Part shown: one piece after another, positions 1 to 64,000 of the stretch
Position numbering within the stretch: position 1 is the first letter of the stretch
Layout: each line of letters starts with the position of its first letter
DNA from: an uncultured Bacilli bacterium
Lineage (GTDB): Bacteria > Bacillota_I > Bacilli_A > RF39 > UBA660
Length of the DNA stretch: 64,000 bases
Assembly: GCA_947631135.1 (NCBI GenBank)
Contig: CANRKE010000001.1
Location: 8,475 to 72,474 of the forward strand
Reading direction: 5' to 3'
Position numbers and translations under genes: made by a program
Notes under the pieces: model-generated
Databases searched by the model: none
What the model saw: only the letters and a program-made list of their open reading frames with translations
What the model was told of the DNA's origin: nothing

Positions 1-65
1 TTTGTTGGCTCATATAAAGAAATGGATAACATTATATTATTATTTACAAATGATTTAATAACTTT

Positions 66-443
66 CTAATCTAGTTTATCTATCAATAAACCATTTGATA
101 CAACAACGATTTTTGTGTTTGGTAATATTTTTCTTGAAATGTTTAATAGTTCTGGAAAATTAGGATGCAACAATGGTTTACCGCCTAAAATTCTAAAATA
201 ATAAACATTAAATTTTTGTGATATTAACTTTATATCATGTTCGTAATCAGTTAAATTTACATAGTTATTATCATAAATATTTGAAAAATGTGCACATCCT
301 TTACAATTTAAATTACAATGGTCAACAACATTTGTTTCCAAATAATTTAAAAATGGTAATGATAAATTAATTGAATCTATATAGTTATTTAACTTTTTAA
401 TTTGTAATTTTATACATTTTATTTTACTATTTGTAATTATCAA
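66..443 (-). CDS. Radical SAM activating-enzyme-like protein (NrdG/PflA-type); short at 125 aa, possibly C-terminally truncated
   Basis: CxxxCxxC cluster (CNLNCKGC). 'FRILGGKPLLHPNFPELL...IVVVSNG' aligns with NrdG 'ISLSGGDPLHPQNVPDIL...IWVWTGY'. ORF ends after ~125 aa and the remaining 65 nt to the window edge show no obvious continuation. Confidence 0.45.
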   Translation of the reverse strand: MIITNSKIKCIKLQIKKLNNYIDSINLSLPFLNYLETNVVDHCNLNCKGCAHFSNIYDNNYVNLTDYEHDIKLISQKFNVYYFRILGGKPLLHPNFPELLNISRKILPNTKIVVVSNGLLIDKLD

Positions 444-511
444 ATCTGTGAATATTATATATTGTTATATTGGGAAAAATATGATAAAATTATGGTCGGA
501 GATGATATTAA

Positions 512-1567
512 ATGCACGAATGTTTATTATGTGAAAGAGATATGAAAAAATCAAAAAATGAATTTGGTAATGGGTGTATAAATAATATATATAAATTTTT
601 AGATATAGAAAAGCCTACAAGGGGAAAGGATAAAGAATTATTTTTATATAAAAACATTATGAAAAAAACAAACATTTATAAAATTAATAAGGAACAGAAA
701 ATATGGTTAGCTGATAGATATTTAACATATCAATATTTAGATAAATTAACATATGGAAACTTTGAAAAATTAAAAAAACAGATAAACGAAGATATTGAAA
801 ATGTTGATAAAACAGAAAAATTTGATGAAATGATTACATCTAAAAAGATCAAATTAAAAGAAGCATATGATATATACAAAAAAGAAACAAAATTTAAAAC
901 TAATCTTGCTAAGATAGAAAATAATGAATATAAAGAAGAGGAAAATATAAAATTATTAATAACTGGTTTTAGTTATATATTCAATATATATAAAAATCAA
1001 TATGAAAAGAATTCATTTAAGGCGATGCAATATGTGTTTTGGCAAACAGTAATTGAAGTTGGAAGAAGATATTTTAATTATAAATTGGCAGCAGAATTAT
1101 TACAACATTCTTTAAAGAAAGATCCAAAAGACTTTATTATAAAAGACAAAAAAATAATAAATATGATAATTAGTGATCAAAACTTTAAAAAAAAGATAAA
1201 AGAAATTTTAGATAAGTATAATAAAAAACAAAATTTTTATATATCACAAGGAAAAGAGTCTATGTCATTTAAAAATAACGATTTATATTTTGCAATTCAT
1301 AAGGCTAATATTGAAATGAGCGCAAAAAAAAATGAGGATTCAAGTTGGGAAGCAAATATTACTTTAAGTGATACTTTTGATTTTACTAAATTTAAATCAC
1401 CGTTTGATTATTACTTTGATGCAAATAATATTCCAAAAAGCATATTGTCTAGTACATTATATAATTTAGCATTTATTTCACAAAAATTAGGAGTAATTAA
1501 GGAATATAACGTTATTGTAAAACTTACAATAAAAATACAAAAAAATGGTGAAATTGAAATGTTTTAA
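512..1567 (+). CDS. Hypothetical lysine-rich protein
   Basis: Long intact ORF; no recognisable motifs. Confidence 0.45.
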   Translation: MHECLLCERDMKKSKNEFGNGCINNIYKFLDIEKPTRGKDKELFLYKNIMKKTNIYKINKEQKIWLADRYLTYQYLDKLTYGNFEKLKKQINEDIENVDKTEKFDEMITSKKIKLKEAYDIYKKETKFKTNLAKIENNEYKEEENIKLLITGFSYIFNIYKNQYEKNSFKAMQYVFWQTVIEVGRRYFNYKLAAELLQHSLKKDPKDFIIKDKKIINMIISDQNFKKKIKEILDKYNKKQNFYISQGKESMSFKNNDLYFAIHKANIEMSAKKNEDSSWEANITLSDTFDFTKFKSPFDYYFDANNIPKSILSSTLYNLAFISQKLGVIKEYNVIVKLTIKIQKNGEIEMF

Positions 1568-1570
1568 GAG

Positions 1571-2068
1571 GTGATGTTAGTAATGAAAAAAATATTAAAA
1601 AGAGCTTTTTTTATTATATTACTTTTGATAATAATATATATAGTATACTTACATACTCTTTATGATTATAATTTTTATTCATCACTAATTGAAATTCCTA
1701 TACCAATGTTTGCAAAGATGGAGGAAAAGGACACACATGGTGGATTTCATGGAGATGGGGAATCATTAGTAAAAATATATTTTTCGAACAAACAAGCAGA
1801 AAAATTTATAAAAAAAATTAAAAACAATACTCATTGGAGTACTTTACCAATTGATGAAATATTACAAAATTGTATAAACAATAATAGTATAGAAGGTATG
1901 TCTGTACCTCTTGTAGAAAATGGATATTGGTTCTTTTTAGATAGACATAGCAATGCAACAAATAAATATGATTATAATGATATGTTCAATAGAGCTTCTT
2001 CAAATTATTCTGTTGCTATATTTGATAAAGAATCTAATATACTCTATATTTATTCATTAGATACATAA
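1571..2068 (+). CDS. Hypothetical membrane-anchored protein with N-terminal TM helix
   Basis: Hydrophobic N-terminus (FFIILLLIIIYIVYL). Start 4 nt after the stop of the upstream ORF. Confidence 0.45.
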   Translation: MMLVMKKILKRAFFIILLLIIIYIVYLHTLYDYNFYSSLIEIPIPMFAKMEEKDTHGGFHGDGESLVKIYFSNKQAEKFIKKIKNNTHWSTLPIDEILQNCINNNSIEGMSVPLVENGYWFFLDRHSNATNKYDYNDMFNRASSNYSVAIFDKESNILYIYSLDT

Positions 2069-2110
2069 ATAAAAGGACAATATGTTAATTTTAAAATTTA
2101 TAATTACTAC

Positions 2111-2134
2111 AAAAAAAAGAACTCACGCGAGTTC
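2111..2134 (-). terminator. Intrinsic terminator downstream of rplQ (end of S10-spc-alpha cluster)
   Basis: Hairpin GAACUC-ACGC-GAGUUC, followed on the minus strand by a U8 run (plus-strand A8 at 2111-2118). Confidence 0.5.
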
Positions 2135-2144
2135 AATTTATATA

Positions 2145-2543
2145 TTATTCAGCTGTTTCAGTAGTTTCTTTCTTACTTTTTTTATCTTCTTTAGCGTCTT
2201 CTTCAACTAATTCTAAAATTACAACTAGAGCATCATCTCCACGTCTTTCAGATAATTTTAAAATTCTAGTATATCCACCATTTCTGTTTTTATATCTAAC
2301 AGCTAAATCATTGAATAATTTATTTACAACTTCTTTATCATTATGTAAAAATGCAAGTGCTTTACGACGAGCAACTAAGCTTCCATCTTTTGCATAACTA
2401 ATCATTTTATCAACAAATTTTCTTGTTTCTTTTGCTCTTGTTTCAGTAGTTTTTATTTTTTCAAGCATAATAACATCTTTTACTTGTGAAGCTAGCATAC
2501 TTCTTCTATGTTTGCAAGTTCTTCCTAATTTTCTATATGCCAT
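2145..2543 (-). CDS. rplQ: 50S ribosomal protein L17
   Basis: Typical L17 sequence and position after rpoA. Confidence 0.95.
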
Positions 2544-2560
2544 TTAAAATACCTCCTTTA

Positions 2561-3526
2561 TTAATCTTCGTCTTTAAATTTAAGACCCATACCTTTAATT
2601 TTATCAATAACTTCTTTTAATGATTTTTTACCTAAATTACGTATTTTAACCATTTCAGATTCTTTCTTAGCAATAATATCTTGAACAGTAAGTAGTGATG
2701 CACGTTTTAAACAGTTATAAGCACGAACAGAGAAATCTAAATCTTCAATTGGTGTTTGTAATGTTTTTAATCTTGGATCTTCTACTTTTTCGTTCATTAA
2801 TCCTCTTTCATCACCAATATTGTCTATTGATGCAGTGATTTCAAAATGTTCACATAATATTCTTGATGCAAGAGAAATTGCTTCTTCTGGTTTAATTGAA
2901 CCATTTGTCCATACATTTAATATTAATTTATCAAAATTTTCATTTTGACCAACACGAGCTGGTTCAACATCATAACTTATTCTTTCTATTGGTGAATAAA
3001 GAGAATCTATTGCAATTACTCCAGCTTTAACATTTCCAAGTAATTTCTTTTGTTCATCACATTTTACATATCCACGTCCATTACCGATAGTACATTCCAT
3101 AACAAGACTACCACCATCACATACGTGAGCAATTACTTTATCCTTATTAATTATTTCAATATCAGGATCACATTCAAAATCAGATGCTAATACTTCTTTT
3201 TCAGAAGAAATATTTAATTTAATAACATGTTCTTCTGAATCATTTTCTGAATGATTTTTAATTACAACATCTTTAAGATTTAAGATGATTGTAGTTACAT
3301 CTTCATAAACTCCTTCAATTGTTTGGAATTCATGTTGAACTCCTTCAATTTTTACACTAGTTATCGCACTACCTGGTAATGATGATAACATAACTCTTCT
3401 TAGTGCATTTCCTAATGTATTACCGAATCCTCTTTCAAGAGGTTCCATTTCAAATTTTCCATAAAAATTATTTTCTACGTATTCACTTACTTTGTAATCA
3501 GGTTTTTCAAATCTAACTTTCAACAC
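2561..3526 (-). CDS. rpoA: DNA-directed RNA polymerase alpha subunit
   Basis: Typical RpoA N-terminus (MLKVRFEKP...) and C-terminal domain; position in the alpha operon. Confidence 0.95.
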   Translation of the reverse strand: MLKVRFEKPDYKVSEYVENNFYGKFEMEPLERGFGNTLGNALRRVMLSSLPGSAITSVKIEGVQHEFQTIEGVYEDVTTIILNLKDVVIKNHSENDSEEHVIKLNISSEKEVLASDFECDPDIEIINKDKVIAHVCDGGSLVMECTIGNGRGYVKCDEQKKLLGNVKAGVIAIDSLYSPIERISYDVEPARVGQNENFDKLILNVWTNGSIKPEEAISLASRILCEHFEITASIDNIGDERGLMNEKVEDPRLKTLQTPIEDLDFSVRAYNCLKRASLLTVQDIIAKKESEMVKIRNLGKKSLKEVIDKIKGMGLKFKDED

Positions 3527-3543
3527 CTAACACACTCCCTTTC

Positions 3544-3930
3544 TTAGTTACGAGGACGTTTTGGTGGACGGCAACCATTGTGTGGTACTGGTGTTACATC
3601 TGTTATAGAAATTATTTCTAAACCAGCTGCTTGTAATGATCTTATTGCATATTCACGTCCAGGTCCTAATCCTTTAACTTCAACTGAAACTTTTTTCATT
3701 CCATTATCAACAGCAGTTTTTCCTGCAGCTTCTGCTGCTTGTCCTGCTGCATATGGAGTACTTTTTTTACTTCCTTTAAATCCTAAAGTACCAGCAGATG
3801 CCCAACATATTGCGTTTCCTTCCATATCAGTAATAGTTACTATGGAATTATTATATGTTGAATAAATATGTGCCATACCTTCAGGTATATTTTTCTTAAC
3901 TTTACGTTTTCTCAACTTAACTTTAGCCAT
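3544..3930 (-). CDS. rpsK: 30S ribosomal protein S11
   Basis: Sequence homology and synteny. Confidence 0.95.
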
Positions 3931-3945
3931 AATATAACCTCCTTA

Positions 3946-4320
3946 TTATTTTTTCTTATTAGCTACAATTTTCTTAGAACCACGTCTATTTTTCCAACTT
4001 CTACAATTACGTCCTGTTCTTTGACCTCTACAAGGTAATCCTTTAATATGACGAGTACCTCTATAAGATTTTATTTCCATTTGAGTCTTAATATCCGTAC
4101 TTACTTGTCTTCTTAAATCACCTTCAATTGTATAATTGGATACTTCATTACGAATTTTATTTAATTCGTCTTCACTTAAATCTTTTACTCTTCTTTGTCC
4201 TTCTATTCCAGCTTGTTCACATATTTTCTTTGCAGTACTTCTACCTATACCAAATATATAAGTTAATGATATACAAACTGCTTTATTATCTGGAATATCT
4301 ACACCTTTTATACGTGCCAT
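3946..4320 (-). CDS. rpsM: 30S ribosomal protein S13
   Basis: [10 protein letters not shown]... N-terminus; synteny. Confidence 0.95.
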
Positions 4321-4338
4321 AATCTTTCCTTACCTCCA

Positions 4339-4467
<129 letters not shown>

Positions 4468-4683
4468 TTACTTTCTATAGGTTATACGCCCACGTGTTAA
4501 ATCATATATTGATAATTCTACAAGCACTGTATCGCCTGGTAAAATACGAATGTAATTCATTCTTATTTTACCAGAAACGTGAGCTTCTATTATGTGCTTG
4601 TTTTCAAGTTCAACTTTAAATTTTCCTCCTGGTAATACTTCAATTACTTTACCTTCCATTTCAATTACATCATTTTTAGCCAT
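4468..4683 (-). CDS. infA: Translation initiation factor IF-1
   Basis: [15 protein letters not shown]... ATG at 4683 with an AGGAGA RBS 10 nt upstream. The track's upstream GTG start would overlap that RBS. Confidence 0.9.
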
Positions 4684-4688
4684 TAAAC

Positions 4689-5438
4689 TCACTCTCCTGT
4701 TAAAATTTCATATCCATCTTTAGTAACAACAACTGTATGTTCATAATGAGCAGATGGTTTATGATCCATCGTTATTACTGTCCAATCATTATCACTAACA
4801 TAGACATTTCTTCTTCCTAAATTAAGCATAGGTTCAACTGCAATTACCATTCCTTCCTTTAGAACTGGTCCTTTATAGTTTGAAACAAAGTTAGGAACTT
4901 CAGGATCTTCATGTACATCAGTACCAACACCATGTCCTACTAATTCTCTTACTATACTTAAATTATATGAATTTGCACAATCTTCTATTGCTTTTGAAAT
5001 ATCACAAATTCTATTACCTGGTTTTATAGCTGATAATCCTTTATATAATGATTCTTCTGTACCTTTCATAAGTCTTTTAATATCATCACTTGGATTATCT
5101 CCAATATAATATGTCCAGGCAGAATCTCCATGATATCCCTTATAACATGCACCAATATCAATCGATACAATATCACCATCTTTTAACTTTCGATTATCTG
5201 GTATTCCATGAACTACTTCATCATTGATAGATATACATAAAGTATTTGGAAATCCATCATAATTAAGAAACGATGGAGTAGCTCCTCTTTTTATTATGTA
5301 ATCATAAGCGAGTTTATCAAGCTCTAATGAGGAAATACCTGGTTTTAAATATTGTTGTAAGTATTTGTGAGTATCGTAAACTATTCTACCAGCAATTTTT
5401 AAAAGTTTTATTTCATCTGGTGATTTAATAGTAATCAT
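4689..5438 (-). CDS. map: Methionine aminopeptidase type I
   Basis: MetAP motifs. Start placed at [10 protein letters not shown] so that it no longer overlaps the adk stop at 5443. Confidence 0.9.
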
Positions 5439-5442
5439 TATA

Positions 5443-6096
5443 TCACTTCCCAATAATATTTTCAATTGATGAAAATACTTCTTTGATAGATTTTCCACTA
5501 TCTATTTTATATAATAAATTTTTATCTTTATAATATTTTATTAATGGTTCAGTAGTAGCAACGTAAGTATTATATCTTTCTTTGAAAGTTTCTTCATTAT
5601 CGTCGCTTCTTTGATATATTTCATTACCACAATCATCACAAATACCATCTGTTTTTGGTTTTAATGCATCTAAATATTTACTATATATTTTTCCACATTT
5701 TTTACATTGTAATCTACCACAAGATCTCTTCATTGCAGTATCATAATCAACATCTAGATGAAATACATAATTAATTTTGTTATTTAATTTTTCCAATATA
5801 TCATCTAATTTTTCTGCTTGATTTATATTTCTTGGAAATCCATCAAATATAAATCCTTCACCCTTATTATCCTTTTCTATTCTTTTTTCTAGTACAGGTA
5901 TTACTATTGAATCATCAACTAAAACACCTTTAACTTGCATATCATGAATTTTTTTACCTAACTCACTACCTGTTTTAACTTCTTCTCTAAGTAAATCACC
6001 TGTAGATATTTTATTCAAATGATATTTTTTTTCTAATAATTCTGCTTGGGTTCCTTTACCAGCAGCAGGAGCTGCAATAAAAATTATATTTTTCAT
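5443..6096 (-). CDS. adk: Adenylate kinase
   Basis: P-loop GKGTQ; zinc-finger-type LID (CKKCG...CDDCG). Confidence 0.95.
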   Translation of the reverse strand: MKNIIFIAAPAAGKGTQAELLEKKYHLNKISTGDLLREEVKTGSELGKKIHDMQVKGVLVDDSIVIPVLEKRIEKDNKGEGFIFDGFPRNINQAEKLDDILEKLNNKINYVFHLDVDYDTAMKRSCGRLQCKKCGKIYSKYLDALKPKTDGICDDCGNEIYQRSDDNEETFKERYNTYVATTEPLIKYYKDKNLLYKIDSGKSIKEVFSSIENIIGK

Positions 6097-7373
6097 TACG
6101 CTTTATGTCTCCTTACATATTTACTTTTTTTATAACTTCTACTTATTAGCGAACTTTCTAATTGCTTATATGTTTCAAGTGCAACACCAACTACGATTAA
6201 TAATCCTGTACCACCTATAGTAACACTTGATGGTAAACTAGATAAATTTGTAAATATTATTGGTAATCCAGCAATAATTGCTAGGAAAATTGCACCTGTA
6301 ACAGTTAATCTTGACAATACTTGTTTTATATACTTACATGTATCTTTTCCTGGTTTAATTCCTGGTATGTATCCACCATTTTTTTGTAAATCTTCTGATA
6401 ATTGTTCAGGGTTAATTTGTAAAAATACATAGAAATAAGCAAAGAACAATATCAAAAATATATATATTACAAAACCAACTGGTGTATTATAATTCAAATA
6501 TTTACTAACTATCAATGTAAATGTATCATTTTTAACAAATTGAGCTATTGTTGCAGGTATTGCTAATAAACTTGATGCAAATATTACTGGTATAACTCCA
6601 GCAGAGTTAAGTCTTAATGGCATATATGATCTTGCTGCACCCATTGCATTAGTTGATTTATTAGCATATTGAATAGGTAATCTTCTTTCAGCTTCTTGAA
6701 CGAATATTATACCAACAACAACTAGTAAATATATTGCAATGAATATTAAGTAAGATACACCACCTAAGAATATTTTTTGAACTGTATCAAATTTTACTAA
6801 TTCATTAAATGCTTCAATGAACATTGATGGAATACTTGCAAGAATACCAGCCATAATGATTAGTGATATACCATTACCAACTCCTTTTTGAGTTATTTGA
6901 TCACCTAACCATAATAGGAAAGCTGTTCCTGCTGTCATTATAGTTGCAACACGTAAATATTCTAGTGCACTTGCATTTTTTAAAAACGCAAACGAATATG
7001 CAATTCCTTGAATAAATGCCATTGCAATACCAACATATCTTGTAATTTGATTTAGTTTTTGTCTACCAGTATAACCTTGTTTTTTTAATTCCGTAAAATA
7101 TGGAATTATATCCATTGTTAATAACTCAATAATAATTGATGCAGTAATATATGGCATAACACCTAATGCAAATACTGAAAATTGTTTAAGTGCTCCACCA
7201 CCCATTGCATTGATAAGTTCTAGAAATCCTAAATTATCAGTTAAATTTTCTGTACCAGGTATACGTATTGTTGTACCAACTTTAAATACAAACAATATCG
7301 CTAATGTGAAAAGTAATCTTTTTCTTAAATCCTTATTAGAAGGTTTAAATATTTGCTTGATTTCAGCAAACAT
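6096..7373 (-). CDS. secY: Preprotein translocase subunit SecY
   Basis: 10-TM protein with SecY signature; synteny. Confidence 0.95.
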   Translation of the reverse strand: MFAEIKQIFKPSNKDLRKRLLFTLAILFVFKVGTTIRIPGTENLTDNLGFLELINAMGGGALKQFSVFALGVMPYITASIIIELLTMDIIPYFTELKKQGYTGRQKLNQITRYVGIAMAFIQGIAYSFAFLKNASALEYLRVATIMTAGTAFLLWLGDQITQKGVGNGISLIIMAGILASIPSMFIEAFNELVKFDTVQKIFLGGVSYLIFIAIYLLVVVGIIFVQEAERRLPIQYANKSTNAMGAARSYMPLRLNSAGVIPVIFASSLLAIPATIAQFVKNDTFTLIVSKYLNYNTPVGFVIYIFLILFFAYFYVFLQINPEQLSEDLQKNGGYIPGIKPGKDTCKYIKQVLSRLTVTGAIFLAIIAGLPIIFTNLSSLPSSVTIGGTGLLIVVGVALETYKQLESSLISRSYKKSKYVRRHKA

Positions 7374-7374
7374 A

Positions 7375-7818
7375 TTAAATCACCTCGATTTTTCCACCTG
7401 AATTTTCAACTTTTTCTAAAGCTTTTTTGCTATATTTATGTGCTTTGATAGTCAATTTTTTTTCTAATTCTCCAGTTGCTAATACTTTAATACCACTTAA
7501 TTCTTTTTTAACAATTCCTTTTTCAATTAACATTTCTGGAGTAACTACATCTCCATCGTTAAATACATTTAAATCACTTAAATTAACAGTTGCATATACT
7601 TTTTTAAATCTTGCATTGCTAAATCCTCTTTTTGGTAAACGTCTGAATAATGGTAATTGTCCACCTTCAAATCCTGGACGAACTCCACCACCACTACGTG
7701 CGTTTTGTCCTTTATGTCCTTTACCACTAGTTTTTCCTAATCCACTACCTGGACCACGTCCAACTATTTTTCTTCTATGTGTAGATCCTTCCATAGGATG
7801 CATTTCATGTAATTTCAT
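7375..7818 (-). CDS. rplO: 50S ribosomal protein L15
   Basis: Homology and synteny; directly abuts rpsE, with no intervening L30 gene. Confidence 0.95.
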
Positions 7819-7819
7819 A

Positions 7820-8332
7820 TTATCCTAATATCTCCTCTACTGTTTTACCTCTTAATTTAGCAATATGTTCAGCACTTCTTTGAGAAGCTAATGCATTTAT
7901 TGTTGATTGTGCCATATTTATTTTTGTATTTGAACCAAGTGATTTAGAAACAACATCTTTAACACCAGCAAGATCTAATACTGAACGAACTGGTCCACCA
8001 GCTATAACTCCAGTACCTTCTTTAGCAGGTTTAATTAATACTCTTGATGCTCCACTTCTACCAATTGCTTCGTGTGAAATTGTTCTGTTATCTACAAGTG
8101 ATATTTGAATTATATTTTTTGTTGCATTTTGACTAGCTTTCTTTATTGCATCAGGAACTTCATTTGCTTTACCAGTACCTAATCCAACTTTCCCTTTTCT
8201 ATCTCCAACAGCAACAACTGCACTAAATCTAAAATTACGTCCACCTTTAGTAACTTTAGTTATACGTCTAACAGCTATTACTTCTTCGTCATATATCTTC
8301 TTTGGTGGGTTATATTTTTTTCTTTCCATCAT
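7820..8332 (-). CDS. rpsE: 30S ribosomal protein S5
   Basis: Homology and synteny. Confidence 0.95.
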
Positions 8333-8342
8333 TACCCTCCTT

Positions 8343-8705
8343 CTAAAATTCTAATCCATTTTCACGTGCAGCATCAGCAAGTGCTTTTACACGTCCATGA
8401 TATAGGTATCCACCTCTATCAAATACTACTTTTTTAATTTTTAATTTTTTAGCTTTTTCAGCTATATCTTTTCCAACAACTTTAGCTGCTTCAATATTTG
8501 AACCTTTAGCAATTTTTAATGATTTATCCAATGATGAAGCACTAGCTAATGTAATACCTTTTACATCATCTATAATTTGTACTGAGATATTAGTGTTTGA
8601 ACGGAATACATTTAGTCTAGGTATTTCACTAGTACCAGATAAATTCTTTCTAACTCTTCTATGTCTCATTTTACGTGCTTCATTACGAGATACCTTATTT
8701 ATCAT
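8343..8705 (-). CDS. rplR: 50S ribosomal protein L18
   Basis: Homology and synteny. Confidence 0.95.
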
Positions 8706-8725
8706 AACTCTATCTCTCCTTTACC

Positions 8726-9265
8726 CTATTTTGAAGCTTTCTTTCCTTCTTTACGACGGATTATTTCATTTTTGTATTTTATTCCTTTTCCTTTATAAGG
8801 TTCAGGTGGTCTTATTCCACGAATCTTAGCTGCATATTCACCAACTTCTTGTTTGTCAATACCACTAATTTTAATTTCAGTATTACTAATACCTTCAACT
8901 TTTAAACTGCTTGGTATTTCTATTTCAACAGGATGTGAGAAACCAGCTTTGATTGCTAATTTATTTCCTTTTAATTGGAAATTATAACCAACACCTACTA
9001 TTTCTAAAGATTTATCGAAACCTTTACTAACACCGTCTATCATATTTTTAATATTTGCATTAGTTGTACCATGCATTTGTTTAGAAGTTTTAATGTCATT
9101 TTTACGTGTTGTATAAACTTTTCCTTCTTCAACTTTAACATCTATACAATTTGCAATATTTAAACTAAGTTCACCTTTTGGACCTTTAACTGTTAATGTA
9201 TTATTTTCTATATTAACACTTACACCTTCAGGTATACTCAACACTCTATTTCCTATACGACTCAT
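8726..9265 (-). CDS. rplF: 50S ribosomal protein L6
   Basis: Homology and synteny. Confidence 0.95.
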   Translation of the reverse strand: MSRIGNRVLSIPEGVSVNIENNTLTVKGPKGELSLNIANCIDVKVEEGKVYTTRKNDIKTSKQMHGTTNANIKNMIDGVSKGFDKSLEIVGVGYNFQLKGNKLAIKAGFSHPVEIEIPSSLKVEGISNTEIKISGIDKQEVGEYAAKIRGIRPPEPYKGKGIKYKNEIIRRKEGKKASK

Positions 9266-9286
9266 CAGGACACCTCCTCTTATCGT

Positions 9287-9688
9287 CTACCATACGTAAG
9301 CCAGTACTTCTCCACCAATATTTTCTAAACGTGCTTGTTTATCAGTCATTATTCCTTTTGATGTAGATATTATAGCAATACCTAAACCATTTAAAACTCT
9401 TGGAATTTCATCTGATTTAACATATACACGTAGTCCTGGTTTAGAAATACGCTTAAGTCCAGTAATTACTCTTTCTTTATTTTGTCCATATTTAAGTGAT
9501 AATACTATCATGTCATCTTGATTATCGTGTTTTTCTATTTTGTAATCTATTATATATCCTTCTTCTTTAAGAATATTTGCAATTTGAATTTTTATTTTAG
9601 AAGCTGGAACTTCTACTTTTTTATATCGCATAATGTTTGCATTACGTATTCTTGTAAGCATATCTGCGATTGGATCAGTTAATACCAT
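9287..9688 (-). CDS. rpsH: 30S ribosomal protein S8
   Basis: Homology and synteny. Confidence 0.95.
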
Positions 9689-9708
9689 AATAATCCTCCC
9701 TTCACTTA

Positions 9709-9894
9709 TTACCAGCTAGACTTTTTAACACCAGGAATTTGTCCCTTAGATGCTAATTCTCTAAAGCAAATACGACATAATTTAAATTTGCTCATAACAG
9801 CATGTGGTCTTCCACATCTTTCACATCTTGTGTATTCACGAACTTTATATTTTGGCTTTCTTTGAGCTTTTATAATCATACTTTTTTTTGCCAT
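9709..9894 (-). CDS. rpsN: 30S ribosomal protein S14, type Z (zinc-binding, 61 aa)
   Basis: CxxC...CxxC motif; 61 aa; synteny. Confidence 0.9.
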
Positions 9895-9916
9895 CTATTT
9901 TTCCTCCTTAATAAGA

Positions 9917-10456
9917 CTACTTCTTAAAAGGAATTCCAATTCCATTTAATAAGTCAAATGCTTCTTCATCAGTCTTAGCTGTTGTAACGATTACTATATC
10001 CATACCACGTACTTTAACAACATCGTCAAATACAATTTCAGAAAATATTAATTGTTCTTTAATTCCTAATGTATAATTACCACGTCCATCAAAACTTTTT
10101 CTAGATACTCCTCTAAAATCCTTAACACGAGGAAGAGAAATACTAATTAGTTTTTCAAGGAAATTATACATATTATCTCCACGTAAAGTTACTTTGCATC
10201 CGATTGCTTGACCTTCTCTTACTTTAAATCCAGCTATTGATTTTTTAGCTCTAGTTATAATTGGTTTTTGACCTGTAATCAATGCTAGATCATGCACTGC
10301 TGCATCAATTAATTTTGAATTTGTTGTAGCGTCACCTACACCCATATTAACGACAATTTTTTCTATTTTAGGAACTTCCATAACTGATGAATAGTTATGT
10401 TTTTCTTTTAAACTAGGAACAATCTCATTTAAATATTTTTCTTTTAGGCGGTTCAT
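9917..10456 (-). CDS. rplE: 50S ribosomal protein L5
   Basis: Homology and synteny. Confidence 0.95.
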
Positions 10457-10475
10457 AAATTACCCTCCTTCTTTC

Positions 10476-10784
10476 CTATGCTAATTTTGAATTAGATTTT
10501 TTTGTTACTCTTACTTTTTTACCATCTTTATCTAATTCTTTTCCAATTCTTGTTCTTTTATTTTCTTTTGGATCATAGATCATTACATTAGATGCATGTA
10601 TAGGTGCTTCTACTTCTACTTTTCCACCTTCTACACCAGCTCTAGGTTTAATATGTTTTGTAACCATATTAATTCCTTCGACAACTACTTTGTTGTTGCG
10701 TCTATCTGTAGCGATTATTTTTCCAACTTTATTTTTATCTTTACCAGCAATAACAATAACTTTGTCATCTTTTTTTAAGTACAT
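10476..10784 (-). CDS. rplX: 50S ribosomal protein L24
   Basis: Homology and synteny. Confidence 0.95.
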   Translation of the reverse strand: MYLKKDDKVIVIAGKDKNKVGKIIATDRRNNKVVVEGINMVTKHIKPRAGVEGGKVEVEAPIHASNVMIYDPKENKRTRIGKELDKDGKKVRVTKKSNSKLA

Positions 10785-10805
10785 ATTTTTTTCCTCCTTT
10801 TAAGG

Positions 10806-11174
10806 CTAAATTACTTCTTTTGCAAGAGATACAATTCTCATGAAGTCTTTATCCCTAAGTTCACGAGCTACTGGACCTAAAACACGTGTTCCTACTGGAG
10901 ATTTATCATCTTTAATAATAACGCATGCATTATCATCAAATTTGATATAACTTCCATCTTTACGTCTTGCTCCAGCTTTGCTTCTTACAACTACTGCTTT
11001 AACAACTTTTCCTTTTCCAATTGTTCCACCTGGGATAGCTTTTTTTACAGTTCCTACAACTATATCACCAATACCTCCAGTTTTAACTTTACTTCCTCCT
11101 AATACACGGATAACCATAAGTTCTTTTGCACCAGAGTTATCAGCAACTTTTAATATACTTTGTTGTTGAATCAT
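10806..11174 (-). CDS. rplN: 50S ribosomal protein L14
   Basis: [18 protein letters not shown]...; synteny. Confidence 0.95.
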
Positions 11175-11204
11175 TCCTGTAATCCTCCTTCCAGCTAATA
11201 CCTA

Positions 11205-11462
11205 TTATAATATTACTGCTTTTTCAATTACTTCTACTAATTCATATCTTTTAGTTTTAGATAATGGTCTTGTAAAAGCAATTCTTACTCTGTCACCAAT
11301 GTTTGCTTCATTGTTTTCGTCATGTGCAGCATACTTTTTAGAATATTTTACTCTTTTTCCATATTTTGGATCTTTTTTATATGTTTCAACTAATACTGAT
11401 ATTGTTTTATCACTTTTGTTGCTTACGACAGTTCCAATTAATTCACGTCTTTTTCTTTCCAT
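11205..11462 (-). CDS. rpsQ: 30S ribosomal protein S17
   Basis: Homology and synteny. Confidence 0.95.
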
Positions 11463-11468
11463 AAACGC

Positions 11469-11672
11469 CTAGTCCTCCCTTTCTTCAAGTTCACGTTCTC
11501 TTAATATAGTTTTTAAACGTGCAACTGTTTTTCTTAATTCTTTAATTCTTGAAGGTTTTTCTAATGTACCGTTCGCTTTTTGGAAACGTAAATTAAACAA
11601 TTCTTCTGTGCATTCTGAAATTTTCTTATTTATTTCTTCAGTGGTTAAATTTCTAATTTCATTAACCTTCAT
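11469..11672 (-). CDS. rpmC: 50S ribosomal protein L29
   Basis: Start trimmed to [14 protein letters not shown], matching the L29 N-terminus; the longer track ORF overlaps rplP. Confidence 0.9.
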
Positions 11673-11673
11673 A

Positions 11674-12093
11674 TTACTCACCACCATTTTCCTTTTTAAC
11701 AAATTTACATTTGATTGGTAGTTTATGGCTTGCAAGTCTTAAGGCTTCACGTGCAACTTCTTCGCTGACTTCATCAATTTCAAACATGATTTTACCTTCT
11801 TTGACTACTGCAACCCATTCTTCTACATTACCTTTACCTTTACCCATACGAGTTTCTAATGGTTGTTTTGTAAGAGCAAGGTGTGGAAATATATTAATCC
11901 AAACTTTACCACCACGTTTCATGTAACGAGTCATGGCAATACGAGCTGCTTCTATTTGTCTTCCTGTTATCCATGCCCCTTCTTTTGCCATAAGACCATA
12001 TGAACCAAAATGTAATTCTGTATTACCTTTTGCTTTACCTTCATAACTTAATCTATGTGGCTTTCTGTATTTAGTTCTTTTTGGCATTAACAT
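11674..12093 (-). CDS. rplP: 50S ribosomal protein L16
   Basis: Start trimmed to [11 protein letters not shown], the conserved L16 N-terminus. This leaves a ~23-nt overlap with the rpsC 3' end. Confidence 0.9.
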
Positions 12094-12748
12094 TTTTATT
12101 ACCTCCCTTATTTTCTTTTGAAGGAAGTATTTCACCTTTGTAAATCCATACCTTTACACCAATTTTACCATAAGTAGTATCAGCTTCACTTATTGCATAA
12201 TCTATATCAGCTCTAAGTGTGTGTAGAGGTGTATTACCTTCTGAGTAACCTTCACTACGAGCCATATCAGCTCCACCTAAACGTCCTGAAACTAAAGTTT
12301 TAATTCCTTTTGCTCCAGCTTTCATAGTGTTTCTAATTGCTCTTTTTTGAGCATTTCTAAATGAAACTCTGTTTTCGATTTGATGAGCTATATTATCAGC
12401 AACTAATTTAGCAACCAAATCAGGTTTTTTAATTTCCATAATAGAAATTGTAATATTTTCATTGACTAACTTACTTAATTCATTTTTAAGTTTTTCAACA
12501 TCTTCTCCACCATGTCCAATTATGACACCAGGTTTTGATGTATTTATAGTCACTTCGCATGATTTTTCATTTCTTTCAATAATAATTGAAGCAACACCAG
12601 CATCTTTTAATTTTTTATCTAAATATTTACGAATTTTAATATCGTTATTTAAATATTTAGCAAAATCTTTTTTAGATGCATACCATTTAGACTCCCAATC
12701 TTTATTGATACCAATTCTAAATCCATTTGGATTGACTTTTTGTCCCAT
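12071..12748 (-). CDS. rpsC: 30S ribosomal protein S3
   Basis: KH domain; [11 protein letters not shown]...; synteny. Confidence 0.95.
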
Positions 12749-12760
12749 TAGTATACCTCC

Positions 12761-13108
12761 TTATTTTGTTTTATAACCTACAACTATAGTTATATGACTT
12801 GTTCTTTTATCATGACGATCAATATGACTTCTTGAACCAAATCTAATTCTTTTTAGAACAGGTCCACAATCAACATATGCTTCTTTAACATATAATTTTG
12901 ATACGTCCATTCCTAAATTGTTATCTGCATTTGCAACAGCAGAAGTTAACACTTTTTTAATTATTCTTGATGATTTTTTATTTTTATTATCCAATATTTG
13001 TTCTGCTTCACTAACACTTTTACCACGAATTAAATCGATAACTAAACGTGTTTTTCTAGGAGCAGTTAATATAGTTTTTGCACTTGCTTTTGCGTCCATT
13101 ATAAGCAT
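12761..13108 (-). CDS. rplV: 50S ribosomal protein L22
   Basis: Homology and synteny. Confidence 0.95.
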   Translation of the reverse strand: MLIMDAKASAKTILTAPRKTRLVIDLIRGKSVSEAEQILDNKNKKSSRIIKKVLTSAVANADNNLGMDVSKLYVKEAYVDCGPVLKRIRFGSRSHIDRHDKRTSHITIVVGYKTK

Positions 13109-13117
13109 CCTCCCTAA

Positions 13118-13390
13118 CTATTTTTTATTTTTGTCATCGCCATGTCCACCAAATTTACGTGTTGGAGAGAATTCACCTAGTTTATGTCCTACCATATCTT
13201 CAGTTACATATACAGGTATAAATTCTTTACCATTATGTACCGCAAATGTGTGACCAACAAATTCAGGATAAATTGTTGAACGGCGTGACCATGTTTTAAT
13301 TACTTGTTTTTTCCCAGATTCGTTCATTTCATTGACTCTTTTTAGTAATTTTTTAAATACATAAGGTCCTTTTTTTAAACTTCTTGCCAT
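13118..13390 (-). CDS. rpsS: 30S ribosomal protein S19
   Basis: Homology and synteny. Confidence 0.95.
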
Positions 13391-13407
13391 ACTTTACTCA
13401 TCCTTTC

Positions 13408-14241
13408 CTATTTTTTCTTACGGCGACTAACTATCAATTTGTCAGAAGCTTTATTTTTCTTACGAGTTTTATAACCAAGTGCTGGTTTACCCCAAGGAGT
13501 AAGAGGTCCTTTTCTCCCGATTGGAGCTCTACCTTCACCACCACCATGAGGGTGATCATTAGGGTTCATAACAGAACCACGTACTGTTGGTCTAACACCC
13601 ATGTGACGTTTACGTCCTGCTTTTCCTACATGTACTAGTTCGTGATCAAGATTTCCTACACCACCAATAGTTGCATAACATGTTCCAAGTATTAATCTTG
13701 TTTCTCCACTTTCTAGTCTTACCATAACGTATTTATCTTCACGTCCTAGTATTTGAGCACTTGCTCCTGCACTACGTGCGATTTGTCCACCTTTTCCTGG
13801 TTTTAATTCAATATTATGAATTATAGTACCAACAGGAATATTTGATAGTGGTAATGCATTACCTATTTTGATATCTGCATTTTCGCCACTCATTATTTTG
13901 TCTCCTACCTTTAATCCGTTAGGAGCTATTATGTATCTTTTTTCTCCATCTACATATTTTATTAAAGCAATGTTAGCTGTTCTATTTGGATCGTATTCAA
14001 TAGATGAGACAACACCTTCAATATTTAATTTATTTCTTTTGAAATCAATTACACGATATTTTCTTTTTGCCCCACCACCTTGGTGACGAACAGTAATTCT
14101 ACCTTGGTTATTACGACCTGCATTTTTGTTTAATGATACTACTAGACTTTTTTCAGGAGTTGATTTTGTTATTTCATCATTAATCAGTCTACTCATTCCA
14201 CGAGTACCATTAGTAATTGGTTTTAATTTTCTAACTGGCAT
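13408..14241 (-). CDS. rplB: 50S ribosomal protein L2
   Basis: Homology and synteny. Confidence 0.95.
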
Positions 14242-14262
14242 AATTATCCTCCTTGTCTAACA

Positions 14263-14547
14263 TTAGTCGAAATTAATTTCATTACCTTCGGCTAATTTAA
14301 CAATTGCTTTTTTGTATTTTGAAGTTTTATATGGTGTTCTACCATATCTTTTATTTTTAGGTTTAACGTTTATAGTGTTTACTTCACTAACTTTAACGTT
14401 AAATATTTTTTCAATAGCTTGTTTTATTTCAATTTTATTTGCTTTTGTACTAACTTTAAAAGTATATGAATTTTCTTGATCTTTTAAGTTTGTACTTTTT
14501 TCTGTTACTATTGGAGCAATAATGATATTTCTATAATGATTCATCAT
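14263..14547 (-). CDS. rplW: 50S ribosomal protein L23
   Basis: Homology and synteny. Confidence 0.9.
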
Positions 14548-15173
14548 TATTTAAGCACCTCCTCAATTTGTTTAATTGCATCTTTTTCAACTAACATAAT
14601 ATCTGAATTTACGATGTCTAATGTATTTATTTCATCTGGTAATAATATTAATACATTTGTTAAATTTCTAGATGCTAATATTAATTTTTCATCTAATTCT
14701 GATACTACTATTAATAGTTTTTTATCTGCTAATTTTAAATCCTCTAATATTTTAACGAAGTCTTTAGTTTTACCACTTTCACATTTTATACTATCAATTG
14801 CAAATAATTCTTTATCAGTATATTTATATGATAGTGCAGAAAGTAAAGCTAATCTTCTTTCTTTTTTGTTCATTTTTTTCTTGTAACTTCTTGGTGTAGG
14901 TCCAAATACTGTTGCTCCACCTCTAAATTGTGTAGCACGTATACTACCTTGTCTTGCACGACCTGTTTCTTTTTGACGCCATGGTTTTCTTCCACCACCG
15001 CTTATTTCACTACGTCCTTTAGTTTTTGCTGTTCCTTGTCTTAGACTTGCTAATGAAAGTACTAAATGATTATGTAATACTGCATCATTTTTTTCTATAT
15101 TCCAAATTTTATCATCAATGCTTATGCTTTCTAATGTTTCACCTTTTTGATTTAAAAGAGATATTTTACTCAT
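14547..15173 (-). CDS. rplD: 50S ribosomal protein L4
   Basis: Homology and synteny. Confidence 0.95.
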
Positions 15174-15192
15174 TCAAATTCCTCCTTATTTA

Positions 15193-15903
15193 TTATGCTT
15201 CAGTATTTTGTTCTACTGGTTCTGTATTAGAATCGGCATTATATGATACTAATTCATTTGGAACATTTTTATTACCTTCATTTTTAACAGCAGTTTTAAT
15301 CATAACTAAAGACTTTTTAGCACCTGGAACATTACCTTTTATAAGTAAGCATCCATTTTCCATATCTACACTTACAACTTCCAAATTTTGGATTGTAACT
15401 GTTTCTACACCCATGTGTCCTGGTAATTTCTTACCTTTGAATACACGCATTGGTCTCATTGTTCCCATTGAACCTGGTCTTCTATGATAGTGAGATCCAT
15501 GTCCCATAGGTCCACGACTTTGGTTGTGGCGTTTAATAACACCTTGGAACCCTTTACCTTTTGTAGTTCCTGTAACATCAACTATTTCACCAGCTTCAAA
15601 TAAATCAGCATGTAATTCTTGACCTAGTTCATAGTTTGTAATGTCTACACCTCTAAACTCTCTTAAGAAGCGCTTAGGTGTAGTGTTTGCTTTTTTGAGA
15701 TGACCCATTTTAGCCTTATTAGATAGAACTTCTCTTTGATCATCAAAAGCTAGTTGTATTGATTCATATCCATCGTTTTCAATTGTTTTTATTTGTGATA
15801 CAACGTTAGTACCAACATAAACAACTGTAACAGGAATCAATTTACCATCTTTGTTGAAAACTTGAGTCATTCCAATCTTACGACCTAAGATTCCTTTTTT
15901 CAT
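15193..15903 (-). CDS. rplC: 50S ribosomal protein L3
   Basis: Homology and synteny. Confidence 0.95.
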
Positions 15904-15917
15904 TTTTCTTCCTCCTA

Positions 15918-16229
15918 TTATTTATTTATTATTTTTATTTCAACACCGCTTGGTAAATCCAAATGAGCTAACGCATCAATTGTTTCTTTACTTGGGTTAT
16001 TGATGTCAATTAATCTTTTGTGAGTACGCATTTCAAATTGTTCACGACTATCTTTGTCTTTGTGTACAGCACGTAATATTGTATATTTTTGAATTTCAGT
16101 TGGTAGTGGGATTGGCCCGCTAACTAAGCCACCAGTTCTTTTTACTGTTTCAACTATTTTGATAGCAGCTTTATCTAAAATTCTGTGATCATAAGCTTTT
16201 AGCTTAATTCTTACTTTTGTACTTGACAT
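15918..16229 (-). CDS. rpsJ: 30S ribosomal protein S10
   Basis: First gene of the S10 operon; homology. Confidence 0.95.
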
Positions 16230-16392
16230 TTCTTATCCTCCCCTCGCCTATATCTTGTATAGACTAGCTCCGAGCAAAAACCTGTACTTTTTCGGTAAGT
16301 AAATTATCAACTTAACCTGGAGTATCAGCAACCTTGCACATCCTCGCCGTCAAACATTAATAAGTATAACATAAAAATCCCTTAAAAATCAA
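16230..16392 (-). promoter_or_regulatory. Putative S10-operon promoter and GC-enriched structured 5' leader (~115 nt)
   Basis: On the minus strand: TTGATT-18 nt-TATACT around 16363-16392. The leader (16230-16345) is markedly GC-richer than its surroundings and has complementary segments GGCGAGGA...AGGCGAGGGGAGGA flanking the RBS. Confidence 0.3.
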
Positions 16393-16641
16393 GAAAAAAT
16401 TAAATATTTTTTTAAAAAATTTGTCTATACATAATATAATTATATTTAATTTAAAAAATTATAGTATTATTTTATTTTTAATTTATTGATTTGCTTATAT
16501 AATATATTTATTTTGTTTTAATGTATATTTTTAATATTTATACACAAAAAAGACATAATTCGACAAATTATTATTTACTAATAGATTATAATATTAGTAT
16601 AATTTAAAGGCTTCACTAAAAATTTAAGGAGGAATAGTTAT

Positions 16642-16716
16642 ATGTATATTGATATGATTGAAGATGATGATCTAGAATTTTTTAATGAGTATATTCATAG
16701 ATCAAGTATTTACTAA
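16642..16716 (+). CDS. Small ORF (24 aa, MYIDMIEDDDLEFFNEYIHRSSIY) with a strong RBS; speculative
   Basis: Perfect AAGGAGG 9 nt upstream of the ATG; followed by a hairpin and T-run (16716-16750) that also terminates the convergent gpmI. Confidence 0.2.
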   Translation: MYIDMIEDDDLEFFNEYIHRSSIY

Positions 16717-16737
16717 AAAAATATAAGTTGTGGTAGC

Positions 16738-18255
16738 TTATATTTTTTGTTTTTTATTTATAATTATATTTCCTGTCATTTCACTAGGTATTTCTATATT
16801 ATTAATACTAAATAATGATGGAATTATATCTGCAAGTATTCCATTTTTTACTTCATATATTGTACTACATACTATTAATGGAACTTTATTAGTTGTATGA
16901 GCTGTATATGGATTATCATCTTGGTCTAACATATATTCACTATTTCCATGATCAGCTGTTATTACTAACAATCCTTTTTTTTCTTGAACTTTATTATATA
17001 TTTTTCCTATGCATTTATCTACTGCTTCAACAGCCTTTATAGTTGCGTCTAACACACCCGTATGTCCTACCATATCACAGTTTGCAAAGTTTAATATTAT
17101 ATAATCATATGTTTCGTTATCCATTTCTTTAATTAATACATCTGTTATTTCATATGCACTCATCTCTGGCTTTAAATCATATGTTTTTACTTTTGGTGAA
17201 TCAATTAATATTTTCTTTTCTCCTTCGTAATCTATTGTTTTATTTCCATCAAAGAAGTATGTTACATGATTATATTTTTCTGTTTCAGCAATTCTCAATT
17301 GTTTTAATCCACACTTTTCAGCCCAACTTCCAAACGTATTTTCTAAATTTTCAAGTTTAAATGCTGGGGTACTAATTACCGTATCTCTTACTCCCATCAT
17401 AGTTACAACTTTTATATTATTAAATTTTTGAGTTTGAAATTCATTAAATTTTGGATTAGTAATAGCTGTTAATATTTGATTTGCTCTATCACTTCTAAAG
17501 TTAAAGAATATTAATCCATCTCCGTCTTTTATTATACCTTGTTTATCAAAAAGTGCAGGTAAAATAAACTCATCATAAGTTTCACTATTAAACGATGTAT
17601 CTATATATTCTAATATATTTTGATTAGTGGAATTTTTTCCATTTATTACAGTATCATAATATAATTTTATTCTATCCCATCTGTTATCTCTATCCATCGC
17701 ATAATATCTTCCTGATATAGATGCTATCTTACCTATTTGTAATTCTTCTATTTTTGAGTTTAATAGTGTGATATATTTTTTTGCTTCACTTGGTAACGTA
17801 TCTCTCCCATCTGTTATTGCATGTATGTATACATTTTTAATATTATTAATTTTACATAATTCAAGAAGAGCATATAAGTGATTTATATGTGAATGAACTC
17901 CTCCATCACTTAATAGACCCATTAAATGGATTGCTCCATTAGTTTTTTTTGCATGTTCAATTACACTTAATAATTCTTTATTACTAAAAAATTCTTTACT
18001 TTCTATTTTTTTATTAATTAAAACAAGTGGTTGATATACTATTCTTCCTGCTCCTATATTTAAATGTCCCACTTCACTATTTCCCATTTGACCATCAGGT
18101 AATCCTACATAATGACTACTTGCTTCTAAAAAAGCCATAGGAAAATTTTTCATAAACGTATCTAGGTTTGGTGTTGATGCAAGTTTTATTGCATTTCCTT
18201 TTTCTTCTTCTCTATATCCGAATCCATCTAGGATTGCTAAAACAATAGGTTTCAT
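16738..18255 (-). CDS. gpmI: 2,3-bisphosphoglycerate-independent phosphoglycerate mutase
   Basis: Typical iPGM N-terminus MKPIVLAILDGFGYR and metal-binding residues; ~505 aa. Confidence 0.9.
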   Translation of the reverse strand: MKPIVLAILDGFGYREEEKGNAIKLASTPNLDTFMKNFPMAFLEASSHYVGLPDGQMGNSEVGHLNIGAGRIVYQPLVLINKKIESKEFFSNKELLSVIEHAKKTNGAIHLMGLLSDGGVHSHINHLYALLELCKINNIKNVYIHAITDGRDTLPSEAKKYITLLNSKIEELQIGKIASISGRYYAMDRDNRWDRIKLYYDTVINGKNSTNQNILEYIDTSFNSETYDEFILPALFDKQGIIKDGDGLIFFNFRSDRANQILTAITNPKFNEFQTQKFNNIKVVTMMGVRDTVISTPAFKLENLENTFGSWAEKCGLKQLRIAETEKYNHVTYFFDGNKTIDYEGEKKILIDSPKVKTYDLKPEMSAYEITDVLIKEMDNETYDYIILNFANCDMVGHTGVLDATIKAVEAVDKCIGKIYNKVQEKKGLLVITADHGNSEYMLDQDDNPYTAHTTNKVPLIVCSTIYEVKNGILADIIPSLFSINNIEIPSEMTGNIIINKKQKI

Positions 18256-18259
18256 TATA

Positions 18260-19540
18260 TCATTCTCCTTTTTTTATACAGTGTAATGCATATATTGGTA
18301 TATTTATAATATTTCCATTTTTACTAAAATTATCAAATGTAAAATTATAAGCTTTATTTATATTATTATCTTTTGTAAATTGTGTTATATTTTTTGCTTT
18401 CTTTCTTCTTTCTATATCTATTGGTATTATTTCACCTTGCATATTTTGTATTACAAATGGAACGTTTGCTTTACCTTCACTTTCATAATAGTATACAGGA
18501 TATCCGTTTTCATACAATGTTGATGCTATATAATTTTGTAGTAGTGCATTTAAATGTTTTTGCCATTTTTTATCTAATATATTTTCATAGTCTATGCCAT
18601 ATAAACTAGCAAGTATTCCACTATCATTAATAAATAGTTTGAAACTTGTATCATCTGCAGCAGAAGATATACTTCTACTTATTTTTTTAACTTTTAAGCA
18701 TTTTATATATATTTCATGTTTTTTCATCCAATCAATAGGTCCTTTATATTCACTTTGTCTTGCACCCTTTTTAATAGTACCATATTGAAATTTTTTGTTT
18801 GATTTAAAAAGTTGTTTAGGTAAAGATGTAAATGTTGATAATATTTTTTGTTGGTTACCATCATAATTTTTAAAAATATAGTTATTAATATTTTTAATTA
18901 TTTCATGTTGTTCAAGCAGTACCTTAGACATATCATTAGTATCTAAATATGTTTTTACAACTTTTGGATATCCTCCTATTATTAGATATTTTGTAAAATA
19001 TTCAAGAGCTAAATCATGATATCTAAATTTTTTATCTTTTTTATAACTTTCTTGTATGAATTGCGCAAGTCCCGGTTGTTTATTAACTACTAGGAATTCT
19101 TCAAAATTCATTTTATACATTTTATGGAAAGTTATTTTACCTACATATGATGTATTATTAGTTGGTAAATTTATAGAATTACATATAGATATTACACTAT
19201 AATTATTTTTTGAATCCTTAAATCTTAATAATACTGGTATTAATTTATCATAAGCTTCAGCATTATCAAATATTATTAATGTATCTAAATTATTTATATC
19301 TTTATTATATAATAGACATAACTTTTCAAATAGTCTATCTATATTCATTTCTTTATTTAATAAATTTATTACTAGTGGATTATATTCTAGGTTTATGTAT
19401 ATGTATTGTTCATATTTTTCTTTTCCAAATTTGATTGTTGAATAACTTTTACCAACCATTGTAGAACCAGATAATATTATTGGATTCTTATCTTTTTGTT
19501 TCTTCCATTCTGCAAAATATTTGTCGATTTTTCGTTCCAT
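18260..19540 (-). CDS. AAA+ superfamily ATPase (COG1373/DUF4143-type)
   Basis: Degenerate Walker A GSTMVGKS and Walker B-like IIFDNAE; length and architecture typical of the DUF4143 ATPase family. Paralog of the ORF at 34747-36006. Confidence 0.55.
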   Translation of the reverse strand: MERKIDKYFAEWKKQKDKNPIILSGSTMVGKSYSTIKFGKEKYEQYIYINLEYNPLVINLLNKEMNIDRLFEKLCLLYNKDINNLDTLIIFDNAEAYDKLIPVLLRFKDSKNNYSVISICNSINLPTNNTSYVGKITFHKMYKMNFEEFLVVNKQPGLAQFIQESYKKDKKFRYHDLALEYFTKYLIIGGYPKVVKTYLDTNDMSKVLLEQHEIIKNINNYIFKNYDGNQQKILSTFTSLPKQLFKSNKKFQYGTIKKGARQSEYKGPIDWMKKHEIYIKCLKVKKISRSISSAADDTSFKLFINDSGILASLYGIDYENILDKKWQKHLNALLQNYIASTLYENGYPVYYYESEGKANVPFVIQNMQGEIIPIDIERRKKAKNITQFTKDNNINKAYNFTFDNFSKNGNIINIPIYALHCIKKGE

Positions 19541-19689
19541 AAAGTGTTACCTCCTAACAATTATCTACCTTTATTATAGTTATTTTGCATTTTTAAGTCA
19601 ATAATTTTATATGAATTTTTTAACGTATTAAAAAAATAAATAAGTTTTTGTTCTTATTTATTTTTAGATTATATTAATATTTATGTTTT

Positions 19690-19938
19690 TCATTTGTAAT
19701 GCTTAGTTTTTCCTACTTCGTCTGTTGCTATCGCAATTGCATTATCTAAGAAATTATTTATACTATCTTTATATACCAATAAAACTTTCTTTGTTGTTTC
19801 TATTACTTCTGATGGATCTATTCCTAAAAATTCAGAAATAGATTCTGTTGAAAAATATTTATCATCTATATATCCTAATTTTAATGATATAATTACTGCT
19901 TCTTTAATTGATCTATCATAAATTTTAAAAAAATACAA
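19690..19938 (-). CDS. Small HTH protein resembling a sigma-70 region-4 fragment
   Basis: 82 aa; ...ISEFLGIDPSEVIETTKK... HTH-like; immediately downstream of the sigma factor gene. Confidence 0.35.
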   Translation of the reverse strand: MYFFKIYDRSIKEAVIISLKLGYIDDKYFSTESISEFLGIDPSEVIETTKKVLLVYKDSINNFLDNAIAIATDEVGKTKHYK

Positions 19939-19950
19939 TTTTCAAATTAA

Positions 19951-21735
19951 TTAAATTTTTAATGATTTCTTTTTTGCAAATTTATTTAATAATCTTTTCA
20001 TTTTAGGAACTAATAACCCATAAAATTTGTAAATTTGGTCCTTGGTTAGTTTAGTAGATATTGGATTATTTAAATCTTTTCCATATCGAATTGCGATCAA
20101 ATCTTTTTCTTCTTCATTTAATGTTGTTAACATTTCATCTATTTCTTCTTTACTATAATCTTTAAAAAATTCATATATTGTCCTTGTTTTTTTCTTTTTC
20201 TTGTTTCCATTATTTTGCACTTGCAAATATTTTTTTTGTTGTTTTTCTTTGATGTTTTGTTCTCTAAATCTTTCTATATTTTGTCTCATCTTTTCAGGAT
20301 ATTCCGTACATTCAATTAGTTGTTCTATATATTTAGAATTTCTAATTCTATTTAATGTCCTTGCTTCTTGTTGTTGTATACTCTGTCTTGTTAGTTTGTA
20401 TTTATTTGCAATTTCTTCATAAGTCATTGGTCTTTTGTTATTATAACCAATTCTCAATAATAGTATCTCAATTTCTTTAGGCTTTAAGTGGCATTTTTCA
20501 AGTAAACTATATGTTTGTAAGTGTAAATTATGAGTTATAACTATTTCTTCTGGATTTTTATTATCAGATTGGATAATGTCATTAATTTCCCTATTATTCT
20601 CGTTTCCAATTAATGTATCTATACTTATAGTATCACTTTGAAGTTTATGTAATTTCGTTGCTTCTGATACTGATATACTCATTTCATTTGCTATTTCATT
20701 TATTGTGGGAGTTCTACCTAATTGATCTTCTAATTTTGTTATTGTTTTTTTATATATGCCAAGTTTTTGATATATATAATCAGGTATTCTTATATTTCTT
20801 GCTTTATTAGCAATAGCTCTTGTCATTGCTTGTCTTATCCAATGAATTGCATAAGTTGAAAATTTATAACCTTTATTTACATTGTATTTATCTACTGCTG
20901 TCATTAGTCCTATATTTCCTTCTTGTATAAGATCCAAAAAGGATAATCCCCTATCTGTGTATTTTTTAGCAATACTAACAACTAATTTTAGATTGCTTTC
21001 GATAAATAAATTTTTTGCTTTTTTATCGCCATTTGCTATTCTTGTAGCAAGATCTTTTTCTTGTTGAATAGATAATATTGGATATTTACCTATTTCATTT
21101 AAATATAATTTAATACTATCATTCAATATTAACTCTTTTACTTTGCTATCGTCTAAATCTTCATTTTCTTTAATTTCAATATTGTTTAACATGCAATAAG
21201 CATCTATTGATAACACTAATATATTGTCATCAAATATCTTTTCTACTTTTCCTAAAATTATTTGGTTTCTATAATTTTTAAAGATTAACTCTATTGTTTT
21301 ATTAAACGCATTATTTTTGTTTATTAAATCAATTAATAAATCTGGATCTATAATATAATTATAGGTTCCTAAAAATTCGTTAAACTTATTAATATTTTTA
21401 AAAGATTCTTTATAATTGTTAACATCTATAAAATTTTTATTAATATAATTGTTTAATACATCAAATGATGTTTCTGATTTACTCATTAATTTTTTAACTT
21501 TCTTTGATATCTGTAATTCTATTTTATTTTTTATAAAATCTATATAATCTACATCCCCCTTATATACTAGTTTCGAATTACTTATTTCTTTCATTACTAA
21601 TTCATAAAAATCATTATCATTTATTTCAATATAACTAAATGTAGAATATATATCATTAATAATTGGTAATAATATATTATATATTTTTTTAGAATCTAAT
21701 TGCTTAATGTTATTATAATTAAGATTCATACACAT
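19951..21735 (-). CDS. RNA polymerase sigma-70 family factor, RpoD/SigA-like, atypically long (594 aa)
   Basis: Region 1.2 (KLYLNEIGKYPILS), region 2 (DLIQEGNIGLMTAVDKYNVNKGYKFSTYAIHWIRQAMTRAIANKARNIRIP), region 3 and region 4 (MTYEEIANKYKLTRQSIQQQEARTLNRIR) all recognisable. Flanked by ~190-aa N-terminal and ~130-aa C-terminal extensions. Confidence 0.8.
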   Translation of the reverse strand: MCMNLNYNNIKQLDSKKIYNILLPIINDIYSTFSYIEINDNDFYELVMKEISNSKLVYKGDVDYIDFIKNKIELQISKKVKKLMSKSETSFDVLNNYINKNFIDVNNYKESFKNINKFNEFLGTYNYIIDPDLLIDLINKNNAFNKTIELIFKNYRNQIILGKVEKIFDDNILVLSIDAYCMLNNIEIKENEDLDDSKVKELILNDSIKLYLNEIGKYPILSIQQEKDLATRIANGDKKAKNLFIESNLKLVVSIAKKYTDRGLSFLDLIQEGNIGLMTAVDKYNVNKGYKFSTYAIHWIRQAMTRAIANKARNIRIPDYIYQKLGIYKKTITKLEDQLGRTPTINEIANEMSISVSEATKLHKLQSDTISIDTLIGNENNREINDIIQSDNKNPEEIVITHNLHLQTYSLLEKCHLKPKEIEILLLRIGYNNKRPMTYEEIANKYKLTRQSIQQQEARTLNRIRNSKYIEQLIECTEYPEKMRQNIERFREQNIKEKQQKKYLQVQNNGNKKKKKTRTIYEFFKDYSKEEIDEMLTTLNEEEKDLIAIRYGKDLNNPISTKLTKDQIYKFYGLLVPKMKRLLNKFAKKKSLKI

Positions 21736-21833
21736 ACTCCTATTCTAAATTGAATATTAACTTTTATAATTTTTGATTTCTATTCTATCATCTTTAATTT
21801 TCTAAGTCAATAATAGCAAAGTTTCTTTAATAT

Positions 21834-22415
21834 TTATTTACATTTTTTTATCAAATATAGTTCTTTATTTTGAGATGAAATTGAATCATGCAACATTTTA
21901 TATTCATCTCTACTTGCACTATTTACTGCATTTAATAACATTTTATAAAATTCTAAAGTTGTTTTATATTTTTTACTTCTTATATCTATACATGTTCCTA
22001 TATATTTATCTTGATTGAATGTATGTAAGTTAACTAAACTACTTGATATATCACGAGCTATTATTACATCAAAATCATTTATTGATGGAGTGTTTTCTTT
22101 TTTATTAATCAAATATTCAGGTATATAAATATTATTACTATTTAAATACCCATAAGAACCAATAATTCCATATTTAGATAGTTCATTATTATTAACTTTT
22201 TCTGATAATAAAAATTGATTATATTTCTTTAAGTATAATGACATAGATGTTTGAACACCTTGTACTAATTCTAATATTTTATTATAATTTTCTGGTTTAA
22301 ATCCATATAATTTTATATATTCTAAAAAAATCATAGTATTATATTCTTCGTTATTTAAATCTTTATTATTCATAAAATCAAAACCTCCTAATTTATAGCA
22401 TTTAAAAAGTAGCAA
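21834..22415 (-). CDS. Hypothetical protein
   Basis: Intact ORF; no recognisable motifs; start ambiguous (possibly MNNKDL). Confidence 0.4.
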   Translation of the reverse strand: MLLFKCYKLGGFDFMNNKDLNNEEYNTMIFLEYIKLYGFKPENYNKILELVQGVQTSMSLYLKKYNQFLLSEKVNNNELSKYGIIGSYGYLNSNNIYIPEYLINKKENTPSINDFDVIIARDISSSLVNLHTFNQDKYIGTCIDIRSKKYKTTLEFYKMLLNAVNSASRDEYKMLHDSISSQNKELYLIKKCK

Positions 22416-22423
22416 GGGCTACT

Positions 22424-22636
22424 TTATTTTTCTTCTGTTTTAAATCCATATTTTTTATTAAATTTTTCAATACGTCCAGCTTTAGTACCTCTGTTTTGTT
22501 TTCCTGTATAGAATGGATGACAATTAGAACATACTTCAATTACCATATTATCTGTTGTAGATTTTACATTAAAAGTTGATCCACAAGCACAAGTAACTGT
22601 ACAATCTTTGTATTCTGGATGAATCCCTTTTTTCAT
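22424..22636 (-). CDS. rpmE: 50S ribosomal protein L31
   Basis: [11 protein letters not shown]-terminus and CxxC...CxxC; the longer track ORF start is not supported. Confidence 0.9.
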
Positions 22637-22696
22637 ATTAATATCTCTCCTTCCGCCATGACTAATTTTTAGCCATAGAAATTCCATTGCGTTACT

Positions 22697-22725
22697 ATTG
22701 TAACAATAAATAATGATTTTGACAA
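22697..22725 (-). promoter_or_regulatory. Sigma-A-type promoter for rpmE
   Basis: Minus strand TTGTCA-17 nt-TACAAT. Confidence 0.4.
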
Positions 22726-22757
22726 GCAAATATTTGATTTTTTTCTTATTTTTTGCA

Positions 22758-23492
22758 TTATTTTATCTTATCAATGATTAAATTCGCTATTTGTTTATAA
22801 CCTTCTGTTGATGGATGTATATCTTTATAATTAGGAAGAAATCCAGGATTTTCTATAAATACTTCATATATATTAACGTATTCAGCATCATATTTAAGTG
22901 CTAATTTTTCCATATAATCATTAATATATACAAATGATTGTGATAAATCTCTTACATTTTCACTAGATCTATTTATATATGGATTATAATATCCAATTAA
23001 TATTAGTTTACCTTTAAAATATTTAGTTAATTCATCTAATAACTCATCATAGTCTTTAATAACTTCATCAATATATTTATTTATTTCATCTGTGTCAGTA
23101 TCTAATATATTATTATCTGTTTTATAAAATATATCATTACTTCCTATTGATAGTGTAACTAAATTACTTCTTCTTAATATAGTTTTAATTCCCTCATGAT
23201 TTTTACCTATCTTTATTTTTTTATTTAGTGTTATATCATTAAGTACATCAGTTATTCTGTAACCTTCTTGTGCAAAATCTTTTGTATAAAATTTTAATTT
23301 ATTATTATCTTCTAAATAATCTTTAACATAATCAGAATATCCATATCCAATACTTTTATATGGTGTTTTACCAAGAGCTAATGAATCTCCTAATGAAATA
23401 TATATTAATTTATTACTTTTAAATAGACAATACATTATAAATATAATAATACATAAAAAGAAAAAGAATATTATTTTTTTTAGTTTTTTCAT
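22758..23492 (-). CDS. SGNH/GDSL-family lipase/acylhydrolase, membrane-anchored
   Basis: N-terminal TM helix followed by the [10 protein letters not shown] block I motif. Confidence 0.7.
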
Positions 23493-23537
23493 AAATTATC
23501 ACTCCAATAAAAAAAGTAAAGAATAAACTTTACTTAA

Positions 23538-24806
23538 TTATATTTCTTCTAAACTTATTTTAGCACCTACATTACTTAATTTATCTATAATTTTTTCATA
23601 TCCTCTCAATATGTGTTCTACGTTTTCAATTGTTGTTGTTCCTTTAGCAATTAATCCTGCTAATATAAGACATGCACCTGCTCTTAAATCTGTTGCAACA
23701 ACCTTTTTACCAATTAATGGAGTAGGTCCTTTTATTAAAGCAACTTTATCATTAACTGTAATATTAGCTCCCATTTTGTTTAAATACTCAACATTCATAA
23801 ATCTATTTTCCCAAACTGTTTCTTCAACTGAACTAGTACCTTTACATTGTGTTAAAAGTGTAGTTAATGGTTGTTGTAAGTCAGTAGGAAATCCTGGATA
23901 AACTAAAGTTTTTATATTTGCACTTTTTAATTTATCACATTTACTTACTATTACATAATCACTACCTATTTCTATTGGTACACCTATTTCTGATAATTTA
24001 GATGTTAATGATTCAACATGATCGGGTATAATATTATTTATTTTTAATTTATCACCCATTAAAGCTCCAGCTATTATATATGTACCAGCTTCTATTCTGT
24101 CAGGTATAACTTCATGGAATGAACTTTTTAATTTTTTTACACCTTCAATTTTTATTTCACTAGTACCAGCACCTGTTATTTTCGCACCCATTGTATTTAG
24201 GAAAGTTGCTACATTAACTATCTCTGGTTCTTTAGCTGCGTTTTCTATAATTGTTGTACCATTTGCAAGTGTTCCTGCTAACATTATATTTATTGTTGCT
24301 CCTACACTTGCTATATCTAAATAAATATTTGTTCCTTTTAATTCATCTGCTTCTACAATATATTTGTTTCCATCAACTGATACTTTTGCTCCTAATCTTT
24401 CAAATCCTTTTAAATGTAGATTAATAGGTCTTTCTCCTATTTTGCACCCACCAGGAAAATACATTTCTACTTTTTTATATTTAGAAAGTAAAGCTCCCAT
24501 AAAATAGTAAGATGCTCTTAATTTCTTTGATATTTCCTCAGGTATTTCTTTATTTTCTATTCCTGTAGAATCAATAGTCATCGTATCTTCACTAAGATTA
24601 ACTTTTGCACCTAAATACTCTAAAATTTCTATTAAAGAAGTTCTATCTGATATTTGTGGTACATTAAAGATTGTAGCAGTTCCACTACATAATATAGCCG
24701 CAGGTATTAATGCAACCGCACTATTTTTAGCTCCCCCTATGTTAATTGTTCCAGAAAGTGTATGGCCTCCCTCAACTATTATTTTTTTCAATTTTATCAA
24801 CTCCAA
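23538..24806 (-). CDS. murA: UDP-N-acetylglucosamine 1-carboxyvinyltransferase
   Basis: Strong homology along its length (KNSAVALIPA, catalytic Cys region). Confidence 0.9.
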   Translation of the reverse strand: MELIKLKKIIVEGGHTLSGTINIGGAKNSAVALIPAAILCSGTATIFNVPQISDRTSLIEILEYLGAKVNLSEDTMTIDSTGIENKEIPEEISKKLRASYYFMGALLSKYKKVEMYFPGGCKIGERPINLHLKGFERLGAKVSVDGNKYIVEADELKGTNIYLDIASVGATINIMLAGTLANGTTIIENAAKEPEIVNVATFLNTMGAKITGAGTSEIKIEGVKKLKSSFHEVIPDRIEAGTYIIAGALMGDKLKINNIIPDHVESLTSKLSEIGVPIEIGSDYVIVSKCDKLKSANIKTLVYPGFPTDLQQPLTTLLTQCKGTSSVEETVWENRFMNVEYLNKMGANITVNDKVALIKGPTPLIGKKVVATDLRAGACLILAGLIAKGTTTIENVEHILRGYEKIIDKLSNVGAKISLEEI

Positions 24807-25033
24807 TTAAATTATAACATATAAAGTTCTAATTCTATTATATTTATATTATATTTTTGTCTTTTTGACATTAAATAATTAATAATTTATATATTATTAT
24901 AAAATTGAAATTTTTTCAATAACTTTTAATTATTATTTTCATAATTATTATGCGTTTTATGAAGAATTGTGATTATCTATAAAATGATAAAATTTGAATT
25001 GAAATATTTTGATAGTAATATATTTATTAAACA

Positions 25034-25822
25034 TCATCTGAATGTTATTATTCCTTGATCTAGTAATATATACGAAATAAATGAAAGAAGTGTATAGTTA
25101 TTATTTTCTTTATAAATTTTTTCTTCTTTTTCAAATACATCTATATTTATATTTTTTATATCATCTATATTAAAATTATCAATTCCTAAATTTTTTAATT
25201 GCTTAATCATTTCTAATGTAGCTCTTTGAATTTTATATTTATCTATTAAATTAATATTATAATTATTGGATTTGACATAATTTTTTATATTTTCATTAAC
25301 AATTTTTTTATCTTTTTCAAAACATGATATAGTATAAGCTTCAGTACATGGGTAGCTCAATAATAATCCATTTTCAAATTCATCATTACAATATGAATTA
25401 TTTAATTTTTTTAATAATTTTCTTACTATATTTACTTTATTTGATTTATTATCTCTATCACAAATATAATACACAGGAATATTTTTGATATCTAATGAAT
25501 ATTTTTCATAAAGCATTTTATATAATTCATTTCTATATTTATCATCATCTATAATTGAACCAATGTTTGAATTTTTAGTATTTATTATTATAACCCTCTG
25601 ATTATTATTATCTTTTATAACAAATTCATTATATTCTTTAAATTCATTTTGATTTCTACTTTTAGTAACTAATTTATAATGTAGTAATTTTCTAAATATT
25701 TGATTGAATAAAGAAAATTCATAACTAGCCCCCTCAACAACTAAAACAATTGTATTAATTTTCTTCTTTATGTTAATCTTTAAAGATTTTATTGTATCTT
25801 GGAATTCCATCAAATACTCCAT
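25034..25822 (-). CDS. TOPRIM-like (RloB/AbiLii/AriB-like) protein, partner of the upstream ATPase
   Basis: N-terminal IVLVVEGASYE (conserved Toprim Glu) and downstream YYICDRDNK (DxD). Overlaps the ATPase gene by ~50 nt (operon). Confidence 0.5.
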   Translation of the reverse strand: MEYLMEFQDTIKSLKINIKKKINTIVLVVEGASYEFSLFNQIFRKLLHYKLVTKSRNQNEFKEYNEFVIKDNNNQRVIIINTKNSNIGSIIDDDKYRNELYKMLYEKYSLDIKNIPVYYICDRDNKSNKVNIVRKLLKKLNNSYCNDEFENGLLLSYPCTEAYTISCFEKDKKIVNENIKNYVKSNNYNINLIDKYKIQRATLEMIKQLKNLGIDNFNIDDIKNINIDVFEKEEKIYKENNNYTLLSFISYILLDQGIITFR

Positions 25823-26924
25823 TTAAATACATTTTTTGAGTATTTTGTGCTTCTCTAGGCATTTCATCTGAAAATCTTTTTAGTGTACTACCTTTTTTTC
25901 CTTTAAAAGATACAGAGTATACTTGATCAGGTCTAATTATTGTATTATTTAATATGTTAGTTGAATGAGATGTAAAAAATATTTGAGAATTATTTGAATA
26001 ATGATTAAAATATTTAATAAGACACTCTTCTAGTTCGTTATGAAAACCACTACTAAACTCATCTAGAATAATCATACAATCTTTTTTTATTGCATGAAGA
26101 AATATAGGTAAAAGATTAATTAGGGTATTATTTCCAATGGATTCAAAAACTTCTGGTATATAAATATCAGTACCTTCCTTTAAGAAAGAAATAAATTTAT
26201 TATCCTTTGATTGAGCATTAAAAGATTCATTTTTATTTGGTGTTTTTGAATCATATGCAATCTTTTGTTTATAATTTATTTTATCAAAAAAATTATTTAT
26301 TTCGTCAGTACCTATTTCTTCTAAATATTCGTGTGCTAAAAGTTTATTATTATTGTAATTAAAAATTTGTCTTGTATAGCAATTTATGTATATAGAATTT
26401 TTTAAAAATTCAAACCATTTAAGTAATAATTTATCATCATAAAAATGTGTATCAAAATATATTCTTCTTAAGAACAACAATTTATCCGATAAATTATCAA
26501 AATTCTTTTTTTCATCATAATTAAACTCTGCACTATTTCCAACTCTATTAATTATTGTTTTATTATTAAATGTTAATTTTTCTTTTGTAATTTTATTAAT
26601 TGTAAATTCTATTTCATAATCTATATTTGCATCATCAACAATGAAAAAATATTTTAAACTATAATTTTCTTTTTTTGTATAAAAACTTTTATTATACATA
26701 AAATTTATCTCATTATTACTAAATAATAGATCTAAAAGAAAAGTAATTGCTTTTAAAATTTGAGTTTTCCCTGATGCATTTTCTCCTACAAAAAGAGCTC
26801 CTTTTAAAATTCTATTTGCACCTACATTTTCTTTTTCTAGAAATTTATAATTTGTTGCTGAAAAATCAATTTCTGTTTCATTAATGAAAGTTGTAAAATT
26901 ATTTAAAATTATTTTTTCTAACAT
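25773..26924 (-). CDS. AAA_21/ABC-type ATPase (OLD-family-like; AbiLi/AriA-like)
   Basis: Walker A GENASGKTQILKAI; Walker B MIILDEFSSGFH; H-loop-like FFTSHS. Confidence 0.65.
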   Translation of the reverse strand: MLEKIILNNFTTFINETEIDFSATNYKFLEKENVGANRILKGALFVGENASGKTQILKAITFLLDLLFSNNEINFMYNKSFYTKKENYSLKYFFIVDDANIDYEIEFTINKITKEKLTFNNKTIINRVGNSAEFNYDEKKNFDNLSDKLLFLRRIYFDTHFYDDKLLLKWFEFLKNSIYINCYTRQIFNYNNNKLLAHEYLEEIGTDEINNFFDKINYKQKIAYDSKTPNKNESFNAQSKDNKFISFLKEGTDIYIPEVFESIGNNTLINLLPIFLHAIKKDCMIILDEFSSGFHNELEECLIKYFNHYSNNSQIFFTSHSTNILNNTIIRPDQVYSVSFKGKKGSTLKRFSDEMPREAQNTQKMYLNGVFDGIPRYNKIFKD

Positions 26925-26947
26925 TTTATCTCCTCCTTAATAACATT

Positions 26948-27019
26948 ATAACACATTAATGTAAAAAAATTACATTTATAATTAAAAAAATGTAATTTTT
27001 TTACACCAACATGTGTTAT
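26948..27019. terminator. Large imperfect palindrome (~30-nt arms): likely bidirectional terminator or operator
   Basis: ATAACACATTAATGTAAAAAAATTACATTT ... AAATGTAATTTTTTTACACCAACATGTGTTAT; lies between the mntP 3' end and the ATPase gene start. Confidence 0.4.
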
Positions 27020-27043
27020 GCGATTTAATAATAGTAATTATTT

Positions 27044-27580
27044 TTATTTTATAAAAAAGTATATACCTAATAAAATTAATACAATTCCTCCAATTATTCC
27101 TGCTGTTCTTCCATATTTATCTGATAATTTATTGCCTAACTTAACTCCCATATAGGTGAACAAAAAACTACATACGCTAAATGATGAGAGAGCAAATAAA
27201 ATATTATCTGTCATTAAATTTAATCCTAATCCTGTAGAAAATGAATCTAAACTAACAGAAAAAGCAAATAGTAACATACCACCAAAACTTAATAAAAATC
27301 TTTTTTCTTCATTTTTTATTGAACTTATAATCATATCAATACCAATTATAGATAATATCATAAGTAGTATATATTTACTATCTACTATTATATGTTCTAT
27401 TATTACATTTCCTATATTAAGACCTATAAATGGCATTATAAAATGAAATATACCAACAATAATTGATAATGTATAAACTTGTTTTTTTGTAACATTCATA
27501 GTACCAAAACATAGTGATAATGAAAAAGTATCCATCGATAAAGAAACAGCTAATAATAAAATTGTTAGTAACTCTTGCAT
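27044..27580 (-). CDS. mntP: Manganese efflux pump MntP family (DUF204)
   Basis: Multi-TM protein with LSMDTFSLSL motif; start at MQELLT. Confidence 0.6.
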   Translation of the reverse strand: MQELLTILLLAVSLSMDTFSLSLCFGTMNVTKKQVYTLSIIVGIFHFIMPFIGLNIGNVIIEHIIVDSKYILLMILSIIGIDMIISSIKNEEKRFLLSFGGMLLFAFSVSLDSFSTGLGLNLMTDNILFALSSFSVCSFLFTYMGVKLGNKLSDKYGRTAGIIGGIVLILLGIYFFIK

Positions 27581-27626
27581 ATAAGTGCCTCCTAACAAAT
27601 TTTATTATTAAATTCTAAAATTTATA

Positions 27627-28154
27627 CTAAAAATATTTTTCAATAAGTTCCTTAGTAAAAAACTTATATTCTACTTCATCACTTTCTTCTGCTTCAATTA
27701 AGCATAATGGTGGGAATAATACACACCAAAAGTTTTCACCTTCACCTTTTCCTATTGTTATTTTTAATGATTCATAATTTCCCTTATTATATTTAACTCC
27801 CTTATATGTTTTCTCAGGAAAATAATTATAGCCATAATTTATTTTATATGTACTTACATATTCTTTTTCAGCAAATATTCTTTCAACACTTTTATTTAAA
27901 ACATCAATATTATCTTTTATAATTTGTCTAGATTCTGTAATTGATTTACTATCTTTAAGTAATTCATATAAACTTTTTTGAACTTCGTTTGATACACTAT
28001 ATTTTACGTTTTGATCATAAGCAGAATTACTGTTTGCAATTACTCTAAACCTTATTGCTTCTTTTGGTATTACTACCTCTCCTGCTTCTACATTTTTATT
28101 TATTCCAAATATAATTAATAAACATATTGGAATTAGTATAAATAATTTTTTCAT
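27627..28154 (-). CDS. spoIIR: Stage II sporulation protein R
   Basis: Signal peptide; IRFRVIANSNS and GEGENFWCVLFPPLCL match B. subtilis SpoIIR (IRLRILANSDS; GDGANWWCVLFPPLCF). Confidence 0.8.
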   Translation of the reverse strand: MKKLFILIPICLLIIFGINKNVEAGEVVIPKEAIRFRVIANSNSAYDQNVKYSVSNEVQKSLYELLKDSKSITESRQIIKDNIDVLNKSVERIFAEKEYVSTYKINYGYNYFPEKTYKGVKYNKGNYESLKITIGKGEGENFWCVLFPPLCLIEAEESDEVEYKFFTKELIEKYF

Positions 28155-28208
28155 ATAAATACACTAACCTTTCTCTTACAATATAATATTGGTTAGTGTA
28201 TATAATTT

Positions 28209-28931
28209 TTATTCACAATTATTAAAAATAAATATAAATCTATCTTTTTTTTCCATATCTTTTTTAGTTATTATATGACTATTAGGAAAATATTTAAGAG
28301 CTATTTTTTTTACTTCATCTTTTTGTTTATAACCTATTTCAAAAGCTATTAAACTTTTTCTATTAAGTATTCTACTAGCTTTTTTCAGTATTTCTTCATA
28401 ATAATATAATCCATTATTGTCTGCATAAAGAGCAAGGTGTGGTTCATTATTTTTAACTATATCCATTATTTCTTTATCATCGTGTGAAATGTATGGAGGA
28501 TTACTTATTAATATATCAACTTTACCATTAAATTTATCAAATAGATTACAATTGATAAATTCTATTTCTGCATTATTTCTTTTAGCATTTTTCATTGCTA
28601 CTTCAATTGCTTCTTTACTAATATCAGTTGCATATACCCTAGATATTATTTCTTTTTTTAGTGTAATTGCTATACAGCCACTGCCAGTTCCTACATCTAT
28701 TATTATAGGATTATTAAAGTATTTATTTGCAAATAATATAGTATATGATACTAGTTCTTCAGTTTCAAATCTTGGAATTAATACATTTTTATTTACAATG
28801 AAATTGTAATTATAAAAATCTACGTTTCCTACAATATATTGTACTGGTTCTCCACTTTTAAGACGTATATAAGCATTTTCAAGTTGATTTTTATCTTCTA
28901 TATATTTTTCTAGATATTCTTTTGCTTCCAT
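28209..28931 (-). CDS. prmC: Release factor glutamine N5-methyltransferase
   Basis: DVGTGSGCIA and NPPY motifs; adjacent to prfA. Confidence 0.85.
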   Translation of the reverse strand: MEAKEYLEKYIEDKNQLENAYIRLKSGEPVQYIVGNVDFYNYNFIVNKNVLIPRFETEELVSYTILFANKYFNNPIIIDVGTGSGCIAITLKKEIISRVYATDISKEAIEVAMKNAKRNNAEIEFINCNLFDKFNGKVDILISNPPYISHDDKEIMDIVKNNEPHLALYADNNGLYYYEEILKKASRILNRKSLIAFEIGYKQKDEVKKIALKYFPNSHIITKKDMEKKDRFIFIFNNCE

Positions 28932-28936
28932 ATTTA

Positions 28937-29992
28937 TTAATTTCCACTTAATTTTCTTTTTTGATCTTCTGTTATTAAGGCATCAATAACTTTATCAATA
29001 TCTCCTTGCATTATTCTATCTAATGTATTAAGTGTAAATCCTATTCTGTGATCTGTTACTCTATTTTGTGGATAATTATATGTTCTTATTTTTTCTGATC
29101 TATCACCAGTTCCTATTTTACTTCTTCTTTCATCACCAAGTTCTTTATCTCTTTCTTGTTGTTTTAAATCATATAATCTTGCTTGTAATATTTTTATTGC
29201 TTTTTCTTTATTTTTTATTTGACTTCTTTCAGTTTGTGAATATACAACTATCCCTGTTGGAATATGAGTAAGTCTTACTGCTGAATCTGTTGTATTAACT
29301 CCTTGTCCACCACAACCACTACTTCTAGTTATATCTATTCTTACATCATTCATATCAAGATCTGCATCTACTTCTTCTACTTCGGGCATAACTAGTACGG
29401 TTGCTGTTGAAGTATGTACTCTTCCTTGTGTTTCTGTTGAAGGTACTCTTTGTACTCTGTGTGCTCCACTTTCATATTTTAATTTTGAGTATACATTGTC
29501 CCCTTTAACCATAAAACTAATTTGAGAGTAACCACCTGCAGGTGAATGTTCTTCTTCAATTATATCTATTTTCCAGTTTTCTTTTTCTGCTAATTTTTTG
29601 TACATATCAAATAAATCACCAGCAAATATGTTTGCTTCATCTCCACCAGCTGCACCTCTTATTTCTACTATAACGTTCTTATCATCATTTGGATCTTTTG
29701 GAATTAGTAATATTTCTAAGTTTTGTTCTATTTTTGTTTTTTCTGCATTTAATTTTTCTAATTCTTCTTTTCCTAATGATGCTAAGTCATCATCTTTTAA
29801 CATTTCTTTTGCAGCTTCTATGTCTTCTAAAACTTGCTTGTATTTATTGTATTCTTCAACTGTTTCTTCTAATCCTGATTGCTCCTTTGATAGTTTTTTT
29901 GATTTTTCTATATCCATAATTATATCTTGATGTGTTAATAATTCGGAAATTTCGTTGTATCTTTTTTCTATTGTATCAAGTCTTTCTATCAT
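28937..29992 (-). CDS. prfA: Peptide chain release factor 1
   Basis: GGQ motif region (SSGCGGQGVNTTDSAVRLTH); RF-1 length. Confidence 0.95.
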   Translation of the reverse strand: MIERLDTIEKRYNEISELLTHQDIIMDIEKSKKLSKEQSGLEETVEEYNKYKQVLEDIEAAKEMLKDDDLASLGKEELEKLNAEKTKIEQNLEILLIPKDPNDDKNVIVEIRGAAGGDEANIFAGDLFDMYKKLAEKENWKIDIIEEEHSPAGGYSQISFMVKGDNVYSKLKYESGAHRVQRVPSTETQGRVHTSTATVLVMPEVEEVDADLDMNDVRIDITRSSGCGGQGVNTTDSAVRLTHIPTGIVVYSQTERSQIKNKEKAIKILQARLYDLKQQERDKELGDERRSKIGTGDRSEKIRTYNYPQNRVTDHRIGFTLNTLDRIMQGDIDKVIDALITEDQKRKLSGN

Positions 29993-30003
29993 AAGACTCC
30001 CTC

Positions 30004-30441
30004 CTATTCTATTTCACTATCATCATCGTCTGATATAACTACTAAATCTTCAATATCATCTTCTTCGTAATCATCATCGCTTTCGTCTGAATAGTCGTCT
30101 TCTTCCTCTTCATCTTTTACTTCATCATCACTATCATCTTCTAAATCAAGTGAATCCATATCTTCATCATCTTCATTTATTTTAATTTTATTAGAATGCT
30201 TTTCTTTAACATCCCAAAATCCTGATGGAAGTGAATAAAATCTTTTATCTGTTGTAAGTGTTGTAAAAAAGTCCCCAATAAGTTCCATCATTTCTTCTTC
30301 ACCAATTTCTAACATTTTACATACCTTTTTAAATAATGTTAGAGTTTTCATTTGTCTATCTTCTTTTTTTAATATTTCATATGCAATATCTGTATATGAT
30401 AATTGTTCCAATTCTTCTTTACTCATTTTAAATATATTCAT
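30004..30441 (-). CDS. rpoE: RNA polymerase delta subunit
   Basis: HARE-HTH N-terminal domain (FFTTLTTDKRFYSLPSGFWDVK, cf. B. subtilis [22 protein letters not shown]) plus a poly-acidic C-terminal tail. Confidence 0.8.
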   Translation of the reverse strand: MNIFKMSKEELEQLSYTDIAYEILKKEDRQMKTLTLFKKVCKMLEIGEEEMMELIGDFFTTLTTDKRFYSLPSGFWDVKEKHSNKIKINEDDEDMDSLDLEDDSDDEVKDEEEEDDYSDESDDDYEEDDIEDLVVISDDDDSEIE

Positions 30442-30452
30442 TTCTATTCCTC

Positions 30453-32060
30453 CTACATTTTATTTGGTGCACTAACACCTATTAAATTAAGTGCATCTTC
30501 AAGTATTATATTTATCGCACTTAGAAGTGTTATTCTTTCACTAGAATATTCATAATCTTCTGTAATTATTTTTTCTTGTGCGTAATAACTGTGAAATAAA
30601 CTTGCTAGTTCATATATATAATTTGTTATCATATGAGGTAATCTTTTTTCTGCACTTACTTTTATTGTTTCCTTATAATAATATAGCTTTTTCATGATAT
30701 AATATGCGTAAGTATTATCAATAGTTCTAAAAGTTTTTGATAGTCCAATATTTTTTTCTTTAGCACTTTTAAGTATTGAGCATATTCTTGCATGTGCATA
30801 TTGTATATAATATACTGGATTCTCATTATTTTTTTGTGTTGCTACATCTACATCTATATCCATTTGTGTATCTAAACTTTTAGTAACATAAAAATATCTT
30901 AAAGCATCTTTGCCTATCATTTTTTCTAAATCTTTAATAGTAATTGAATTACCTGTTCTTTTACTCATTTTAAATTCTTTACCATCTTTTATTAACCTAA
31001 CCATTTGTAATATTTTTATTTCTAGTTTTTCACTTTTATTATTTAATATTTCCATACTAGATTTTAATCTATTAATGTATCCATGATGATCAGAACCTAA
31101 AACATCAATTATTATATCATATCCTCTTTGATATTTATCATTATGATATGCTATATCTGGTAAAAAATATGTATATGTTCCATCTGTTTTTATTAAAACT
31201 CTATCTTTGTCATCATAATAATCAGTTGTCTTTAGAAAAAGTGCTCCCTCTTTTTCATATGTTTTATTACTATTTTTTAATATATTTAATACATTATCTA
31301 TTTTATTAGCATCATATAATGATTGTTCACTAGTCCATACATCAAATTCTATATTGATATCTTTTAAATCTTTCTTTATTTTATTTAATAATATATTTAA
31401 TCCCTCTTTTTTAAAATAATTTATATCTCTATCTAATAATGTATCATTATATTTTTCTTTTAATTGTTGTGCTATTTCTATTATTTCTTTTCCATGATAT
31501 CCGTCTTCTGGTAAATTACTATCAAGACCAAGTAATTCTTTATATCTTTCTTTTATAGATATACCTAGATTATTCATTTGATTTCCTGCATCATTTATAT
31601 AATATTCACGAGTTACATCATATCCAGCTTTCTTCATTATATTTGCAAGACTTGATCCATAGCACGCCCCTCTTGCATGTCCTAAATGTAATATTCCTGT
31701 TGGATTTGCACTTACATATTCTAAATTTACTTTAATATTGTTTTTATCCATTTTAGCATAATTCTCTTTTTTATCTATAATTTCTAATATATTATTATAT
31801 AGATAATCTTTTTTTAGAAAAAAGTTGATAAATCCAGGTGGAGCTATTTCTATTTTTTCTATGTTTTCATCAATTATACTTTCTTTTAATGTTTGGGCAA
31901 TATCCATTGGATTTTTTCCTAACACTTTTGATTTTTTTAAGCATATATTGCTAGAATAATCTCCGTTTTTATCATTTGCTGGTACTTCTAAATTAACTTC
32001 ATCTATGTTTAATGAAAGTATTTTAGCAATTTTTTCTTTTATTATTTCCTCTATTTTCAC
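30453..32060 (-). CDS. argS: Arginine--tRNA ligase
   Basis: HLGH variant of the HIGH motif, KMSK-like MSKR, DALR-type anticodon-binding C-terminus. Confidence 0.95.
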   Translation of the reverse strand: MKIEEIIKEKIAKILSLNIDEVNLEVPANDKNGDYSSNICLKKSKVLGKNPMDIAQTLKESIIDENIEKIEIAPPGFINFFLKKDYLYNNILEIIDKKENYAKMDKNNIKVNLEYVSANPTGILHLGHARGACYGSSLANIMKKAGYDVTREYYINDAGNQMNNLGISIKERYKELLGLDSNLPEDGYHGKEIIEIAQQLKEKYNDTLLDRDINYFKKEGLNILLNKIKKDLKDINIEFDVWTSEQSLYDANKIDNVLNILKNSNKTYEKEGALFLKTTDYYDDKDRVLIKTDGTYTYFLPDIAYHNDKYQRGYDIIIDVLGSDHHGYINRLKSSMEILNNKSEKLEIKILQMVRLIKDGKEFKMSKRTGNSITIKDLEKMIGKDALRYFYVTKSLDTQMDIDVDVATQKNNENPVYYIQYAHARICSILKSAKEKNIGLSKTFRTIDNTYAYYIMKKLYYYKETIKVSAEKRLPHMITNYIYELASLFHSYYAQEKIITEDYEYSSERITLLSAINIILEDALNLIGVSAPNKM

Positions 32061-32422
32061 TCTATCACCTCATATTCTAGATGTAGAATACTTTTACAGT
32101 TTTCAAGCATAAAATTTACATCGATAGTATTATCTTTTATTTTGATACTTTTTGTCAATACATTTATGTAAATTTTTACATTATTTTTAATTATTTTGTA
32201 ATATGACTCATTATTTTTTGCTTTAACAAACACATATTTTAATATTGTTTCTTTATTTTTTTTATTAAATACTAATCTATCTTTATTAATATTAATAATA
32301 AATTCATCATTATTATGTTTATATTTTATTATGTTATTCTTTATTATTCCTTTACTTGATATTTCAATTTTTTCTTTTCCCATACCATTAATAAAATATC
32401 CACTTATATTAATATTTTTCAT
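32057..32422 (-). CDS. DUF1934 (YwiB-like) protein
   Basis: Small beta-rich protein immediately upstream of and overlapping argS, as in Bacilli ywiB-argS. Confidence 0.55.
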   Translation of the reverse strand: MKNINISGYFINGMGKEKIEISSKGIIKNNIIKYKHNNDEFIININKDRLVFNKKNKETILKYVFVKAKNNESYYKIIKNNVKIYINVLTKSIKIKDNTIDVNFMLENCKSILHLEYEVIE

Positions 32423-32525
32423 AAACTTCCCTCATTTGCTGATTAATTATAACACAGCATAAAATTATAATCAATTACTTATAAAAATAATACTCAAAAA
32501 ATTGAGTATCATTTTAAAATTAAAT

Positions 32526-34103
32526 TCATTCAATGTTTGCTTTTATAACATATGGTGTAGATTTTTCCCCGTTTCCTTGGGTAAATAACGTGTCAGCACG
32601 TAGATTTAAGACTGGAACAACACCTTCTGAATAGTAATTATTATTATAGTCTATACATCCGTTTATGTATGTACCAAATTCATGTGCACTACTATCATTA
32701 GAAAAATATGGTGACATAAGCCATCTATATGAAACAATTCCGTATAAATAATATTTTTGGTTTAAAATCTGATAATTTCCTCCTGCAAATACTGTTTCAT
32801 CTGCTGATAATAAACCTATTTTTAAATCATATTCTCCTCCGTAAGTTTTGTTGGTATTTGGACACATAAATGTTGGAGTATTTATTGTTCTTATTCTATT
32901 ATATGCACCATAATATATAAAATTTTCATTTGTATTGGATACTGATGTATCGTTACAATATCTTGTACTTGCTAGTACTTTATCATATGGAATCATATTT
33001 GTTTCATACCAATTATCTAAATATTCTTTTATTGTTGAAGAATCTCCATCTTGAATGTTTGGCTTACTATTATTGTATGTATACCCTACATATTTTTCTG
33101 AATTAGATGTTTCATTAAATTCACTATAACCAATTGCTCCATCTGCAACTATTCTTATTGTTCCATCTCCATTTATTCTTACTATCCTAAATAGCATATC
33201 TTCTCCTGGTTTTGCTCCTACCTCTTTTATATCTGCTTTACATTCTTCGACTGATTTATAACCATAATTTGTTGAATAATTTCGTTCACATACTTCTTCT
33301 ACATCAATTCTTTTTGTATATATATAACTTTTATTAGGTATTGTATAACATGGTTGTGCATCGCTAGGCCATTTTAATCCTTCTATTTTAACATAATTGT
33401 CTTCCACTGCTCCTCTAAAATAATATGTTTCTCCACCATCGTCTATATCTTGTATTAATCCTTCATCAGTCTTTGATATTTCATTGAAATTTGTTTTTTT
33501 ATTATTTATTGGATTATTATTCTTTATTATTTTAGATAGTAATTCTGGTTGCTTTTTTTGATGCCCTACTACTGTTATTTTTCCAGAAAATGTTTTATTC
33601 ATCATATCCGATTGATCTAATCCATTTTCACTTATCCATATATATAATTCATAACTTTTATTTCCTTTACTTGATATCTCTTGGTTATTTGCAAGTAATA
33701 ATTTATTATCTAACACATTTCTAAAGTTTCCATTATTTATTTTTTCTTCGCTCGAATATAATGCCCACTTAAATTCTAAATCTGCTAATTCAGGAGGTAA
33801 TATAATATCTGTTATATTAATATCTACATATGCTTTAGCTGTTCCTGTATTGTTTACTTTAAAACTTATCTTGCTAGCTTTTTCTTTTATATCTTTATCA
33901 TATATTGGTTGTATATTACTTAAATTTACTGTATTTAAATTATCATTTTCATAATTAATTAATAAAGTCCCAGCTTCAACTGAATTTTTATTTGTTGCTT
34001 TATTTGCAGATATATATGCATATGTTATACTTATCAATAGTAATATTATCGCAATTATTGTTGTTATTATTGTTTTTACCTTTCTTATATTTTTCTTTTC
34101 CAT
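32526..34103 (-). CDS. Hypothetical secreted/membrane-anchored surface protein (525 aa)
   Basis: N-terminal signal-anchor helix; Cys-containing, aromatic-rich extracytoplasmic domain; no family recognised. Confidence 0.5.
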   Translation of the reverse strand: MEKKNIRKVKTIITTIIAIILLLISITYAYISANKATNKNSVEAGTLLINYENDNLNTVNLSNIQPIYDKDIKEKASKISFKVNNTGTAKAYVDINITDIILPPELADLEFKWALYSSEEKINNGNFRNVLDNKLLLANNQEISSKGNKSYELYIWISENGLDQSDMMNKTFSGKITVVGHQKKQPELLSKIIKNNNPINNKKTNFNEISKTDEGLIQDIDDGGETYYFRGAVEDNYVKIEGLKWPSDAQPCYTIPNKSYIYTKRIDVEEVCERNYSTNYGYKSVEECKADIKEVGAKPGEDMLFRIVRINGDGTIRIVADGAIGYSEFNETSNSEKYVGYTYNNSKPNIQDGDSSTIKEYLDNWYETNMIPYDKVLASTRYCNDTSVSNTNENFIYYGAYNRIRTINTPTFMCPNTNKTYGGEYDLKIGLLSADETVFAGGNYQILNQKYYLYGIVSYRWLMSPYFSNDSSAHEFGTYINGCIDYNNNYYSEGVVPVLNLRADTLFTQGNGEKSTPYVIKANIE

Positions 34104-34320
34104 AACAATATCCTCTCAATAATATCAAAAAGCCTACCTAAAAATTTAGGTAAGCTTAAGGCTTATAAGAATATATCTATTTACCCCCCCCATAGCGAAC
34201 ATATGTTTGTACATGTTTCTTTATGGAGAGGGCTTACCTTTTCTATTACAATTTAATACTATCAGATTTTTGGAGAAAGTGCAATATATTTTGCAAAATA
34301 TTTTTATGATTTTTTACAAT
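34104..34320 (-). promoter_or_regulatory. Putative promoter plus structured leader RNA with terminator/antiterminator (attenuator or riboswitch-like) upstream of the 525-aa gene
   Basis: Minus-strand RNA has an 11-bp stem CCCUCUCCAUA/UAUGGGGGGGG. A 13-bp terminator hairpin AAGCUUACCUAAA-UU-UUUAGGUAGGCUU with a U-tract follows, immediately before the GAGAGGA RBS. Upstream AGGUAAGC can pair with the terminator 5' arm GCUUACCU. Candidate promoter TTGCAC-17-TAGTAT lies upstream. Confidence 0.35.
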
Positions 34321-34402
34321 ACTTTACATTAAATTTGATAAAAATTATTGAATTAATTTATTATTATTATATAATTAAAGTATAAGGAGAGTTGGTATTT
34401 TT

Positions 34403-34720
34403 ATGTATGTAGATTTAATAATTTTTATTGCTTTAATTGTATTTGTAATTATATATTCAAAACATTTTCAGACTTATATATTTGGTATAGGTGCGATAGA
34501 TATATTTTTTAGAGTATTAGCATTTTTAAAGAATAATATTCCAATAAAAGGTATTAAAGGATATATTAGTGGATATGTTCCTGAATCTATAAGTGAAGTT
34601 ATAAATAAATATACAGATGGAACTATAAGTCTTTTACTTATTTGGGCTTATGTTATTATTATGATAATATTCTTATATTTTGTTATAAGAATATTTATAA
34701 AAAGAAAAAGAATAGGATAA
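34403..34720 (+). CDS. Small hypothetical membrane protein (2 predicted TM helices)
   Basis: Hydrophobic segments at both ends; GGAG RBS upstream. Confidence 0.4.
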   Translation: MYVDLIIFIALIVFVIIYSKHFQTYIFGIGAIDIFFRVLAFLKNNIPIKGIKGYISGYVPESISEVINKYTDGTISLLLIWAYVIIMIIFLYFVIRIFIKRKRIG

Positions 34721-34746
34721 AATTGATTTACTAACAATTAGTATAA

Positions 34747-36006
34747 TCAATTTTTTAATGTACCAATAGATACGACATAAACACCATCATCTCTTTTATA
34801 TGAATAATTTGCTCCTGTTAATACCATTAAAAATGATGGTTCTCCACATTTTTTAGTATCTACTCTTTCTTTAAATTTAATAAGATTTTTTGCAGCTTCA
34901 TCAATATAACCTGCACCTAACTTTATTTCAATTGCTCCCCATTTGCCATTTTCTAACCTTAAAATAGCATCTACTTCAAAGTCTTTTTCATCTCTATAAA
35001 ATGATATTTCTCCACCATAACTTTGAGAATATATTTTTAAATCTCTAATACATAATGATTCAAATAAAAATCCAAAAGTCTTTAAATCATTAATTAAGTC
35101 GCTTGGACTAATATTAAGAATTGCAGTAGCTATAGATGGGTCAACAAAATATTTTTTAGGTTTAGTTCTCATTGCATATTTACTTCTTAAATTTAAATTA
35201 GTTGCTCTTACATTTTCTATTACAAATAATTTTTCTAATGTGTTCATATAATCATTTAATGTTGGTCTAGATATTTTACTATCAAACATATTATTAACAT
35301 CATCACTAATTGTAGTATTAGATACTTGAGTTGATATATTTCGCGCTAATGATCTTAATAAACTTTGCATTTTTTCTGGATTTCTTTCTATACCATCTAT
35401 ATATTTTATATCTTCATGAATTAATGATTTAACGTATTCTTTTGAAAATCTATATTTTGAATCACTCTTTACTTCTATTGAAGCAGGCCAGCCTCCTCTT
35501 ACAATTGCGCTAGCAATATCTTCTAATTTTAATTTTGATACTCCACTAATATCTTTTCCCATAAAAATATCTTCAAGTGATATTTCGCCAGTAGATTCAC
35601 CTGATTCATATAAACTCATAGTTCTCATAAGCACTCTAGAAATTCTCCCTGTTCCAGTATGCATTGTTTCACCCTCACTTGGCTTTGCAGATCCTGTTAA
35701 AATATATTGACCTTTTAATCTTGAATGATCTACATCAGTTCTAATAGCATCCCAAACAACTGGATACATTTGCCATTCATCAAACAATCTAGGTTTATCT
35801 CCATTTAAAAATAATGATGGTTTAGTATTTTTTATTTCTTCATATTCAGCTTTTCTGTCAGGATTTTGAAATTCAATTACACTCTTTGAATGAAAAGCAC
35901 CAGTTGTTGATTTACCACACCATTTGCACCCTTCTATTAATACTGCACCCATTACTTCCATAAGTTCATTTATTTCTTTATCTATAACTCTTGGAATATA
36001 TTTCAT
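34747..36006 (-). CDS. AAA+ superfamily ATPase (COG1373/DUF4143-type)
   Basis: Walker A GCKWCGKST and Walker B-like RLFDEWQ; start set at MKYIPRV. Paralog of 18260-19540. Confidence 0.6.
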   Translation of the reverse strand: MKYIPRVIDKEINELMEVMGAVLIEGCKWCGKSTTGAFHSKSVIEFQNPDRKAEYEEIKNTKPSLFLNGDKPRLFDEWQMYPVVWDAIRTDVDHSRLKGQYILTGSAKPSEGETMHTGTGRISRVLMRTMSLYESGESTGEISLEDIFMGKDISGVSKLKLEDIASAIVRGGWPASIEVKSDSKYRFSKEYVKSLIHEDIKYIDGIERNPEKMQSLLRSLARNISTQVSNTTISDDVNNMFDSKISRPTLNDYMNTLEKLFVIENVRATNLNLRSKYAMRTKPKKYFVDPSIATAILNISPSDLINDLKTFGFLFESLCIRDLKIYSQSYGGEISFYRDEKDFEVDAILRLENGKWGAIEIKLGAGYIDEAAKNLIKFKERVDTKKCGEPSFLMVLTGANYSYKRDDGVYVVSIGTLKN

Positions 36007-36232
36007 ATAACATTCTCCTCTCAAAATAATTATAACACATTTTACAAAAAAAGCAAATATCATTTTACATTTTAAGCAATTTTTGTTTTACAAAAAAAGC
36101 AAGTTATAAATATAGATTTTAAAATACTTATTATCTATATTTATAATTTATTTTTAAATTTTAAAATTTTAATATATTACTTATAATTTTTTATTTTTAT
36201 GAAAATACTAACATTAGAAATAAGGTGATATA

Positions 36233-38197
36233 TTGAAAATTTTTAATTTTTTTATAAAAACATTTATAATATCTTTTATATCAATTATATTTATTCATGT
36301 AGTATTATATACATGGGCTTATTTTACTCCTAAAATTAATATATCATCGGCAAATAATATTAGTATATACGATAAAGATGAAAATATTATATTTACAGGA
36401 AATAATGAAAAAGAATGGGTAAGTATTAAAGATATAAATAAAAATTTAATTAATGCAACTGTTAGTGTAGAAGATAAAAATTATTATAGACATTTAGGAT
36501 TTGATTATGCAAGAATAATAAAGGCAATGTTTTTAAATATTAAAAATATTAAAATAGTACAAGGAGCATCTTCCATAACACAACAATATGCTAGAAATCT
36601 ATATTTATCAATGGATAAAACATGGGTAAGAAAATTAAATGAGGCATGGATAACAATGGAATTAGAAATGCATTATACTAAAGATGAAATACTAGAAGGA
36701 TATTTAAATTCTATTAATTATGGTCAAGGTGTATATGGAATAGAAAATGCTAGTAAATTTTATTTTGATAAAAATGCTAAAGATTTAAATTTAGCTGAAG
36801 CAAGTATGCTTGCTGGTATACCTAATTCTCCATCAAATTATTCACCTCTATCTGATGAGTATACTGCAAAAAAAAGACAGAGAGTTGTACTTAATTCAAT
36901 GGTTAATAATGGATATATTACAAAAAAAGAAATGGAAGAAGCTTTTAATACTCAACTCACATATATAGGTAAAAAAGATAAGTATAATTTATCTACATTA
37001 ATGTATTATCAAGATGCAGTAACTCATGAACTTGAAAATATTAAATCTATTCCTAAATCATTAATATCAACTGGAGGTCTTAAAATATATACTGCATTAG
37101 ATATATCTGCACAAACAAATATGGAAGAAGCTATCAAAAATAATACACAAGAAAATTTAGAAGCACAAATAAGTAGTGTGATGATGAATCCTGAAAATGG
37201 AGAAATAATAGCTCTTGCAGGTGGTACTGATTATTCAAAAAGTCAATATAATAGAGCAATAAGTTCAAAAAGACAAGTAGGTTCTACAATGAAGCCATTT
37301 TTATATTATGGTGCACTTAATAATGGATTTACATCATCTACAACATTTTTATCATCTCCTACTACTTTTACATTTGATAGTGATAAAACTTATTCACCAA
37401 AAAATTTCGGAGAAAGATATGCTGAAAAAGAAATATCTTTAGCTAGTGCGATAGCTTTTTCTGATAATATATATGCAGTAAAAACACATATGTTTTTAGG
37501 AGAAGATATATTGGTACAAACTGCTAAAGATGTTGGAATAGATGAAGAATTAGAAGCTTTACCATCACTACCTCTTGGAACTATAGAAATAAATTTAACT
37601 GATTTTGTTGGTGCTTATGGCTCTCTTGCTAATTTAGGATATAGAGTTGAACCACATTTAATAAGAAAAATACTAGATAAAAATGGTAATGTATTATATG
37701 AAAGTAAAAATGAAAAAAGTAAAGTATTAAATTCTAGTATAGTATTTATATTAAATGAATTGTTGTCAAATACTTATAGTTATGACTTTTTAGATTATAC
37801 TACACCTACTCTACTTAGTATATCATCTAAATTAAAAAATAAATATGCAGTTAAATCAGGAAGTACAAATACTGATTCATTAACTATTGGATATAATAAA
37901 AATATAGTTTTAGGAATTTGGTATGGATATGATGATAATAGAGATTTATCAAATAAAGACTCTACAGTAAGTAAAAATGTTTGGGCTGATACTATAGAAA
38001 GTTATTTTACTAATAATGAAGCATCTTGGTATGATTTACCAGAAGATGTAGTATCTGTTTTAGTAAATCCTATAAGTGGTAAATTAGCAACTGATGAAGA
38101 TAAGAAAAAACATATATTTTATTATTTAAAGGGAAGTGAACCTACAATAGATAATTTTGATGATTTAATTAAAGATTTTTCTGTTAATGAAGAATAA
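36233..38197 (+). CDS. Class A penicillin-binding protein (transglycosylase/transpeptidase)
   Basis: Transglycosylase motif GASSITQQYARN; transpeptidase motifs STMKPF (SxxK), FSDN (SxN) and KSGST (KTG-like). TTG start with an AAGGTGA RBS. Confidence 0.85.
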   Translation: MKIFNFFIKTFIISFISIIFIHVVLYTWAYFTPKINISSANNISIYDKDENIIFTGNNEKEWVSIKDINKNLINATVSVEDKNYYRHLGFDYARIIKAMFLNIKNIKIVQGASSITQQYARNLYLSMDKTWVRKLNEAWITMELEMHYTKDEILEGYLNSINYGQGVYGIENASKFYFDKNAKDLNLAEASMLAGIPNSPSNYSPLSDEYTAKKRQRVVLNSMVNNGYITKKEMEEAFNTQLTYIGKKDKYNLSTLMYYQDAVTHELENIKSIPKSLISTGGLKIYTALDISAQTNMEEAIKNNTQENLEAQISSVMMNPENGEIIALAGGTDYSKSQYNRAISSKRQVGSTMKPFLYYGALNNGFTSSTTFLSSPTTFTFDSDKTYSPKNFGERYAEKEISLASAIAFSDNIYAVKTHMFLGEDILVQTAKDVGIDEELEALPSLPLGTIEINLTDFVGAYGSLANLGYRVEPHLIRKILDKNGNVLYESKNEKSKVLNSSIVFILNELLSNTYSYDFLDYTTPTLLSISSKLKNKYAVKSGSTNTDSLTIGYNKNIVLGIWYGYDDNRDLSNKDSTVSKNVWADTIESYFTNNEASWYDLPEDVVSVLVNPISGKLATDEDKKKHIFYYLKGSEPTIDNFDDLIKDFSVNEE

Positions 38198-38214
38198 AAA
38201 TTGTAAATATTACT

Positions 38215-39417
38215 TTATTTATCTTTTAATATTAATTCATTTAATTTATTAATTTGACTATTTAATAAAGTACATAGTTTATTAATTTTTTTATCACTTA
38301 TTTTAGTTAAATATTGATATTGATGTAATAAATTATCAAACCAATCTATTATACCATCTAACTTACTTACATCTATTCTTTTCAAATCTTTTACTACTTT
38401 TATTATTTCATCAAAAGGTTTTATTTCATAAAACATTCTTCCATTACCTGAAATATGTATTTCTTCATCATCATAATATTCAATACTTAAACTTTGTCCA
38501 TTATCAAAAATTGGAGCTATATCAATCCATTTTAAAGTATTAACATCTCTAATAATACCAAAATTATTTAAATGTCTATCTTCGTTCATAATAATAAAAT
38601 CTAAAATATACATATTCTCTACTTTTTCGCGAGCATCTTTAATATTCTGTTCTTCTAACTTTTTAATATATTCTTCATAATAATTTATATTATCATATCT
38701 TTTCATATCATTTATTATTTGATAACATGTAACAAATTCTGTATCTTTAGTTATAAAACAAGGACATTTAGATACAACTTTTTCTTTATATATATCTATT
38801 GTATATTCTACGTGATCAAATCCTAATCTTCTACATATTTCACTAGCTAATACTTCATTAAATGGTTGTAGAATTTCATTTTTATAACCACCTTTCAACA
38901 AATACCTTGTATCTTTATCAATAATCCAAGCTTTTTTTAACATTCCATCTGTAGTGTTATTAGGAGTTTTTAAAGAAGATGCTTTTGTTATTATCCCACT
39001 ATTAGTTGATAAAGATGCTTCCATAAATTCTGCATAATCAAAATCATGATCAAAAAAATTAATATCATTATAGGAAATGTTACTATCATAAGGTTTTAAC
39101 CAATATTGATCAGATAAAGATAGACCAAAAGCTTTATCTAAAAGTTCATAAGGGGCTGTTATATTTAATCTATGTAATAATAAATCTAATTTATCACGCC
39201 ATGTTGGGATTCCTCTTCCTTTAAACCATTCACTTAAATTAGTTATAAAATTTATATCATTAATATTTTTTTCTATATAAAAACTTTTTAAAATATATGG
39301 TGCATAATTAATATTTTTTATTTCATATATTTTATCAAAAAACTTTGAAGTTTCATTATATTCGGCAATTAAAATTTCTACATTTTTGTTCATAAGTATA
39401 CATTTCATAAAAAACAC
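38215..39417 (-). CDS. HipA-like serine/threonine kinase family protein
   Basis: MNEDRHLNNFGII...WIDIAPIFDNGQSL parallels the HipA catalytic loop (D-x-HxKNFS) and the downstream L-APAYDL motif. Confidence 0.55.
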   Translation of the reverse strand: MFFMKCILMNKNVEILIAEYNETSKFFDKIYEIKNINYAPYILKSFYIEKNINDINFITNLSEWFKGRGIPTWRDKLDLLLHRLNITAPYELLDKAFGLSLSDQYWLKPYDSNISYNDINFFDHDFDYAEFMEASLSTNSGIITKASSLKTPNNTTDGMLKKAWIIDKDTRYLLKGGYKNEILQPFNEVLASEICRRLGFDHVEYTIDIYKEKVVSKCPCFITKDTEFVTCYQIINDMKRYDNINYYEEYIKKLEEQNIKDAREKVENMYILDFIIMNEDRHLNNFGIIRDVNTLKWIDIAPIFDNGQSLSIEYYDDEEIHISGNGRMFYEIKPFDEIIKVVKDLKRIDVSKLDGIIDWFDNLLHQYQYLTKISDKKINKLCTLLNSQINKLNELILKDK

Positions 39418-39552
39418 CTCATTAGTAAATATTTATATTATTATTGTATCAAATTTCATTTATAAAGTCTTTAAAATATTAAAAAATATATATTAAATTA
39501 AAAAAGACTATTTCAAAACTAATCATTTAATTTTGAGATAGTCTATTTACTT

Positions 39553-41238
39553 TTATCTTTTAAAATTAATAACTATTTGATAAAGATTACCTAAATCTTG
39601 TTCATTTATTTCAATTCCATAACCATTTCCTTGTAAATTCATTATTGTATTTCTTATAACAGCAACTGCTCCTGTAATATCTTGTTGCATTATCATTGAT
39701 TGTGATGATGGATTATCATTTACTTGAGGTTCTTGCATTTGTTGAGGTTGTTGTTGATTATACATGTTCATATCTGCATTGTTTTGTTGCATATTTTGTT
39801 GAGGTTGCATATACATTTGTTGATTGTTCATCATATTATTTTGATTGATATTTTGATCATAATTTGGTTGTTGATAATTATTCATAGGATTATTTTGCAT
39901 CATATTATTATCCATTTGATTATTCATAGGGTTTTGTTGAACTGTTTGATTCATATTATTCATAACAGGTTGTTGCATTTGTTGTTGTTCCATATTATTG
40001 CCTTGTTGCATTCCATAATTATTCATACCATTATTTGGCATATTTTGTTGCATTTGTTGAGGTTGCATATTACCCATATTTTGTGCTTGCATATTTTGTT
40101 GCTGCATATCATTCATATTATTATCTTGCATTTGTGGGTTTTCATCAGGTAATGAACTTTCTGTAAAATTACTTATATCTTGATTATTTTGTTCACTTTC
40201 TGCTTCTTGTGCTTCTTCGGGAGCAGGTATATTTGGCATTTGCATATCATTATTTTGTTCCATATTTTGGTTATTCATATCTACTTGATTGTTAGTATTC
40301 ATTTGTTGATCTTGCACAAATTGTGTTGGAGTTGGAGAAAATGAAGAATCAAAATTCATATTAGCTGCTTGATTATCATAGTTAAAAAATCTTGATGGTT
40401 CTTGTACTTGTGCATTATTAACTACTTGTTCATTTATATATGCTCCATTTTGTTGACTACTATTTATATTTATTTGGTCGTAATCTGGTATATTTGGTAT
40501 ACCACTATTAGCAGTAAAATTATCTATTACTGGACTATTATTTTCATTCATATTATCACCCTTTTTATTATCATCATCATCTGAAAAATCTAATATTTCT
40601 TCAGTTTGTTCCAAATTACTATTATTATCAATTAAATCTTTTATATATTTATCAGTTTCTCTTACTGTCATTCTTTTTTCTATGATTTTATTTAATGTAT
40701 CATTTTGCATATCATGATCTTTTAATCTCAATAAACTTCTTGCATGTCTTTCACTAATTTTATTATCTAAAACAGCTTGTTGTGCTTCATTTGATAGATT
40801 TAATAATCTAAGTTTATTTGATATTGTAGATTGTCCCTTACCTATTTTTTTAGCAAGTTCTTCTTGTTTGATTTGTCCTAATCCTAATATTTGTTGGTAA
40901 GACTTTGCTTCTTCTATAGCAGTTAAATCTCTTCTTTGTACATTTTCAATCAAAGCAATTTCTGCTGATGAAGAATCATCTAATTCCATAACAATTGCAG
41001 GAACGGACATCAAACCTATCATACATGCTGCTTTATATCTCCTTTCACCTGCAATTATTTCAAACTTGTCTCCCAACTTTCTTAAAACTAATGGTTGTAT
41101 TATACCATATTGTCTAATCGATTCGGCAAGCTCATTTAATAATTCTGGGTCAAAGTTTTTTCTAGGTTGAAATCTGTTCGGTATTATGTTGTTAACTGAA
41201 ACATTTTCTATTTTCATTTTACTATAGTCAATGTTCAT
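39553..41238 (-). CDS. ParB/Spo0J/Noc-family protein with a long Q/N/M-rich low-complexity insert
   Basis: ParB N-terminal domain (IIPNRFQPRKNFDPELLNELAESIRQYGIIQPLVLRK...IIAGERRYKAA) and HTH, then ~280 aa dominated by Q, N and M, then a short C-terminal domain. Follows rsmG, as noc/spo0J do in Firmicutes. Confidence 0.75.
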   Translation of the reverse strand: MNIDYSKMKIENVSVNNIIPNRFQPRKNFDPELLNELAESIRQYGIIQPLVLRKLGDKFEIIAGERRYKAACMIGLMSVPAIVMELDDSSSAEIALIENVQRRDLTAIEEAKSYQQILGLGQIKQEELAKKIGKGQSTISNKLRLLNLSNEAQQAVLDNKISERHARSLLRLKDHDMQNDTLNKIIEKRMTVRETDKYIKDLIDNNSNLEQTEEILDFSDDDDNKKGDNMNENNSPVIDNFTANSGIPNIPDYDQININSSQQNGAYINEQVVNNAQVQEPSRFFNYDNQAANMNFDSSFSPTPTQFVQDQQMNTNNQVDMNNQNMEQNNDMQMPNIPAPEEAQEAESEQNNQDISNFTESSLPDENPQMQDNNMNDMQQQNMQAQNMGNMQPQQMQQNMPNNGMNNYGMQQGNNMEQQQMQQPVMNNMNQTVQQNPMNNQMDNNMMQNNPMNNYQQPNYDQNINQNNMMNNQQMYMQPQQNMQQNNADMNMYNQQQPQQMQEPQVNDNPSSQSMIMQQDITGAVAVIRNTIMNLQGNGYGIEINEQDLGNLYQIVINFKR

Positions 41239-41289
41239 AAGGACCCCTCCCTATTCGATTATTATAAGTATATCCTATTTTTCAACTAA

Positions 41290-41994
41290 TTACAATGGAT
41301 TTTTTTTAATTTTATCAAATTTTCTTGGATATTTACTATTAGTATTTTTAATTTTTTTAATTTTAACTATTGATCTATAACTATTTTCTATTGGTAAATA
41401 AAAGTCAATTATTTCTTCTAGTTTACAGTCTAATAGATTAATTGCATTTTTACTATTTTCTATTTCTTCTTTAACATTTCCTTTAAGTGCGATAAAATAT
41501 CCATCTAACTTTACCATATTAATAGATAATTCTAAAAGAATATTTAATTTAGCAACAGCACGTGATGTTACAACATCATATTCATTAATATGTTTTATTG
41601 AAAATTCTTCAATTCTATCATGTATAGTTTCAACATTATTAATATTTATTTTATTTATTACTATATTTAAAAAATCTATTCTTTTTCTTAATGAATCAAC
41701 TAATGTTACTTTTATATCAGGAAAAAATATAGCAATTACAAGTCCTGGAAAACCTGCTCCTGTACCTATATCACAAATAGTATTTACTTTATTTAAATTA
41801 ATTGCTTTTACAATAGTTAAACTATCATAAAAATGTTTTAAATATACTTCTTTTTCTACAGTTATACCTGTTAAATTCATAACTTTATTATAATCAATTA
41901 ACAAATTATAATAAATATTTAATTTATCTAATTCTTCTTCTGTTACATCGATATTCAACTTTTCTAATTCTAAAATAAATTCATCTCTATTCAT
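41290..41994 (-). CDS. rsmG: 16S rRNA (guanine527-N7)-methyltransferase
   Basis: SAM-binding DIGTGAGFPG; synteny with mnmG. Confidence 0.9.
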   Translation of the reverse strand: MNRDEFILELEKLNIDVTEEELDKLNIYYNLLIDYNKVMNLTGITVEKEVYLKHFYDSLTIVKAINLNKVNTICDIGTGAGFPGLVIAIFFPDIKVTLVDSLRKRIDFLNIVINKININNVETIHDRIEEFSIKHINEYDVVTSRAVAKLNILLELSINMVKLDGYFIALKGNVKEEIENSKNAINLLDCKLEEIIDFYLPIENSYRSIVKIKKIKNTNSKYPRKFDKIKKNPL

Positions 41995-43849
41995 GTTTAC
42001 CTCTTCTTTTTAAATATATAAGTAATATAGATATATCTGCAGGGTTTACACCACTTATTCTTGATGCTTGTCCTATAGATTTTGGTTTAACATTTATTAA
42101 TTTTTGTCTAGCTTCACTAGCTAAGTTTTTAACATTATTATAATCTATATCTTCTGGTATTAATTTTTCATCTTGTTCTCTCATTTTTTTAGCTTCTTTT
42201 ATTTCTTTATTTATATATCCTTCATATTTAATATTAGTAGATGTAATATCTAATATTTCATCGCTAAAATTTAATGGTATAAAAAATTTTAAATCTTCTA
42301 TTTTTATTTCTGGTCTTTTTAAAAGTTCATAAAGTGTAATTCCATCACTAATTTTGGAACTATTTTTAGATTGTAAATAATTATTGTTTTTATCAGTAAC
42401 ACCTATTTTTTTATTTTTTAATATTTCTATACATTCATTTATTTGTTGCTTTTTTAATAAAAATTGTTCATATCTCTTATCATCAACTAATCCTATTTCA
42501 TGACCATATTCTCTAAGTCTTAAATCAGCATTATCATGTCTTAATAGTAATCTAAATTCTGCTCTACTAGTTAGTAATCTATATGGTTCTTTAGTACCTT
42601 TTGTTACTAAATCATCTATAAGTACACCTATATAGGCTTCATCTCTTCGTAATATTAATGGTTCTTTATTTTGTAATTTTCTACTTGCGTTAATACCAGC
42701 AATTAATCCTTGTGCAGCTGCTTCTTCATATCCACTTGTACCATTTATTTGTCCTGCTGTAAATAAATTTTCTATTATTTTAGTTTCTAAAGAATAATTT
42801 ATTTGTAATGGATCTATTGCATCATATTCTATTGCATATGCATATTTAAGTATTTTTACATTTTCTAATCCCTCAATGCTGTGTACCATACGTTCTTGCA
42901 CATCTCTTGGCATACTTGTTGAAAAGCCTTGTAAATATATATCGTCATAAAACAAACTTTCTGGTTCTAAAAATAATTGATGTCTAGATTTATCAGAAAA
43001 TCTTACTACTTTATCTTCTATTGAAGGACAATATCTAGGACCTATTCCAGTTGCATATCCTCCGTACATTGCTGATTTTTCTAAGTTATCTCTTATTATT
43101 TGATGTGTTAATTCATTTGTATAAACTAAATAACAAGGTACTTGTTTATTTACATCATAAAATATTTTATTATCGAAACTAAATGTTAATTCTTGATTAT
43201 CCCCATCTTCTCTTTGTGCTTTTTCATAATCTATACTATTTCTATCAAGACGTGGAGGTGTACCTGTTTTTAATCTTTGAATATTAAATCCTAAATCTTT
43301 TAATCTATCACTTAAAAAGTTAGATGGTCTTTGATTATTTGGTCCACTTCTTGTTCTTTCACTACCAACTAAAATATCTGCTTTTAAATATGTTCCAGTA
43401 GTTAATATTACTATTTTACTTTTAATTTCTTCTCCATTTTCTAGTTTTACACCACAAACTTTTTTATCTTCTATTATTAAATCTTCTACTATATCTTCTT
43501 TTATTGTTAGATTTTTACAATTTTTTAATGTTTCTTGCATAGTTTTTGGATAAGTGATTTTGTCTGCTTGAGCTCTTAAACTTCTTACTGCAGGACCCTT
43601 TGATGAATTAAGTAATTTAATTTGTATATGGCTTTTATCTGCACATCTTCCCATTTCACCACCTAATGCATCTATTTCTCTTACAACTATTCCTTTCGCA
43701 CTTCCACCTATCGATGGATTGCATGGCATATCTGCAATATTATTTATATTTCCTGTAATTAATAATGTATTATTGTTAAGTCGTGCACTAGATAATGCAG
43801 CTTCACATCCTGCATGTCCTCCTCCTACTACTATAATATCATATAACAT
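41987..43849 (-). CDS. mnmG: tRNA uridine 5-carboxymethylaminomethyl modification enzyme MnmG
   Basis: FAD-binding N-terminus VVGGGHAGCEAA; ~620 aa. Confidence 0.95.
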   Translation of the reverse strand: MLYDIIVVGGGHAGCEAALSSARLNNNTLLITGNINNIADMPCNPSIGGSAKGIVVREIDALGGEMGRCADKSHIQIKLLNSSKGPAVRSLRAQADKITYPKTMQETLKNCKNLTIKEDIVEDLIIEDKKVCGVKLENGEEIKSKIVILTTGTYLKADILVGSERTRSGPNNQRPSNFLSDRLKDLGFNIQRLKTGTPPRLDRNSIDYEKAQREDGDNQELTFSFDNKIFYDVNKQVPCYLVYTNELTHQIIRDNLEKSAMYGGYATGIGPRYCPSIEDKVVRFSDKSRHQLFLEPESLFYDDIYLQGFSTSMPRDVQERMVHSIEGLENVKILKYAYAIEYDAIDPLQINYSLETKIIENLFTAGQINGTSGYEEAAAQGLIAGINASRKLQNKEPLILRRDEAYIGVLIDDLVTKGTKEPYRLLTSRAEFRLLLRHDNADLRLREYGHEIGLVDDKRYEQFLLKKQQINECIEILKNKKIGVTDKNNNYLQSKNSSKISDGITLYELLKRPEIKIEDLKFFIPLNFSDEILDITSTNIKYEGYINKEIKEAKKMREQDEKLIPEDIDYNNVKNLASEARQKLINVKPKSIGQASRISGVNPADISILLIYLKRRGKHE

Positions 43850-43927
43850 TGTACCACTTCCCTGCTTTTATATTCTATCACAATTTTTATATTTTTTTTC
43901 TATAAACTAAAAGAAAATGATAATTAA

Positions 43928-45274
43928 TCATTTACCTAAACAAAAATTTTCAAACATTTTATCAATCAATTCATCATTATAGTTATCTCCTGTTATTTCA
44001 CCTAATAAATTCCATATTTCTTTTATATCTATTTCAATCATATCAATAGGTATATCTTGTGTTATGGTGTTGTCTACTTTATCTATTATATTAGAACATT
44101 TATTTAATAAACTAATAGTTCTTGCACTTGATAAAAATGTTAAATCTTCATCTGTTATTTTTTCTAAATCAAATACTTTTAATATTTTTGATTTTAATTT
44201 ATCAATGCCTTTTTCTGTTAATGTATTTCCATATACTATATTATCAATATTATCAATATCTATCTTTTTATCTAAATCATCTTTATTAATAAATATTATT
44301 CTTATTTTATCTTTAGTTATATCTAATAATTCTTTATCATATTCTGTTAATTTTTCATTACCATTCAAAACTATTATTGCTAAATCTATATTATTTAAAA
44401 TATCTAAACTTTTTTTAACACCAATTTGTTCAATAACATCATCTGTTTTTCTAATTCCTGCTGTATCATATAGATTAATGACAATATCATCTATTTTACA
44501 TGTTGCTTCTACTATATCTCTTGTTGTTCCTTCAATATTTGTTACAATCGCTTTATCTTCTTCAATCAATCTATTAAGCAAACTACTTTTTCCTACATTT
44601 GGTCTTCCAAATATACCTACTTTTATTCCCTCTTTAATAAGCATATTGTTTTTAGATTTTTTTAATATATAATTAATTTTATTTCTAAAATTCTTTATAT
44701 TTTCTTTTATTAAATTATGTGTTATTTCTACTTCATCAGTATATTCTGGATAATCAATATTAACTTCTATATTAGATAATATAAGTGCAATCTCATCTCT
44801 TAATTCTCTTATAGTATTTGATATTTTTTTCTCAATTCCATTTATTGCCATTTTTCTTGTAAGTTCTGTCTTTGAATTTATTAAATCGGAAATAGCTTCA
44901 GCTTCTAAAAGATCTATTCTTCCATTTAAATATGCTCTTTTTGTAAATTCTCCTGGTTGTGCTAATCTAGCTCCATTATCTAACAATAATTGTAATACCT
45001 TATTTGTTGTTGCATATCCACCATGACAATTGATTTCAACAATATCTTCTTTTGTATATGTTTTAGGTGCTAAAAATACACTAACTAACACTTCATCAAT
45101 TTTCTCGTTATTATCAATAATATATCCATAAGTTATAGTATGACTTTGTTTACTTTTTAAATCGTTAGAAAAAATTTTGTCAACTAAATCAACTGAACCT
45201 GCTCCACTTACTCTTACTATTGATATAGCTCCAACTGATAATGATGTTGAAATACTTGCAATAATATCTTCCAT
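43928..45274 (-). CDS. mnmE: tRNA modification GTPase MnmE
   Basis: G-domain GRPNVGKSSL; C-terminal CxGK. Confidence 0.95.
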   Translation of the reverse strand: MEDIIASISTSLSVGAISIVRVSGAGSVDLVDKIFSNDLKSKQSHTITYGYIIDNNEKIDEVLVSVFLAPKTYTKEDIVEINCHGGYATTNKVLQLLLDNGARLAQPGEFTKRAYLNGRIDLLEAEAISDLINSKTELTRKMAINGIEKKISNTIRELRDEIALILSNIEVNIDYPEYTDEVEITHNLIKENIKNFRNKINYILKKSKNNMLIKEGIKVGIFGRPNVGKSSLLNRLIEEDKAIVTNIEGTTRDIVEATCKIDDIVINLYDTAGIRKTDDVIEQIGVKKSLDILNNIDLAIIVLNGNEKLTEYDKELLDITKDKIRIIFINKDDLDKKIDIDNIDNIVYGNTLTEKGIDKLKSKILKVFDLEKITDEDLTFLSSARTISLLNKCSNIIDKVDNTITQDIPIDMIEIDIKEIWNLLGEITGDNYNDELIDKMFENFCLGK

Positions 45275-45277
45275 TAT

Positions 45278-45874
45278 TTACTTCCTTTTTATTTCAATAT
45301 ATCTATTAGGTTCTTCTCCATAACTAGTAGATGTTACTTTATCATTTTCTCCTACTACATCATGTACAATTTTTCTTTGATATGAATTCATAGAATCTAA
45401 TTTATATGGAACTCCTGTACGTATTACTTCTCTTATAAGTTTCTTTACGTTTCTTCTTAGTTTTTCATCTATATTCTTTTGGTAAGAACCAATATCCATT
45501 TTTATACTTATATCAATGAATTGTTTTATATATGCATACATTAATATCTTCAATGATTTTAGCACATCACCATTTTTACCTATTATTATTTTGTTTTCCT
45601 TTGAATCAACATCTATAAATATCATATCACTTTCATATTTAACATCTATGTTTGCTTCAATTTCCATTGCACTCAATATATTTGATAGCTTTTCTTTGAT
45701 ATCATCTAATATTTCATCTATTTTATAAACTATTATTTCACATTTTTTACTTAAAATACCATCTTTTTTATAATTTACTTTATAAACTATGTCTTTTCTA
45801 TCAATATTTAAATCTGATAATGCATTTGCTAGTGCAAGTTCTTCTGTTTTATCTTTATATATATAATTTTTCAT
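45278..45874 (-). CDS. Jag/KhpB-like KH-R3H RNA-binding protein
   Basis: Position between yidC and mnmE; C-terminal R3H-like KIVHDVVGE. Confidence 0.7.
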   Translation of the reverse strand: MKNYIYKDKTEELALANALSDLNIDRKDIVYKVNYKKDGILSKKCEIIVYKIDEILDDIKEKLSNILSAMEIEANIDVKYESDMIFIDVDSKENKIIIGKNGDVLKSLKILMYAYIKQFIDISIKMDIGSYQKNIDEKLRRNVKKLIREVIRTGVPYKLDSMNSYQRKIVHDVVGENDKVTSTSYGEEPNRYIEIKRK

Positions 45875-46800
45875 TTTCTCTTCTTCTCCCTCTTAACCAT
45901 CAAATTTTGGAAAATAGTAAATAGGGATGATGCAATCCAATATAGTGCGATTGCTGTTGGTAATGAGAAAGATGCTACTGTTATAAATATAATTAAAAAT
46001 CTTGTCATAAATTTCATTTGTTGTTCTTGTTCTGGTGATGCTGCTGTTTGATTTAATTTAAATGAAAAATATGTAGTTCCAATTATAAGTACTAATAATA
46101 TAAGATATATATAATGTCCTTTAGTAAGTGCGACTATTGGTGTTGTACCAAGATCTAATGTTAAAAACTTACCTTCAAATAGTGCTGGTATTCTGTTTAC
46201 TGCTTCTAAGAATGCAAAGAATACTGGAATTTGTAGAAATGAGAATAAGCACCCACTCATAGGATTTATGTTGTACTTTTTATATACTGCTAATGTTTCT
46301 TGAGTTTTCATCATCATTACATCTTTATCATCTTGTGGTTTATTTGCATATTTTCTTTCTATTTTATCTATTTCTGGTTGTGCTTTCTTTATATATTCAG
46401 ATTGTAGTGCTGTTTTTTTAGTAATTGGATATGTTACTAATCTTATTAATAAACTTACTATTATTATTGATAACCCATAATTTTTAATAAGTAATCCAAT
46501 CTTTATTATGCACCATGCAAGTGGCTTTACAAAAATTGATGTCCATAATCCCTCATATCCACCTGAATTTATTTTAAAATCTTTACATGCAACTAATTTG
46601 TCAACATTAACATCGTTTTCTTTGTAAAGTTTTATTACATCTTCGTTTGTTGGTCTACAAAGTATATTTTCATATAATGTTTGTCCTGTTTCTTTATAAG
46701 TTATTACTTTCTTATCTTTTCCCACTAATGTTTTAGTACAACCTGTAGTAAGAAATAATACACCTATTAATAAAATTATTATTTTTTTATATTTTTTCAT
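45871..46800 (-). CDS. yidC: Membrane protein insertase YidC/SpoIIIJ (lipoprotein type)
   Basis: Lipobox LTTGC; multi-TM; synteny rnpA-yidC-jag. Confidence 0.9.
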   Translation of the reverse strand: MKKYKKIIILLIGVLFLTTGCTKTLVGKDKKVITYKETGQTLYENILCRPTNEDVIKLYKENDVNVDKLVACKDFKINSGGYEGLWTSIFVKPLAWCIIKIGLLIKNYGLSIIIVSLLIRLVTYPITKKTALQSEYIKKAQPEIDKIERKYANKPQDDKDVMMMKTQETLAVYKKYNINPMSGCLFSFLQIPVFFAFLEAVNRIPALFEGKFLTLDLGTTPIVALTKGHYIYLILLVLIIGTTYFSFKLNQTAASPEQEQQMKFMTRFLIIFITVASFSLPTAIALYWIASSLFTIFQNLMVKREKKRK

Positions 46801-47135
46801 TATTTCATCTCCATCTTTTTTATTAAGGATAATATTTTTTCTTCTTTATATTTGAATTTTTTTAATTCGTTTCCCTTTCTTATCATTATAATATATTCTT
46901 TATCATTTGGAAATAGTTTTTTATATTTATGAATAATATTTTTTGTTTGTCTTTTAAGTTTGTTTCTAAGAACTGCATTCCCTATTTTTTTTGGTACTGA
47001 TATTCCAAATTTTTTAACATCACTATCTATATAATATATAGTGTAGATATCATTACTTATATATATTTGATTTTTTATTATTTCTTGAAATCTTTTATTT
47101 TCTTTTATAATATCTTCTTTATTCATAAGTATCAC
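46800..47135 (-). CDS. rnpA: Ribonuclease P protein component
   Basis: Basic ~110-aa protein immediately downstream of rpmH. Confidence 0.85.
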   Translation of the reverse strand: MILMNKEDIIKENKRFQEIIKNQIYISNDIYTIYYIDSDVKKFGISVPKKIGNAVLRNKLKRQTKNIIHKYKKLFPNDKEYIIMIRKGNELKKFKYKEEKILSLIKKMEMK

Positions 47136-47145
47136 CTACCGTTAG

Positions 47146-47169
47146 AAAAAAAACCACTATTTATAGTGG
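47146..47169 (-). terminator. Intrinsic terminator/attenuator between rpmH and rnpA
   Basis: Minus-strand hairpin CCACUAUAAAUAGUGG followed by a U8-9 run. Confidence 0.45.
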
Positions 47170-47180
47170 ATTAATACTCA

Positions 47181-47303
47181 TTACTTACAAAGTCTTTTAC
47201 GTCCTTTTCTTCTTCTACTAGATAAAATTTTAGATTCAGCACGTTTCATAAAACCATGTTTCTTTTTCATTTTTCTATTGTTTGGTTGATAAGTTCTTTT
47301 CAT
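47181..47303 (-). CDS. rpmH: 50S ribosomal protein L34
   Basis: Hand-translated MKRTYQPNNRKMKKKHGFMKRAESKILSSRRRKGRKRLCK; not in the ORF track (<60 aa). Confidence 0.85.
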   Translation of the reverse strand: MKRTYQPNNRKMKKKHGFMKRAESKILSSRRRKGRKRLCK

Positions 47304-47454
47304 TTTAACACCTCCAAGCATATATTCTATTTTTTCTTTCGCATATATAATTATAAAGAAATATATTTTTTTGTCAATATTTTTTATAAACTTTTCTTAA
47401 GTCAATAATAAAAATTTTATAATTTTATTACATTTTTTTTAATTTATTATTAAA

Positions 47455-48378
47455 CTAATAATATATAGTTATTGTATGATGAGTTTTACTTTTTTTATTT
47501 TTCTTTCCCATACACCATATTAAATTATCTAATTCAACAGAATTTATAATTATATTTTTTTCTTTTAGTTTTTCTTTTATTATTTCAATTACATATAACA
47601 TGTTAGCTCTAATTTCTATTTCCATTTCACTATCATGTAATAATTCTACTTCATTATCGACAATATCTTCTAATGCATCATTGTATACTAAAATACCATA
47701 ATCTCTGAATGTTCTTGGTATTCCATAATCAGCACACCCACTTAAGTTATTTACATTTTTTAAATTATTATTAATTGTTTCTGATAAATAATATAAATCA
47801 TTTGTAAGTAAAATTGCACGTTTATTAAAGTGTATTATTTTGTTTTTATAAAAAGACTTATCGTCAAAACTTTTAAAGTTATTTGTAATATAATTTAATA
47901 AATCTATATCTTTTTTTATAGAAAATATTTCATTATAAAAATTCTTATTATCATAAATATAATTTATTGTTTCAATAAAATTATTATATCTCTCATTTAA
48001 TAATGGAATTTTTCCTTCAACAGAATTAAAAATATTTTCAAATTGTTTTTTATTAATTGAATGTAAATATTCTATATTTAAAAATTTTGAATTACTTTCT
48101 ACTTTTTTTATTATTGAATAAAATAAAGCATTTGATCCACTCATAATTTCATGATTATATTCTATTTTCCATTTTGGTTTTTTCCAAAAGCAAAAATTCA
48201 TAGATTCTATTATAAAAGCTAGTAATATCCATTCTTTCTCACTTAATTTAATATTTAAATCTTTTGACCAATGTTTATAATTAATTTCTTTTAAGTTATT
48301 TATAAAGTCATTAATCTTATTATTATTGATTTTAACATATTTACTATTTTTTACTACATATTCAAATTCATCTTTCAT
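47455..48378 (-). CDS. Queuosine-salvage family protein (DUF2419/Qng1-like nucleotide N-glycosylase)
   Basis: CADYGIPRTFRDYGILVYN...SEMEIEIRANMLYVIE parallels the Qng1 signature ADYRVPQLLRALGALRYS...EEQEIRAASILAVE. N-terminal MNFCFWKK parallels LNFSFWSD. Confidence 0.6.
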   Translation of the reverse strand: MKDEFEYVVKNSKYVKINNNKINDFINNLKEINYKHWSKDLNIKLSEKEWILLAFIIESMNFCFWKKPKWKIEYNHEIMSGSNALFYSIIKKVESNSKFLNIEYLHSINKKQFENIFNSVEGKIPLLNERYNNFIETINYIYDNKNFYNEIFSIKKDIDLLNYITNNFKSFDDKSFYKNKIIHFNKRAILLTNDLYYLSETINNNLKNVNNLSGCADYGIPRTFRDYGILVYNDALEDIVDNEVELLHDSEMEIEIRANMLYVIEIIKEKLKEKNIIINSVELDNLIWCMGKKNKKSKTHHTITIYY

Positions 48379-48381
48379 ATA

Positions 48382-48936
48382 CTATTCCTTTCTTAATAAT
48401 AATTTTTTACTTTTTATAATATTGTTTATTTGTAACATTGTATTGTCAATAGAATTATTATTATCAACAATATAAATTTTATCATATTTTTTATATAATT
48501 GTAAATAAACATTGTTTTCATAATTATAAAAATCTTCATCAAAAATAAAATTATTTCTTTTTTGTAATCTTTCTTTAATTTTATATTTGCTTACTTTTAA
48601 ATATATAGTGTGTGGATGAAATATATTTATAGATAATATTTCATCGGCTGTTTCTTGTATTGTTTTTTTTAGTTGATAATTTAACCTAATTATAGTTGTA
48701 TAAAAGAATCTATCAAATATATAATTACCATTATTACATTCATATATATTGGCTTCATGTCCTATTATATAAATTTTTTTTTGTAACTCTGCATTACAAG
48801 TTCTGGCAAATTCTATATATTTTCTATACCAATCAGGGATAGATGTTCTAGGAATAATATTATATTCTTTTGATATATGTTTAATTAATGTTGATTTGCC
48901 AGATCCATTACTTCCTTCTAAAACTAATATTGACAT
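48382..48936 (-). CDS. P-loop nucleoside/nucleotide kinase (deoxynucleoside kinase / thymidylate kinase-like)
   Basis: Walker A VLEGSNGSGKSTL and a DRF(F)Y motif resembling the TMPK/dNK DR(Y/H) motif; 184 aa. Confidence 0.6.
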   Translation of the reverse strand: MSILVLEGSNGSGKSTLIKHISKEYNIIPRTSIPDWYRKYIEFARTCNAELQKKIYIIGHEANIYECNNGNYIFDRFFYTTIIRLNYQLKKTIQETADEILSINIFHPHTIYLKVSKYKIKERLQKRNNFIFDEDFYNYENNVYLQLYKKYDKIYIVDNNNSIDNTMLQINNIIKSKKLLLRKE

Positions 48937-50945
48937 TATATTTTCCTCATTACTAATACATGTTTTTGTGAATTATTTCTTGTTTTAATTTTAATATCAT
49001 GAGAATTTCCTATATCATAATCCCAAAAATTCCTATTTATGATTTCTAGTATATCATTTAATTCAAAAAACATTTGATTAAAATCATATTCTTTAATTAT
49101 TTGATTTTTATAATACAACTTATAAACTGTTTGTTCTTTCGCACTTTTAATATCATAATGACGTTGAATAACTAATTTATATTTTTCATCGACATATAAT
49201 TCTTTGTAAAAATTTGTATCCACACTTTCTCTCCATATTTTATTAAAACAGTCAAATACTATTATTCCGTTTTTTCTTAATATTAAATATATTTTATTTA
49301 ACATTTTACTTAATTCTTCTTTATTGCTATAGCAGTTATATAGGCTATATGCATAATCAAAAAGATAATTAAAATTGTGCATCAAAAAATCATCTTTTAT
49401 ATAAATAAAATCTTTTTCATTACCAATAAATTGATAAGATTCATAATCTATACCTACTATGTCATTATATCCTGCCTTTTTTAATTGATTTGCTATTCTT
49501 CCATATCCACACATGATGTCTAGTATTTTACCATTTTTATTTGAAAAGATTTTTGAAAGAAAATCTATTTCTTTTATAGTATAATTTGACATTGCTTTCG
49601 ATGTGTAATTGTGATATGTACCTAATTCATTAAAAGATTTTCTATCTTTGATTATATTAACGTTCATTTTTTCATTATCTAATTGATCAGCAAATAAACT
49701 ATTATTTATATTGTTTTGATTTAATATTATTTTAATTTCTTGCTTTTGAATCATACTTAAGAAATTAGTGCATATTATAATATAATTTTTAAATAATTCA
49801 TAGTTTAATTCATTTATATTTCTTTTTAAATCATTAATAATTGCAATTATTATACTTGTTTTACTGTAGTTTTCTATATTTGGTAAGTATAAATCATTTG
49901 TACCATAAACCACAATTTTATTAAGTATATTTTTTTCATTGTATTTTTGATTATTTGTATTCGATAATAGAATATATCCAAAAAATTTTCCTAATGCATC
50001 AATTAAATATTGTCTATCATATTCATTATTTTGCATTTTTAAAATATATTCTTTAAATATCATACTTTGCTTTTTATTATTGATAAAATTAAATGGATTA
50101 CTTTTGTAGGTAGTATTAAATTCTGTAGAAAGTATGATTGGAAGTTGAGATTTAACTGTTTTTTTTCTGCCATATATGATACCAAATTGATTAAATTCGT
50201 TTATTAGTTTTTCTTTTAAATATGATGGAAAATATATATTATTAGCAAATAAGTTCAAATAATTATTGGAATCTATATTATTTTTTTTAAAAAAATTATG
50301 AATATTAATTATAAATTCTTTCCTAAGTTTATTAAATTCAAGTCTATCATAATTTATATTAAAACCTTTTAATATTGAATCAGCTAATATTCCTAGATAT
50401 ATATTGTCATTTTTTTCAATATGTGAAAAATCTAGATGAATATAATGATCTTTACCATCTTCTGTTATAAACGATGGCGAAATAAAGTTAACTGTAATTC
50501 TTGAATTGTCAGTTCCGTAAGCAAAAAATAAGCTAGTATTTCTATCATGTGATATTTTTTTAATTATTATTTCTTTATTTAATTCACAAATATTTTTAAT
50601 AAGTTTTTTAGATACTAGATTTATAGTGCTTTTTATACTATTATATATACCATTTAGTCTTATAATATCTATTTCCCCAGCAAATAATAATTTTAGATCC
50701 AAGTCAAGATATTTTTTTTCAAAATTAAAGTTAGTTGTTTTTAAAAATTCTATTATTTTTTCTATATCTTTTTGATTTTCATATATAATCATGAAATCAA
50801 AATCTCCAATTTTATTTTTATTATTATACTTTATAGAATCGTAAGCAAATCCTCCACCTGTTACAAATGATGCATTGATATTATTATCTTTTAACAATAA
50901 ATTAATTTCTTTACAAAAATTACTTCCTACATTTCTGTAATTCAT
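48936..50945 (-). CDS. Two-domain protein: N-terminal polymerase-beta-type nucleotidyltransferase-like domain fused to a C-terminal class I SAM-dependent methyltransferase
   Basis: N-terminus VTGGGFAYDSIKYNNKNKIGDFDFMII (hG[GS]-x(n)-DhDh). C-terminus ILDIMCGYGR (motif I), VGIDYES (post-I acidic), LRKNGIIVFD (motif III). Confidence 0.55.
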   Translation of the reverse strand: MNYRNVGSNFCKEINLLLKDNNINASFVTGGGFAYDSIKYNNKNKIGDFDFMIIYENQKDIEKIIEFLKTTNFNFEKKYLDLDLKLLFAGEIDIIRLNGIYNSIKSTINLVSKKLIKNICELNKEIIIKKISHDRNTSLFFAYGTDNSRITVNFISPSFITEDGKDHYIHLDFSHIEKNDNIYLGILADSILKGFNINYDRLEFNKLRKEFIINIHNFFKKNNIDSNNYLNLFANNIYFPSYLKEKLINEFNQFGIIYGRKKTVKSQLPIILSTEFNTTYKSNPFNFINNKKQSMIFKEYILKMQNNEYDRQYLIDALGKFFGYILLSNTNNQKYNEKNILNKIVVYGTNDLYLPNIENYSKTSIIIAIINDLKRNINELNYELFKNYIIICTNFLSMIQKQEIKIILNQNNINNSLFADQLDNEKMNVNIIKDRKSFNELGTYHNYTSKAMSNYTIKEIDFLSKIFSNKNGKILDIMCGYGRIANQLKKAGYNDIVGIDYESYQFIGNEKDFIYIKDDFLMHNFNYLFDYAYSLYNCYSNKEELSKMLNKIYLILRKNGIIVFDCFNKIWRESVDTNFYKELYVDEKYKLVIQRHYDIKSAKEQTVYKLYYKNQIIKEYDFNQMFFELNDILEIINRNFWDYDIGNSHDIKIKTRNNSQKHVLVMRKI

Positions 50946-50958
50946 ATTTTTTCCTCCT

Positions 50959-51798
50959 TTATTTTCTTAAATACATAGTACATACGTTATTTTTTGTCAT
51001 TACTTTACTCCTAGAATACATAGTTTCCATTGGTAAATAAACACCATTTTCTTGTTTTTTAATATAATCGGAAATAATATTATATATGGTGTATAGTTTA
51101 TCATTTCTTTTTTTTATTTCTTTATTGGACCAATTCATTTTCTTATAAAACTCAATATTATTTTTATAAAAATTATAATAATTTTTGTCTTTATTTAAAT
51201 TATCAGAAATATATCCAATAGTATATTTTGAATCATTATAAATATCAGATAAAAATATTATTTCTGTTTCATCAAAATTTTTGGATGCTTTTTCTTTAAA
51301 TTTTTTTTCATGAGTATTCAATTCTTTTTTCCAATTAGGATTTAGGTCATAATTAGTATTTTCTAAAAATATATTAGCTAAAGTTATTTTAAAGTTTACT
51401 GGTATCTTTTCTTGTTGAAATAAATTTTTTATTTCTTTTAGTATATTTAATCGTTTAGAATTATTTTCACCTATATAATCTTTATATCCAGTATTCGTAT
51501 ATCCTGGACAAAAAATTGCATTAAAGTTGATAATAGAATTATTAATTATATAATATATAAAAGATGTTAAATCTTTTTTAGTATTATACTTATAATCAAA
51601 GTAACAATTTAATTTATTAATTATGTTCCATAAATAATTTATGTTGTTTATATCTACATTTATTAATTGTTTTTCAATAGAGGCATCACCGTTTTTTATT
51701 AATCCAGTAATTATAGATTTAATTATTTTTGTGTTTTCAGCAGTATGTACTATATTTAATTTATTAAATATATAATTATAATCAAACATTTTAATCAC
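50959..51798 (-). CDS. Hypothetical protein (279 aa), operon member
   Basis: Intact ORF tightly packed between the flanking genes; no family recognised. Confidence 0.5.
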   Translation of the reverse strand: MIKMFDYNYIFNKLNIVHTAENTKIIKSIITGLIKNGDASIEKQLINVDINNINYLWNIINKLNCYFDYKYNTKKDLTSFIYYIINNSIINFNAIFCPGYTNTGYKDYIGENNSKRLNILKEIKNLFQQEKIPVNFKITLANIFLENTNYDLNPNWKKELNTHEKKFKEKASKNFDETEIIFLSDIYNDSKYTIGYISDNLNKDKNYYNFYKNNIEFYKKMNWSNKEIKKRNDKLYTIYNIISDYIKKQENGVYLPMETMYSRSKVMTKNNVCTMYLRK

Positions 51799-51865
51799 AA
51801 ATTCCTTTCATTTTATTCAAAATATACATAATTATAAAAAGCATTTATTTTTTCAACATAATTTT

Positions 51866-52669
51866 CTACTTTAGTCTTTTATCTAACTTTTTTTCATTAT
51901 TAATGATACCATGTGCATATACATTATGTTCATGAATTGACTCATAATTAATAAGTTCTGCTTCTATTTTATTATTATATTTTTCAGCAACAGCTAAAAG
52001 TAAATCTCTTATTAAATCTTCTGAAAATTTTGGATTTTCATAAGCTAATTCTGTAATATATTTTTCATCTGTTCTTTTAACTGTACTATATACATTAGAA
52101 CTAAATGACTTTTCCATTATATTGATAATTTCTTCTAAATTAATTTTTTCATAATTCTCGTGTAATATTATTGTTGCCTTACATTTTTGATTATGTGCCC
52201 CGTATTTCGATATGTCTTTGGAACAAGGACATAACATTGTTCCTATAATAGAAATTGATAAACTTTTTTTATTAATATCATTTATTTTGGAATTGTTTAT
52301 TTTCAAATTAACAGTAAAATAAGAATTTTTCTTTGAAATTGGTGAAATTCTTTTTAAAATAATATCAAAATCCATAGTTAATGACATATTGTTAGTTTCC
52401 GTTCTTTTTATTGTAGTATTTATAATTTCATTAATATCTTCAAGTGATATAATTTTATCACACAAATAGTCATTTAATACTTCAATAATTCTGCTTAAAT
52501 GTGCTCCACGAGAATTTTTTTCAAGTGAAACGTTACTAGATATATTACAGATTGAATGATACAATTTATTATTTATAGATAGTGTAATAGGTAATTTGTA
52601 ATCACAAATTCCAATATTACTTATAAAAATATTTCTATCATCTTTTTCATTTTGCAAATCTTTAAGCAT
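51866..52669 (-). CDS. GTP cyclohydrolase FolE2/MptA family (GTP cyclohydrolase I type 2)
   Basis: Matches three FolE2 signatures: RGAHLSR (G-x-H-M/L-SR), MLCPCSKDISKYGAHNQK (CPCSKEIS...GAHNQR) and C-terminal ESIHEHNVYA (ESIH-x-H-x-A-x-A). Confidence 0.7.
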   Translation of the reverse strand: MLKDLQNEKDDRNIFISNIGICDYKLPITLSINNKLYHSICNISSNVSLEKNSRGAHLSRIIEVLNDYLCDKIISLEDINEIINTTIKRTETNNMSLTMDFDIILKRISPISKKNSYFTVNLKINNSKINDINKKSLSISIIGTMLCPCSKDISKYGAHNQKCKATIILHENYEKINLEEIINIMEKSFSSNVYSTVKRTDEKYITELAYENPKFSEDLIRDLLLAVAEKYNNKIEAELINYESIHEHNVYAHGIINNEKKLDKRLK

Positions 52670-53519
52670 TTTTTAACACCTCTTCTATTTTTAATATATT
52701 CTCCTTATTTTTTAAAGCATCTATCCATTTTAAACTATTGTTCTCTATATAATCTCTATTTAAAATTTTCTTTTCATATAAATATACATCTTTCAACAAA
52801 TTATATATAATACAATATTTAAATAATAAATGTATATTGTTTTTTTCTTCTTTTTCAAGTTTAATATTATTATTAAAGTAATTTGAAATAAATACTTTTA
52901 TATTATCAATATCATAATTTTTATTTTTTATAAAAAACCACATAATTACTCTTATTATATCAATAAGTCTATTTCCAATATAAACGTTACCAAAATCAAT
53001 TAGAAATATTTTATTATTATTAATTATAATATTTTCCTTTTTTATATCTGAATGAACGATACATTTTGAAAGAGCATCAAGATTTATGTTTTGAATTTCT
53101 TTAAATATTTTATTTATAAAATTTAAATCTTTAGATAAATATTTAGATCTTATTGCTACACTATAATATTGGTTTAATTTGTTTAGTGATTCTTCATTTT
53201 CTTTATGTTTTTTTATTTTTTCATTAAGAGGTATAGAGTGAAGTTTTTTCAATAATAATGCCAAATTTTTAAAAAATGATTTATCAAAAGTATTAGGATT
53301 ATTTCCATATATATATTTTAATATCATTACATTTTTTGAATTAAAAATAAATTTTGAAATTAATTTAGGACTCTCAAAATCATATTTTTTAAGATATTTT
53401 AAAATCTTAATTTCAAAGCTATTATCAATTTCACTCATTCTAATTATATATTTTTGTTTTCTTATTGTAAAAATGTATACATCATTTATGTTATTATTTT
53501 TAATTTTTTCTAAATTCAC
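52662..53519 (-). CDS. Protein-kinase-like fold phosphotransferase (APH/choline kinase/CotS family small-molecule kinase)
   Basis: Brenner motif VHSDIKKEN (HxDxxxxN) and LIDFGN (DFG-like). 8-nt overlap with the downstream FolE2 gene. Confidence 0.6.
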   Translation of the reverse strand: MNLEKIKNNNINDVYIFTIRKQKYIIRMSEIDNSFEIKILKYLKKYDFESPKLISKFIFNSKNVMILKYIYGNNPNTFDKSFFKNLALLLKKLHSIPLNEKIKKHKENEESLNKLNQYYSVAIRSKYLSKDLNFINKIFKEIQNINLDALSKCIVHSDIKKENIIINNNKIFLIDFGNVYIGNRLIDIIRVIMWFFIKNKNYDIDNIKVFISNYFNNNIKLEKEEKNNIHLLFKYCIIYNLLKDVYLYEKKILNRDYIENNSLKWIDALKNKENILKIEEVLKNA

Positions 53520-53575
53520 ATATATTCCCCCTTTTTCTAAAACTTTAGTATATTATTCCAAGAAATCGCTAATTA

Positions 53576-53604
53576 TTCTATTACTTTTACAATTAAATGT
53601 CAAT
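53576..53604 (-). promoter_or_regulatory. Candidate promoter of the six-gene island operon
   Basis: Minus strand TTGACA-17 nt-TAGAAT, ~50 nt upstream of the first gene's AGGGGG RBS. Confidence 0.35.
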
Positions 53605-53708
53605 AGAATACATATTTTTTATAAATTTTTCAGGATAAATTCATGAAATAAATTTATTTGTTATAAATAATTACTAAAAACGTACATAGAAAAACATCTA
53701 TAAAATAT

Positions 53709-53737
53709 TTGCTTTTATGTTACAAATATTGTATAAT
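53709..53737 (+). promoter_or_regulatory. Candidate promoter for the 192-aa gene
   Basis: TTGCTT-17 nt-TATAAT. Confidence 0.35.
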
Positions 53738-53898
53738 AAGTGCTGAAAGGAAAAATTTGTTAGAAAAATAATATTTTAATTAAAAATAAATCGTTCAGTA
53801 AATGATTTATTTAAGATTAGTGTGATGTAATTGATAAAATATAAATTTCATTTTTTAATAATTTTAATATAGTAAAAGTATTAGGAGGTTATAATTTT

Positions 53899-54477
53899 AT
53901 GAAAAAAATAGATTTAGATGAATTCGATGATTCAAATATGTTTGCTAATGATACTATTGAAAATTTAAAAAAAGATTGTAAGAACGGTTTTCAATTATTA
54001 AAAATAATAATCGATGGAAAGCCAAAAAATATTAATCCTCTAACAGAAATACCAGAACCTCAAATGAGATTGTTTGGCTTTTCTGATGCTTTTAATAGTG
54101 TATATTTTGAAACTGAAGAAGAATTAATTGAATGGGCAAAAGAACATAATAGAGATTCTGATAGTATACGCGTAATGGATTATTTAGGAACAGTTGCTGG
54201 TCGTAGTGATGTAATTAGAGTAAAATATCCAGGTGGAAAAGATTTATTATTTACTCATTGTGATGAAGATGGATATGGAATATACAATTATAACAGAAGC
54301 AATTATAGAGGCGAATTTATATGGGAATATAGTTACGGAAGCATTAGTGATATGTACAAAGAATTTAGAGATAGAGGTATTGTGTTTGAAAATGATATCT
54401 ATGCAAAAATTGAAGAAAGTAAAAAAGAATTATTTAAAAAGATTAAAGAAATAAATAAAAAACATTTTAACAAATAA
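53899..54477 (+). CDS. Hypothetical protein (192 aa) adjacent to oriC
   Basis: Intact ORF with GGAGG RBS; no recognisable family. Confidence 0.5.
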   Translation: MKKIDLDEFDDSNMFANDTIENLKKDCKNGFQLLKIIIDGKPKNINPLTEIPEPQMRLFGFSDAFNSVYFETEEELIEWAKEHNRDSDSIRVMDYLGTVAGRSDVIRVKYPGGKDLLFTHCDEDGYGIYNYNRSNYRGEFIWEYSYGSISDMYKEFRDRGIVFENDIYAKIEESKKELFKKIKEINKKHFNK

Positions 54478-54619
54478 TAATTCTTAAATTAATTATAAGA
54501 TGCTTAACTTAAAAAGTATCTTTTTTATTTGATTAATATTTAATTTATAAAATAGTTAATATTACTTTTCCCAGGAAATAAATTTTACTATATGGGGAAA
54601 TAATAATATTTTCCATAAA

Positions 54620-54825
54620 AAATATTTCCCACAGGTATGTGGAAAAAATTGTGGAAAACTAACCCTTATAAAATATGGATAAACTTTAGTTTTCCACAGT
54701 TATCCACAGGCATGTGCAAAAAAAGTTAACAAGTGTGTAAACTTTTTCCACAGGATTGTGCATAACTTATATTTCCCAGTAAAAAATAAGATTTTTTCCT
54801 GTTGAAAACTTTGTGGAAAAAAATT
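54620..54825. promoter_or_regulatory. oriC DnaA-box cluster upstream of dnaA
   Basis: TTATCCACA at 54700-54708. TTTTCCACA variants on either strand at 54638-54646, 54650-54658, 54690-54698, 54744-54752 and 54812-54820. TTTCCCACA at 54625-54633. Confidence 0.7.
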
Positions 54826-54910
54826 TTATTAAATTTGCCAATATATCTTTTTTTTTGTCGATATTTAGTTTAAAATAATTAGTAAGAGATGTAGTAAGGG
54901 AGGTGGGTAT

Positions 54911-56269
54911 ATGAATGTTAATAGTATTTGGAATAATTTTTTGGAGAACATTAAATTACAAATTACAAATCTATCTTATGAAACTTGGTTTAAGAATACT
55001 AAGTTATTAGAAATTAAAGATGGTGTAGCTAAGATAGTTGTTGAAACTTATGTACATAAAAAACATTTACTTGAAAACTATACTGATTTAATAATTGATA
55101 CTTTAAATCAAGTAACTGGTACAAACTTTTATATTGAATTTATATTGGAAGATGAACTAAATAATGAGAATGCAGAAATAGATGTAGATTTAATTGGTGT
55201 ACCTAATAGTAAGAATAGAATAGAATCAAATCTAAATTCCAAATATGATTTTGATTCATTCATTGTTGGTGAAAGTAATAGATTTGCACATGCTGCTGCT
55301 TTATCTGTTGCGGAAAATCCTGGTAAGATGTATAATCCATTATTTATATATGGAAAGAGTGGTTTAGGTAAAACTCATTTAATGCATGCGATTGGAAATT
55401 ATATCGATGCTAATTCTTCAAAAACTGTTTTATATGTTACTAGTGATCAATTTATTAATGATTTTGTTGAAATTAATAAAAAAGATAAAAATGATAATAA
55501 TTATGATTATGTTGAATATTTTAAAAATAAATATAGAAATATAGATGTATTAATTATTGATGATATACAATTTTTAGGAAGTGCAGCTCAAACTCAACAA
55601 GAATTTTTCCACACTTTTAATAAATTGTATGACGATAATAAACAGATTATAATATCATCAGATAGATCACCAGACGATTTAAAAATTCTAGAAGATAGAT
55701 TAAGAACAAGATTTGGTTGGGGATTATCAGTTAATATTTTTCCACCTGATTTTGAACTAAGAAAAAATATATTAGTTAAAAAAATATCTGCTCAGGGAGT
55801 TAATAGTAAAATACCAAATGACGTTATTGAATATATTGCGAATAATTGTCAATCAGATGTTAGACAATTAGAGGGAGCTATAACAAGATTATTTGCATAT
55901 GCAACTATGATGAACGGAAGTGATATAACTTTAGAACTTGCAATAGAAGCTTTAAAAGATCATCTTCATAAATCAATAGGAGAAAAAAATAGTGTTAATA
56001 GAATACAAAGAATAGTATCTGATTATTATCATGTTACTGTTGAAGATTTAAAAAGTAAGAAAAGAAGTACACAAATTGCTTTTCCAAGACAAATAGCAAT
56101 GTATTTAACAAGAGTTCTTACTAATGAGTCTTTTCCTAAAATAGGAATTGAGTTTGGTGGAAGAGATCATTCAACAGTTATGCACTCAATAGATAAAATA
56201 GAAAAAGAAATAAATAAAAATAGACAATTAAAAAATATTGTTGATAAACTAAAAGAACAAGCAAGATAA
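54911..56269 (+). CDS. dnaA: Chromosomal replication initiator protein DnaA
   Basis: AAA+ Walker A GKSGLGKTHL; C-terminal DNA-binding domain (GGRDHSTVMHS). Confidence 0.95.
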   Translation: MNVNSIWNNFLENIKLQITNLSYETWFKNTKLLEIKDGVAKIVVETYVHKKHLLENYTDLIIDTLNQVTGTNFYIEFILEDELNNENAEIDVDLIGVPNSKNRIESNLNSKYDFDSFIVGESNRFAHAAALSVAENPGKMYNPLFIYGKSGLGKTHLMHAIGNYIDANSSKTVLYVTSDQFINDFVEINKKDKNDNNYDYVEYFKNKYRNIDVLIIDDIQFLGSAAQTQQEFFHTFNKLYDDNKQIIISSDRSPDDLKILEDRLRTRFGWGLSVNIFPPDFELRKNILVKKISAQGVNSKIPNDVIEYIANNCQSDVRQLEGAITRLFAYATMMNGSDITLELAIEALKDHLHKSIGEKNSVNRIQRIVSDYYHVTVEDLKSKKRSTQIAFPRQIAMYLTRVLTNESFPKIGIEFGGRDHSTVMHSIDKIEKEINKNRQLKNIVDKLKEQAR

Positions 56270-56278
56270 AAACATATT

Positions 56279-56415
56279 TGTGGAAAAACTAAACTTGTCC
56301 ACATAATTATCCACAACTAAAATTTTTGTTTTTTTCCTAATATATAAGAAAAAAATACAGTTTTCCACAAGTTTCCACAGTAATAATAACAATAATAATA
56401 AATATAATTATATTC
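56279..56415. promoter_or_regulatory. oriC part 2: DnaA boxes plus AT-rich DNA-unwinding element between dnaA and dnaN
   Basis: Boxes TGTGGAAAA (56279-56287), TTGTCCACA (56295-56303), TTATCCACA (56307-56315), TTTTCCACA (56361-56369), GTTTCCACA (56371-56379). Then TAATAATAACAATAATAATAAATATAATTATATT. Confidence 0.7.
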
Positions 56416-56431
56416 AAGGGAGGAATTATTT

Positions 56432-57553
56432 ATGAATTTAAAAATTAAAAAGTCAATATTATTAGAAAATTTATTAAAGGTTGAAAAAGCAATATCAACA
56501 AAAAATATTATACCTGTATTATCTGGTATTAAATTCGATTTAACTAATGATGGATTATATCTAACTGCTAGTGATAATGATATCACAATACAAGCATTTA
56601 TAGATAAAAGTAAAATAGATAATATAGAAAAGTGTGGTAGTGTTGTATTACAAGGAAGATATATTGTAGAAATAGTAAGAAAATTACCTAGTGATGATAT
56701 TTCTATAGTTATGATAGATGAATATAAAGTTTGTATTACTTGTGAGTCTTCTACATTTAATCTTAATGCAATTGACCCTAATGATTTTCCAAAGACAAGT
56801 ATGTCTGATAGTAAAGTAAAATTAGAATTAGATAAAGAAGTATTTAAAAGTATAATAAATCAAACAAGTTTTGCAACTTCTCAACAAGAAACAAGACCTC
56901 TTCTTACAGGTATTAATTTTAAAGTAGAAGAGGATGTTCTAGAAGTTATAGCAACCGACTCATATAGACTAGCTAAGCAATCAATTAAATTAAATCAAGT
57001 ATATAAAGATAGTATAAATATTGTTATACCTTGTAAAAATATATTGGAATTAATGAAAATTCTTAAAGATGATAATGAAATATTACAAATACATATATTT
57101 CAAAATAGAGTATTATTTAAATTTGATAATGTTTTACTACAAAGTAGATTGTTAAGTGGTACTTATCCTGATACTTCAAAACTTATTCCAACAGATTATA
57201 CATTAAAAATTAATGCACCATTAATGCAATTATATGATGTTGTTGATAGAGCTTCATTATTATCTAATGATAAAGAAAAAAATGTAATTAAATTGCAAAC
57301 TAAAAAAGATATTATGACTATATCATCTAATTCTCCTGAAATTGGTAGGGTAGAAGAAAATTTAAATATAGTTAAAGAAGTTGATAATGATATTACTATA
57401 TCTTTTAGTTCTAAATATATGATGGAAGCACTAAGGGCTCTTAAATGTGAAAAAGTTGTAATATTACTTAGTAGTGAAGTAAAACCTATTATATTAAAGA
57501 ATCCTGAAAATGATAATATTGTTCAACTTATTTTACCAATTAGAACATATTAA
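56432..57553 (+). CDS. dnaN: DNA polymerase III beta subunit (sliding clamp)
   Basis: Homology; ~373 aa; synteny. Confidence 0.95.
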   Translation: MNLKIKKSILLENLLKVEKAISTKNIIPVLSGIKFDLTNDGLYLTASDNDITIQAFIDKSKIDNIEKCGSVVLQGRYIVEIVRKLPSDDISIVMIDEYKVCITCESSTFNLNAIDPNDFPKTSMSDSKVKLELDKEVFKSIINQTSFATSQQETRPLLTGINFKVEEDVLEVIATDSYRLAKQSIKLNQVYKDSINIVIPCKNILELMKILKDDNEILQIHIFQNRVLFKFDNVLLQSRLLSGTYPDTSKLIPTDYTLKINAPLMQLYDVVDRASLLSNDKEKNVIKLQTKKDIMTISSNSPEIGRVEENLNIVKEVDNDITISFSSKYMMEALRALKCEKVVILLSSEVKPIILKNPENDNIVQLILPIRTY

Positions 57554-57682
57554 TATAATAAATATATATAAATTTAATAAAGTCGACAATTTGTGATAAA
57601 TTTCGGCTTTTTTATGTGGTAAATTATGTGCATAGACACATTTTTTGTCTATTGTTTGGTTATTTGAAAGGGGGGATATGGT

Positions 57683-58135
57683 ATGTTAAGTTATTATTTA
57701 ATTAATGATGAAACATGTGCTCTTGTTCCTGTTAATGAATATAAAACTAGAATATATGAACTTACTAGAAAATTTGAGGTTTCTCAAAATATTAAAACTA
57801 TAGTTAATGATAGTTGTTTAAAATTTGGTAGTTCTTATAGTGGACGTGCAGCTGCAACTAAATATGCTATTGGTTATACACATAAAGTTCCTATTTGTGT
57901 AAATGAATCAACATTAAATATATTTTTTCCTACTAAATCACCAAGGTTAGAGGATTGTGCATGGATAAGTTATAAAAATATATATATATATGGAAGAAAT
58001 AGTAAAAATTCATTTATAACATTTAGAAATAATGAAACAATACAAGTTGATGTTAGTTATGCTGTTATACAAAATCAATTATTTAGATCTTCTAGATTGG
58101 AATATTATGTCAAAAATACTTTTCCTCGTGTATAA
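57683..58135 (+). CDS. ComK-family competence transcription factor-like protein
   Basis: CLKFGSSYSGRAAATKYAIGYTHKVPICVNESTLNIFFPTKSPRLEDCAWIS aligns with B. subtilis ComK CRFFGSSYAGRKAGTYEVTKISHKPPIMVDPSNQIFLFPTLSSTRPQCGWIS. Confidence 0.7.
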   Translation: MLSYYLINDETCALVPVNEYKTRIYELTRKFEVSQNIKTIVNDSCLKFGSSYSGRAAATKYAIGYTHKVPICVNESTLNIFFPTKSPRLEDCAWISYKNIYIYGRNSKNSFITFRNNETIQVDVSYAVIQNQLFRSSRLEYYVKNTFPRV

Positions 58136-58274
58136 GTAAAAATAATAGTAGAAAAAGTTGGAAAAATTACACTTTTTCTTTTTTTAAGTACCATTTTGTG
58201 GTATAATATTATCATGCGTATAGGTATACTAATATTATCAAAAGGGCGGTTATATAGATGAAAATAGGGAAATT

Positions 58275-61311
<3,037 letters not shown>

Positions 61312-61323
61312 GAGGTTTTAGAT

Positions 61324-63789
61324 ATGTTAGAACATGATAAATTACAATCACAAAATATTGTTGAAGAAATGGAAACATCATTTTTAGATTATTCTATGAG
61401 TGTAATTGTTTCACGTGCACTTCCTGATTTAAGAGATGGATTAAAGCCTGTTCATAGAAGAATTTTGTATTCTATGTATGAGAGTGGGTATACACCTGAT
61501 AAACAATTTAGGAAAAGTGCGAAAACTGTTGGTGAAGTTATGGGTAATTATCACCCTCATGGTGATACTGCTATATATGAATCAATGGTAAGAATGGCAC
61601 AACCATTTAGTTATAGACATATGCTTGTTGATGGACATGGTAATTTTGGTTCAATGGATGGTGATGGTGCAGCAGCAATGCGTTATACTGAAGCAAGATT
61701 ATCTAAAATATCTATGGAATTACTTAGAGATATAAATAAAAATACGGTTGATTTTGAACCTAACTTTGATGGTACTACTAAAGAACCAATTGTTTTACCT
61801 TCTAGATTTCCAAATATTTTAGTTAATGGTACTATGGGTATTGCTGTTGGTATGGCTACTAATATACCACCTCATAATTTAGGTGAAGTAATAGATGGGT
61901 GTGTTGCTTATATTGATAATAATGATATTACTACATCTGAGTTAATGGAATATATTAAAGGACCTGATTTTCCTACTGGAGCTATTATATTAGGTAATAA
62001 TGGTATTAAGAAAGCTTATGAAACAGGTAAGGGTACTATTACTTTACGTGGTAGAGTAGAAATTGTTGAAAAACATGGTAAGAGTATGATTGTTATTACT
62101 GAATTACCTTATCAAGTTAATAAAAAAGTTTTTCAAGAACGTATTGGTGAATTAGTTAGAGATAAAGTAATTGATGGTATAGCTGATTTACATGAAGAAA
62201 CTAATTTGGAAAATGGTATAAAAATAGTTGTTACTCTTAAAAAAGAAGCAAATGCTAATGTCATTTTAAATAATTTATATAAACATACTCAATTACAAAT
62301 GAATTTTGGTATTTCTTTCTTAATGATTGATGAGGGACAACCTAAAACATTGGGATTAAAAGATATTATTTCTAAATATATTGATTTCCAAAGAAGTGTT
62401 ATTGTTAGAAGAACTAAATTTGAATTAGATAAAGCAGAAAAAAGAGCTCATATATTAGAAGGATTAAAGATTGCTCTTGATAATATTGATGAAGTTATCC
62501 ATATAATAAGGGATAGTGAGTCAGATGTTGTTGCTAAAGAAACATTGATTGTTAAATTTAATTTAGATGATGTACAAGCAGAAGCTATCTTGGAAATGAG
62601 ACTTAGAAGACTTACTGGTTTGGAAAGAGATAAAATAGAAAATGAAATTAAACAATTATTAGAATTAATTGAAAATTTAAAAGATATTTTAGCTCATGAT
62701 GAAAAGGTACTTAATATTATTAAAGAAGAATTAATTGATATTAAAAATAAATATGCAGATGATAGAAGAACTCATATTGATATGACAGCTATTGAATATA
62801 TTGAAGATGAATCTTTGATACCTGTTGATAATATTGTTATTACATTAACTGATAATGGATATATAAAAAGAATGCCTGTTGATACTTATAAATCACAACA
62901 CCGTGGTGGTGTAGGTATTAAGGGTATGAGTACTAATGAAGAAGATTATGTTAAATATATTATTTCTGGTACAACTCATGATTATATAATGTTCTTTACT
63001 AATAAAGGTAGAGTTTATAGAATTAAAGGTTATGAAATACCATCATTCTCAAGACAATCTAAAGGATTACCTGTTATTAATCTTTTACCTCTTGATAAAG
63101 ATGAAATAATAAGTAATATATTATCTGTTGAAAAGAATGATGATTGTAAAAATTTATTATTTGTTACAAAGAAAGGTATTGTTAAAAGAACTTCTATAAA
63201 TGAATTTGAAAATATTAGAAATAATGGTAAGATAGCTATTACTTTAAAAGATGATGATGAACTTATTAGTGTTAGAAAAACAAATGGTGATAATTATATT
63301 CTAATTGGTTCTAATCAAGGAAGAATGGTTAGATTTAATGAAAAAGAAGTTAGAGTAATGGGTAGAAGTGCAAGTGGTGTTAGAGGTATTAATATGCCTG
63401 AAGATGCTGTTTGTGTAGGTGCTGAAATTTCTAATAATGCAGATGAAGTATTGATTGTTACAGAAAAAGGTTATGGTAAGAGAACTAATGTTGATGAATT
63501 TAGAGAAACAAGAAGAGGTAGTAAGGGTGTTAAAGCACTAAATATTACTGATAAGAATGGTACAATAGTTGAATTTAAAACTGTTAATAAAGATCAAGAT
63601 TTAATGATTATTACTGATACTGGTATGATTATTAGAGTTTCAATAGATCAAATTTCACTTATGGGTAGAGCAACTCAAGGTGTTAGATTAATTAATCTTA
63701 AAGATGATCAAAAAGTTTCTACTGTAACTGTTGTTAGTAAAGATGAAAAAGATGATGTAGAAGATACTGAAGATGTAAGTACAGAATAA
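61324..63789 (+). CDS. gyrA: DNA gyrase subunit A
   Basis: Catalytic Tyr region ([10 protein letters not shown]), GyrA box-containing C-terminal domain, acidic tail. Confidence 0.95.
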
Positions 63790-63878
63790 TAATTATAAAA
63801 TAGGACTTATTAATAATGAGTTCTATTTTTAATACATAAAATATTACAAAAAAACCATATATAAATATGTATATATAA

Positions 63879-63907
63879 TTGACATACAAAACGCAATGCT
63901 ATATAAT
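63879..63907 (+). promoter_or_regulatory. Consensus sigma-A promoter downstream of gyrA
   Basis: TTGACA-17 nt-TATAAT, perfect hexamers; the downstream target lies beyond the window. Confidence 0.4.
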
Positions 63908-64000
63908 TTAATTAGGTCAAGAAATGAGTGATAGCATGGGAATATATTTAAATCCAGGAAACGAAGATTTTAAAATTAGTATTAATTCAAATATATATGT

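Follow-up and report, generated by a model that had tools for sequence, protein, structure and literature searches.

Sigma factors rank with the most thoroughly studied regulators of bacteria, and the order of their domains, from region 1.1 to region 4, is regarded as settled. The ECF41 and ECF42 proteins are group 4 sigma factors with SnoaL-like or TPR extensions at the C terminus, PhyR uses a sigma-like domain as an anti-sigma decoy, and in SigO-RsoA of Bacillus subtilis the functions of a sigma factor are divided over two polypeptides. A dnaG-sigA neighborhood is typical of Firmicutes. Here, we analyzed a sigma-70 family gene in a 64,000-nucleotide stretch of DNA from an uncultured Bacilli bacterium, which as a whole is called the window below. 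The product of this gene resembles the group 1 and group 2 factors (RpoD/SigA) in having regions 1.2, 2, 3, and 4 in order, and most of its relatives keep the housekeeping DNA contacts. Its likeness to the group 2 factors RpoS, HrdA-D, and cyanobacterial SigB-E lies in being RpoD-like and probably dispensable. It differs from these groups in that its family has an unrelated helical N-terminal domain (NTD) of 190 aa for region 1.1, a replacement of W433 by H or Y, and a C-terminal appendage of 120 to 900 aa, and in that the window sigma scores below all curated cutoffs and has its core in the family's own clade.

The fused C-terminal domain recalls ECF41 and ECF42, where it stands in place of or beside an anti-sigma factor, and by analogy the window sigma may likewise be controlled in cis; the difference is that the core is here RpoD-like or SigE/K-like and that the appended domains are themselves derivatives of region 4. 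PhyR and SigO-RsoA are parallels as an idea only, in that the acidic region-4-like C-terminal domain (CTD) of the family, sometimes a separate ORF, could act comparably. Unlike in PhyR, no receiver domain is present, and the sole sequence link is a PhyR_sigma-like match at an E value of 0.2 in one member. MzaA (NF041931, PADLOC PDLC02203) is another oversized sigma-70 factor in which a long N-terminal extension precedes regions 1.2 to 4, and its models match the core of the window sigma, but the window has no Mza partners, and as far as tested the N-terminal domain of MzaA is unrelated to the NTD.

The sigma gene and a downstream ORF of 82 aa (19690..19938) both lie on the minus strand, where the earlier note had placed them. 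Read from its first ATG at 21735, the sigma ORF has the 594 aa given in that note (19951..21735); the protein is indeed oversized, but its likely length is 592 aa (19951..21729, minus strand). The AGGAG ribosome-binding site, which together with the likely true start occupies 21727..21741 (minus strand), is just 1 nt from ATG 21735, too close to serve it, and 7 nt from ATG 21729, and we therefore take the latter as the start. The product on record (P0137) has 592 aa, and the relatives begin at the equivalent Met. A consensus scan and the sequence itself gave a promoter-like site (TTGACT, 17 nt, TG-n-TAGAAT; 21782..21810, minus strand) within the 98-nt gap downstream of a 193-aa ORF, and this site would be the promoter of the sigma gene. 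Nothing in the sequence that separates the sigma gene from the 82-aa ORF resembles a terminator. Beyond the latter, an AT-rich hairpin with a U-run (19630..19663, minus strand), modeled as a 13-bp stem and then U7 when 19600..19700 was folded as RNA, is likely the intrinsic terminator of the sigma/82-aa transcript. The setting had been described as between gpmI and rpmE, away from dnaG. No dnaG was found in the window, but rpmE is separated from the sigma gene by the 193-aa ORF, and the 82-aa ORF from gpmI by a 426-aa AAA_14/DUF4143 gene. Genetic code 4 was ruled out, since table 11 leaves long conserved ORFs uninterrupted.

The Pfam matches cover residues 206-238 (region 1.2), 244-313 (region 2), 324-397 (region 3), and 416-465 (region 4), and the four models (PF00140, PF04542, PF04539, and PF04545) all exceed their gathering scores, in order. 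The long flanks that had been noticed are thus real, with about 200 aa ahead of region 1.2 and 121 aa past region 4. The first ~190 aa (21160..21729, minus strand) form a family-specific, all-helical domain in place of region 1.1, as seen from its profile and from an AlphaFold model of about 12 helices (pLDDT 92.4, pTM 0.84). Foldseek found no match to this structure in the PDB or in BFVD, a library of predicted viral structures, and Pfam has no match to the sequence; the PDB sequence-profile matches were to designed helical repeats and were set aside as a composition artifact. With the window sigma as its first row, the NTD profile (A6) matched 1025, 682, and 166 cluster representatives at E values of ≤1e-3, ≤1e-10, and ≤1e-30, respectively. 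The domain is always found at residues 1-188 across the 1025 matches, and a sigma core was present in all of the representatives examined (123/123). The window sigma, with an A6-matching NTD of ~190 aa directly before regions 1.2 to 4, belongs to this family.

About 100 full-length relatives, 730-810 aa long, are 45-56% identical to the window sigma at 98-99% query coverage. Their layout is the NTD, regions 1.2 to 4, a module that we call tail1, a low-complexity linker of ~100 aa, and an acidic, complete region-4-like CTD. The number of tail1 copies ranges from 0 to 11 per protein among the 123 representatives. The combination of tail1 and CTD is also fused to SigE/K-like sigmas, and in one protein (L033) the NTD, tail1, and CTD are joined to a core that clusters with canonical SigA. 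The hosts are low-GC, uncultured Bacilli of the gut, known from metagenome-assembled genomes (MAGs) labeled Bacilli, Tenericutes, Mollicutes, or Erysipelotrichaceae, and a genome scan with the tail1 alignment gave 65 loci in roughly 35 MAGs, the organism of the window not being among them. The genes around most relatives are ordinary chromosomal ones, some copies are tandem paralogues or adjoin an integrase, and none of ~40 loci shares the window's neighbors. We found no description of an NTD-bearing sigma family in the literature. The family is large and undescribed, and its added domains are new, while the window copy has been truncated, has diverged somewhat, and is of modest importance in itself; it has tail1 but lacks the linker and fused CTD, unlike the usual appendage of the family.

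Past region 4, the family alignment and the model show a helix and then a Lys-rich connector (20191..20316, minus strand). The helix motif P-E-K-S-L-x-N-I-E-x-F-R-E is kept in the family, and the segment, with a pI of 10.0, is modeled as a long helix at lower confidence. It is followed by tail1, a module of 68 aa (KTRTIYEFF...KMKRLL; 19987..20190, minus strand) defined from alignment A1, profiles, and the model. When the window tail alone was compared with Pfam, its likeness to region 4 was not significant (E value of 0.18), but family profiles make it so: the Pfam Sigma70_r4 model matches 26 of the 31 tail1 members over its positions 2-22, and the tail1 profile matches region 4 in the PDB over the 4.1 helix only (E value of 0.006). 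The 50 best Foldseek matches of the tail model were all to sigma region 4, although weak (E values of 0.1 to 1 and rmsd of 5 to 6.5 Å). The tail1 model, at a pLDDT above 90, consists of a 13-residue loop and then a single long helix, and a complete region 4.2 helix-turn-helix was not found in tail1 (the EEKDLIAIRYGKDLNNP segment) by profile, Pfam, or model. The earlier suggestion of a second region-4 helix-turn-helix in the tail therefore holds for the ancestry and not for the fold: tail1 derives from region 4, and the helix-turn-helix has been replaced by one long helix. Matches of tail1 to FakA-like_C, SieB, and PARG were taken as spurious short-helix matches. The window tail and the 82-aa ORF showed no similarity when compared directly, and we therefore regard them as different modules.

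The 82-aa ORF follows the sigma ORF in the same frame, past a TAA and a TGA stop (TAA TTA ATT TGA AAA TTG; 19936..19953, minus strand), and this junction recurs unchanged in three other, independent assemblies from ENA (L074-L076). Its sequence is 86-89% identical to the CTD of a full-length relative (P0001), and the module map and alignment show that it corresponds to the CTD minus the first ~25 residues, with the conserved part at 19708..19905 (minus strand). It retains all family-conserved residues from K28 on except for G42D. The linker, ~100 aa in relatives, is absent at the junction. Judged from these alignments, a deletion in the window species took the linker and the first ~25 CTD residues, leaving two in-frame stops, so that the CTD is now a presumably cotranscribed ORF of 82 aa with no ribosome-binding site of its own. 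Read-through or a simple frameshift across the junction was rejected, since the two in-frame stops are different and the adjacent frames carry stops too. The ORF is called as a gene (P0139), but its translation is doubtful because it starts with TTG and has no Shine-Dalgarno sequence; in a strain variant (P0140), five residues are missing from its N terminus.

The small ORF had been noted as a region-4 fragment. Alone it has no region-4 match in Pfam, but the CTD profile (A2) aligns with region 4 of Thermus SigA (1rio_H and 1ku3_A) at E values of 2e-5 to 8e-5, over the whole domain (positions 19-71 against 5-57), which bears out the likeness; what has to be given up is the separate gene, as the ORF is the severed, in-frame CTD of the same protein family. 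The CTD does not look like a reader of DNA. In the profile alignment, TRERIRQ is paired with acidic or neutral CTD residues (e-e-e-e-v-i-e), and the basic residues of the recognition helix that contact the -35 element are absent. The pI of the CTD is 4.4 to 5.5 (4.4 for the core of the 82-aa ORF), whereas region 4 of the sigma itself has a pI of 9.8.

The sigma core (regions 1.2 to 4.2; 20317..21120, minus strand) had been called near-canonical for a group 1 sigma, which overstates the case. The RpoD box (LIQEGNIGLM...YKFSTYA...WIRQA) is kept, and so are W434, Q437, T440, R584, and Q589. However, W433 is replaced by H or Y family-wide (W433H in the window), and when the sequence is aligned with canonical RpoD and the relatives, H455Y, E458Q, E585Q, R586S, and R588Q stand out as changes specific to the window copy, whose region 4.2 reads TRQSIQQQEARTL. 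The promoter-contact roles of these residues, in E. coli numbering, we take to be those established in the sigma-70 literature. In total, the window sigma departs from 16 of the 121 family-conserved positions (13% versus a median of 4%); region 4 accounts for 7 of these 16 departures.

The earlier note had left open whether this is the primary sigma of its lineage with unusual appendages or an alternative, group-2-like sigma. Our results favor the latter option, and from what can be seen in 64 kb of a 72.6-kb contig we consider it fairly probable that the gene encodes an accessory, RpoD-derived sigma factor and not the primary one. It would be unlikely, in our judgment, for it to be the primary sigma of a lineage in which region 1.1 was swapped for the NTD, the appendage was gained, and no separate SigA exists. 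The window sigma has region 1.2 and finds its best database matches among RpoD models, but it reaches only 258 bits against NF006666 (less than half of the cutoff of 572) and 236 bits against TIGR02393 (cutoff of 354), while a canonical SigA from a related MAG (locus L030) passes both with 596 and 400 bits. That SigA also has region 1.1 (PF03979), which was not found in the window sigma. A phylogeny separated the family core from canonical RpoD as a clade of its own with a bootstrap of 97/100, and the window core nests inside it. The clade is fast-evolving, but rapid evolution is widespread among reduced genomes of the Mollicutes type, so that a long branch is by itself no proof against a primary role. 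A lineage-wide orthologue would suit the ~1000 clusters, mostly with one copy per locus, and no other sigma-70 gene lies within the window; against this stand the tandem paralogues and integrase-adjacent copies and the absence of both synteny and dnaG linkage at any of the ~40 family loci. L030, the sole canonical dnaG-sigA locus found, has a dnaG-like remnant, SigA, and trmK in order, and its MAG has a SigE/K-like tailed sigma and not the big sigma. The appendages on the canonical-type core of L033 would fit a primary factor, and most family members could read housekeeping promoters because their region 4.2 and 2.4 residues, including the -10 and -35 contacts, are canonical, but W433 is replaced across the family. 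In the window copy E585, R586, and R588 are lost as well, although near-consensus TTGACA-17-TATAAT promoters occur in 7 of the 26 upstream regions of the window (expected 1.6; maximum of 5 in 200 shuffles) and the sigma gene itself has a TTGAC-type -35 box. This combination of lost -35 contacts and enriched TTGACA-type promoters is a further argument for an accessory factor.

That the locus is simply decaying, with the CTD lost by deletion and nonsense mutations, region 4 drifting, and both ORFs near-pseudogenes without function, seems improbable to us. It would account for the two in-frame stops, the missing linker and first CTD helices, and the small ORF without a Shine-Dalgarno sequence, and also for the excess of changes at conserved positions, the frameshifted alleles among relatives (L077 versus the intact P0015), and the deletion in the remnant of the strain variant P0140. 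The 592-codon ORF is nevertheless intact in DNA of 22% GC and has a good promoter-like site and Shine-Dalgarno sequence of its own. The dN/dS ratio ranges from 0.13 to 0.33 along the gene (regions 2 and 3, 0.13; region 4, 0.21) and is 0.16 for the CTD remnant, the conserved residues of the remnant are kept, and tail1 without a fused CTD is also the state of 14 of the 123 family representatives. For the remnant compared with L009, dN is 0.048 and dS 0.30. Because dS is uneven over the gene, ranging between 0.3 (3' end) and 1.9 (region 4), the high identity of the CTD partly reflects mosaic ancestry and not stronger constraint. A role as the regulator of a mobile or antiphage island, switching on defense neighbors in the manner of MzaA, is very unlikely. 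The MzaA models match the window sigma with 237 bits (NCBIfam) and 140 bits (PADLOC), but the cutoff of NF041931 is 800 bits and ordinary SigA scores 360, so the match is generic, and no Mza partner genes are among the neighbors; membership in the MZA system was ruled out by the score and the absence of MzaB-E. The AAA_14/DUF4143 gene next downstream belongs to the PADLOC candidate defense family PDC-S01 (338 bits), yet a consensus promoter of its own serves it in the scan, and no relative has either this ATPase gene or the 193-aa ORF beside it. Some relatives do lie directly after a tyrosine integrase and ahead of an AbiEi-like/TPR/R3H protein, and a SigE/K-like relative lies within an element with Fic and a serine recombinase, but most are surrounded by ordinary chromosomal genes. 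A phage origin was ruled out as well: the viral contig collection IMG/VR contains no tail1 relative, and matches in phage and plasmid records are confined to the sigma core, without the NTD or tail.

As an accessory factor, the window sigma would use its conserved regions 2 to 4 to bind core RNA polymerase and, since it retains the residues of region 2.4, would read a -10-like element. Its readout of the -35 and extended -10 elements may be altered or weakened, given E585Q, R586S, R588Q, H455Y, and E458Q, in which case it would direct a subset of genes while a separate canonical SigA would serve the TTGACA-17-TATAAT promoters of the window. The appendage might be a portable device for protein-protein control rather than a second DNA reader, and a tethered mimic of region 4 could compete for a partner of region 4 such as the beta-flap, an anti-sigma factor, or an activator. 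We put forward only tentatively, as a rather doubtful proposal, that tail1 repeats and CTD together form a control device that gates the true region 4 and can be fused to the RpoD-like or SigE/K-like class or act in trans as a two-piece sigma. The 0 to 11 tail1 modules would then be an adjustable spacer, and the beta-flap, an anti-sigma factor, or an activator would be the target. In the window species, the CTD may either act in trans or be a recent relic.

Several hundred to ~1000 protein clusters from gut bacteria thus depart from the sigma domain plan in three ways, with a new, confidently folded NTD that has no known relative in structure or sequence, up to 11 tandem degenerate region-4 modules, and, at the end, an acidic version of region 4 that has lost its DNA contacts. 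The occurrence of one appendage on two classes of sigma factors suggests an unrecognized form of cis control of sigma activity. As these proteins are at present annotated as RpoD/SigA, genome annotations of uncultured Bacilli, and reconstructions of their metabolism or regulation, may be misled. Arrays of tail1 repeats also break assemblies, and the linker is a hotspot for splits, with gene callers reporting the fragments as separate small "HTH" genes.

The locus is best read as encoding an accessory, RpoD-derived sigma factor whose terminal region-4-like domain has been cut into a separate ORF. The sigma ORF runs over 19951..21735 on the minus strand if counted from the first ATG (594 aa); an AGGAG is spaced 7 nt from the second ATG (21729) and 1 nt from the first, the resulting 592-aa form is the recorded product, and the equivalent Met is the start in relatives. 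The long ORF is intact despite the very AT-rich DNA (GC content of ~22% in this part of the window), with a Shine-Dalgarno sequence and, by sequence scan, a promoter-like site (TTGACT-17-TGnTAGAAT, 21810..21782, minus strand). Pfam places regions 1.2, 2, 3 and 4 at residues 206-238, 244-313, 324-397 and 416-465. The order on the minus strand is murA, an SGNH-type gene, rpmE preceded by an L31-Firmicutes ribosomal leader (Rfam RF03156, 22647..22678), a 193-aa ORF (21834..22415), the sigma gene, an 82-aa ORF (19690..19938), an AAA_14/DUF4143 gene, gpmI and the S10 ribosomal-protein operon. The 193-aa ORF, called as 179 aa (P0141), is an orphan: Pfam, NCBIfam and PADLOC give no match, and ~80 related loci contain no homologue.

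The sigma factor has ~100 homologues that cover 98 to 99% of the query at 45 to 56% identity and are mostly 730 to 810 aa long. Module mapping and alignment give them a shared plan of an N-terminal domain (NTD) of ~190 to 200 aa, the sigma core, a conserved helix, a 68-aa module termed tail1 (consensus KLQTIYEYFKDYTKEQVDxMLxKLTEEExxLxxLRYGEDLxNPVxxKLTKEQxxKFYGxLxPKMKRLL), a low-complexity linker of ~100 aa and a C-terminal domain (CTD) of ~100 aa. The 82-aa ORF matches the family CTD from residue 28 on, with 86 to 89% identity to the database protein P0001; elsewhere, the window protein and P0001 are 62% identical in the core and 52% in both the NTD and tail1. It lies in the frame of the sigma gene, with TAA TTA ATT TGA AAA TTG between the two; the linker and first CTD helices are absent, and no Shine-Dalgarno sequence precedes its TTG start. 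The 82-aa ORF is thus the end of the same protein, its terminal region-4-like domain. The earlier note had likened it to a region-4 fragment, which holds at the family level through the CTD profile, except that the fragment is the sigma factor's own severed CTD. The split is genuine, since the junction is the same base for base in three contigs of other samples (L074-L076). An AT-rich hairpin and U-run stand beyond the 82-aa ORF (19630..19663, minus strand), and none lies between the ORFs, and from this position the two are predicted to share one transcript.

All conserved residues of the CTD remnant are kept from K28 on, save for G42D, and it may be either used in trans or recently severed. 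Its N-terminal junk stretch is unconstrained, as a 5-residue deletion there in a strain variant (P0140) shows. Compared with L009, the closest relative with DNA (encoding P0001), all four segments are under purifying selection, with dN and dS of 0.087 and 0.65 for regions 2-3, 0.40 and 1.9 for region 4, 0.126 and 0.38 for tail1, and 0.048 and 0.30 for the CTD remnant. The uneven dS along the gene points to a mosaic history. This reading fits a related locus, L033:86-2236(+), where a family-type NTD, tail1 and CTD surround a core that groups with canonical SigA/RpoD in the tree and shares 65% identity with the canonical SigA at locus L030. This chimera suggests that a housekeeping sigA and a family gene have recombined.

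Whether the protein is the primary sigma factor with appendages or an alternative group 2 sigma had been left open, and the evidence favors an accessory, RpoD-derived factor. Against the Firmicutes RpoD equivalog it reaches 258 bits (cutoff, 572), and against RpoD_Cterm 236 (cutoff, 354); the L030 SigA, which has region 1.1, a dnaG-like remnant before it and trmK after it, scores 596 and 400. The earlier note had proposed a phylogeny of regions 2 to 4; in a neighbor-joining tree of 271 core columns, 97 of 100 bootstraps set the family apart from canonical RpoD, and the window copy groups with P0001 and P0005. Neither the window's neighbors nor an adjoining dnaG was found at any of ~40 family loci; contexts are heterogeneous, with tandem paralogues at L001, L004, L005 and L047 and copies right after a tyrosine integrase at L002 and L003. 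The position of Escherichia coli W433 is H or Y family-wide, and the window copy deviates at 16 of 121 family-conserved positions (7 in region 4), with the extra changes H455Y, E458Q, E585Q, R586S and R588Q. Yet near-consensus TTGACA-17-TATAAT promoters stand in 7 of 26 upstream regions of the window, that of the sigma gene included (1.6 expected; maximum of 5 in 200 shuffles), from which we infer that another sigma factor with a canonical region 4.2 serves them.

Family profiles bear out the region-4 likeness of both the tail and the 82-aa ORF. Along the entire domain, the CTD profile matches region 4 of Thermus SigA (E of 2e-5). Acidic residues, however, align to the DNA-contact stretch TRERIRQ, and the domain has a pI of 4.4 to 5.5, compared with 9.8 for region 4 of the protein itself. 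Sigma70_r4 is matched in 26 of 31 tail1 members, the sequence-level match being restricted to the region 4.1 helix (E of 0.006). AlphaFold models tail1 with a pLDDT of >90 across the module as three short helices that lead through a 13-residue loop into a single long helix, and the best 50 Foldseek matches of the tail model are all sigma region 4, but at E of 0.1 to 1. Together, these results indicate that tail1 is a degenerate derivative of region 4 that lacks an intact helix-turn-helix (HTH); the suspected second region 4 is thus upheld in origin, and in the model its HTH is not intact. The NTD fold (pLDDT of 92, pTM of 0.84, ~12 helices) has no relative in PDB, BFVD (viral predicted structures) or Pfam. 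Hypothetically, the appendage could serve as a non-DNA-binding, tethered region-4 mimic or a docking device.

The NTD-bearing proteins are best read as a large, modular and undescribed sigma family, literature searches having found no published description. At E<=1e-3, the NTD profile retrieves the representatives of 1025 clusters built at 50% identity (682 at E<=1e-10), with the domain always at residues 1-188, and the sigma core is present in all 123 long representatives examined. One tail1 plus a CTD occurs in 52 of these, tail1 only, as in the window, in 14, a CTD only in 13, neither in 28, and 2 to 11 tandem tail1 copies in 16 (12 with a CTD). Arrays of up to 11 copies between region 4 and the CTD are seen in P0268, P0292 and P0347 (about 1415 to 1474 aa) and also at L010/L011, L029, L053, L055 and L065; assembly breaks are frequent inside them, and L010 and L011, like L032 and L024, resemble halves of one gene. 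A scan of species-representative genomes gave 65 tail1 loci, all in gut metagenome-assembled genomes (rabbit, Hadza human, ruminant and deer) labeled Bacilli, Tenericutes, Mollicutes or Erysipelotrichaceae.

Tail1 and the CTD also occur on a second, SigK/SigE-like sigma class of ~480 aa, and tail1 alone forms the N terminus of a conserved ~450-aa protein with HTH and metallophosphoesterase domains (L064:9992-11269; also L048, L050, L057, L060, L066 and L083). The latter is often encoded directly 3' of a tyrosine integrase, and in some cases its gene is broken into ORFs of 92 and 350 aa. Small CTD-only and tail1-only "proteins" are frequent in databases; in three of four inspected contexts (L077, L080 and L083), a longer gene is broken in or close to the linker, the L083 tail1-only ORF coming from the metallophosphoesterase protein, and the fourth, L081, is a stand-alone 190-aa protein. 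At L077:5990-6010, six contigs show the big sigma gene of one species frameshifted into ORFs of 745 and 77 aa by the loss of one nucleotide (ATGTTGGGC to ATGTGGGC) that is present in P0015, the intact allele. This is either a true polymorphism or an error of sequencing, and it falls at the boundary that is also broken in the window.

Membership in the anti-phage system MZA was rejected: the model of its sigma, MzaA, gives 237 bits against a cutoff of 800 (ordinary SigA gets 360), and no partner genes were found. The 426-aa AAA_14/DUF4143 ATPase directly 3' of the two ORFs (18260..19540, minus strand) matches the PADLOC candidate defense family PDC-S01 strongly, at 338 bits. A promoter of its own (TTGACT-17-TATAAT, 19601..19573, minus strand) precedes it, and it was found beside no sigma relative in the examined loci. 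The viral contigs of IMG/VR contain no relative of tail1, and neither the NTD nor the tail occurs in phage and plasmid records. At L079:4846-9095 and L080:2236-6480, a penicillin-binding-protein (transpeptidase) gene is divided in two, and between its halves stand a SigE/K-like sigma, an 87-aa CTD encoded as a separate ORF, a Fic protein and a large serine recombinase; together they resemble an intervening mobile element that has inserted into the gene. Another set recurs at L002:10001-17777, L003, L024 (with L032) and L029, directly 3' of an integrase in the first two: a big sigma, a 334-aa protein, a ~850-aa protein (AbiEi-like N-terminal HTH, TPR and R3H) and a SigE/K-like sigma with tail1 and CTD. 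In the window itself, the GC skew switches sign near 54 kb (about 53500..54900), beside dnaA-dnaN...gyrB-gyrA, and a replication origin therefore probably lies inside it.

Follow-up and report, generated by a model that had tools for sequence, protein, structure and literature searches.

To our knowledge, PARIS is the only split system of ATPase and Toprim protein whose mechanism has been solved, and the target of its nuclease is tRNA. [quoted passage not shown] RloB, a family first noticed within type I restriction-modification (R-M) loci, is related to OLD_TOPRIM, and pairs of AAA and TOPRIM proteins act as toxin-antitoxin (TA) pairs (PMC10440598). The PDC systems, for their part, are predictions made through "guilt by embedding" in BREX, DISARM or type I R-M (10.1101/2024.01.29.577857).

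The pair of genes considered here lies within a stretch of 64,000 nucleotides (the window) from an uncultured Bacilli bacterium. Both genes are on the minus strand, where the preliminary description had placed them: gene 1 (25773..26924) encodes an ATPase of 383 amino acids, and gene 2 (25034..25810) a putative Toprim-type partner of 258 amino acids. That description had given the second protein 262 amino acids and the overlap of the two genes about 50 nt; the former is indeed the length of the longest open reading frame (25034-25822), but the likelier start is the ATG at 25810, as this has a GGAG 6 nt upstream (25817-25820), is the point at which the public gene calls begin (giving 258 amino acids), and is also where the N-termini of the homologues start to align. 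This brings the overlap to 38 nt (25773-25810, minus strand), a dual-coding segment formed by the 3′ end of gene 1 and the 5′ end of gene 2, and the identical 38-nt overlap is found in at least ten homologous loci (including L003, L006, L091-L094, L097, L099 and L103). The GGAG of gene 2 is contained within gene 1, and the translation of the two genes is probably coupled through this overlap.

The neighbors are those originally named, MurA (23538-24806; PDB matches at 2e-124) on one side and MntP (27044-27598) on the other, the latter with a counterpart in another contig of the same species (L001) that is 100% identical in a tblastn comparison and carries PF02659. The AT-rich spacers are likewise there (GC 14% at 24800-25199), and the pair is situated about 28 kb from dnaA. 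In the window it stands alone amid housekeeping genes, with no adjacent R-M gene, and so no support comes from a defence island. A terminator scan gave no intrinsic terminators flanking the pair, and no Rfam RNA families were found in 24300-27700; repeats flanking the pair, direct or inverted, were considered as possible insertion scars, but the only matches were AT-rich and of low identity, and were therefore treated as chance.

By its motifs and profile matches, the product of gene 1 belongs to the ABC/AAA_21 ATPases, and among these to the AbiLi / PDC-M12A type. The motifs read at the outset are all present, that is, Walker A GENASGKT (residues 46-53), Walker B ILDEF (286-290) and the H-loop TSHS (318-321), and they are conserved in 23 homologues, which keep G47-x-N-A-S-G52-K53, D288-E289 and H320. 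Pfam AAA_21 is matched above the cut-off (1.8e-17). The PADLOC run, which had been proposed as a check, returned AbiLi (PDLC02335) at 5.9e-45 over residues 1-380, and PDC-M12A was matched end to end (8.1e-26; residues 1-372 with profile positions 1-368 of 369), with the AriA models at 1.5e-17 and weak matches to GajA and to ATPase-Toprim models. PHROG 5836 is matched at 4.7e-37, and the PDB holds no relative at E <= 0.01.

Pfam gives no hit for the partner itself: RloB (PF13707) is not matched at E <= 1, and the protein falls under every curated RloB threshold. No match was obtained with NCBIfam or PHROG, nor with PDC-M12B at E 0.1, while the AbiLii profile of PADLOC is reached weakly (2.9e-4), over positions 25-117 of 170 (93 positions). 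In the PDB, nothing credible came from sequence or profile searches started with the protein or with two alignments of its family (A1 and A3). A weak match to Terpene_synth (E 0.006, far under the cut-off), met in the Pfam search of the pair, was rejected as noise.

It is through its family that the partner can be placed. The family profile collects about 490 clusters at 50% identity with E <= 0.001 (283 with <= 1e-10), and the clusters sampled are for the most part unnamed proteins from gut metagenomes that lack Pfam hits. Among the 119 representatives found with this profile at E <= 4e-36, whose pairwise identity is 24-51%, 59 match AbiLii (best 1.6e-13), 60 match PDC-M12B (best 3.7e-12) and 19 match Pfam RloB (best 6e-12), which is the sole recurrent Pfam family, none other appearing beyond chance; in addition, PDC-M25B is matched by 13 of the 27 close relatives. 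When a divergent member (P0147) served as the homologue query, the annotated RloB proteins were not reached. By these transitive links at the level of the family, the partner can be assigned to the AbiLii/RloB superfamily. Of the two options given in the preliminary description, the Toprim/RloB-like (AbiLii) one thus stands for the relatives, with the protein of the window itself reaching AbiLii at 2.9e-4 only, and the DUF4435 (AriB) one is discarded, since neither PF14491 nor the AriB model of PADLOC is matched by the protein or by any of its 119 relatives; Toprim_OLD of Pfam gave no match in the same set.

The VVEG...E and DRD motifs noticed initially correspond to V24 V25 E26 G27 ... E31 and to D118 R119 D120, and are invariant in 27 homologues. 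Across the 119 representatives D118 and D120 remain invariant, and conservation reaches 90% or more at E26, G27, E31, R119, S152, Y153, P154 and E157. The acidic set E26, D118-x-D120 and E157 is conserved in alignment A1 as well as in A3 (the latter too divergent to serve for the locus scan). This set is a Toprim signature, and in a putative nuclease it would coordinate the catalytic metal ions. In the AlphaFold2 (AF2) model (pLDDT 83.5, pTM 0.86), E26 is found just past the strand 20-25, the DxD closes the strand 113-118, and E157 opens the helix 155-164. Foldseek gave no significant match against the PDB for the full model or for the N-terminal one (1-170), and consequently the predicted Toprim fold draws on the placement of these motifs together with a single predicted viral structure, a "RloB-like protein" that is the best match in the viral library BFVD (probability 0.99, E 3e-3).

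The pair had also been described as bounded by a large palindrome. This palindrome is present (26948..27019), but it forms part of the module rather than a mere boundary, and it is explained by two conserved GTA-W7-TAC boxes that travel with the module and are located at its putative promoter. Box 1, the distal one (26992..27004, minus strand), is an operator-like GTA-W7-TAC palindrome, GTAAAAAAATTAC within TGTAAAAAAATTACA; box 2, the proximal one (26961..26973, minus strand), is inverted with respect to box 1, reads GTAATTTTTTTAC on the operon strand, begins 31 nt after box 1, and abuts what can be read in the sequence as a putative extended -10 element, TGTTATAAT (26945..26953, minus strand), downstream of which is the ribosome-binding site AAGGAGGAG (26930-26938, minus strand). 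Together with the outer arms ATAACACAT and ATGTGTTAT, the two boxes make up the palindrome (inverted repeats I5 and I16), whose arms of 27 nt are 85% complementary and 10 nt apart, and whose DNA fold is computed at -19.9 kcal/mol (z -6.17 against shuffles).

No exact matches to the boxes other than these two exist in the 64-kb window. In the related loci, 28 strict boxes fall within upstream windows that total 2,645 nt, compared with 3 in 163,687 nt elsewhere; at least one box precedes the ATPase gene in 20 of the 23 non-redundant loci. A TATAAT is aligned at the -10 position in 13 loci. The operon would have its own promoter, with two GTA-W7-TAC boxes 31-32 nt apart, and the boxes are most simply read as putative operators for autoregulation. 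The site of the host regulators GlnR/TnrA is TGTNA-N7-TNACA, and the boxes were considered as such sites given their similar half-sites; however, the spacer is 5 nt and not 7, and the boxes accompany the module in genomes that span 21-53% GC, and the idea was dropped. As a tentative extension, which we regard as possible but rather doubtful, the unit could be autoregulated by its own protein(s) or by their complex binding the twin operators, in such a way that a TA-like feedback would set expression, and could double as a release or activation switch.

The two genes are strictly associated: in all of the approximately 70 related contigs that hold the upstream DNA, an ATPase homologue is directly upstream of the partner, on the same strand. 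A comparison of the murA-mntP interval in relatives had been suggested in the preliminary description, and the pair is missing from this interval in 80 species-level relatives, the majority of them with fba at this place; hence it is not a universally conserved core. The other copies are patchily distributed, in unrelated contexts that include AbiH and an integrase, SocA/Panacea, SIR2, methyltransferases, Cas1 and CD1107-like mobile-element genes, and in most of these contexts there are no adjacent R-M genes. This absence at the murA locus of the relatives, joined to the unrelated contexts elsewhere, makes the pair accessory and mobile, and the mntP-murA interval a variable insertion spot in a reduced, uncultured, RF39-like gut Bacilli genome. 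The partner family was not found in phage or viral contigs, and none of 72,556 plasmids was matched by the partner in tblastn; the plasmid matches of the ATPase (~26% identity) belong to other AAA_21 systems, whose partners differ, and are uninformative.

From all this, the pair is probably a self-contained, horizontally acquired two-gene anti-phage module, either of abortive-infection or of TA-like character, and of the AbiL / RloAB / PDC-M12 kind. The preliminary description had compared its architecture with AbiL and PARIS alike, and whereas the first comparison holds, by the AbiLi score and by the family-level matches to AbiLii and RloB, the second does not. A PARIS system would consist of the AriA ATPase and of AriB, a DUF4435 Toprim nuclease, would sense anti-restriction proteins and would cleave tRNA; it has the same two-gene arrangement of ATPase and Toprim, and the ATPase does match AriA, but with a score far below that of AbiLi, and neither the partner nor any of its 119 relatives matches DUF4435, Toprim_OLD or AriB, RloB, AbiLii and PDC-M12B being the profiles that recur in the family, for which reasons we consider this identity extremely improbable. 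As little can be said for a housekeeping pair for DNA repair, with a RecF/SbcC-like ATPase and a Toprim partner. The ATPase has weak P-loop similarities to SMC_N, RecF and SbcC, and the neighbors are housekeeping genes with dnaA about 28 kb away; but these similarities are far under the curated cut-offs, and a repair function of this type agrees poorly with a pair that is absent at the locus in 80 relatives, patchy in distribution and found in mobile contexts.

A connection with restriction, in which the genes would be an RloA/RloB-type accessory pair working with type I R-M, could be proposed from the history of the families, given that RloB was first seen within type I R-M loci (PMC10440598) and that the genes behind the PDC models reside within BREX, DISARM or type I R-M systems (10.1101/2024.01.29.577857). 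Nevertheless, with mntP and murA as neighbors in the window, and with R-M genes also missing beside most other copies, we hold this to be quite improbable. An addiction module of the TA type, with the Toprim protein as toxin and the ATPase as its neutralizer, which would stabilize its own DNA and have no role in phage defence, is somewhat less remote although still unlikely. AAA and TOPRIM_OLD pairs have been validated as toxin and antitoxin (PMC10440598), and autoregulated type II TA operons characteristically have overlapping genes behind palindromic operator-like boxes in the promoter, as is seen here. On the other hand, TA behavior and defence are not exclusive, as PARIS shows both (PMC13064643), the relatives of the pair adjoin AbiH, SIR2, methyltransferases and Cas1, and AbiL, the closest named family, was defined by a phage-resistance phenotype.

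If we accept that the pair is an anti-phage module, PARIS is likely to be the model for how it works. By this analogy, an oligomer of the ATPase would sequester the Toprim effector and serve as the infection sensor, a trigger encoded by the phage would release or activate the nuclease, and the freed nuclease would cut nucleic acid of the host or of the phage, so that the infection would be aborted. The analogy carries a mechanism over from one effector family to another that is not homologous to it. In practical terms, as the effector gene is missed by the curated domain models, an automatic annotation of defence genes may recognize one half of such a system only; and the conserved layout of putative promoter and operators offers a testable handle on the silencing of these systems.

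In comparison with the known systems, the OLD nucleases (P2 Old, and GajA of Gabija) have the same ABC ATPase and the same Toprim catalytic E/DxD/E, although in classes 1 and 2 of the OLD family a single polypeptide carries both domains, with Toprim_OLD, whereas here there are two ORFs and no Toprim_OLD match. PARIS (AriA/AriB), class 4 and OLD-like, shares the split architecture of ABC ATPase and Toprim nuclease, but the effector of the window is not DUF4435/AriB, and its ATPase is much shorter, with 383 aa (~45 kDa) compared to the 55 kDa of AriA (PMC11464382). With PDC-M12 (A and B) the ATPase aligns end to end, and PDC-M12B is matched by 60 of the partner's 119 relatives but not, at E 0.1, by the partner itself, PDC-M12 being a candidate system; with PDC-M25, the likeness is that of the 13 of 27 close relatives that match PDC-M25B. 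The twin-box promoter is without mention in the AbiL, PARIS and OLD literature cited here, which was assembled without a search aimed at this feature. The closest likeness is to AbiL of the Lactococcus lactis plasmid pND861, which, in its PADLOC model, also has two co-directional genes, an ABC/AAA_21 ATPase being followed by a small RloB-type Toprim protein, and to which the ATPase (AbiLi, 5.9e-45) and half of the partner family (AbiLii) are linked; the differences are that the partner matches AbiLii at only 2.9e-4 over part of the profile, and that AbiL is found on a lactococcal plasmid, while this pair is on the chromosome of a low-GC gut Bacilli. The pair is thus a candidate split OLD-like defence system of the AbiL/RloAB type, and not a PARIS, and as such it would add a divergent branch to this known group.

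On the minus strand of 25034–26924, between murA (23538–24806) and mntP (27044–27598), lie two overlapping ORFs, as the preliminary description had read them. Gene 1 (25773–26924) encodes an ATPase of 383 aa and begins with an ATG preceded by AAGGAGGAG; for its downstream partner, gene 2, the longest ORF (262 aa) opens at the ATG at 25822, but the ATG at 25810 is the likelier start, because a GGAG is found 6 nt upstream of it, the public gene calls begin there (258 aa), and the N-termini of the homologues align from that point. The overlap is therefore 38 nt (25773–25810) rather than the approximately 50 nt first proposed. Ten or more homologous loci keep exactly this length although their ATPases are only 50–75% identical, and this recurrence points to translational coupling of the two genes. 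The shared segment is read in two frames: one encodes the ATPase's C-terminal tail, the other the N-terminus of the Toprim protein, and both are conserved; more distant loci, such as the comparison locus L007, have a 4-nt overlap in its place.

The catalytic motifs of the ATPase are intact: it carries a Walker A (GENASGKT), a Walker B (ILDEF) and an H-loop (TSHS), and 23 homologues from other contigs keep G47-x-N-A-S-G52-K53, E261-S-x-G264-N265, D288-E289 and H320, as well as the C-terminal tail R331-P-D-Q ... K364-M-Y ... G369. The protein is an ABC-type AAA_21 ATPase (Pfam, 1.8e-17, exceeding the cut-off). Among more specific models it scores best against PADLOC AbiLi (5.9e-45), followed by the candidate PDC-M12A (8.1e-26, with an end-to-end alignment), and much more weakly against AriA of PARIS (1.5e-17), MADS mad3 and HEC-01A. 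It also matches PHROG 5836, a phage family of unknown function, at 4.7e-37 (positions 5–405 of a 1071-position profile), so larger phage proteins contain related ATPase domains.

The partner finds no match in Pfam, NCBIfam or PHROG and no sequence relative in the PDB; only PADLOC AbiLii ties it directly to a family, and weakly (2.9e-4), and its 41 close homologues are neither named nor provided with Pfam domains. A profile built from 27 close homologues reached 490 clusters at 50% identity, of which 283 scored E <= 1e-10, and 119 full-length representatives were scanned individually: AbiLii was matched by 59 (best 1.6e-13), PDC-M12B by 60 (best 3.7e-12) and RloB, the only recurring Pfam family, by 19 (best 6e-12), while DUF4435 (AriB) and Toprim_OLD had zero matches among them. 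By these matches the partner is assigned to the RloB/AbiLii superfamily, as a divergent branch placed transitively, not directly. No member of the family was found in viral contigs.

The partner also has the conserved acidic set of the Toprim type. D118 and D120 are invariant in the 119 sequences (24–51% identical to the window protein), and conservation reaches 90% or more at G19, E26, G27, E31, R119, N124, G148, L150, S152, Y153, P154 and E157. A Toprim domain places a glutamate after the first strand and DxD after a later one; in a confident AlphaFold2 model (pLDDT 83.5, pTM 0.86) E26 lies directly past strand 20–25, D118-x-D120 ends strand 113–118, and E157 starts helix 155–164. The Toprim fold previously suggested is supported by the motif geometry and by the top Foldseek match in a viral predicted-structure library, an 'RloB-like protein' (probability 0.99, E 3e-3, target TM 0.50), but no solved structure gave a significant match, so that the structure prediction neither refutes the fold nor confirms it cleanly.

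The pair is accessory and not part of a clade-wide core. One neighbour is MurA (PDB matches, 2e-124) and the other MntP (PF02659 in the equivalent gene of the same-species contig L001, where the mntP tblastn match is 100% identical), and the spacer downstream of the pair has 14% GC. The murA neighbourhood was compared with that of 80 relatives among the uncultured gut Bacilli, each a species-level genome (RF39-like MAGs, their MurA 57–78% identical); none has the pair between mntP and murA, and most have there a class II fructose-bisphosphate aldolase gene (fba), which is absent throughout the 64-kb window. The interval upstream of murA (24807–27043 in the window) holds other insertions in several of these relatives, namely an IS110 transposase in L066, an ISAs1-like DDE element in L009, an rve integrase in L044 and a PDDEXK_2 protein in L020, and is therefore a variable insertion spot. 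At the mntP–fba spot of a further relative (L022, 2911–5897, strand opposite murA) stand three genes that may form a further cassette, accessory or defensive; they encode a nucleotidyltransferase of 411 aa (Polbeta/NTP_transf_2), a peptidase of 222 aa (Peptidase_S51) and a protein of 354 aa that contains Cys clusters and matches no Pfam family.

Elsewhere the pair stands in unrelated places: in L003 beside genes for SocA/Panacea, AAA_14-DUF4143 and PDDEXK_2, in L006 between those for a Tad pilus and for glycosyltransferases, and in L007 beside AbiH and an integrase. Among the neighbours in 21 loci are mobile-element genes (CD1107-like, NlpC/P60 and HTH_3, four each), defence genes (SIR2_2, type II methyltransferases, Cas1) and also housekeeping genes. 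A scan of metagenomes gave 74 loci, and wherever the contig holds upstream DNA, the gene directly upstream of the partner encodes an ATPase homologue. Gene pairing and coupling are strict, and the module is mobile.

Two further observations concern the window at large. DnaA is encoded at 54911–56269 (PDB match 3e-126) and ORF orientation changes from minus to plus near 53.6–53.9 kb, so that the window probably spans the replication origin; the module lies some 28 kb from dnaA, co-oriented with replication. On the minus strand at 19951–21735, the translation of a 594-aa sigma-70-like ORF has long extra terminal regions: about 200 aa ahead of the region-2-like segment, and a lysine-rich C-terminal tail, after which a second stretch resembles region 4.

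The large palindrome described as bounding the pair does exist (26948–27019, z = -6.2 versus shuffles), but it belongs to the module as a conserved regulatory region, being formed by two TGTAAAAAAATTACA copies, inverted to each other, at the putative promoter of gene 1. Exact matches to GTAAAAAAATTAC in the window are confined to the distal box 1 (26992–27004) and the proximal box 2 (26961–26973). This box, GTA-W7-TAC and often (A)GTGTA-A7-TACAC(T), also precedes the ATPase gene elsewhere, whatever the context or GC of the locus (21–53%), and strict boxes number 28 in upstream windows (-130 to -15) totalling 2,645 nt versus 3 in the remaining 163,687 nt of locus DNA, a count across related loci and not of independent events. 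At least one strict box occurs in 20 of 23 non-redundant loci, and the other three have sequences close to it, differing by a single mismatch or by a spacer shortened by one base. As the ATPases are down to 39% identical, neutral non-coding DNA would not persist. In 13 aligned upstream regions the common order is TTGAC(A/T), a 17-nt spacer, TATAAT, box 1, about 16 nt, box 2, 5–6 nt, (TG-n-)TATAAT, ribosome-binding site and ATG. This putative promoter–operator arrangement travels with the module, at 26945–27019 in the window and ahead of the ATPase genes in L003, L006, L007 and L091–L164. The distal -35/-10 is missing from the window copy, which does have both boxes and the proximal TGTTATAAT, so its homology to other copies seems to begin at box 1, at about 27005.

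In two-box loci the box starts are 31–32 nt apart, box 2 takes either orientation depending on the locus, and in higher-GC loci TGTA...TACA changes symmetrically to CGTA...TACG. A palindrome overlapping a promoter in either orientation would most simply be a candidate operator for a dimeric DNA-binding protein, and since the boxes travel with the module without a separate regulator gene, it is plausible that the putative binder is encoded by the module itself. The boxes could conceivably act instead as an RNA or DNA hairpin; no Rfam family matches within 24300–27700. An operator role is open to direct testing.

In PARIS, AriB is bound in a scaffold made by the ATPase AriA until a phage anti-restriction protein triggers its release, whereupon AriB dimers cleave tRNA-Lys (PMC11464382); in AAA + TOPRIM_OLD pairs the two proteins act as antitoxin and toxin (PMC10440598). 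From these two precedents it is proposed that the ATPase would sense infection and, as an antitoxin, sequester its partner, the Toprim protein being a putative nuclease effector set free on infection. That the pair is a defence or TA-type ATPase–Toprim module of the AbiL kind, one of the two identities in the preliminary description, is concluded with good confidence, given the AbiLi match of the ATPase and the AbiLii/RloB matches of the partner family; the detailed PARIS-like logic, drawn by analogy, commands less. PARIS itself, the other identity then suggested, shares the ABC ATPase and TOPRIM plan, but is rejected on the effector family, since neither the partner nor the 119 representatives match AriB. 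Nor is the pair a fused OLD nuclease: here the two domains lie in separate ORFs.

The twin-box promoter and the 38-nt dual-coding overlap find no mention in the AbiL- and PARIS-related literature cited, a statement made without a targeted search. [quoted passage not shown] PDC-M12 has already been catalogued as an untested candidate (10.1101/2024.01.29.577857). Thus the system type is not new, and will be familiar to defence-system specialists: the pair would work like AbiL, RloAB and PDC-M12, and it is with these that the family-level tests group it.

Follow-up and report, generated by a model that had tools for sequence, protein, structure and literature searches.

A ParB/Noc-like gene of about twice the usual length, lying directly after rsmG with no parA beside it and coding for a long stretch rich in Q, N and M, raises the question of which member of the ParB family it encodes and what the additional length does. 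We examined it in a 64-kb window (the whole stretch of DNA analysed, 64,000 nucleotides) from an uncultured lineage of gut Bacilli of roughly 25% GC, in which the gene reads as the noc (nucleoid occlusion) ortholog. The gene and its upstream neighbour are placed as follows.

39553..41238, minus strand: complete noc-like coding sequence, 561 aa plus stop codon (ORF list; identical NCBI protein P0001; TIGR04285 match)
41244..41251, minus strand: strong Shine-Dalgarno sequence GGGAGGGG, 5 nt 5' of the ATG (read from the upstream sequence)
41290..41994, minus strand: rsmG (gidB), conserved as the upstream gene and marking the noc slot of the origin cluster (Pfam GidB, 172 bits)

The sequence-only reading had put the protein at about double the normal ParB/Noc length, and this holds: the intact frame codes for 561 aa, against 279-301 aa for canonical Bacillaceae Noc. 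It stays open for 561 codons and then returns to a conserved C-terminal domain. The stop-to-stop frame begins at 41250, just 4 codons beyond the ATG, and given this and the position of the Shine-Dalgarno sequence the start codon is fixed and an N-terminal extension is impossible. The 72.6-kb NCBI contig that codes for P0001 is the only one known to carry exactly this protein. A scan for promoters and terminators gave nothing above shuffled sequence.

The order mnmE-mnmG-rsmG-noc, part of a region whose ancestral Firmicutes form, the ORI cluster, has been described (PMC8136486), is kept in all related loci. Across the 64-kb window we found no ParA homolog, no Walker A motif of ParA type and no further ORF of the ParB family. 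The arrangement rsmG-noc-PBP1 recurs in 12 close GTDB species and three closer metagenomic relatives, with neither ParA nor a second ParB within ±10 kb. The idea that the locus is therefore a Noc-only arrangement stands in part: the gene lies directly downstream of rsmG (gidB), which is a Noc feature, with no parA between them, but B. subtilis noc follows rsmG directly as well. The unusual point of the locus is instead that soj-spo0J does not follow noc, in contrast to B. subtilis.

The folded parts of the protein flank the unusual stretch on both sides.

40606..41238, minus strand: folded CTPase domain and NBS-type DNA-binding domain, residues 1-211 (Pfam, AlphaFold2, Foldseek, invariant boxes)
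41161-41181, minus strand: Box I, PNRFQPR, invariant in 75 homologs
41029-41049, minus strand: Box II, GERRYKA, invariant in 75 homologs
40924-40947, minus strand: Box III, ENVQRRDL, invariant in 75 homologs
40738..40842, minus strand: recognition region GKGQSTISNKLRLLNL...ISERHAR, with Q136, K142, N147 and R164 (alignment to Noc structures 7ol9 and 7nfu)
39556..39687, minus strand: C-terminal dimerisation domain, residues 518-561, a helix followed by a beta-hairpin (AlphaFold2 pLDDT 82-96; TIGR04285 alignment)

Pfam places ParB_N at residues 9-101 and HTH_ParB at 104-202, and AlphaFold2 modelled most of residues 1-211 with pLDDT >90. The best Foldseek match was Noc 7nfu (TM 0.77), and the model of the DNA-binding domain (DBD) compared with the Noc-NBS complex 6y93 at TM 0.91-0.94. 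In Box II the third Arg of GERRxR is replaced by Lys, at the sole position whose alanine mutant kept Noc localisation and foci (PMC4331003). Q136, K142, N147 and R164 correspond to positions 173, 179, 184 and 201 in the numbering of Jalal et al. 2020, at which the specificity residues are QKKR in Noc and RTAG in ParB; Q and R switch specificity, and K at either 179 or 184 suffices as the permissive residue (PMC7383237). Our protein has Q-K-N-R, with N rather than K at 184. At the other end, residues 507-561 align to positions 205-254 of TIGR04285, nucleoid_noc (E = 0.012 alone; +21 bits in a linker-deleted construct), and the C-terminal domain (CTD) is 82-84% identical to that of the nearest orthologs. 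The native protein scored 275.6 bits over model positions 1-205, and 296.5 bits over 1-254 of 255 once the linker was removed in silico, both below the NCBIfam curated cutoff of 315 bits. The best PDB sequence match and the best HMM match are both Noc, and the top ParB matches in the PDB reached 162-168 bits.

From the Q-K-N-R residues, the slot after rsmG, these best matches and the NBS sites found in relatives, we infer that the protein is a Noc and not a ParB, in agreement with the Noc-type identity proposed for it earlier. With the Nocs of B. subtilis and Geobacillus thermoleovorans (TIGR04285; 7nfu, 7ng0, 7ol9, 6y93) it shares the CTP-binding N-domain with its three boxes, the recognition residues Q, K and R, the C-terminal dimerisation domain, a gene position after rsmG near oriC and, in its relatives, the identical 14/16-bp NBS. 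It departs from canonical Noc in the Box II Lys, the N for K at 184 and the sub-cutoff NCBIfam score; it also lacks ~25-30 N-terminal residues, including the helix MKH(P/S)FSRFFG, and has ~300 disordered acidic residues with conserved motifs where canonical Noc has a basic tether of 0-10 aa.

In relatives that share these recognition residues, 8 exact ATTTCCCGGGAAAT sites and three with 1 mismatch occur over ~350 kb of related loci, the expectation for the first 278 kb being ~5e-4 exact sites, and the relatives' perfect 16-bp NBS sites lie near oriC. The 64-kb window contains no CCCGGG, and a search for a strong NBS within it yielded only TTTTCCCAGGAAAT (54566) and TTTCCCAGTAAA (54772), both of them DnaA-box-like and neither accepted as such a site. 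The first of these is listed here.

54566..54579, strand unassigned: candidate degenerate Noc-binding site TTTTCCCAGGAAAT, 2 mismatches to the NBS consensus, not significant alone

It is 332 bp upstream of dnaA, where the DnaA-box cluster has its distal edge, among DnaA-box-like TTTCCCACAG repeats; the weaker candidate at 54772 also falls in the DnaA-box cluster and resembles the same repeats. In the two closest relatives with contigs, an NBS is found ~300 bp upstream of dnaA, perfect in L018 and with 1 mismatch in L016, and when these were aligned with the window the relatives' sites came within ~40 columns of our candidate, out of register. This placement recalls Staphylococcus aureus Noc, which likewise works in a genome context lacking ParA; it acts on the region around the origin and holds back DnaA-dependent initiation (PMC5540599). 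S. aureus Noc differs in its canonical length and its N-terminal helix, and S. aureus has a separate ParB.

Noc is currently pictured as a clamp, closed by CTP, whose N-terminal amphipathic helix (about residues 1-10, with a spacer after it) tethers DNA to the membrane. This membrane-targeting helix is missing from our protein and from almost all of 150 family representatives (chosen at 50% identity, 146 of them complete). Residue 4 of the query aligns with residue 24 of B. subtilis Noc, and PNxxQPR, found at residues 40-54 in 120 canonical Nocs, is at residue 20 in the query and at residues 15-20 in 141/150 representatives. The N-terminal hydrophobic moment is 0.10, whereas the membrane helix of B. 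subtilis Noc reaches 0.43. Noc does not function in B. subtilis without that helix, which Adams et al. reported as conserved in every Noc homologue that they examined (PMC4331003).

The additional length lies between the two folded parts and is made up as follows.

39688..40605, minus strand: disordered, net-acidic linker between the DNA-binding and C-terminal domains, residues 212-517 (AlphaFold2 pLDDT <50 throughout)
40585..40602, minus strand: motif M1, EEILDF, residues 213-218 (conserved in the nearest subclade)
40462..40500, minus strand: motif M2, IPNIPDYDQININ, residues 247-259 (conservation; regex; iterative profile search)
40345..40398, minus strand: motif M3, PSRFFNYDNQAANMNFDS, residues 281-298 (iterative profile search; hydrophobic moment)
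39703..40350, minus strand: fast-evolving low-complexity tract, residues 297-512 (composition; ortholog identity)
39709-40146, minus strand: Q/N/M core, residues 365-510 (composition)

The sequence-only reading had called this region an insert of ~280 aa. No domain is interrupted, however; the DBD-CTD tether, which in canonical Noc is 0-10 aa long with 42% K/R, has itself been expanded into a proximal part bearing M1-M3 and a rapidly evolving low-complexity tract rich in Q, N and M. Residues 213-510 consist of N (23.5%), Q (20.1%), M (11.4%), D (7.4%) and P (7.0%) among others, and contain 37 D/E against 3 K/R in 298 residues, whereas K+R make up 14.3% in the window's other 58 ORFs (P = 2e-16). 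Relative to the background, Q rises from 2.2% to 20% and M from 2.1% to 11%, and K, at 10.7% of the local proteome, is nearly absent. The further claim that residues ~230-510 are almost exclusively Q, N, M, P and D is true of the core at 365-510 (Q 28.8%, N 27.4%, M 18.5%, P 7.5%, with 0 K/R and 10 D/E in 146 residues) and fails for residues 213-364, which are more mixed and acidic (27 D/E), carry the conserved motifs and are not prion-like in composition. The Michelitsch-Weissman criterion for prion-like sequences is reportedly at least 30 Q/N in 80 consecutive residues; the best 80-aa stretch here, residues 418-497, has 48 Q+N, and other proteins of the window have at most 21. A Q/N/M-rich disordered tract of prion-like composition is therefore genuinely present, and on this composition prion or condensate behaviour would be plausible. 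The codons used are nearly all AAT and CAA, which are A/T-rich, plus ATG, and the DNA of the tract contains no clean tandem array, just short, weak and degenerate repeats of period 9 and 15. Identity of the tract to the nearest orthologs is 28-32% (25-27% for shuffled sequence), compared with 66-87% in its flanks.

The three motifs of the proximal part recur to different extents in the family. An M1 regex matched 22/146 representatives against 1.6 in shuffled linkers, and the M2 pattern IPx[FY][DN] matched 17/146 against 2.7, with 21/269 linkers and 0 decoys recovered by an iterative profile search for M2. M3, with the family consensus (G/P)N(K/R)FF(N/P)xL(E/D)DEx(A/V)NMN, was found by the same kind of search in 111/269 family linkers and 0/269 shuffled decoys. 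M1 may recall an SSB tail, and M2 (IPxF) might mimic the FtsZ C-terminal peptide. AlphaFold2 predicted no folding or docking of M1-M3 onto the folded domains (pLDDT ~40). No other segment of the linker is as amphipathic as M3, whose hydrophobic moment is 0.50, above that of the B. subtilis membrane helix. Whether M3 is that helix relocated was considered and rejected, and it is kept as a weak lead: only an (S/N)(R/K)FF core is common to the two, and on 80 canonical N-termini the M3 profile gave a median of 1.8 bits, with 2.6% of shuffles scoring as well. M3 is also trailed by acidic residues and is therefore unfavourable for binding to an anionic membrane.

When relatives were searched for a tract of this kind, orthologs proved to have long linkers as well, and independent assemblies yielded the same long proteins for close relatives. 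The linker is at least 60 aa long in 146/146 complete representatives (median 226, maximum 730 aa) and net acidic in all of them; four 'short' representatives (245-263 aa) turned out to be truncated fragments. Since all of this large clade has a long, acidic, disordered linker, the length of the linker is not peculiar to our gene. Q/N-rich linkers, by comparison, occur in 11/146 and at least 10% Met in 0/146, linkers elsewhere in the family being P/E/S/T-rich or N-rich, and because this richness is so rare the core function of the linker needs no prion-like composition. The Q/N/M flavour is local, and the long acidic linker is the trait of the clade. The three nearest orthologs share the Q/N/M richness despite the turnover of sequence, and their linkers are collinear (255-379 aa), each recovered identically from at least 2 independent samples or assemblers. 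Relatives carry species-specific tandem peptide repeats in the linker, and one 90% cluster has a length polymorphism of 2 repeats; a relative shows a 48-residue difference in length that may reflect repeat collapse. The clade, known mostly from human and animal gut metagenomes, counts at least 146 clusters at 50% identity.

The explanation that we lean towards, with some reserve, is that this is a Noc ortholog with a giant acidic tether, which combines a clamp, a brush repelled by DNA, an M3 effector and Q/N/M self-association. A Noc dimer would nucleate at NBS sites, bind CTP and close its N-terminal gate, and the closed dimer would then slide off as a DNA-entrapping clamp, as in B. subtilis Noc. 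With two long acidic tethers, the chamber that holds DNA between the DNA-binding domain and the CTD would become hugely larger, and the tethers would extend from the nucleoid as a polymer brush repelled by DNA. M3, (K/R)FFxxLEDE, may provide the effector contact, whether to the membrane or to a partner in division or replication, and so replace the lost N-terminal helix. In the query species the uncharged Q/N/M tract could add weak multivalent self-association, by which loaded clamps would cluster into condensate-like Noc-DNA assemblies. The low-complexity tract may have arisen and turned over by in-frame slippage or repeat expansion, with selection acting on its composition (disordered, no K/R) rather than its sequence. 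A tether with a comparable evolutionary pattern is the FtsZ C-terminal linker, for which Buske and Levin reportedly found in 2013 that length and flexibility matter and sequence does not. It too is disordered, highly variable in length and sequence, and leads from a folded domain to a conserved terminal element; it belongs to an unrelated protein, whereas the Noc linker joins two folded domains of a ring-closing clamp and holds internal motifs.

Much of the same evidence could be read differently, with the Q/N/M tract as a near-neutral product of slippage in an AT-rich genome, tolerated in a tether that need only be flexible and non-basic; it would then bring no specific property, whether condensate, prion or other, and the protein would work like those of the rest of the clade. 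We regard this as possible though rather less than probable. It fits the near absence of sequence conservation in the tract among the nearest orthologs, the enormous variation in length (60-730 aa) and composition across the family, the different tandem peptide repeats of each species with a copy number that varies inside one 90% cluster, and the weak period-9 and period-15 repeats in DNA whose codons are so restricted. Yet the composition is far from mutational expectation, with the AT-favoured K almost absent, and the Q/N/M richness persists in the three nearest orthologs. No complete member has gone back to the canonical 0-10 aa, and the retention of a long linker in every one of them argues for selection on length. 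That the tract is a bona fide prion, switching Noc between soluble active and self-propagating amyloid states and so producing heritable variation in division or replication control, as with the prion domain of C. botulinum Rho, seems to us very unlikely. The 48 Q/N in the best 80 residues and the disordered 146-residue core without K/R and with 10 D/E would suit such a switch, but the tract has 7.5% Pro and a strongly acidic flank, both of which disfavour amyloid, and since most family members lack Q/N richness a prion switch cannot be the conserved role. The 18.5% Met of the core recalls yeast Pbp1 (ataxin-2), which has a redox-sensitive Met-rich low-complexity domain. Among Firmicutes regulators, a precedent for a Q/N-rich prion-forming domain is Clostridium botulinum Rho, for which a prion switch was reportedly shown (PMC4703818). 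As in Rho, our tract is Q/N-dominated, uncharged, disordered and part of a Firmicute nucleic-acid-binding regulator; it has no sequence relationship to Rho or Pbp1, is internal rather than terminal or within an N-terminal insertion, and is much longer (~150-215 aa).

A different challenge is that the protein might be the sole ParB-family member of the cell, binding parS-like sites near oriC and loading SMC without ParA, as in streptococci. The lack of ParA and of a second ParB in the window and related loci would agree with this, as would a parS-like site with 1 mismatch at 6171-6186 (0.11 expected) and the NCBI naming of relatives as 'ParB/RepB/Spo0J family partition protein'; arrangements without ParA are known, for example in S. 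aureus and Streptococcaceae (PMC8136486, PMC5540599). Chromosomal ParB/Spo0J also shares the fold and the CTP-clamp architecture of NTD, DBD, linker and CTD. Its parS binders, however, have R at 173 and G at 201, where our protein has Q and R (with K at 179), and ~290 kb of origin-proximal DNA from relatives holds perfect NBS and no parS with <=2 mismatches. The query lacks the N-terminal GLGRGL-type ParA-interaction motif, the ParA-activating peptide, seen in L013b, the true ParB of L013, which begins MATKKKGLGRGLDLL; it has no adjacent parA, and its gene sits in the noc slot after rsmG. On the specificity residues, the relatives' NBS and the missing peptide we rejected ParB over Noc, and consider it highly improbable. 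We give still less credence to an assembly artefact or a decaying pseudogene. Short-read MAG assemblies are prone to errors in low-complexity DNA, the exact protein comes from one contig, and the 48-residue difference in a relative may be a repeat collapse; against this stand the 561-codon frame that re-enters a C-terminal domain 82-84% identical to orthologs, the lack of a clean DNA tandem array, the universality of the trait in the clade and the collinear nearest orthologs, each seen identically in independent samples or assemblies, and on these grounds this explanation was ruled out.

The Noc with a giant acidic tether is thus the reading we carry forward. B. subtilis Noc forms condensates (PMC9606368), and searches of the literature for Noc or ParB proteins whose linkers are prion-like or long and disordered turned up nothing relevant beyond these. 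More speculatively, and with a low probability in our own estimation, a lineage of gut Bacilli may have rebuilt nucleoid occlusion without direct lipid binding, relying on the acidic tether and the (K/R)FFxxLEDE effector motif; in the present species the Q/N/M tract would then drive a reversible, possibly oxidation-sensitive condensation of NBS-loaded clamps by oriC, through which an anaerobe would link division and/or DnaA-dependent initiation to its redox or nutrient state.

That a whole clade seems to keep an NBS-binding clamp without the helix would challenge the membrane-tethering model of Noc. The proteins concerned now carry generic ParB partition names, and the lineage is large and unstudied, with our gene at one extreme of a long-tether trait common to it. 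As the extreme Q/N/M-rich member of the family, the query is the best candidate in which prion-like or condensate behaviour could be tested. The clade may serve as a natural experiment on whether membrane tethering is essential for nucleoid occlusion, on what the DBD-CTD tether, the 'DNA-storing chamber' of ParB-family clamps, contributes, and on whether disordered regions can tune ParB/Noc condensation.

The reading frame at window 39553-41238 (minus strand) is unbroken and encodes 561 aa, as against 279-301 aa for canonical Bacillaceae Noc, so that the double length described by the sequence-only reading was borne out, as was its Q/N/M-rich tract. The start codon is well defined: a ribosome-binding site (GGGAGGGG) sits 5 nt ahead of the ATG, and on the upstream side there is room for only four more codons before the frame closes. 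Residues 213-510 comprise 23.5% N, 20.1% Q, 11.4% M, 7.4% D and 7.0% P, with just 3 K/R among 298 residues (binomial P for depletion = 2e-16), in a window of 25% GC where K, Q and M average 10.7%, 2.2% and 2.1% over the 58 other ORFs. The densest 80-residue stretch holds 48 Q/N, while all other window proteins reach at most 21, and the core (365-510) contains 28.8% Q, 27.4% N, 18.5% M and no K/R. Judged from its sequence, the tract has the composition of a prion-like domain. A 142-aa L/I/H-rich ORF on the plus strand (39724-40152) is an antisense shadow of this low-complexity tract and not a gene. Pfam places two domains ahead of the tract:

Residues 9-101, ParB_N
Residues 104-202, HTH_ParB

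The protein carries most Noc-defining features and lacks ParB's defining recognition residues, N-terminal ParA-interaction peptide and adjacent parA, which settles a homology previously given as ParB/Noc in favor of Noc. The NCBIfam Noc model TIGR04285 matched residues 9-212 (model 1-205 of 255; 275.6 bits), and deleting the linker in silico gave an end-to-end match (1-254 of 255; 296.5 bits), with both scores below the curated cutoff of 315 bits; the C-terminal 55 residues alone aligned with positions 205-254. By sequence, the top solved structures are Noc (7ng0 and 7nfu, 197 bits; 7ol9, 182 bits), with Spo0J/ParB structures ranking lower (168 and 162 bits). The AF2 model best matched apo-Noc 7nfu (TM 0.77), and its DNA-binding domain (DBD) superposed on the complex of Noc with its binding site (NBS), 6y93, at TM 0.91-0.94. 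Preference for the ParB site parS or for NBS is set by four residues, R-T-A-G in ParB and Q-K-K-R in Noc, with Q173 and R201 acting as the specificity switch and lysine permissive at either 179 or 184 (Jalal et al. 2020, PMC7383237). The query has Q136, K142, N147 and R164 at these positions. The protein has the full set of three CTP-binding boxes, which are invariant across 75 homologs; it deviates only in having Lys where GERRxR has its third Arg, the one Box II position at which an alanine mutant of B. subtilis Noc retained foci (PMC4331003). A ParB identity was rejected on the Noc-type Q/K/R recognition residues, the missing ParA-interaction peptide, the Noc-best structure matches and the presence of NBS, but no parS of up to two mismatches, in relatives' loci. 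Databases name such proteins generically as ParB partition proteins.

The window contains oriC, with dnaA at 54911-56269 and 41 DnaA boxes of at most one mismatch (24 expected); dense clusters on either side of dnaA mark a bipartite origin. Features of this neighborhood are:

34747-36063, minus strand: AAA_14 + DUF4143 ATPase ORF adjoining the class-A PBP gene; ATPases of this type often lie in mobile or defence regions
38215-39417, minus strand: HipA_C-like kinase ORF, 400 aa (Pfam 32 bits), between noc and the PBP gene
47455-54477: ~7-kb gene island between rnpA/rpmH and dnaA (Q_salvage, thymidylate-kinase-like, 669-aa methyltransferase, 279-aa unknown, FolE2 GTP cyclohydrolase, APH-family kinase, 192-aa unknown)
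54638-54820 and 56239-56369: DnaA-box clusters on both sides of dnaA

Minus-strand genes run rnpA-yidC-jag-mnmE-mnmG-rsmG-noc. The sequence-only reading had likened this to a Noc-only arrangement; the absence of ParA from the window stands, but rsmG-noc adjacency is ordinary, noc following rsmG directly in B. subtilis too, and the departure from that order is the missing soj-spo0J after noc. The window lacks ParA homologs, ParA-type Walker A motifs and any ParB-family ORF besides noc. In Firmicutes, the ancestral ORI cluster included parA, parB and noc (PMC8136486). The order rsmG-noc-PBP1 was found in 12/12 close GTDB species and three closer metagenomic relatives, none of which has ParAB within ±10 kb. 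An outgroup Mycoplasmatales MAG (L013) retains the classical rsmG-noc-parA-parB order, its ParB bearing an N-terminal KKGLGRGL motif. The 281-aa Noc-like protein after rsmG in L013 (8310-9155), adjoining this normal parA-parB pair, keeps LTERHGR, but the loss of its GERR and ENxQR boxes suggests that this Noc is CTPase-dead. The HipA_C-like ORF looks like a lineage-specific insertion, since PBP directly follows noc in relatives L002, L009, L011, L012, L014 and L016. Insertion of a 7-deazapurine/queuosine-related module at oriC might account for the island; rpmH adjoins dnaA in L016 and L018, the nearest two among the relatives with contigs. SpoIIR genes near the origin cluster of these two (L016 19062-19595; L018 19679-20203) indicate that the lineage has retained sporulation genes. 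On the closest relative's contig (L014 11768-17597), a type II-A CRISPR-Cas system (Cas9, Cas1, Cas2, Csn2) stands straight after the PBP gene.

The best NBS-consensus match in the window, TTTTCCCAGGAAAT at 54566 (2 mismatches), lies inside the DnaA-box cluster upstream of dnaA and is alone no evidence; CCCGGG is absent from the 64-kb window. Across 12 close loci of different GTDB species and contigs of three closer relatives, we found 8 exact ATTTCCCGGGAAAT sites and three with one mismatch, most exact sites extending to the 16-bp TATTTCCCGGGAAATA. Chance expectation for exact sites in the first 278 kb of this DNA is about 5e-4. The relatives with these sites have Noc-like proteins sharing the query's Q...K...N...R residues. 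In the two nearest relatives an NBS sits about 300 bp upstream of dnaA (exact in L018, one mismatch in L016), near the position of the window's degenerate site. No parS with at most two mismatches was found in the relatives' loci. A parS-like site in the window (TGTTGCACTTGAAACA, 6171-6186, within ORF 6096-7373; 0.11 expected by chance) has a single mismatch that disrupts the central CG, and stands without ParB in the window or parS in related loci.

The long tract had been described as an insert. It is indeed long and predicted to be disordered, with AF2 pLDDT below 50 throughout 212-517, above 90 over most of 1-211 and 92-96 for a helix and beta-hairpin at 521-560, but it is an expanded tether between DBD and C-terminal domain with internal anatomy, not a simple insert. 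Identities to the nearest orthologs, P0002 and P0003, and motifs of the proximal linker are:

N-domain and DBD: 87% / 82%
Proximal motif-bearing part, 206-296: 78% / 66%
Low-complexity tract, 297-512: 28% / 32% (shuffled, 25-27%)
C-terminal domain: 82% / 84%
M1: EEILDF
M2: IPNIPDYDQININ
M3: PSRFFNYDNQAANMNFDS

M3, which surpasses the rest of the linker in amphipathicity, seeded an iterative profile search that was significant in 111/269 family linkers and 0/269 shuffled decoys (consensus (G/P)N(K/R)FF(N/P)xL(E/D)DEx(A/V)NMN). Other species carry tandem peptide repeats in the low-complexity part, which differ from species to species:

NMNNQFNQYQPQDP, 8 copies in another species
PPQQGGYNPYGQNYQQT, 6 copies in another species
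FNPF-containing units of 24-38 aa, in other species

One 90%-identity cluster (P0113 / P0121) includes 554-aa and 503-aa forms two 24-residue linker repeats apart, a difference due either to copy number varying between strains or to repeats collapsed during assembly.

Searching 1.84 billion 50%-identity representatives with folded residues 1-212 only, we found the Noc-type SERH(A)R motif in all of the best 150 matches (55-74% identity; 245-982 aa). The four shortest are fragments and were left out. Relatives share the long tract, with linkers of at least 60 aa in 146/146 complete representatives (median 226, maximum 730), all net acidic (D+E 19.5%, K+R 5.4%). They do not share its composition: only 11/146 linkers reach 30 Q/N per 80 residues and none reaches 10% Met, a level that the query passes both overall (11.4%) and in its core (18.5%). 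Linker length is therefore clade-wide and the Q/N/M flavor local. PNxxQPR starts at residue 15-20 in 141/150 representatives versus 40-54 in 120 canonical Nocs, which begin MKH(P/S)FSRFFG(L/I)GEKE and have a tether of 0-10 aa (42% K/R). Absence of the N-terminal amphipathic membrane-targeting helix and replacement of a short basic tether by a long acidic disordered one thus go together in this clade. The helix is needed for B. subtilis Noc function, and Adams et al. reported it in all Noc homologues they examined (PMC4331003). Our literature searches turned up no account of Noc proteins that lack the helix and carry a long linker.

Taking as established the domain identities, Noc-type recognition residues, relatives' NBS, linker disorder and charge, M3 conservation and absence of the helix, we consider it very probable that the query is an ortholog of Noc whose disordered tether has expanded and whose N-terminal helix is absent. 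Modelled on B. subtilis Noc, a dimer would load at NBS, close upon CTP binding and slide, the chamber between DBD and C-terminal domain being enlarged by two ~300-residue tethers. These would project from DNA as a brush, extending away from it because they are acidic, and M3 could take over from the lost helix as the effector contact, with the membrane or with a partner in division or replication. Weak multivalent self-association of the uncharged Q/N/M tract might cluster clamps, which is plausible since canonical Noc already forms condensates (PMC9606368); that the tract promotes assembly is nonetheless doubtful. The main rival explanation holds it to be a tolerated slippage product constrained in composition alone, and the underlying window DNA has just short degenerate repeats of period 9 and period 15. 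As NBS lie beside oriC and S. aureus Noc restrains replication initiation (PMC5540599), the query Noc may also have a role in replication control. The larger finding is a clade-wide re-architecture of Noc, of which the query is the extreme Q/N/M-rich example.

Follow-up and report, generated by a model that had tools for sequence, protein, structure and literature searches.

The six genes on the minus strand between rpmH and dnaA (47455-53519) constitute a real, conserved and mobile enzyme cassette. The DNA analysed was from an uncultured gut Bacilli bacterium (GTDB lineage Bacteria; Bacillota_I; Bacilli_A; RF39; UBA660; assembly GCA_947631135.1, contig CANRKE010000001.1, positions 8,475-72,474, forward), and this whole stretch of 64,000 nt is called the window. 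The key to the system is the 279-aa product of gene 3, whose nature was missed in the first-pass annotation. It is a new aaRS/CDPS-like enzyme and the invariant partner of a FolE2-type GTP cyclohydrolase, and its enzyme family is previously undescribed. The cassette probably makes or processes a modified guanine- or pterin-like compound. Our tentative reading is that this accessory operon moves horizontally and encodes a GTP-derived small-molecule pathway not described before. No operon of this composition was found in the literature, as had been supposed from the sequence.

The features of the locus are listed in Table 1. The 7.6-kb rpmH-dnaA interval (7,589 nt from start to start) contains the six genes and one orphan ORF on the plus strand. 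The ORF listing reproduced exactly the co-directional arrangement that had been described. Genes 1 and 2 overlap by 8 nt and genes 4 and 5 by 1 nt, and gaps of 67, 13 and 3 nt separate genes 2 and 3, genes 3 and 4, and genes 5 and 6, respectively. For gene 3, the ATG at 51789 is the likelier start, and the public gene call is 276 aa from there. The GC skew switches its sign at ~53.5 kb of the window. Therefore, the cassette borders on oriC, and its genes run in the direction of replication. A candidate promoter of the operon was recognised from its consensus match (11 of 12 positions). No Rfam element was found in the operon leader, and the cassette has no transporter, regulator or riboswitch that would hint at a ligand.

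Table 1. Features of the rpmH-dnaA interval (window coordinates).
Feature	Position	Strand	Length	Description
rpmH	47181-47321	-		left flank of cassette
Direct repeat, left copy	47377-47396	.	20 nt	ATATTTTTTATAAACTTTTC
Gene 6	47455-48378	-	307 aa	Qng1/Q_salvage-family nucleotide N-glycosidase with remodelled pocket
Gene 5	48382-48936	-	184 aa	P-loop NMP-kinase-like protein
Gene 4	48936-50945	-	669 aa	NTase::SAM-MTase fusion
Gene 4, C-terminal domain	48936-49610	-	aa ~446-669	class-I SAM-dependent methyltransferase
Gene 4, N-terminal domain	49611-50945	-	aa 1-445	Pol-beta-superfamily nucleotidyltransferase
Gene 3	50959-51798	-	279 aa	class-Ic aaRS-like (TyrRS/CDPS/IsnA-fold) enzyme
Gene 2	51866-52669	-	267 aa	FolE2-type GTP cyclohydrolase IB
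Gene 1	52662-53519	-	285 aa	APH/protein-kinase-fold small-molecule kinase
Candidate sigma-70-type promoter	53575-53603	-		TTGACA, 17-nt spacer, TAGAAT
Direct repeat, right copy	53612-53631	.	20 nt	ATATTTTTTATAAATTTTTC
Orphan ORF	53899-54477	+	192 aa	between cassette and DnaA boxes; AGGAGG ribosome-binding site
DnaA-box cluster	~54590-54830			precedes dnaA
dnaA	54911-56269	+		right flank of cassette

Neighbourhood conservation had been named as a check in the first-pass annotation. All six genes, in unchanged order and with 45-77% protein identity, were found again in at least 19 loci fetched independently, and these loci fall into ~8 distinct lineages of gut MAGs labelled Bacilli or 'Tenericutes'. 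Therefore, the six genes are not chance ORFs. The supposed insertion between rpmH and dnaA was supported. In a related species (L040, 80-85% DNA identity), the cassette is not present upstream of dnaA. The GC content of the cassette is 0.189 vs 0.257 in the remainder of the window. Its distribution is patchy, and its chromosomal site differs from lineage to lineage. The window's copy is surrounded by housekeeping genes beside oriC, and the neighbours at other loci are serine recombinases, MazEF, Fic, a type IIG restriction-modification gene or Bro-N. Patatin is also among the neighbours in such variable, island-like contexts. Q_salvage, the MTase and the kinases vary among the cassette versions and are not universal, so the parts may not form one linear pathway.

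The five domain assignments made earlier (APH-type kinase, FolE2, NTase::MTase, P-loop kinase and Qng1) all hold, with the MTase just under the Pfam cut-offs. Gene 2 matched PF02649 (GCHY-1) with an E-value of 7e-65 and PDB 3d2o/2r5r with 3e-43. Its metal-ligand and catalytic motifs (CPCSK..GAHNQ, KRxDEKY and ESIHxH) are intact and align with NGO0387 (3d2o), which places it in the FolE2/GCYH-IB family. Equivalog status as FolE2 or MptA was rejected because both scores are under the curated cut-offs (NF010200, 192.4 bits against 215; TIGR00294, 134.8 against 220). The metal-binding and catalytic motifs are the same as those of FolE2 in the folate, preQ0 and queuosine pathways. In contrast to known FolE2 and to MptA of methanopterin synthesis, gene 2 is not linked to QueD/E/C, FolB/K/P or MptB and always stands with the aaRS-like gene. 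FolE2 is directly upstream of that gene in all 24 tier-1 loci having upstream sequence, often with an overlap or with 2-25 nt between the genes.

A structure search of the 279-aa protein, as suggested in the first-pass annotation, found a fold like that of class-Ic aminoacyl-tRNA synthetases (as in TyrRS, CDPS and isonitrile synthase). The match is distant (Foldseek E ~1e-3, TM 0.4-0.6). The close fold relatives are TyrRS, TrpRS, CDPS, PvcA/PIsnA, CysRS and MshC, all of which bind amino acids or aminoacyl groups. The protein has the Rossmann catalytic fold of class I aaRSs and, at only 279 aa, does not have their anticodon-binding domain. On inspection, HIGH and KMSKS were not among the invariant columns of two alignments, so any ATP-dependent adenylation is hypothetical. 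There was no sequence-level match in the PDB, nor detectable sequence similarity to the class-Ic aaRS derivatives CDPS, IsnA/PvcA, MshC and GluQRS. The protein differs from these by the missing HIGH/KMSKS, by its own invariant motifs (FCPGY, GYK, LEN, RNDxL and PxExMYxR), by an additional N-terminal region of ~85 aa and by its linkage to a GTP cyclohydrolase. The family is tiny, with 91 representatives in 1.84 billion proteins. In 5.8 billion proteins it forms 86 clusters and the NTase::MTase family 49, and both families were found solely together with the cassette. Distant members of the aaRS-like superfamily keep an invariant C-P-x-Y, E, R and E. Their neighbours are FolE2 and CYTH (L027), CYTH and ADK (L026), or, in L029-L037, ADK::GTP-cyclohydrolase-II fusions, DUF84 NTPase, DegT aminotransferase and LPG_synthase_C or GNAT acyl-transferases. 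Some also carry a fused LPG_synthase_C aminoacyl-transferase domain or adenylate kinase. Thus, the constant theme of these neighbourhoods is a GTP ring-opening enzyme of either type with nucleotide kinases or phosphatases.

Gene 1 belongs to the APH family (PF01636, E 2.5e-14, 54 bits against a cut-off of 23.2). Its matches to homoserine kinase, CotS and APH(3') models are weak and far under the cut-offs, giving no equivalog-level assignment, and the PDB match was APH(2'') at E 1e-3. Gene 5 matched Thymidylate_kin PF02223 (E 3e-7, 30.7 bits against 27), phrog_761 'thymidylate kinase' (E 1.7e-19) and TIGR00041 (E 2.8e-8, under its cut-off). It is nearest to dTMP-kinase-type families and has no sequence-level PDB match. 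In gene 4, the MTase domain matched Methyltransf_25/23/11 (E 1e-5 to 5e-4, all slightly under the Pfam cut-offs) and PDB 1wzn (E 2e-4). This domain is a stand-alone gene upstream of FolE2 in three loci (L012, L015 and L019). The NTase domain has the NTase fold with an invariant GGG/DxD motif, as in the Pol-beta superfamily, and a fold match to Tam41. Its identity as a cGAS/DncV-like CD-NTase (CBASS) was rejected, with no PADLOC match and no effector/Cap genes. LicA/LicC is an activation pair of choline kinase and cytidylyltransferase, and Tam41 is a CDP-DAG synthase. As in those systems, an APH-fold kinase and a Pol-beta/Tam41-like NTase share one operon here, and this analogy suggests that a substrate is first phosphorylated and that an NMP is then transferred to its phosphate. 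However, the cassette proteins are not sequence-level members of these families, and the NTase is fused to the MTase.

Gene 6 matched Q_salvage (PF10343, E 3.7e-45, 155 bits against 25) and StQng1 (PDB 7uk3/7u07, E 1e-32). By sequence, it is a true member of this family, with the HhH catalytic Lys/Asp and the C-terminal Tyr present. With Qng1/DUF2419 proteins (StQng1 and human QNG1) it shares the HhH-glycosylase-type fold family, the catalytic Lys/Asp, the ribose-stacking Phe/Tyr, the base-face Asp/Trp and the C-terminal Tyr carboxylate. F75, K199, D231, Y232, D298 and W302 (StQng1 numbering) are kept, and the equivalents of K199, D231 and Y323 are kept in 117-118 of 118 homologues. The residue roles in StQng1 have been described, and its pocket for the cyclopentenediol-aminomethyl group is formed by W48, Y93, W94, W299, P46 and H53 (PMC9881137). 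In contrast, this pocket for the queuosine 7-substituent is remodelled in gene 6. Only W48 is kept, H53 and P46 are variable, and the other changes are Y93 to S, W94 to N and W299 to N. Among the 118 homologues, position 93 is Ser in all, position 94 is Asn in 116 and position 299 is Asn or Ser in 116. Gene 6 as a queuosine-5'-monophosphate-specific hydrolase was rejected because the aromatic side-chain pocket is missing. Furthermore, gene 6 is embedded in a GTP-cyclohydrolase cassette, whereas Qng1/DUF2419 stands alone in a Q-auxotroph. Four loci (L004, L012, L017 and L019) are without Q_salvage and retain FolE2 and the aaRS-like gene.

The protein folds, the motifs and the linkage of the genes were observed, and from fold and gene neighbourhood we infer every chemical step of the following route. 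An amino-acid-type unit would be coupled to a GTP-derived heterocycle, the product methylated and the base released or recycled. At first, FolE2 would open the imidazole ring of GTP to give dihydroneopterin triphosphate or a ring-opened diaminopyrimidine nucleotide. The aaRS-like enzyme may join this intermediate to a co-substrate of amino-acid type, which would be adenylated in free form or carried by a tRNA, and build a new or substituted ring at the former C8/N7. The SAM-MTase domain would methylate the product. Three parts, the APH-type kinase, the P-loop NMP kinase and the Pol-beta NTase domain, would control how the intermediates are phosphorylated or nucleotidylated. In sister cassettes, a CYTH triphosphatase and a GCH-II-like protein stand in for the kinases and the NTase. 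The Qng1-like N-glycosidase would recognise a 2-amino-4-oxo (guanine-like) base via the conserved residues, and the 7/8 side of this base would face an enlarged and polar pocket. By cutting the base off ribose-5-phosphate, the glycosidase may release the final free heterocycle, or recycle or detoxify it. The product may be an antimetabolite, a cofactor or a modified-base precursor. The enzymes look active, judging from the retained FolE2 motifs, NTase GGG/DxD and Qng1 catalytic residues. That FolE2 appears catalytically canonical counts against the scheme. H2NTP, its normal product, is without an N-glycosidic bond, which leaves a Qng1-type glycosidase nothing to cleave in a pterin. Therefore, the scheme works only if a ring-opened intermediate is released or if one branch keeps the ribosyl bond.

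There is a precedent in the toxoflavin/pseudoiodinine pathway, in which GCH II yields a diaminopyrimidine nucleotide that is conjugated with glycine and then N-methylated (PMC9911603). Like the proposed route, the toxoflavin/fervenulin/pseudoiodinine systems (tox, psd) combine imidazole opening, amino acid conjugation, SAM methylations and a free heterocycle (PMC9911603). However, those clusters have GCH II with RibD, a WD40 protein and a sulfatase-modifying-factor-like protein, all missing from the cassette, and are without an aaRS-like enzyme, NTase, kinase or Qng1. The homology is solely at the level of the broad cyclohydrolase and MTase classes. A toxoflavin-type 7-azapteridine cluster (GCH II ToxB, RibD-like ToxE, ToxC/ToxD and ToxA) was rejected, as no RibD, WD40 or ToxD-like proteins were found. 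The window's cyclohydrolase is of type IB, not type II.

The first-pass annotation had proposed GTP-derived pterin or 7-deazapurine chemistry. The GTP link holds, and the 7-deazapurine version is not supported, with no QueD/E/C in any cassette version. A related alternative, which we consider rather unlikely, is salvage or remodelling of queuosine/7-deazaguanine. The P-loop kinase, or the APH kinase, would phosphorylate an imported Q-like nucleoside, the Qng1 homologue would free the base for insertion into tRNA, and FolE2 and the other enzymes would feed or tailor the 7-deazaguanine pool. For aaRS-like enzymes working on Q there is a precedent in GluQRS, a truncated class-I aaRS by which queuosine is aminoacylated. 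Gene 6 is a genuine Q_salvage member with all catalytic residues. The real substrate of Qng1 is the 5'-monophosphate, the kinase making it is still to be found (PMC9881137), and a kinase gene lies here 3 nt upstream of the glycosidase gene. Moreover, preQ0 synthesis begins with the FolE2 reaction (PMC5699537). Nevertheless, the loss of Y93, W94 and W299 in 116-118 of 118 homologues weakens this salvage reading, and Q_salvage is missing from the four loci named above. QueD, QueE and QueC had no match in the cassette genes or conserved neighbours, QueF, TGT, QueA/G/H and a Q-precursor transporter are likewise missing from every cassette version, and a salvage route has no need of a GTP cyclohydrolase. 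It is very unlikely that the aaRS-like enzyme acts on tRNA in the manner of GluQRS or CDPS and the cassette installs or processes a novel guanine-derived tRNA base. Its fold is nearest to the TyrRS/TrpRS catalytic domain and the tRNA-dependent CDPSs, and its distant relatives include fusions with the aa-tRNA-dependent LPG_synthase_C domain. A Qng1-type enzyme also releases a free base of the kind inserted into tRNA by TGT enzymes (PMC9881137). However, there is neither an anticodon-binding domain nor a TGT-like gene in any locus, and the genes tightly coupled to the aaRS-like gene encode a GTP cyclohydrolase and nucleotide kinases rather than tRNAs or tRNA-modification enzymes.

A conflict system seems quite unlikely. 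It would make a poisonous GTP-analogue nucleotide, raised to the triphosphate by the kinases, with the glycosidase as immunity or off-switch, similar to viperin with a kinase. The island-like contexts (type IIG restriction-modification, recombinase, MazEF, patatin, Fic and Bro-N genes), a GC content under that of the host and the patchy distribution are consistent with it. PADLOC also gave VakA and PDC-M51B matches for gene 5 (~1e-8) and PD-T4-6 models for the APH gene (up to 7e-7). However, these matches reflect generic P-loop and kinase cores, and FolE2, the aaRS-like protein, NTase::MTase and Q_salvage had none. A known anti-phage defence system was rejected, since the PADLOC-DB v2 matches were all of this generic kind. 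The cassette has no sensor or effector (nuclease, TIR, transmembrane protein or protease), and the window's copy lies amid housekeeping genes. Viral contigs gave no aaRS-like or NTase::MTase relatives and one weak Q_salvage match. The comparison with pVip-type defence made in the first-pass annotation found no direct support, given that four of the six proteins had nothing in PADLOC and two had weak generic matches. Like pVip loci with a nucleotide kinase, the cassette pairs a nucleotide-modifying enzyme with NMP-type kinases, sometimes in variable islands. Unlike them, it is without a radical-SAM viperin and a sensor/effector architecture, and its core genes are blank in PADLOC. Ordinary metabolism, in which FolE2 supplies folate/pterin precursors and its neighbours are unrelated housekeeping kinases and transferases co-transcribed by happenstance, is highly improbable. 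The canonical FolE2 motifs and the position among core genes at oriC would fit. Against it, the six genes move as a block to unrelated chromosomal sites, a related species has no cassette upstream of dnaA, and the aaRS-like and NTase::MTase families are extremely rare. FolB, FolK and FolP were not found in the window region or any fetched locus, and FolC is likewise linked in no locus.

The orphan 192-aa ORF, overlooked in the first-pass annotation, lies in the same inserted stretch as the six genes. It had no significant match in any profile library searched and no homologue of known function, its 90% cluster holds two members, and it is missing from L040 and from all other cassette loci. The stretch in which it stands is variable, and it may or may not belong to the cassette. 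The 20-nt direct repeat copies are 6,235 nt apart and enclose the six genes and their promoter. The repeat was not found at any of the other cassette loci. The left copy is a possible insertion scar or att-like core; alternatively, it may be an UP-element-like motif, as it extends into sequence that precedes the rpmH promoter. The window has three matches to the repeat vs none in 100 shuffles, and the third copy, with one mismatch, lies at 1799-1818(-).

The 279-aa protein encoded by the third gene of the cassette between rpmH and dnaA did not match any family in Pfam, NCBIfam, PADLOC, or PHROGs, and a sequence-profile search of its family against the PDB returned only noise. The family is represented by 86 clusters among 5.8 billion proteins, and an exhaustive profile search found 91 representatives among 1.84 billion proteins. 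Its alignment holds invariant, enzyme-like motifs (FCPGY, GYK, EN, RND.L.T.Y, and P.E.MY.R), and neither a HIGH nor a KMSKS motif is present. Structure prediction followed by Foldseek, which the first-pass annotation had suggested for this protein, was carried out and a class-Ic aminoacyl-tRNA synthetase (aaRS)-like fold was found. The model was confident (pLDDT 92) and matched the catalytic domain of class-Ic aaRSs and their derivatives. The top ranks were TyrRS (probability 1.0), a TrpRS homologue, the isonitrile synthase PIsnA (0.99), and CDPSs (0.98), with modest TM-scores of 0.4–0.6. All members of this fold group handle amino acids or aminoacyl groups. Because the predicted fold matches the group, yet PDB sequence similarity, HIGH, and KMSKS are all missing, the model places the aaRS-like protein as a new sequence family within it.

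Gene calls and profile searches described the window as an ordinary Bacillota origin region. The order left of the insert is prfA, argS, PBP1A, noc, rsmG, mnmG, mnmE, jag, yidC, rnpA, and rpmH, and that on the right is dnaA, dnaN, a comK-like ORF, recF, gyrB, and gyrA. The GC skew changes its sign at ~53.5 kb. The rpmH–dnaA interval of 7,589 nt contains six co-directional minus-strand ORFs and one plus-strand orphan ORF, and the ORF listing agreed exactly with the first-pass annotation on the six genes, their coordinates, overlaps, and gaps. A consensus scan located a strong promoter-like site 5' of the first cassette gene (TTGACA, 17-nt spacer, TAGAAT). No Rfam element was detected in 46500–55200 at E ≤ 1, and no riboswitch or leader naming a ligand was found upstream of eight other cassettes. 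The features are collected in the table.

Positions of the features in the window and at the loci compared with it
Feature	Sequence	Coordinates	Strand	Remark
rpmH	window	47181-47321	-	
Six-gene cassette	window	47455-53519	-	
dnaA	window	54911-56269	+	
DnaA-box cluster	window	~54590-54830		5' of dnaA
20-nt repeat, flanking copy	window	47377-47396		
20-nt repeat, flanking copy	window	53612-53631		
20-nt repeat, third copy	window	1799-1818	-	1 mismatch
Orphan ORF	window	53899-54477	+	192 aa; between cassette and DnaA boxes
ComK-type ORF	window	57683-58135	+	150 aa; between dnaN and recF
Noc/ParB-like protein	window	39553-41238	-	561 aa
CYTH-like gene	L009	~7679-8299		directly upstream of APH
510-aa GCH-II-like protein	L013	10877-12403		
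Serine recombinase and transpeptidase/PASTA ORF	L001-L003	3549-5844		dcw cluster
ComB-like gene (PF04029)	L022	13336-14034		
ComB-like gene (PF04029)	L023	8860-9558		
SAM riboswitch	L014	6358-6441		
MetK-like gene	L014	6478-7293		
Split aaRS-like gene	L019	10001-12717		

The domain calls made earlier for the other cassette proteins (Q_salvage, FolE2, APH, P-loop kinase, and SAM-MTase) were borne out by profile searches. Pfam matches were obtained for Q_salvage (PF10343, E 3.7e-45), FolE2/GCHY-1 (PF02649, E 7e-65), and APH (PF01636, E 2.5e-14). The cassette FolE2 falls short of the NCBI equivalog cut-off for FolE2 and also of that for MptA. The P-loop kinase is nearest to dTMP-kinase-type families (PF02223, E 3e-7; phrog_761, E 1.7e-19), and the SAM-MTase domain, which lies in the C-terminal third of the 669-aa NTase::MTase protein, matches just under the Pfam cut-offs. 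All seven insert proteins were scanned with PADLOC and PHROGs, and none gave a system-level match. None of the window's proteins is named in any source.

FolE2 lies directly upstream of the aaRS-like gene in all 24 loci of close relatives with upstream sequence. There are three versions of the cassette. The first is the six-gene form of the window. The second, in the Clostridium sp. CAG:417 group (L009–L011), has seven genes with a CYTH-like gene before APH, and bridges the kinase/NTase and CYTH/GCH-II architectures. The third consists of FolE2, the aaRS-like protein, a 510-aa protein, and a 209-aa CYTH-like protein, with an MTase at its start and Q_salvage at its end not always present. The rest of the window was searched for a CYTH or GCH-II partner, and none turned up. 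The 510-aa protein (L012–L019) combines a GCH-II core with an extra C-terminal domain of ~300 aa that has no known family. The core retains the Zn-cysteine motif SEC...CDC and reads EAQGWG at the place of EGRGIG in RibA. The Arg nucleophile for pyrophosphate release appears from the alignment to be replaced by Gln, and the protein may not be a true cyclohydrolase. A homology of the N-terminal NTase with either the 510-aa or the 209-aa protein was rejected by hhalign (probability <1%). Therefore, the NTase and these partners are non-homologous alternatives.

The distant members of the superfamily keep the invariant Cys-Pro-x-Tyr, Glu, Arg, and Glu. One of them (L027) occurs with FolE2 and CYTH and is fused to an adenylate-kinase (ADK) domain, another (L026) occurs with CYTH and ADK, and some sit with a GNAT instead. 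On environmental metagenome contigs (L030–L037), a conserved operon surrounds distant relatives in the order of ADK-like kinase, aaRS-like protein, LPG_synthase_C-type aminoacyl-transferase, DegT aminotransferase, ADK::GTP-cyclohydrolase-II fusion, DUF84 NTPase, and GreA/B-C-like protein. This operon, too, appears not to have been characterised. Throughout these neighbourhoods, an enzyme of either type that opens the imidazole ring of GTP recurs together with kinases or phosphatases of nucleotides and with domains for acyl or aminoacyl transfer. The aaRS-like proteins are an uncharacterised enzyme family, and its constant GTP cyclohydrolase partner and conserved active-site signature make its biochemistry directly testable. 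In one lineage, a ComB-like gene of the 2-phosphosulfolactate-phosphatase family follows Q_salvage by ~10 nt, and the cassette may thereby include a further phosphatase. Directly downstream of the cassette in one MAG are a SAM riboswitch and a MetK-like gene; the pair may be a local SAM supply for a methylation step, or a coincidence.

For the Qng1 homologue, residues defined in the structures of StQng1, a queuosine-5'-MP N-glycosidase, were mapped onto the window protein and 118 homologues; the residue roles were taken from PMC9881137. The catalytic, ribose-contact, and base-face residues (F75, K199, D231, Y232, D298, W302, and the C-terminal Tyr) are kept in 117–118 of the 118. Given this conservation, the protein very probably works as a nucleotide N-glycosidase and acts on a guanine-like base. 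On the other hand, the aromatic pocket for the queuosine side chain is replaced (Y93 by Ser in 118/118, W94 by Asn in 116/118, and W299 by Asn or Ser in 116/118), and positions H53 and P46 vary. The 7/8-side pocket is predicted to be different, larger, and more polar, and plain queuosine-5'-MP is therefore an unlikely substrate as judged from these replacements. Queuine salvage is the only role for which the Qng1/DUF2419 family has been known up to now; the family contains, as shown here, a selected paralogue whose different pocket implies another substrate. If the neighbouring kinase phosphorylates the nucleoside substrate of this homologue, it would provide a lead to the still-unidentified kinase of Qng1-type salvage.

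We infer every chemical step of the following scheme. FolE2 would open the GTP imidazole ring, an amino-acid-type unit would be joined to the GTP-derived intermediate by the aaRS-like enzyme, and the MTase domain would methylate it. The kinases and the NTase would manage the phosphate/nucleotide handle, a part taken in the sister cassettes by CYTH and the GCH-II-like protein. The re-specialised Qng1 would then remove ribose-5-phosphate from a guanine-like product or by-product. A precedent is found in toxoflavin/pseudoiodinine biosynthesis, where GCH II yields a diaminopyrimidine nucleotide to which glycine is conjugated before N-methylations (PMC9911603). The pathway logic is alike, but the specific enzymes of that pathway are all absent from the cassette. 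The scheme has weak points: the canonical FolE2 product offers Qng1 no glycosidic bond to cleave, the aaRS-like sequence lacks ATP-binding signatures, and several components are optional across the cassette versions. As a joint claim, it is a tentative one, and rather doubtful in its entirety, that an unrecognised superfamily distantly sharing the TyrRS/CDPS fold acts with GTP cyclohydrolases (IB or II) and uses an amino-acid-derived unit to reconstruct guanine on its imidazole side, giving a new class of guanine- or pteridine-like nucleobases or nucleotides in gut Bacilli, from which a re-specialised Qng1 paralogue frees the base. If this is true, the freed base could be an antimetabolite or a new precursor, comparable to queuine, for the modification of nucleic acids.

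The GC content of the cassette is 0.189 against 0.257 in its surroundings. A 20-nt A/T-rich direct repeat brackets it, and a third copy lies elsewhere in the window (three observed, none in shuffles). Each of the flanking copies is located just 5' of a strong minus-strand TTGACA promoter, and the repeat may be a scar left by insertion or an UP-element-like motif that recurs. It was rejected as a conserved att site because no copy was found at other cassette loci. In a related species with 80–85% DNA identity in the dnaA region, the cassette is absent upstream of dnaA and a different gene lies 5' of the DnaA boxes. The intact block occurs in other lineages after mraY-ftsW adjoining serine recombinases, between ffh and MazEF/patatin/rpoZ, after purF, and in a type-IIG-RM/recombinase/Bro-N/Fic island. 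In L001–L003, a large serine recombinase gene lies directly 5' of a short 198-aa transpeptidase/PASTA ORF, an arrangement that resembles, by analogy, a sporulation-type intervening element splitting a penicillin-binding-protein gene; a second large serine recombinase follows the cassette. A phage-borne cassette was rejected, since scans of viral contigs gave no match for the aaRS-like or NTase::MTase families and only one weak Q_salvage match (26% identity). Judged by their record titles, the hosts comprise MAGs of uncultured gut Bacilli, "Tenericutes" or Erysipelotrichaceae, as well as Clostridium sp. CAG:417 and Candidatus Aphodocola (Bacilli incertae sedis). These observations fit a pathway that is accessory and exchanged horizontally. 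They suggest that uncultured gut Bacilli with small genomes possess, and pass among themselves, a pathway dedicated to a GTP-derived metabolite. Such a metabolite could matter to the gut ecosystem as a new nucleobase micronutrient, antimetabolite, or cofactor.

Other roles of the cassette were also considered. The rarity of the block and its movement as a unit make ordinary folate metabolism unlikely. Three observations weaken queuosine salvage, one of the roles raised in the first-pass annotation: the pocket is remodelled, QueD/E/C/TGT are absent, and Q_salvage is optional among the cassette versions. The island-like contexts would suit a defence or toxin role, but this role has no direct support, as PADLOC matches were generic only and neither an effector nor a meaningful phage counterpart was found. 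It is possible that the aaRS-like enzyme is directed at tRNA. As had been anticipated, literature searches found no operon of this composition, nor any description of the aaRS-like family. We rate the cassette as a GTP-cyclohydrolase-initiated heterocycle pathway, which is a known kind, and the aaRS-like enzyme family and the Qng1 specificity class as new.

The only cultured, complete genome with a relative of the aaRS-like gene, a distant one, is that of Fusibacter sp. JL216-2 (NZ_CP192292.1, L019). The gene is split there into parts covering residues 10–242 and 217–277, ~1.8 kb apart, and between them lies a minus-strand ORF of 561 aa that contains TINNQTD repeats; the aaRS-like gene is probably an insertion-disrupted pseudogene. 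The orphan ORF of the window, which the first-pass annotation did not list, has a strong AGGAGG ribosome-binding site. It had no match in Pfam, NCBIfam, PADLOC, or PHROGs, has two members only in its 90% cluster, and is missing from the related species and from every other cassette locus. In the Noc/ParB-like protein, the family match covers the first ~212 residues and is followed by a C-terminal extension of ~350 aa without a domain match. The orthologue of the ORF between dnaN and recF in the related species (L040) has a ComK domain (PF06338), and it is unusual for this conserved position to be taken by a ComK-type ORF.
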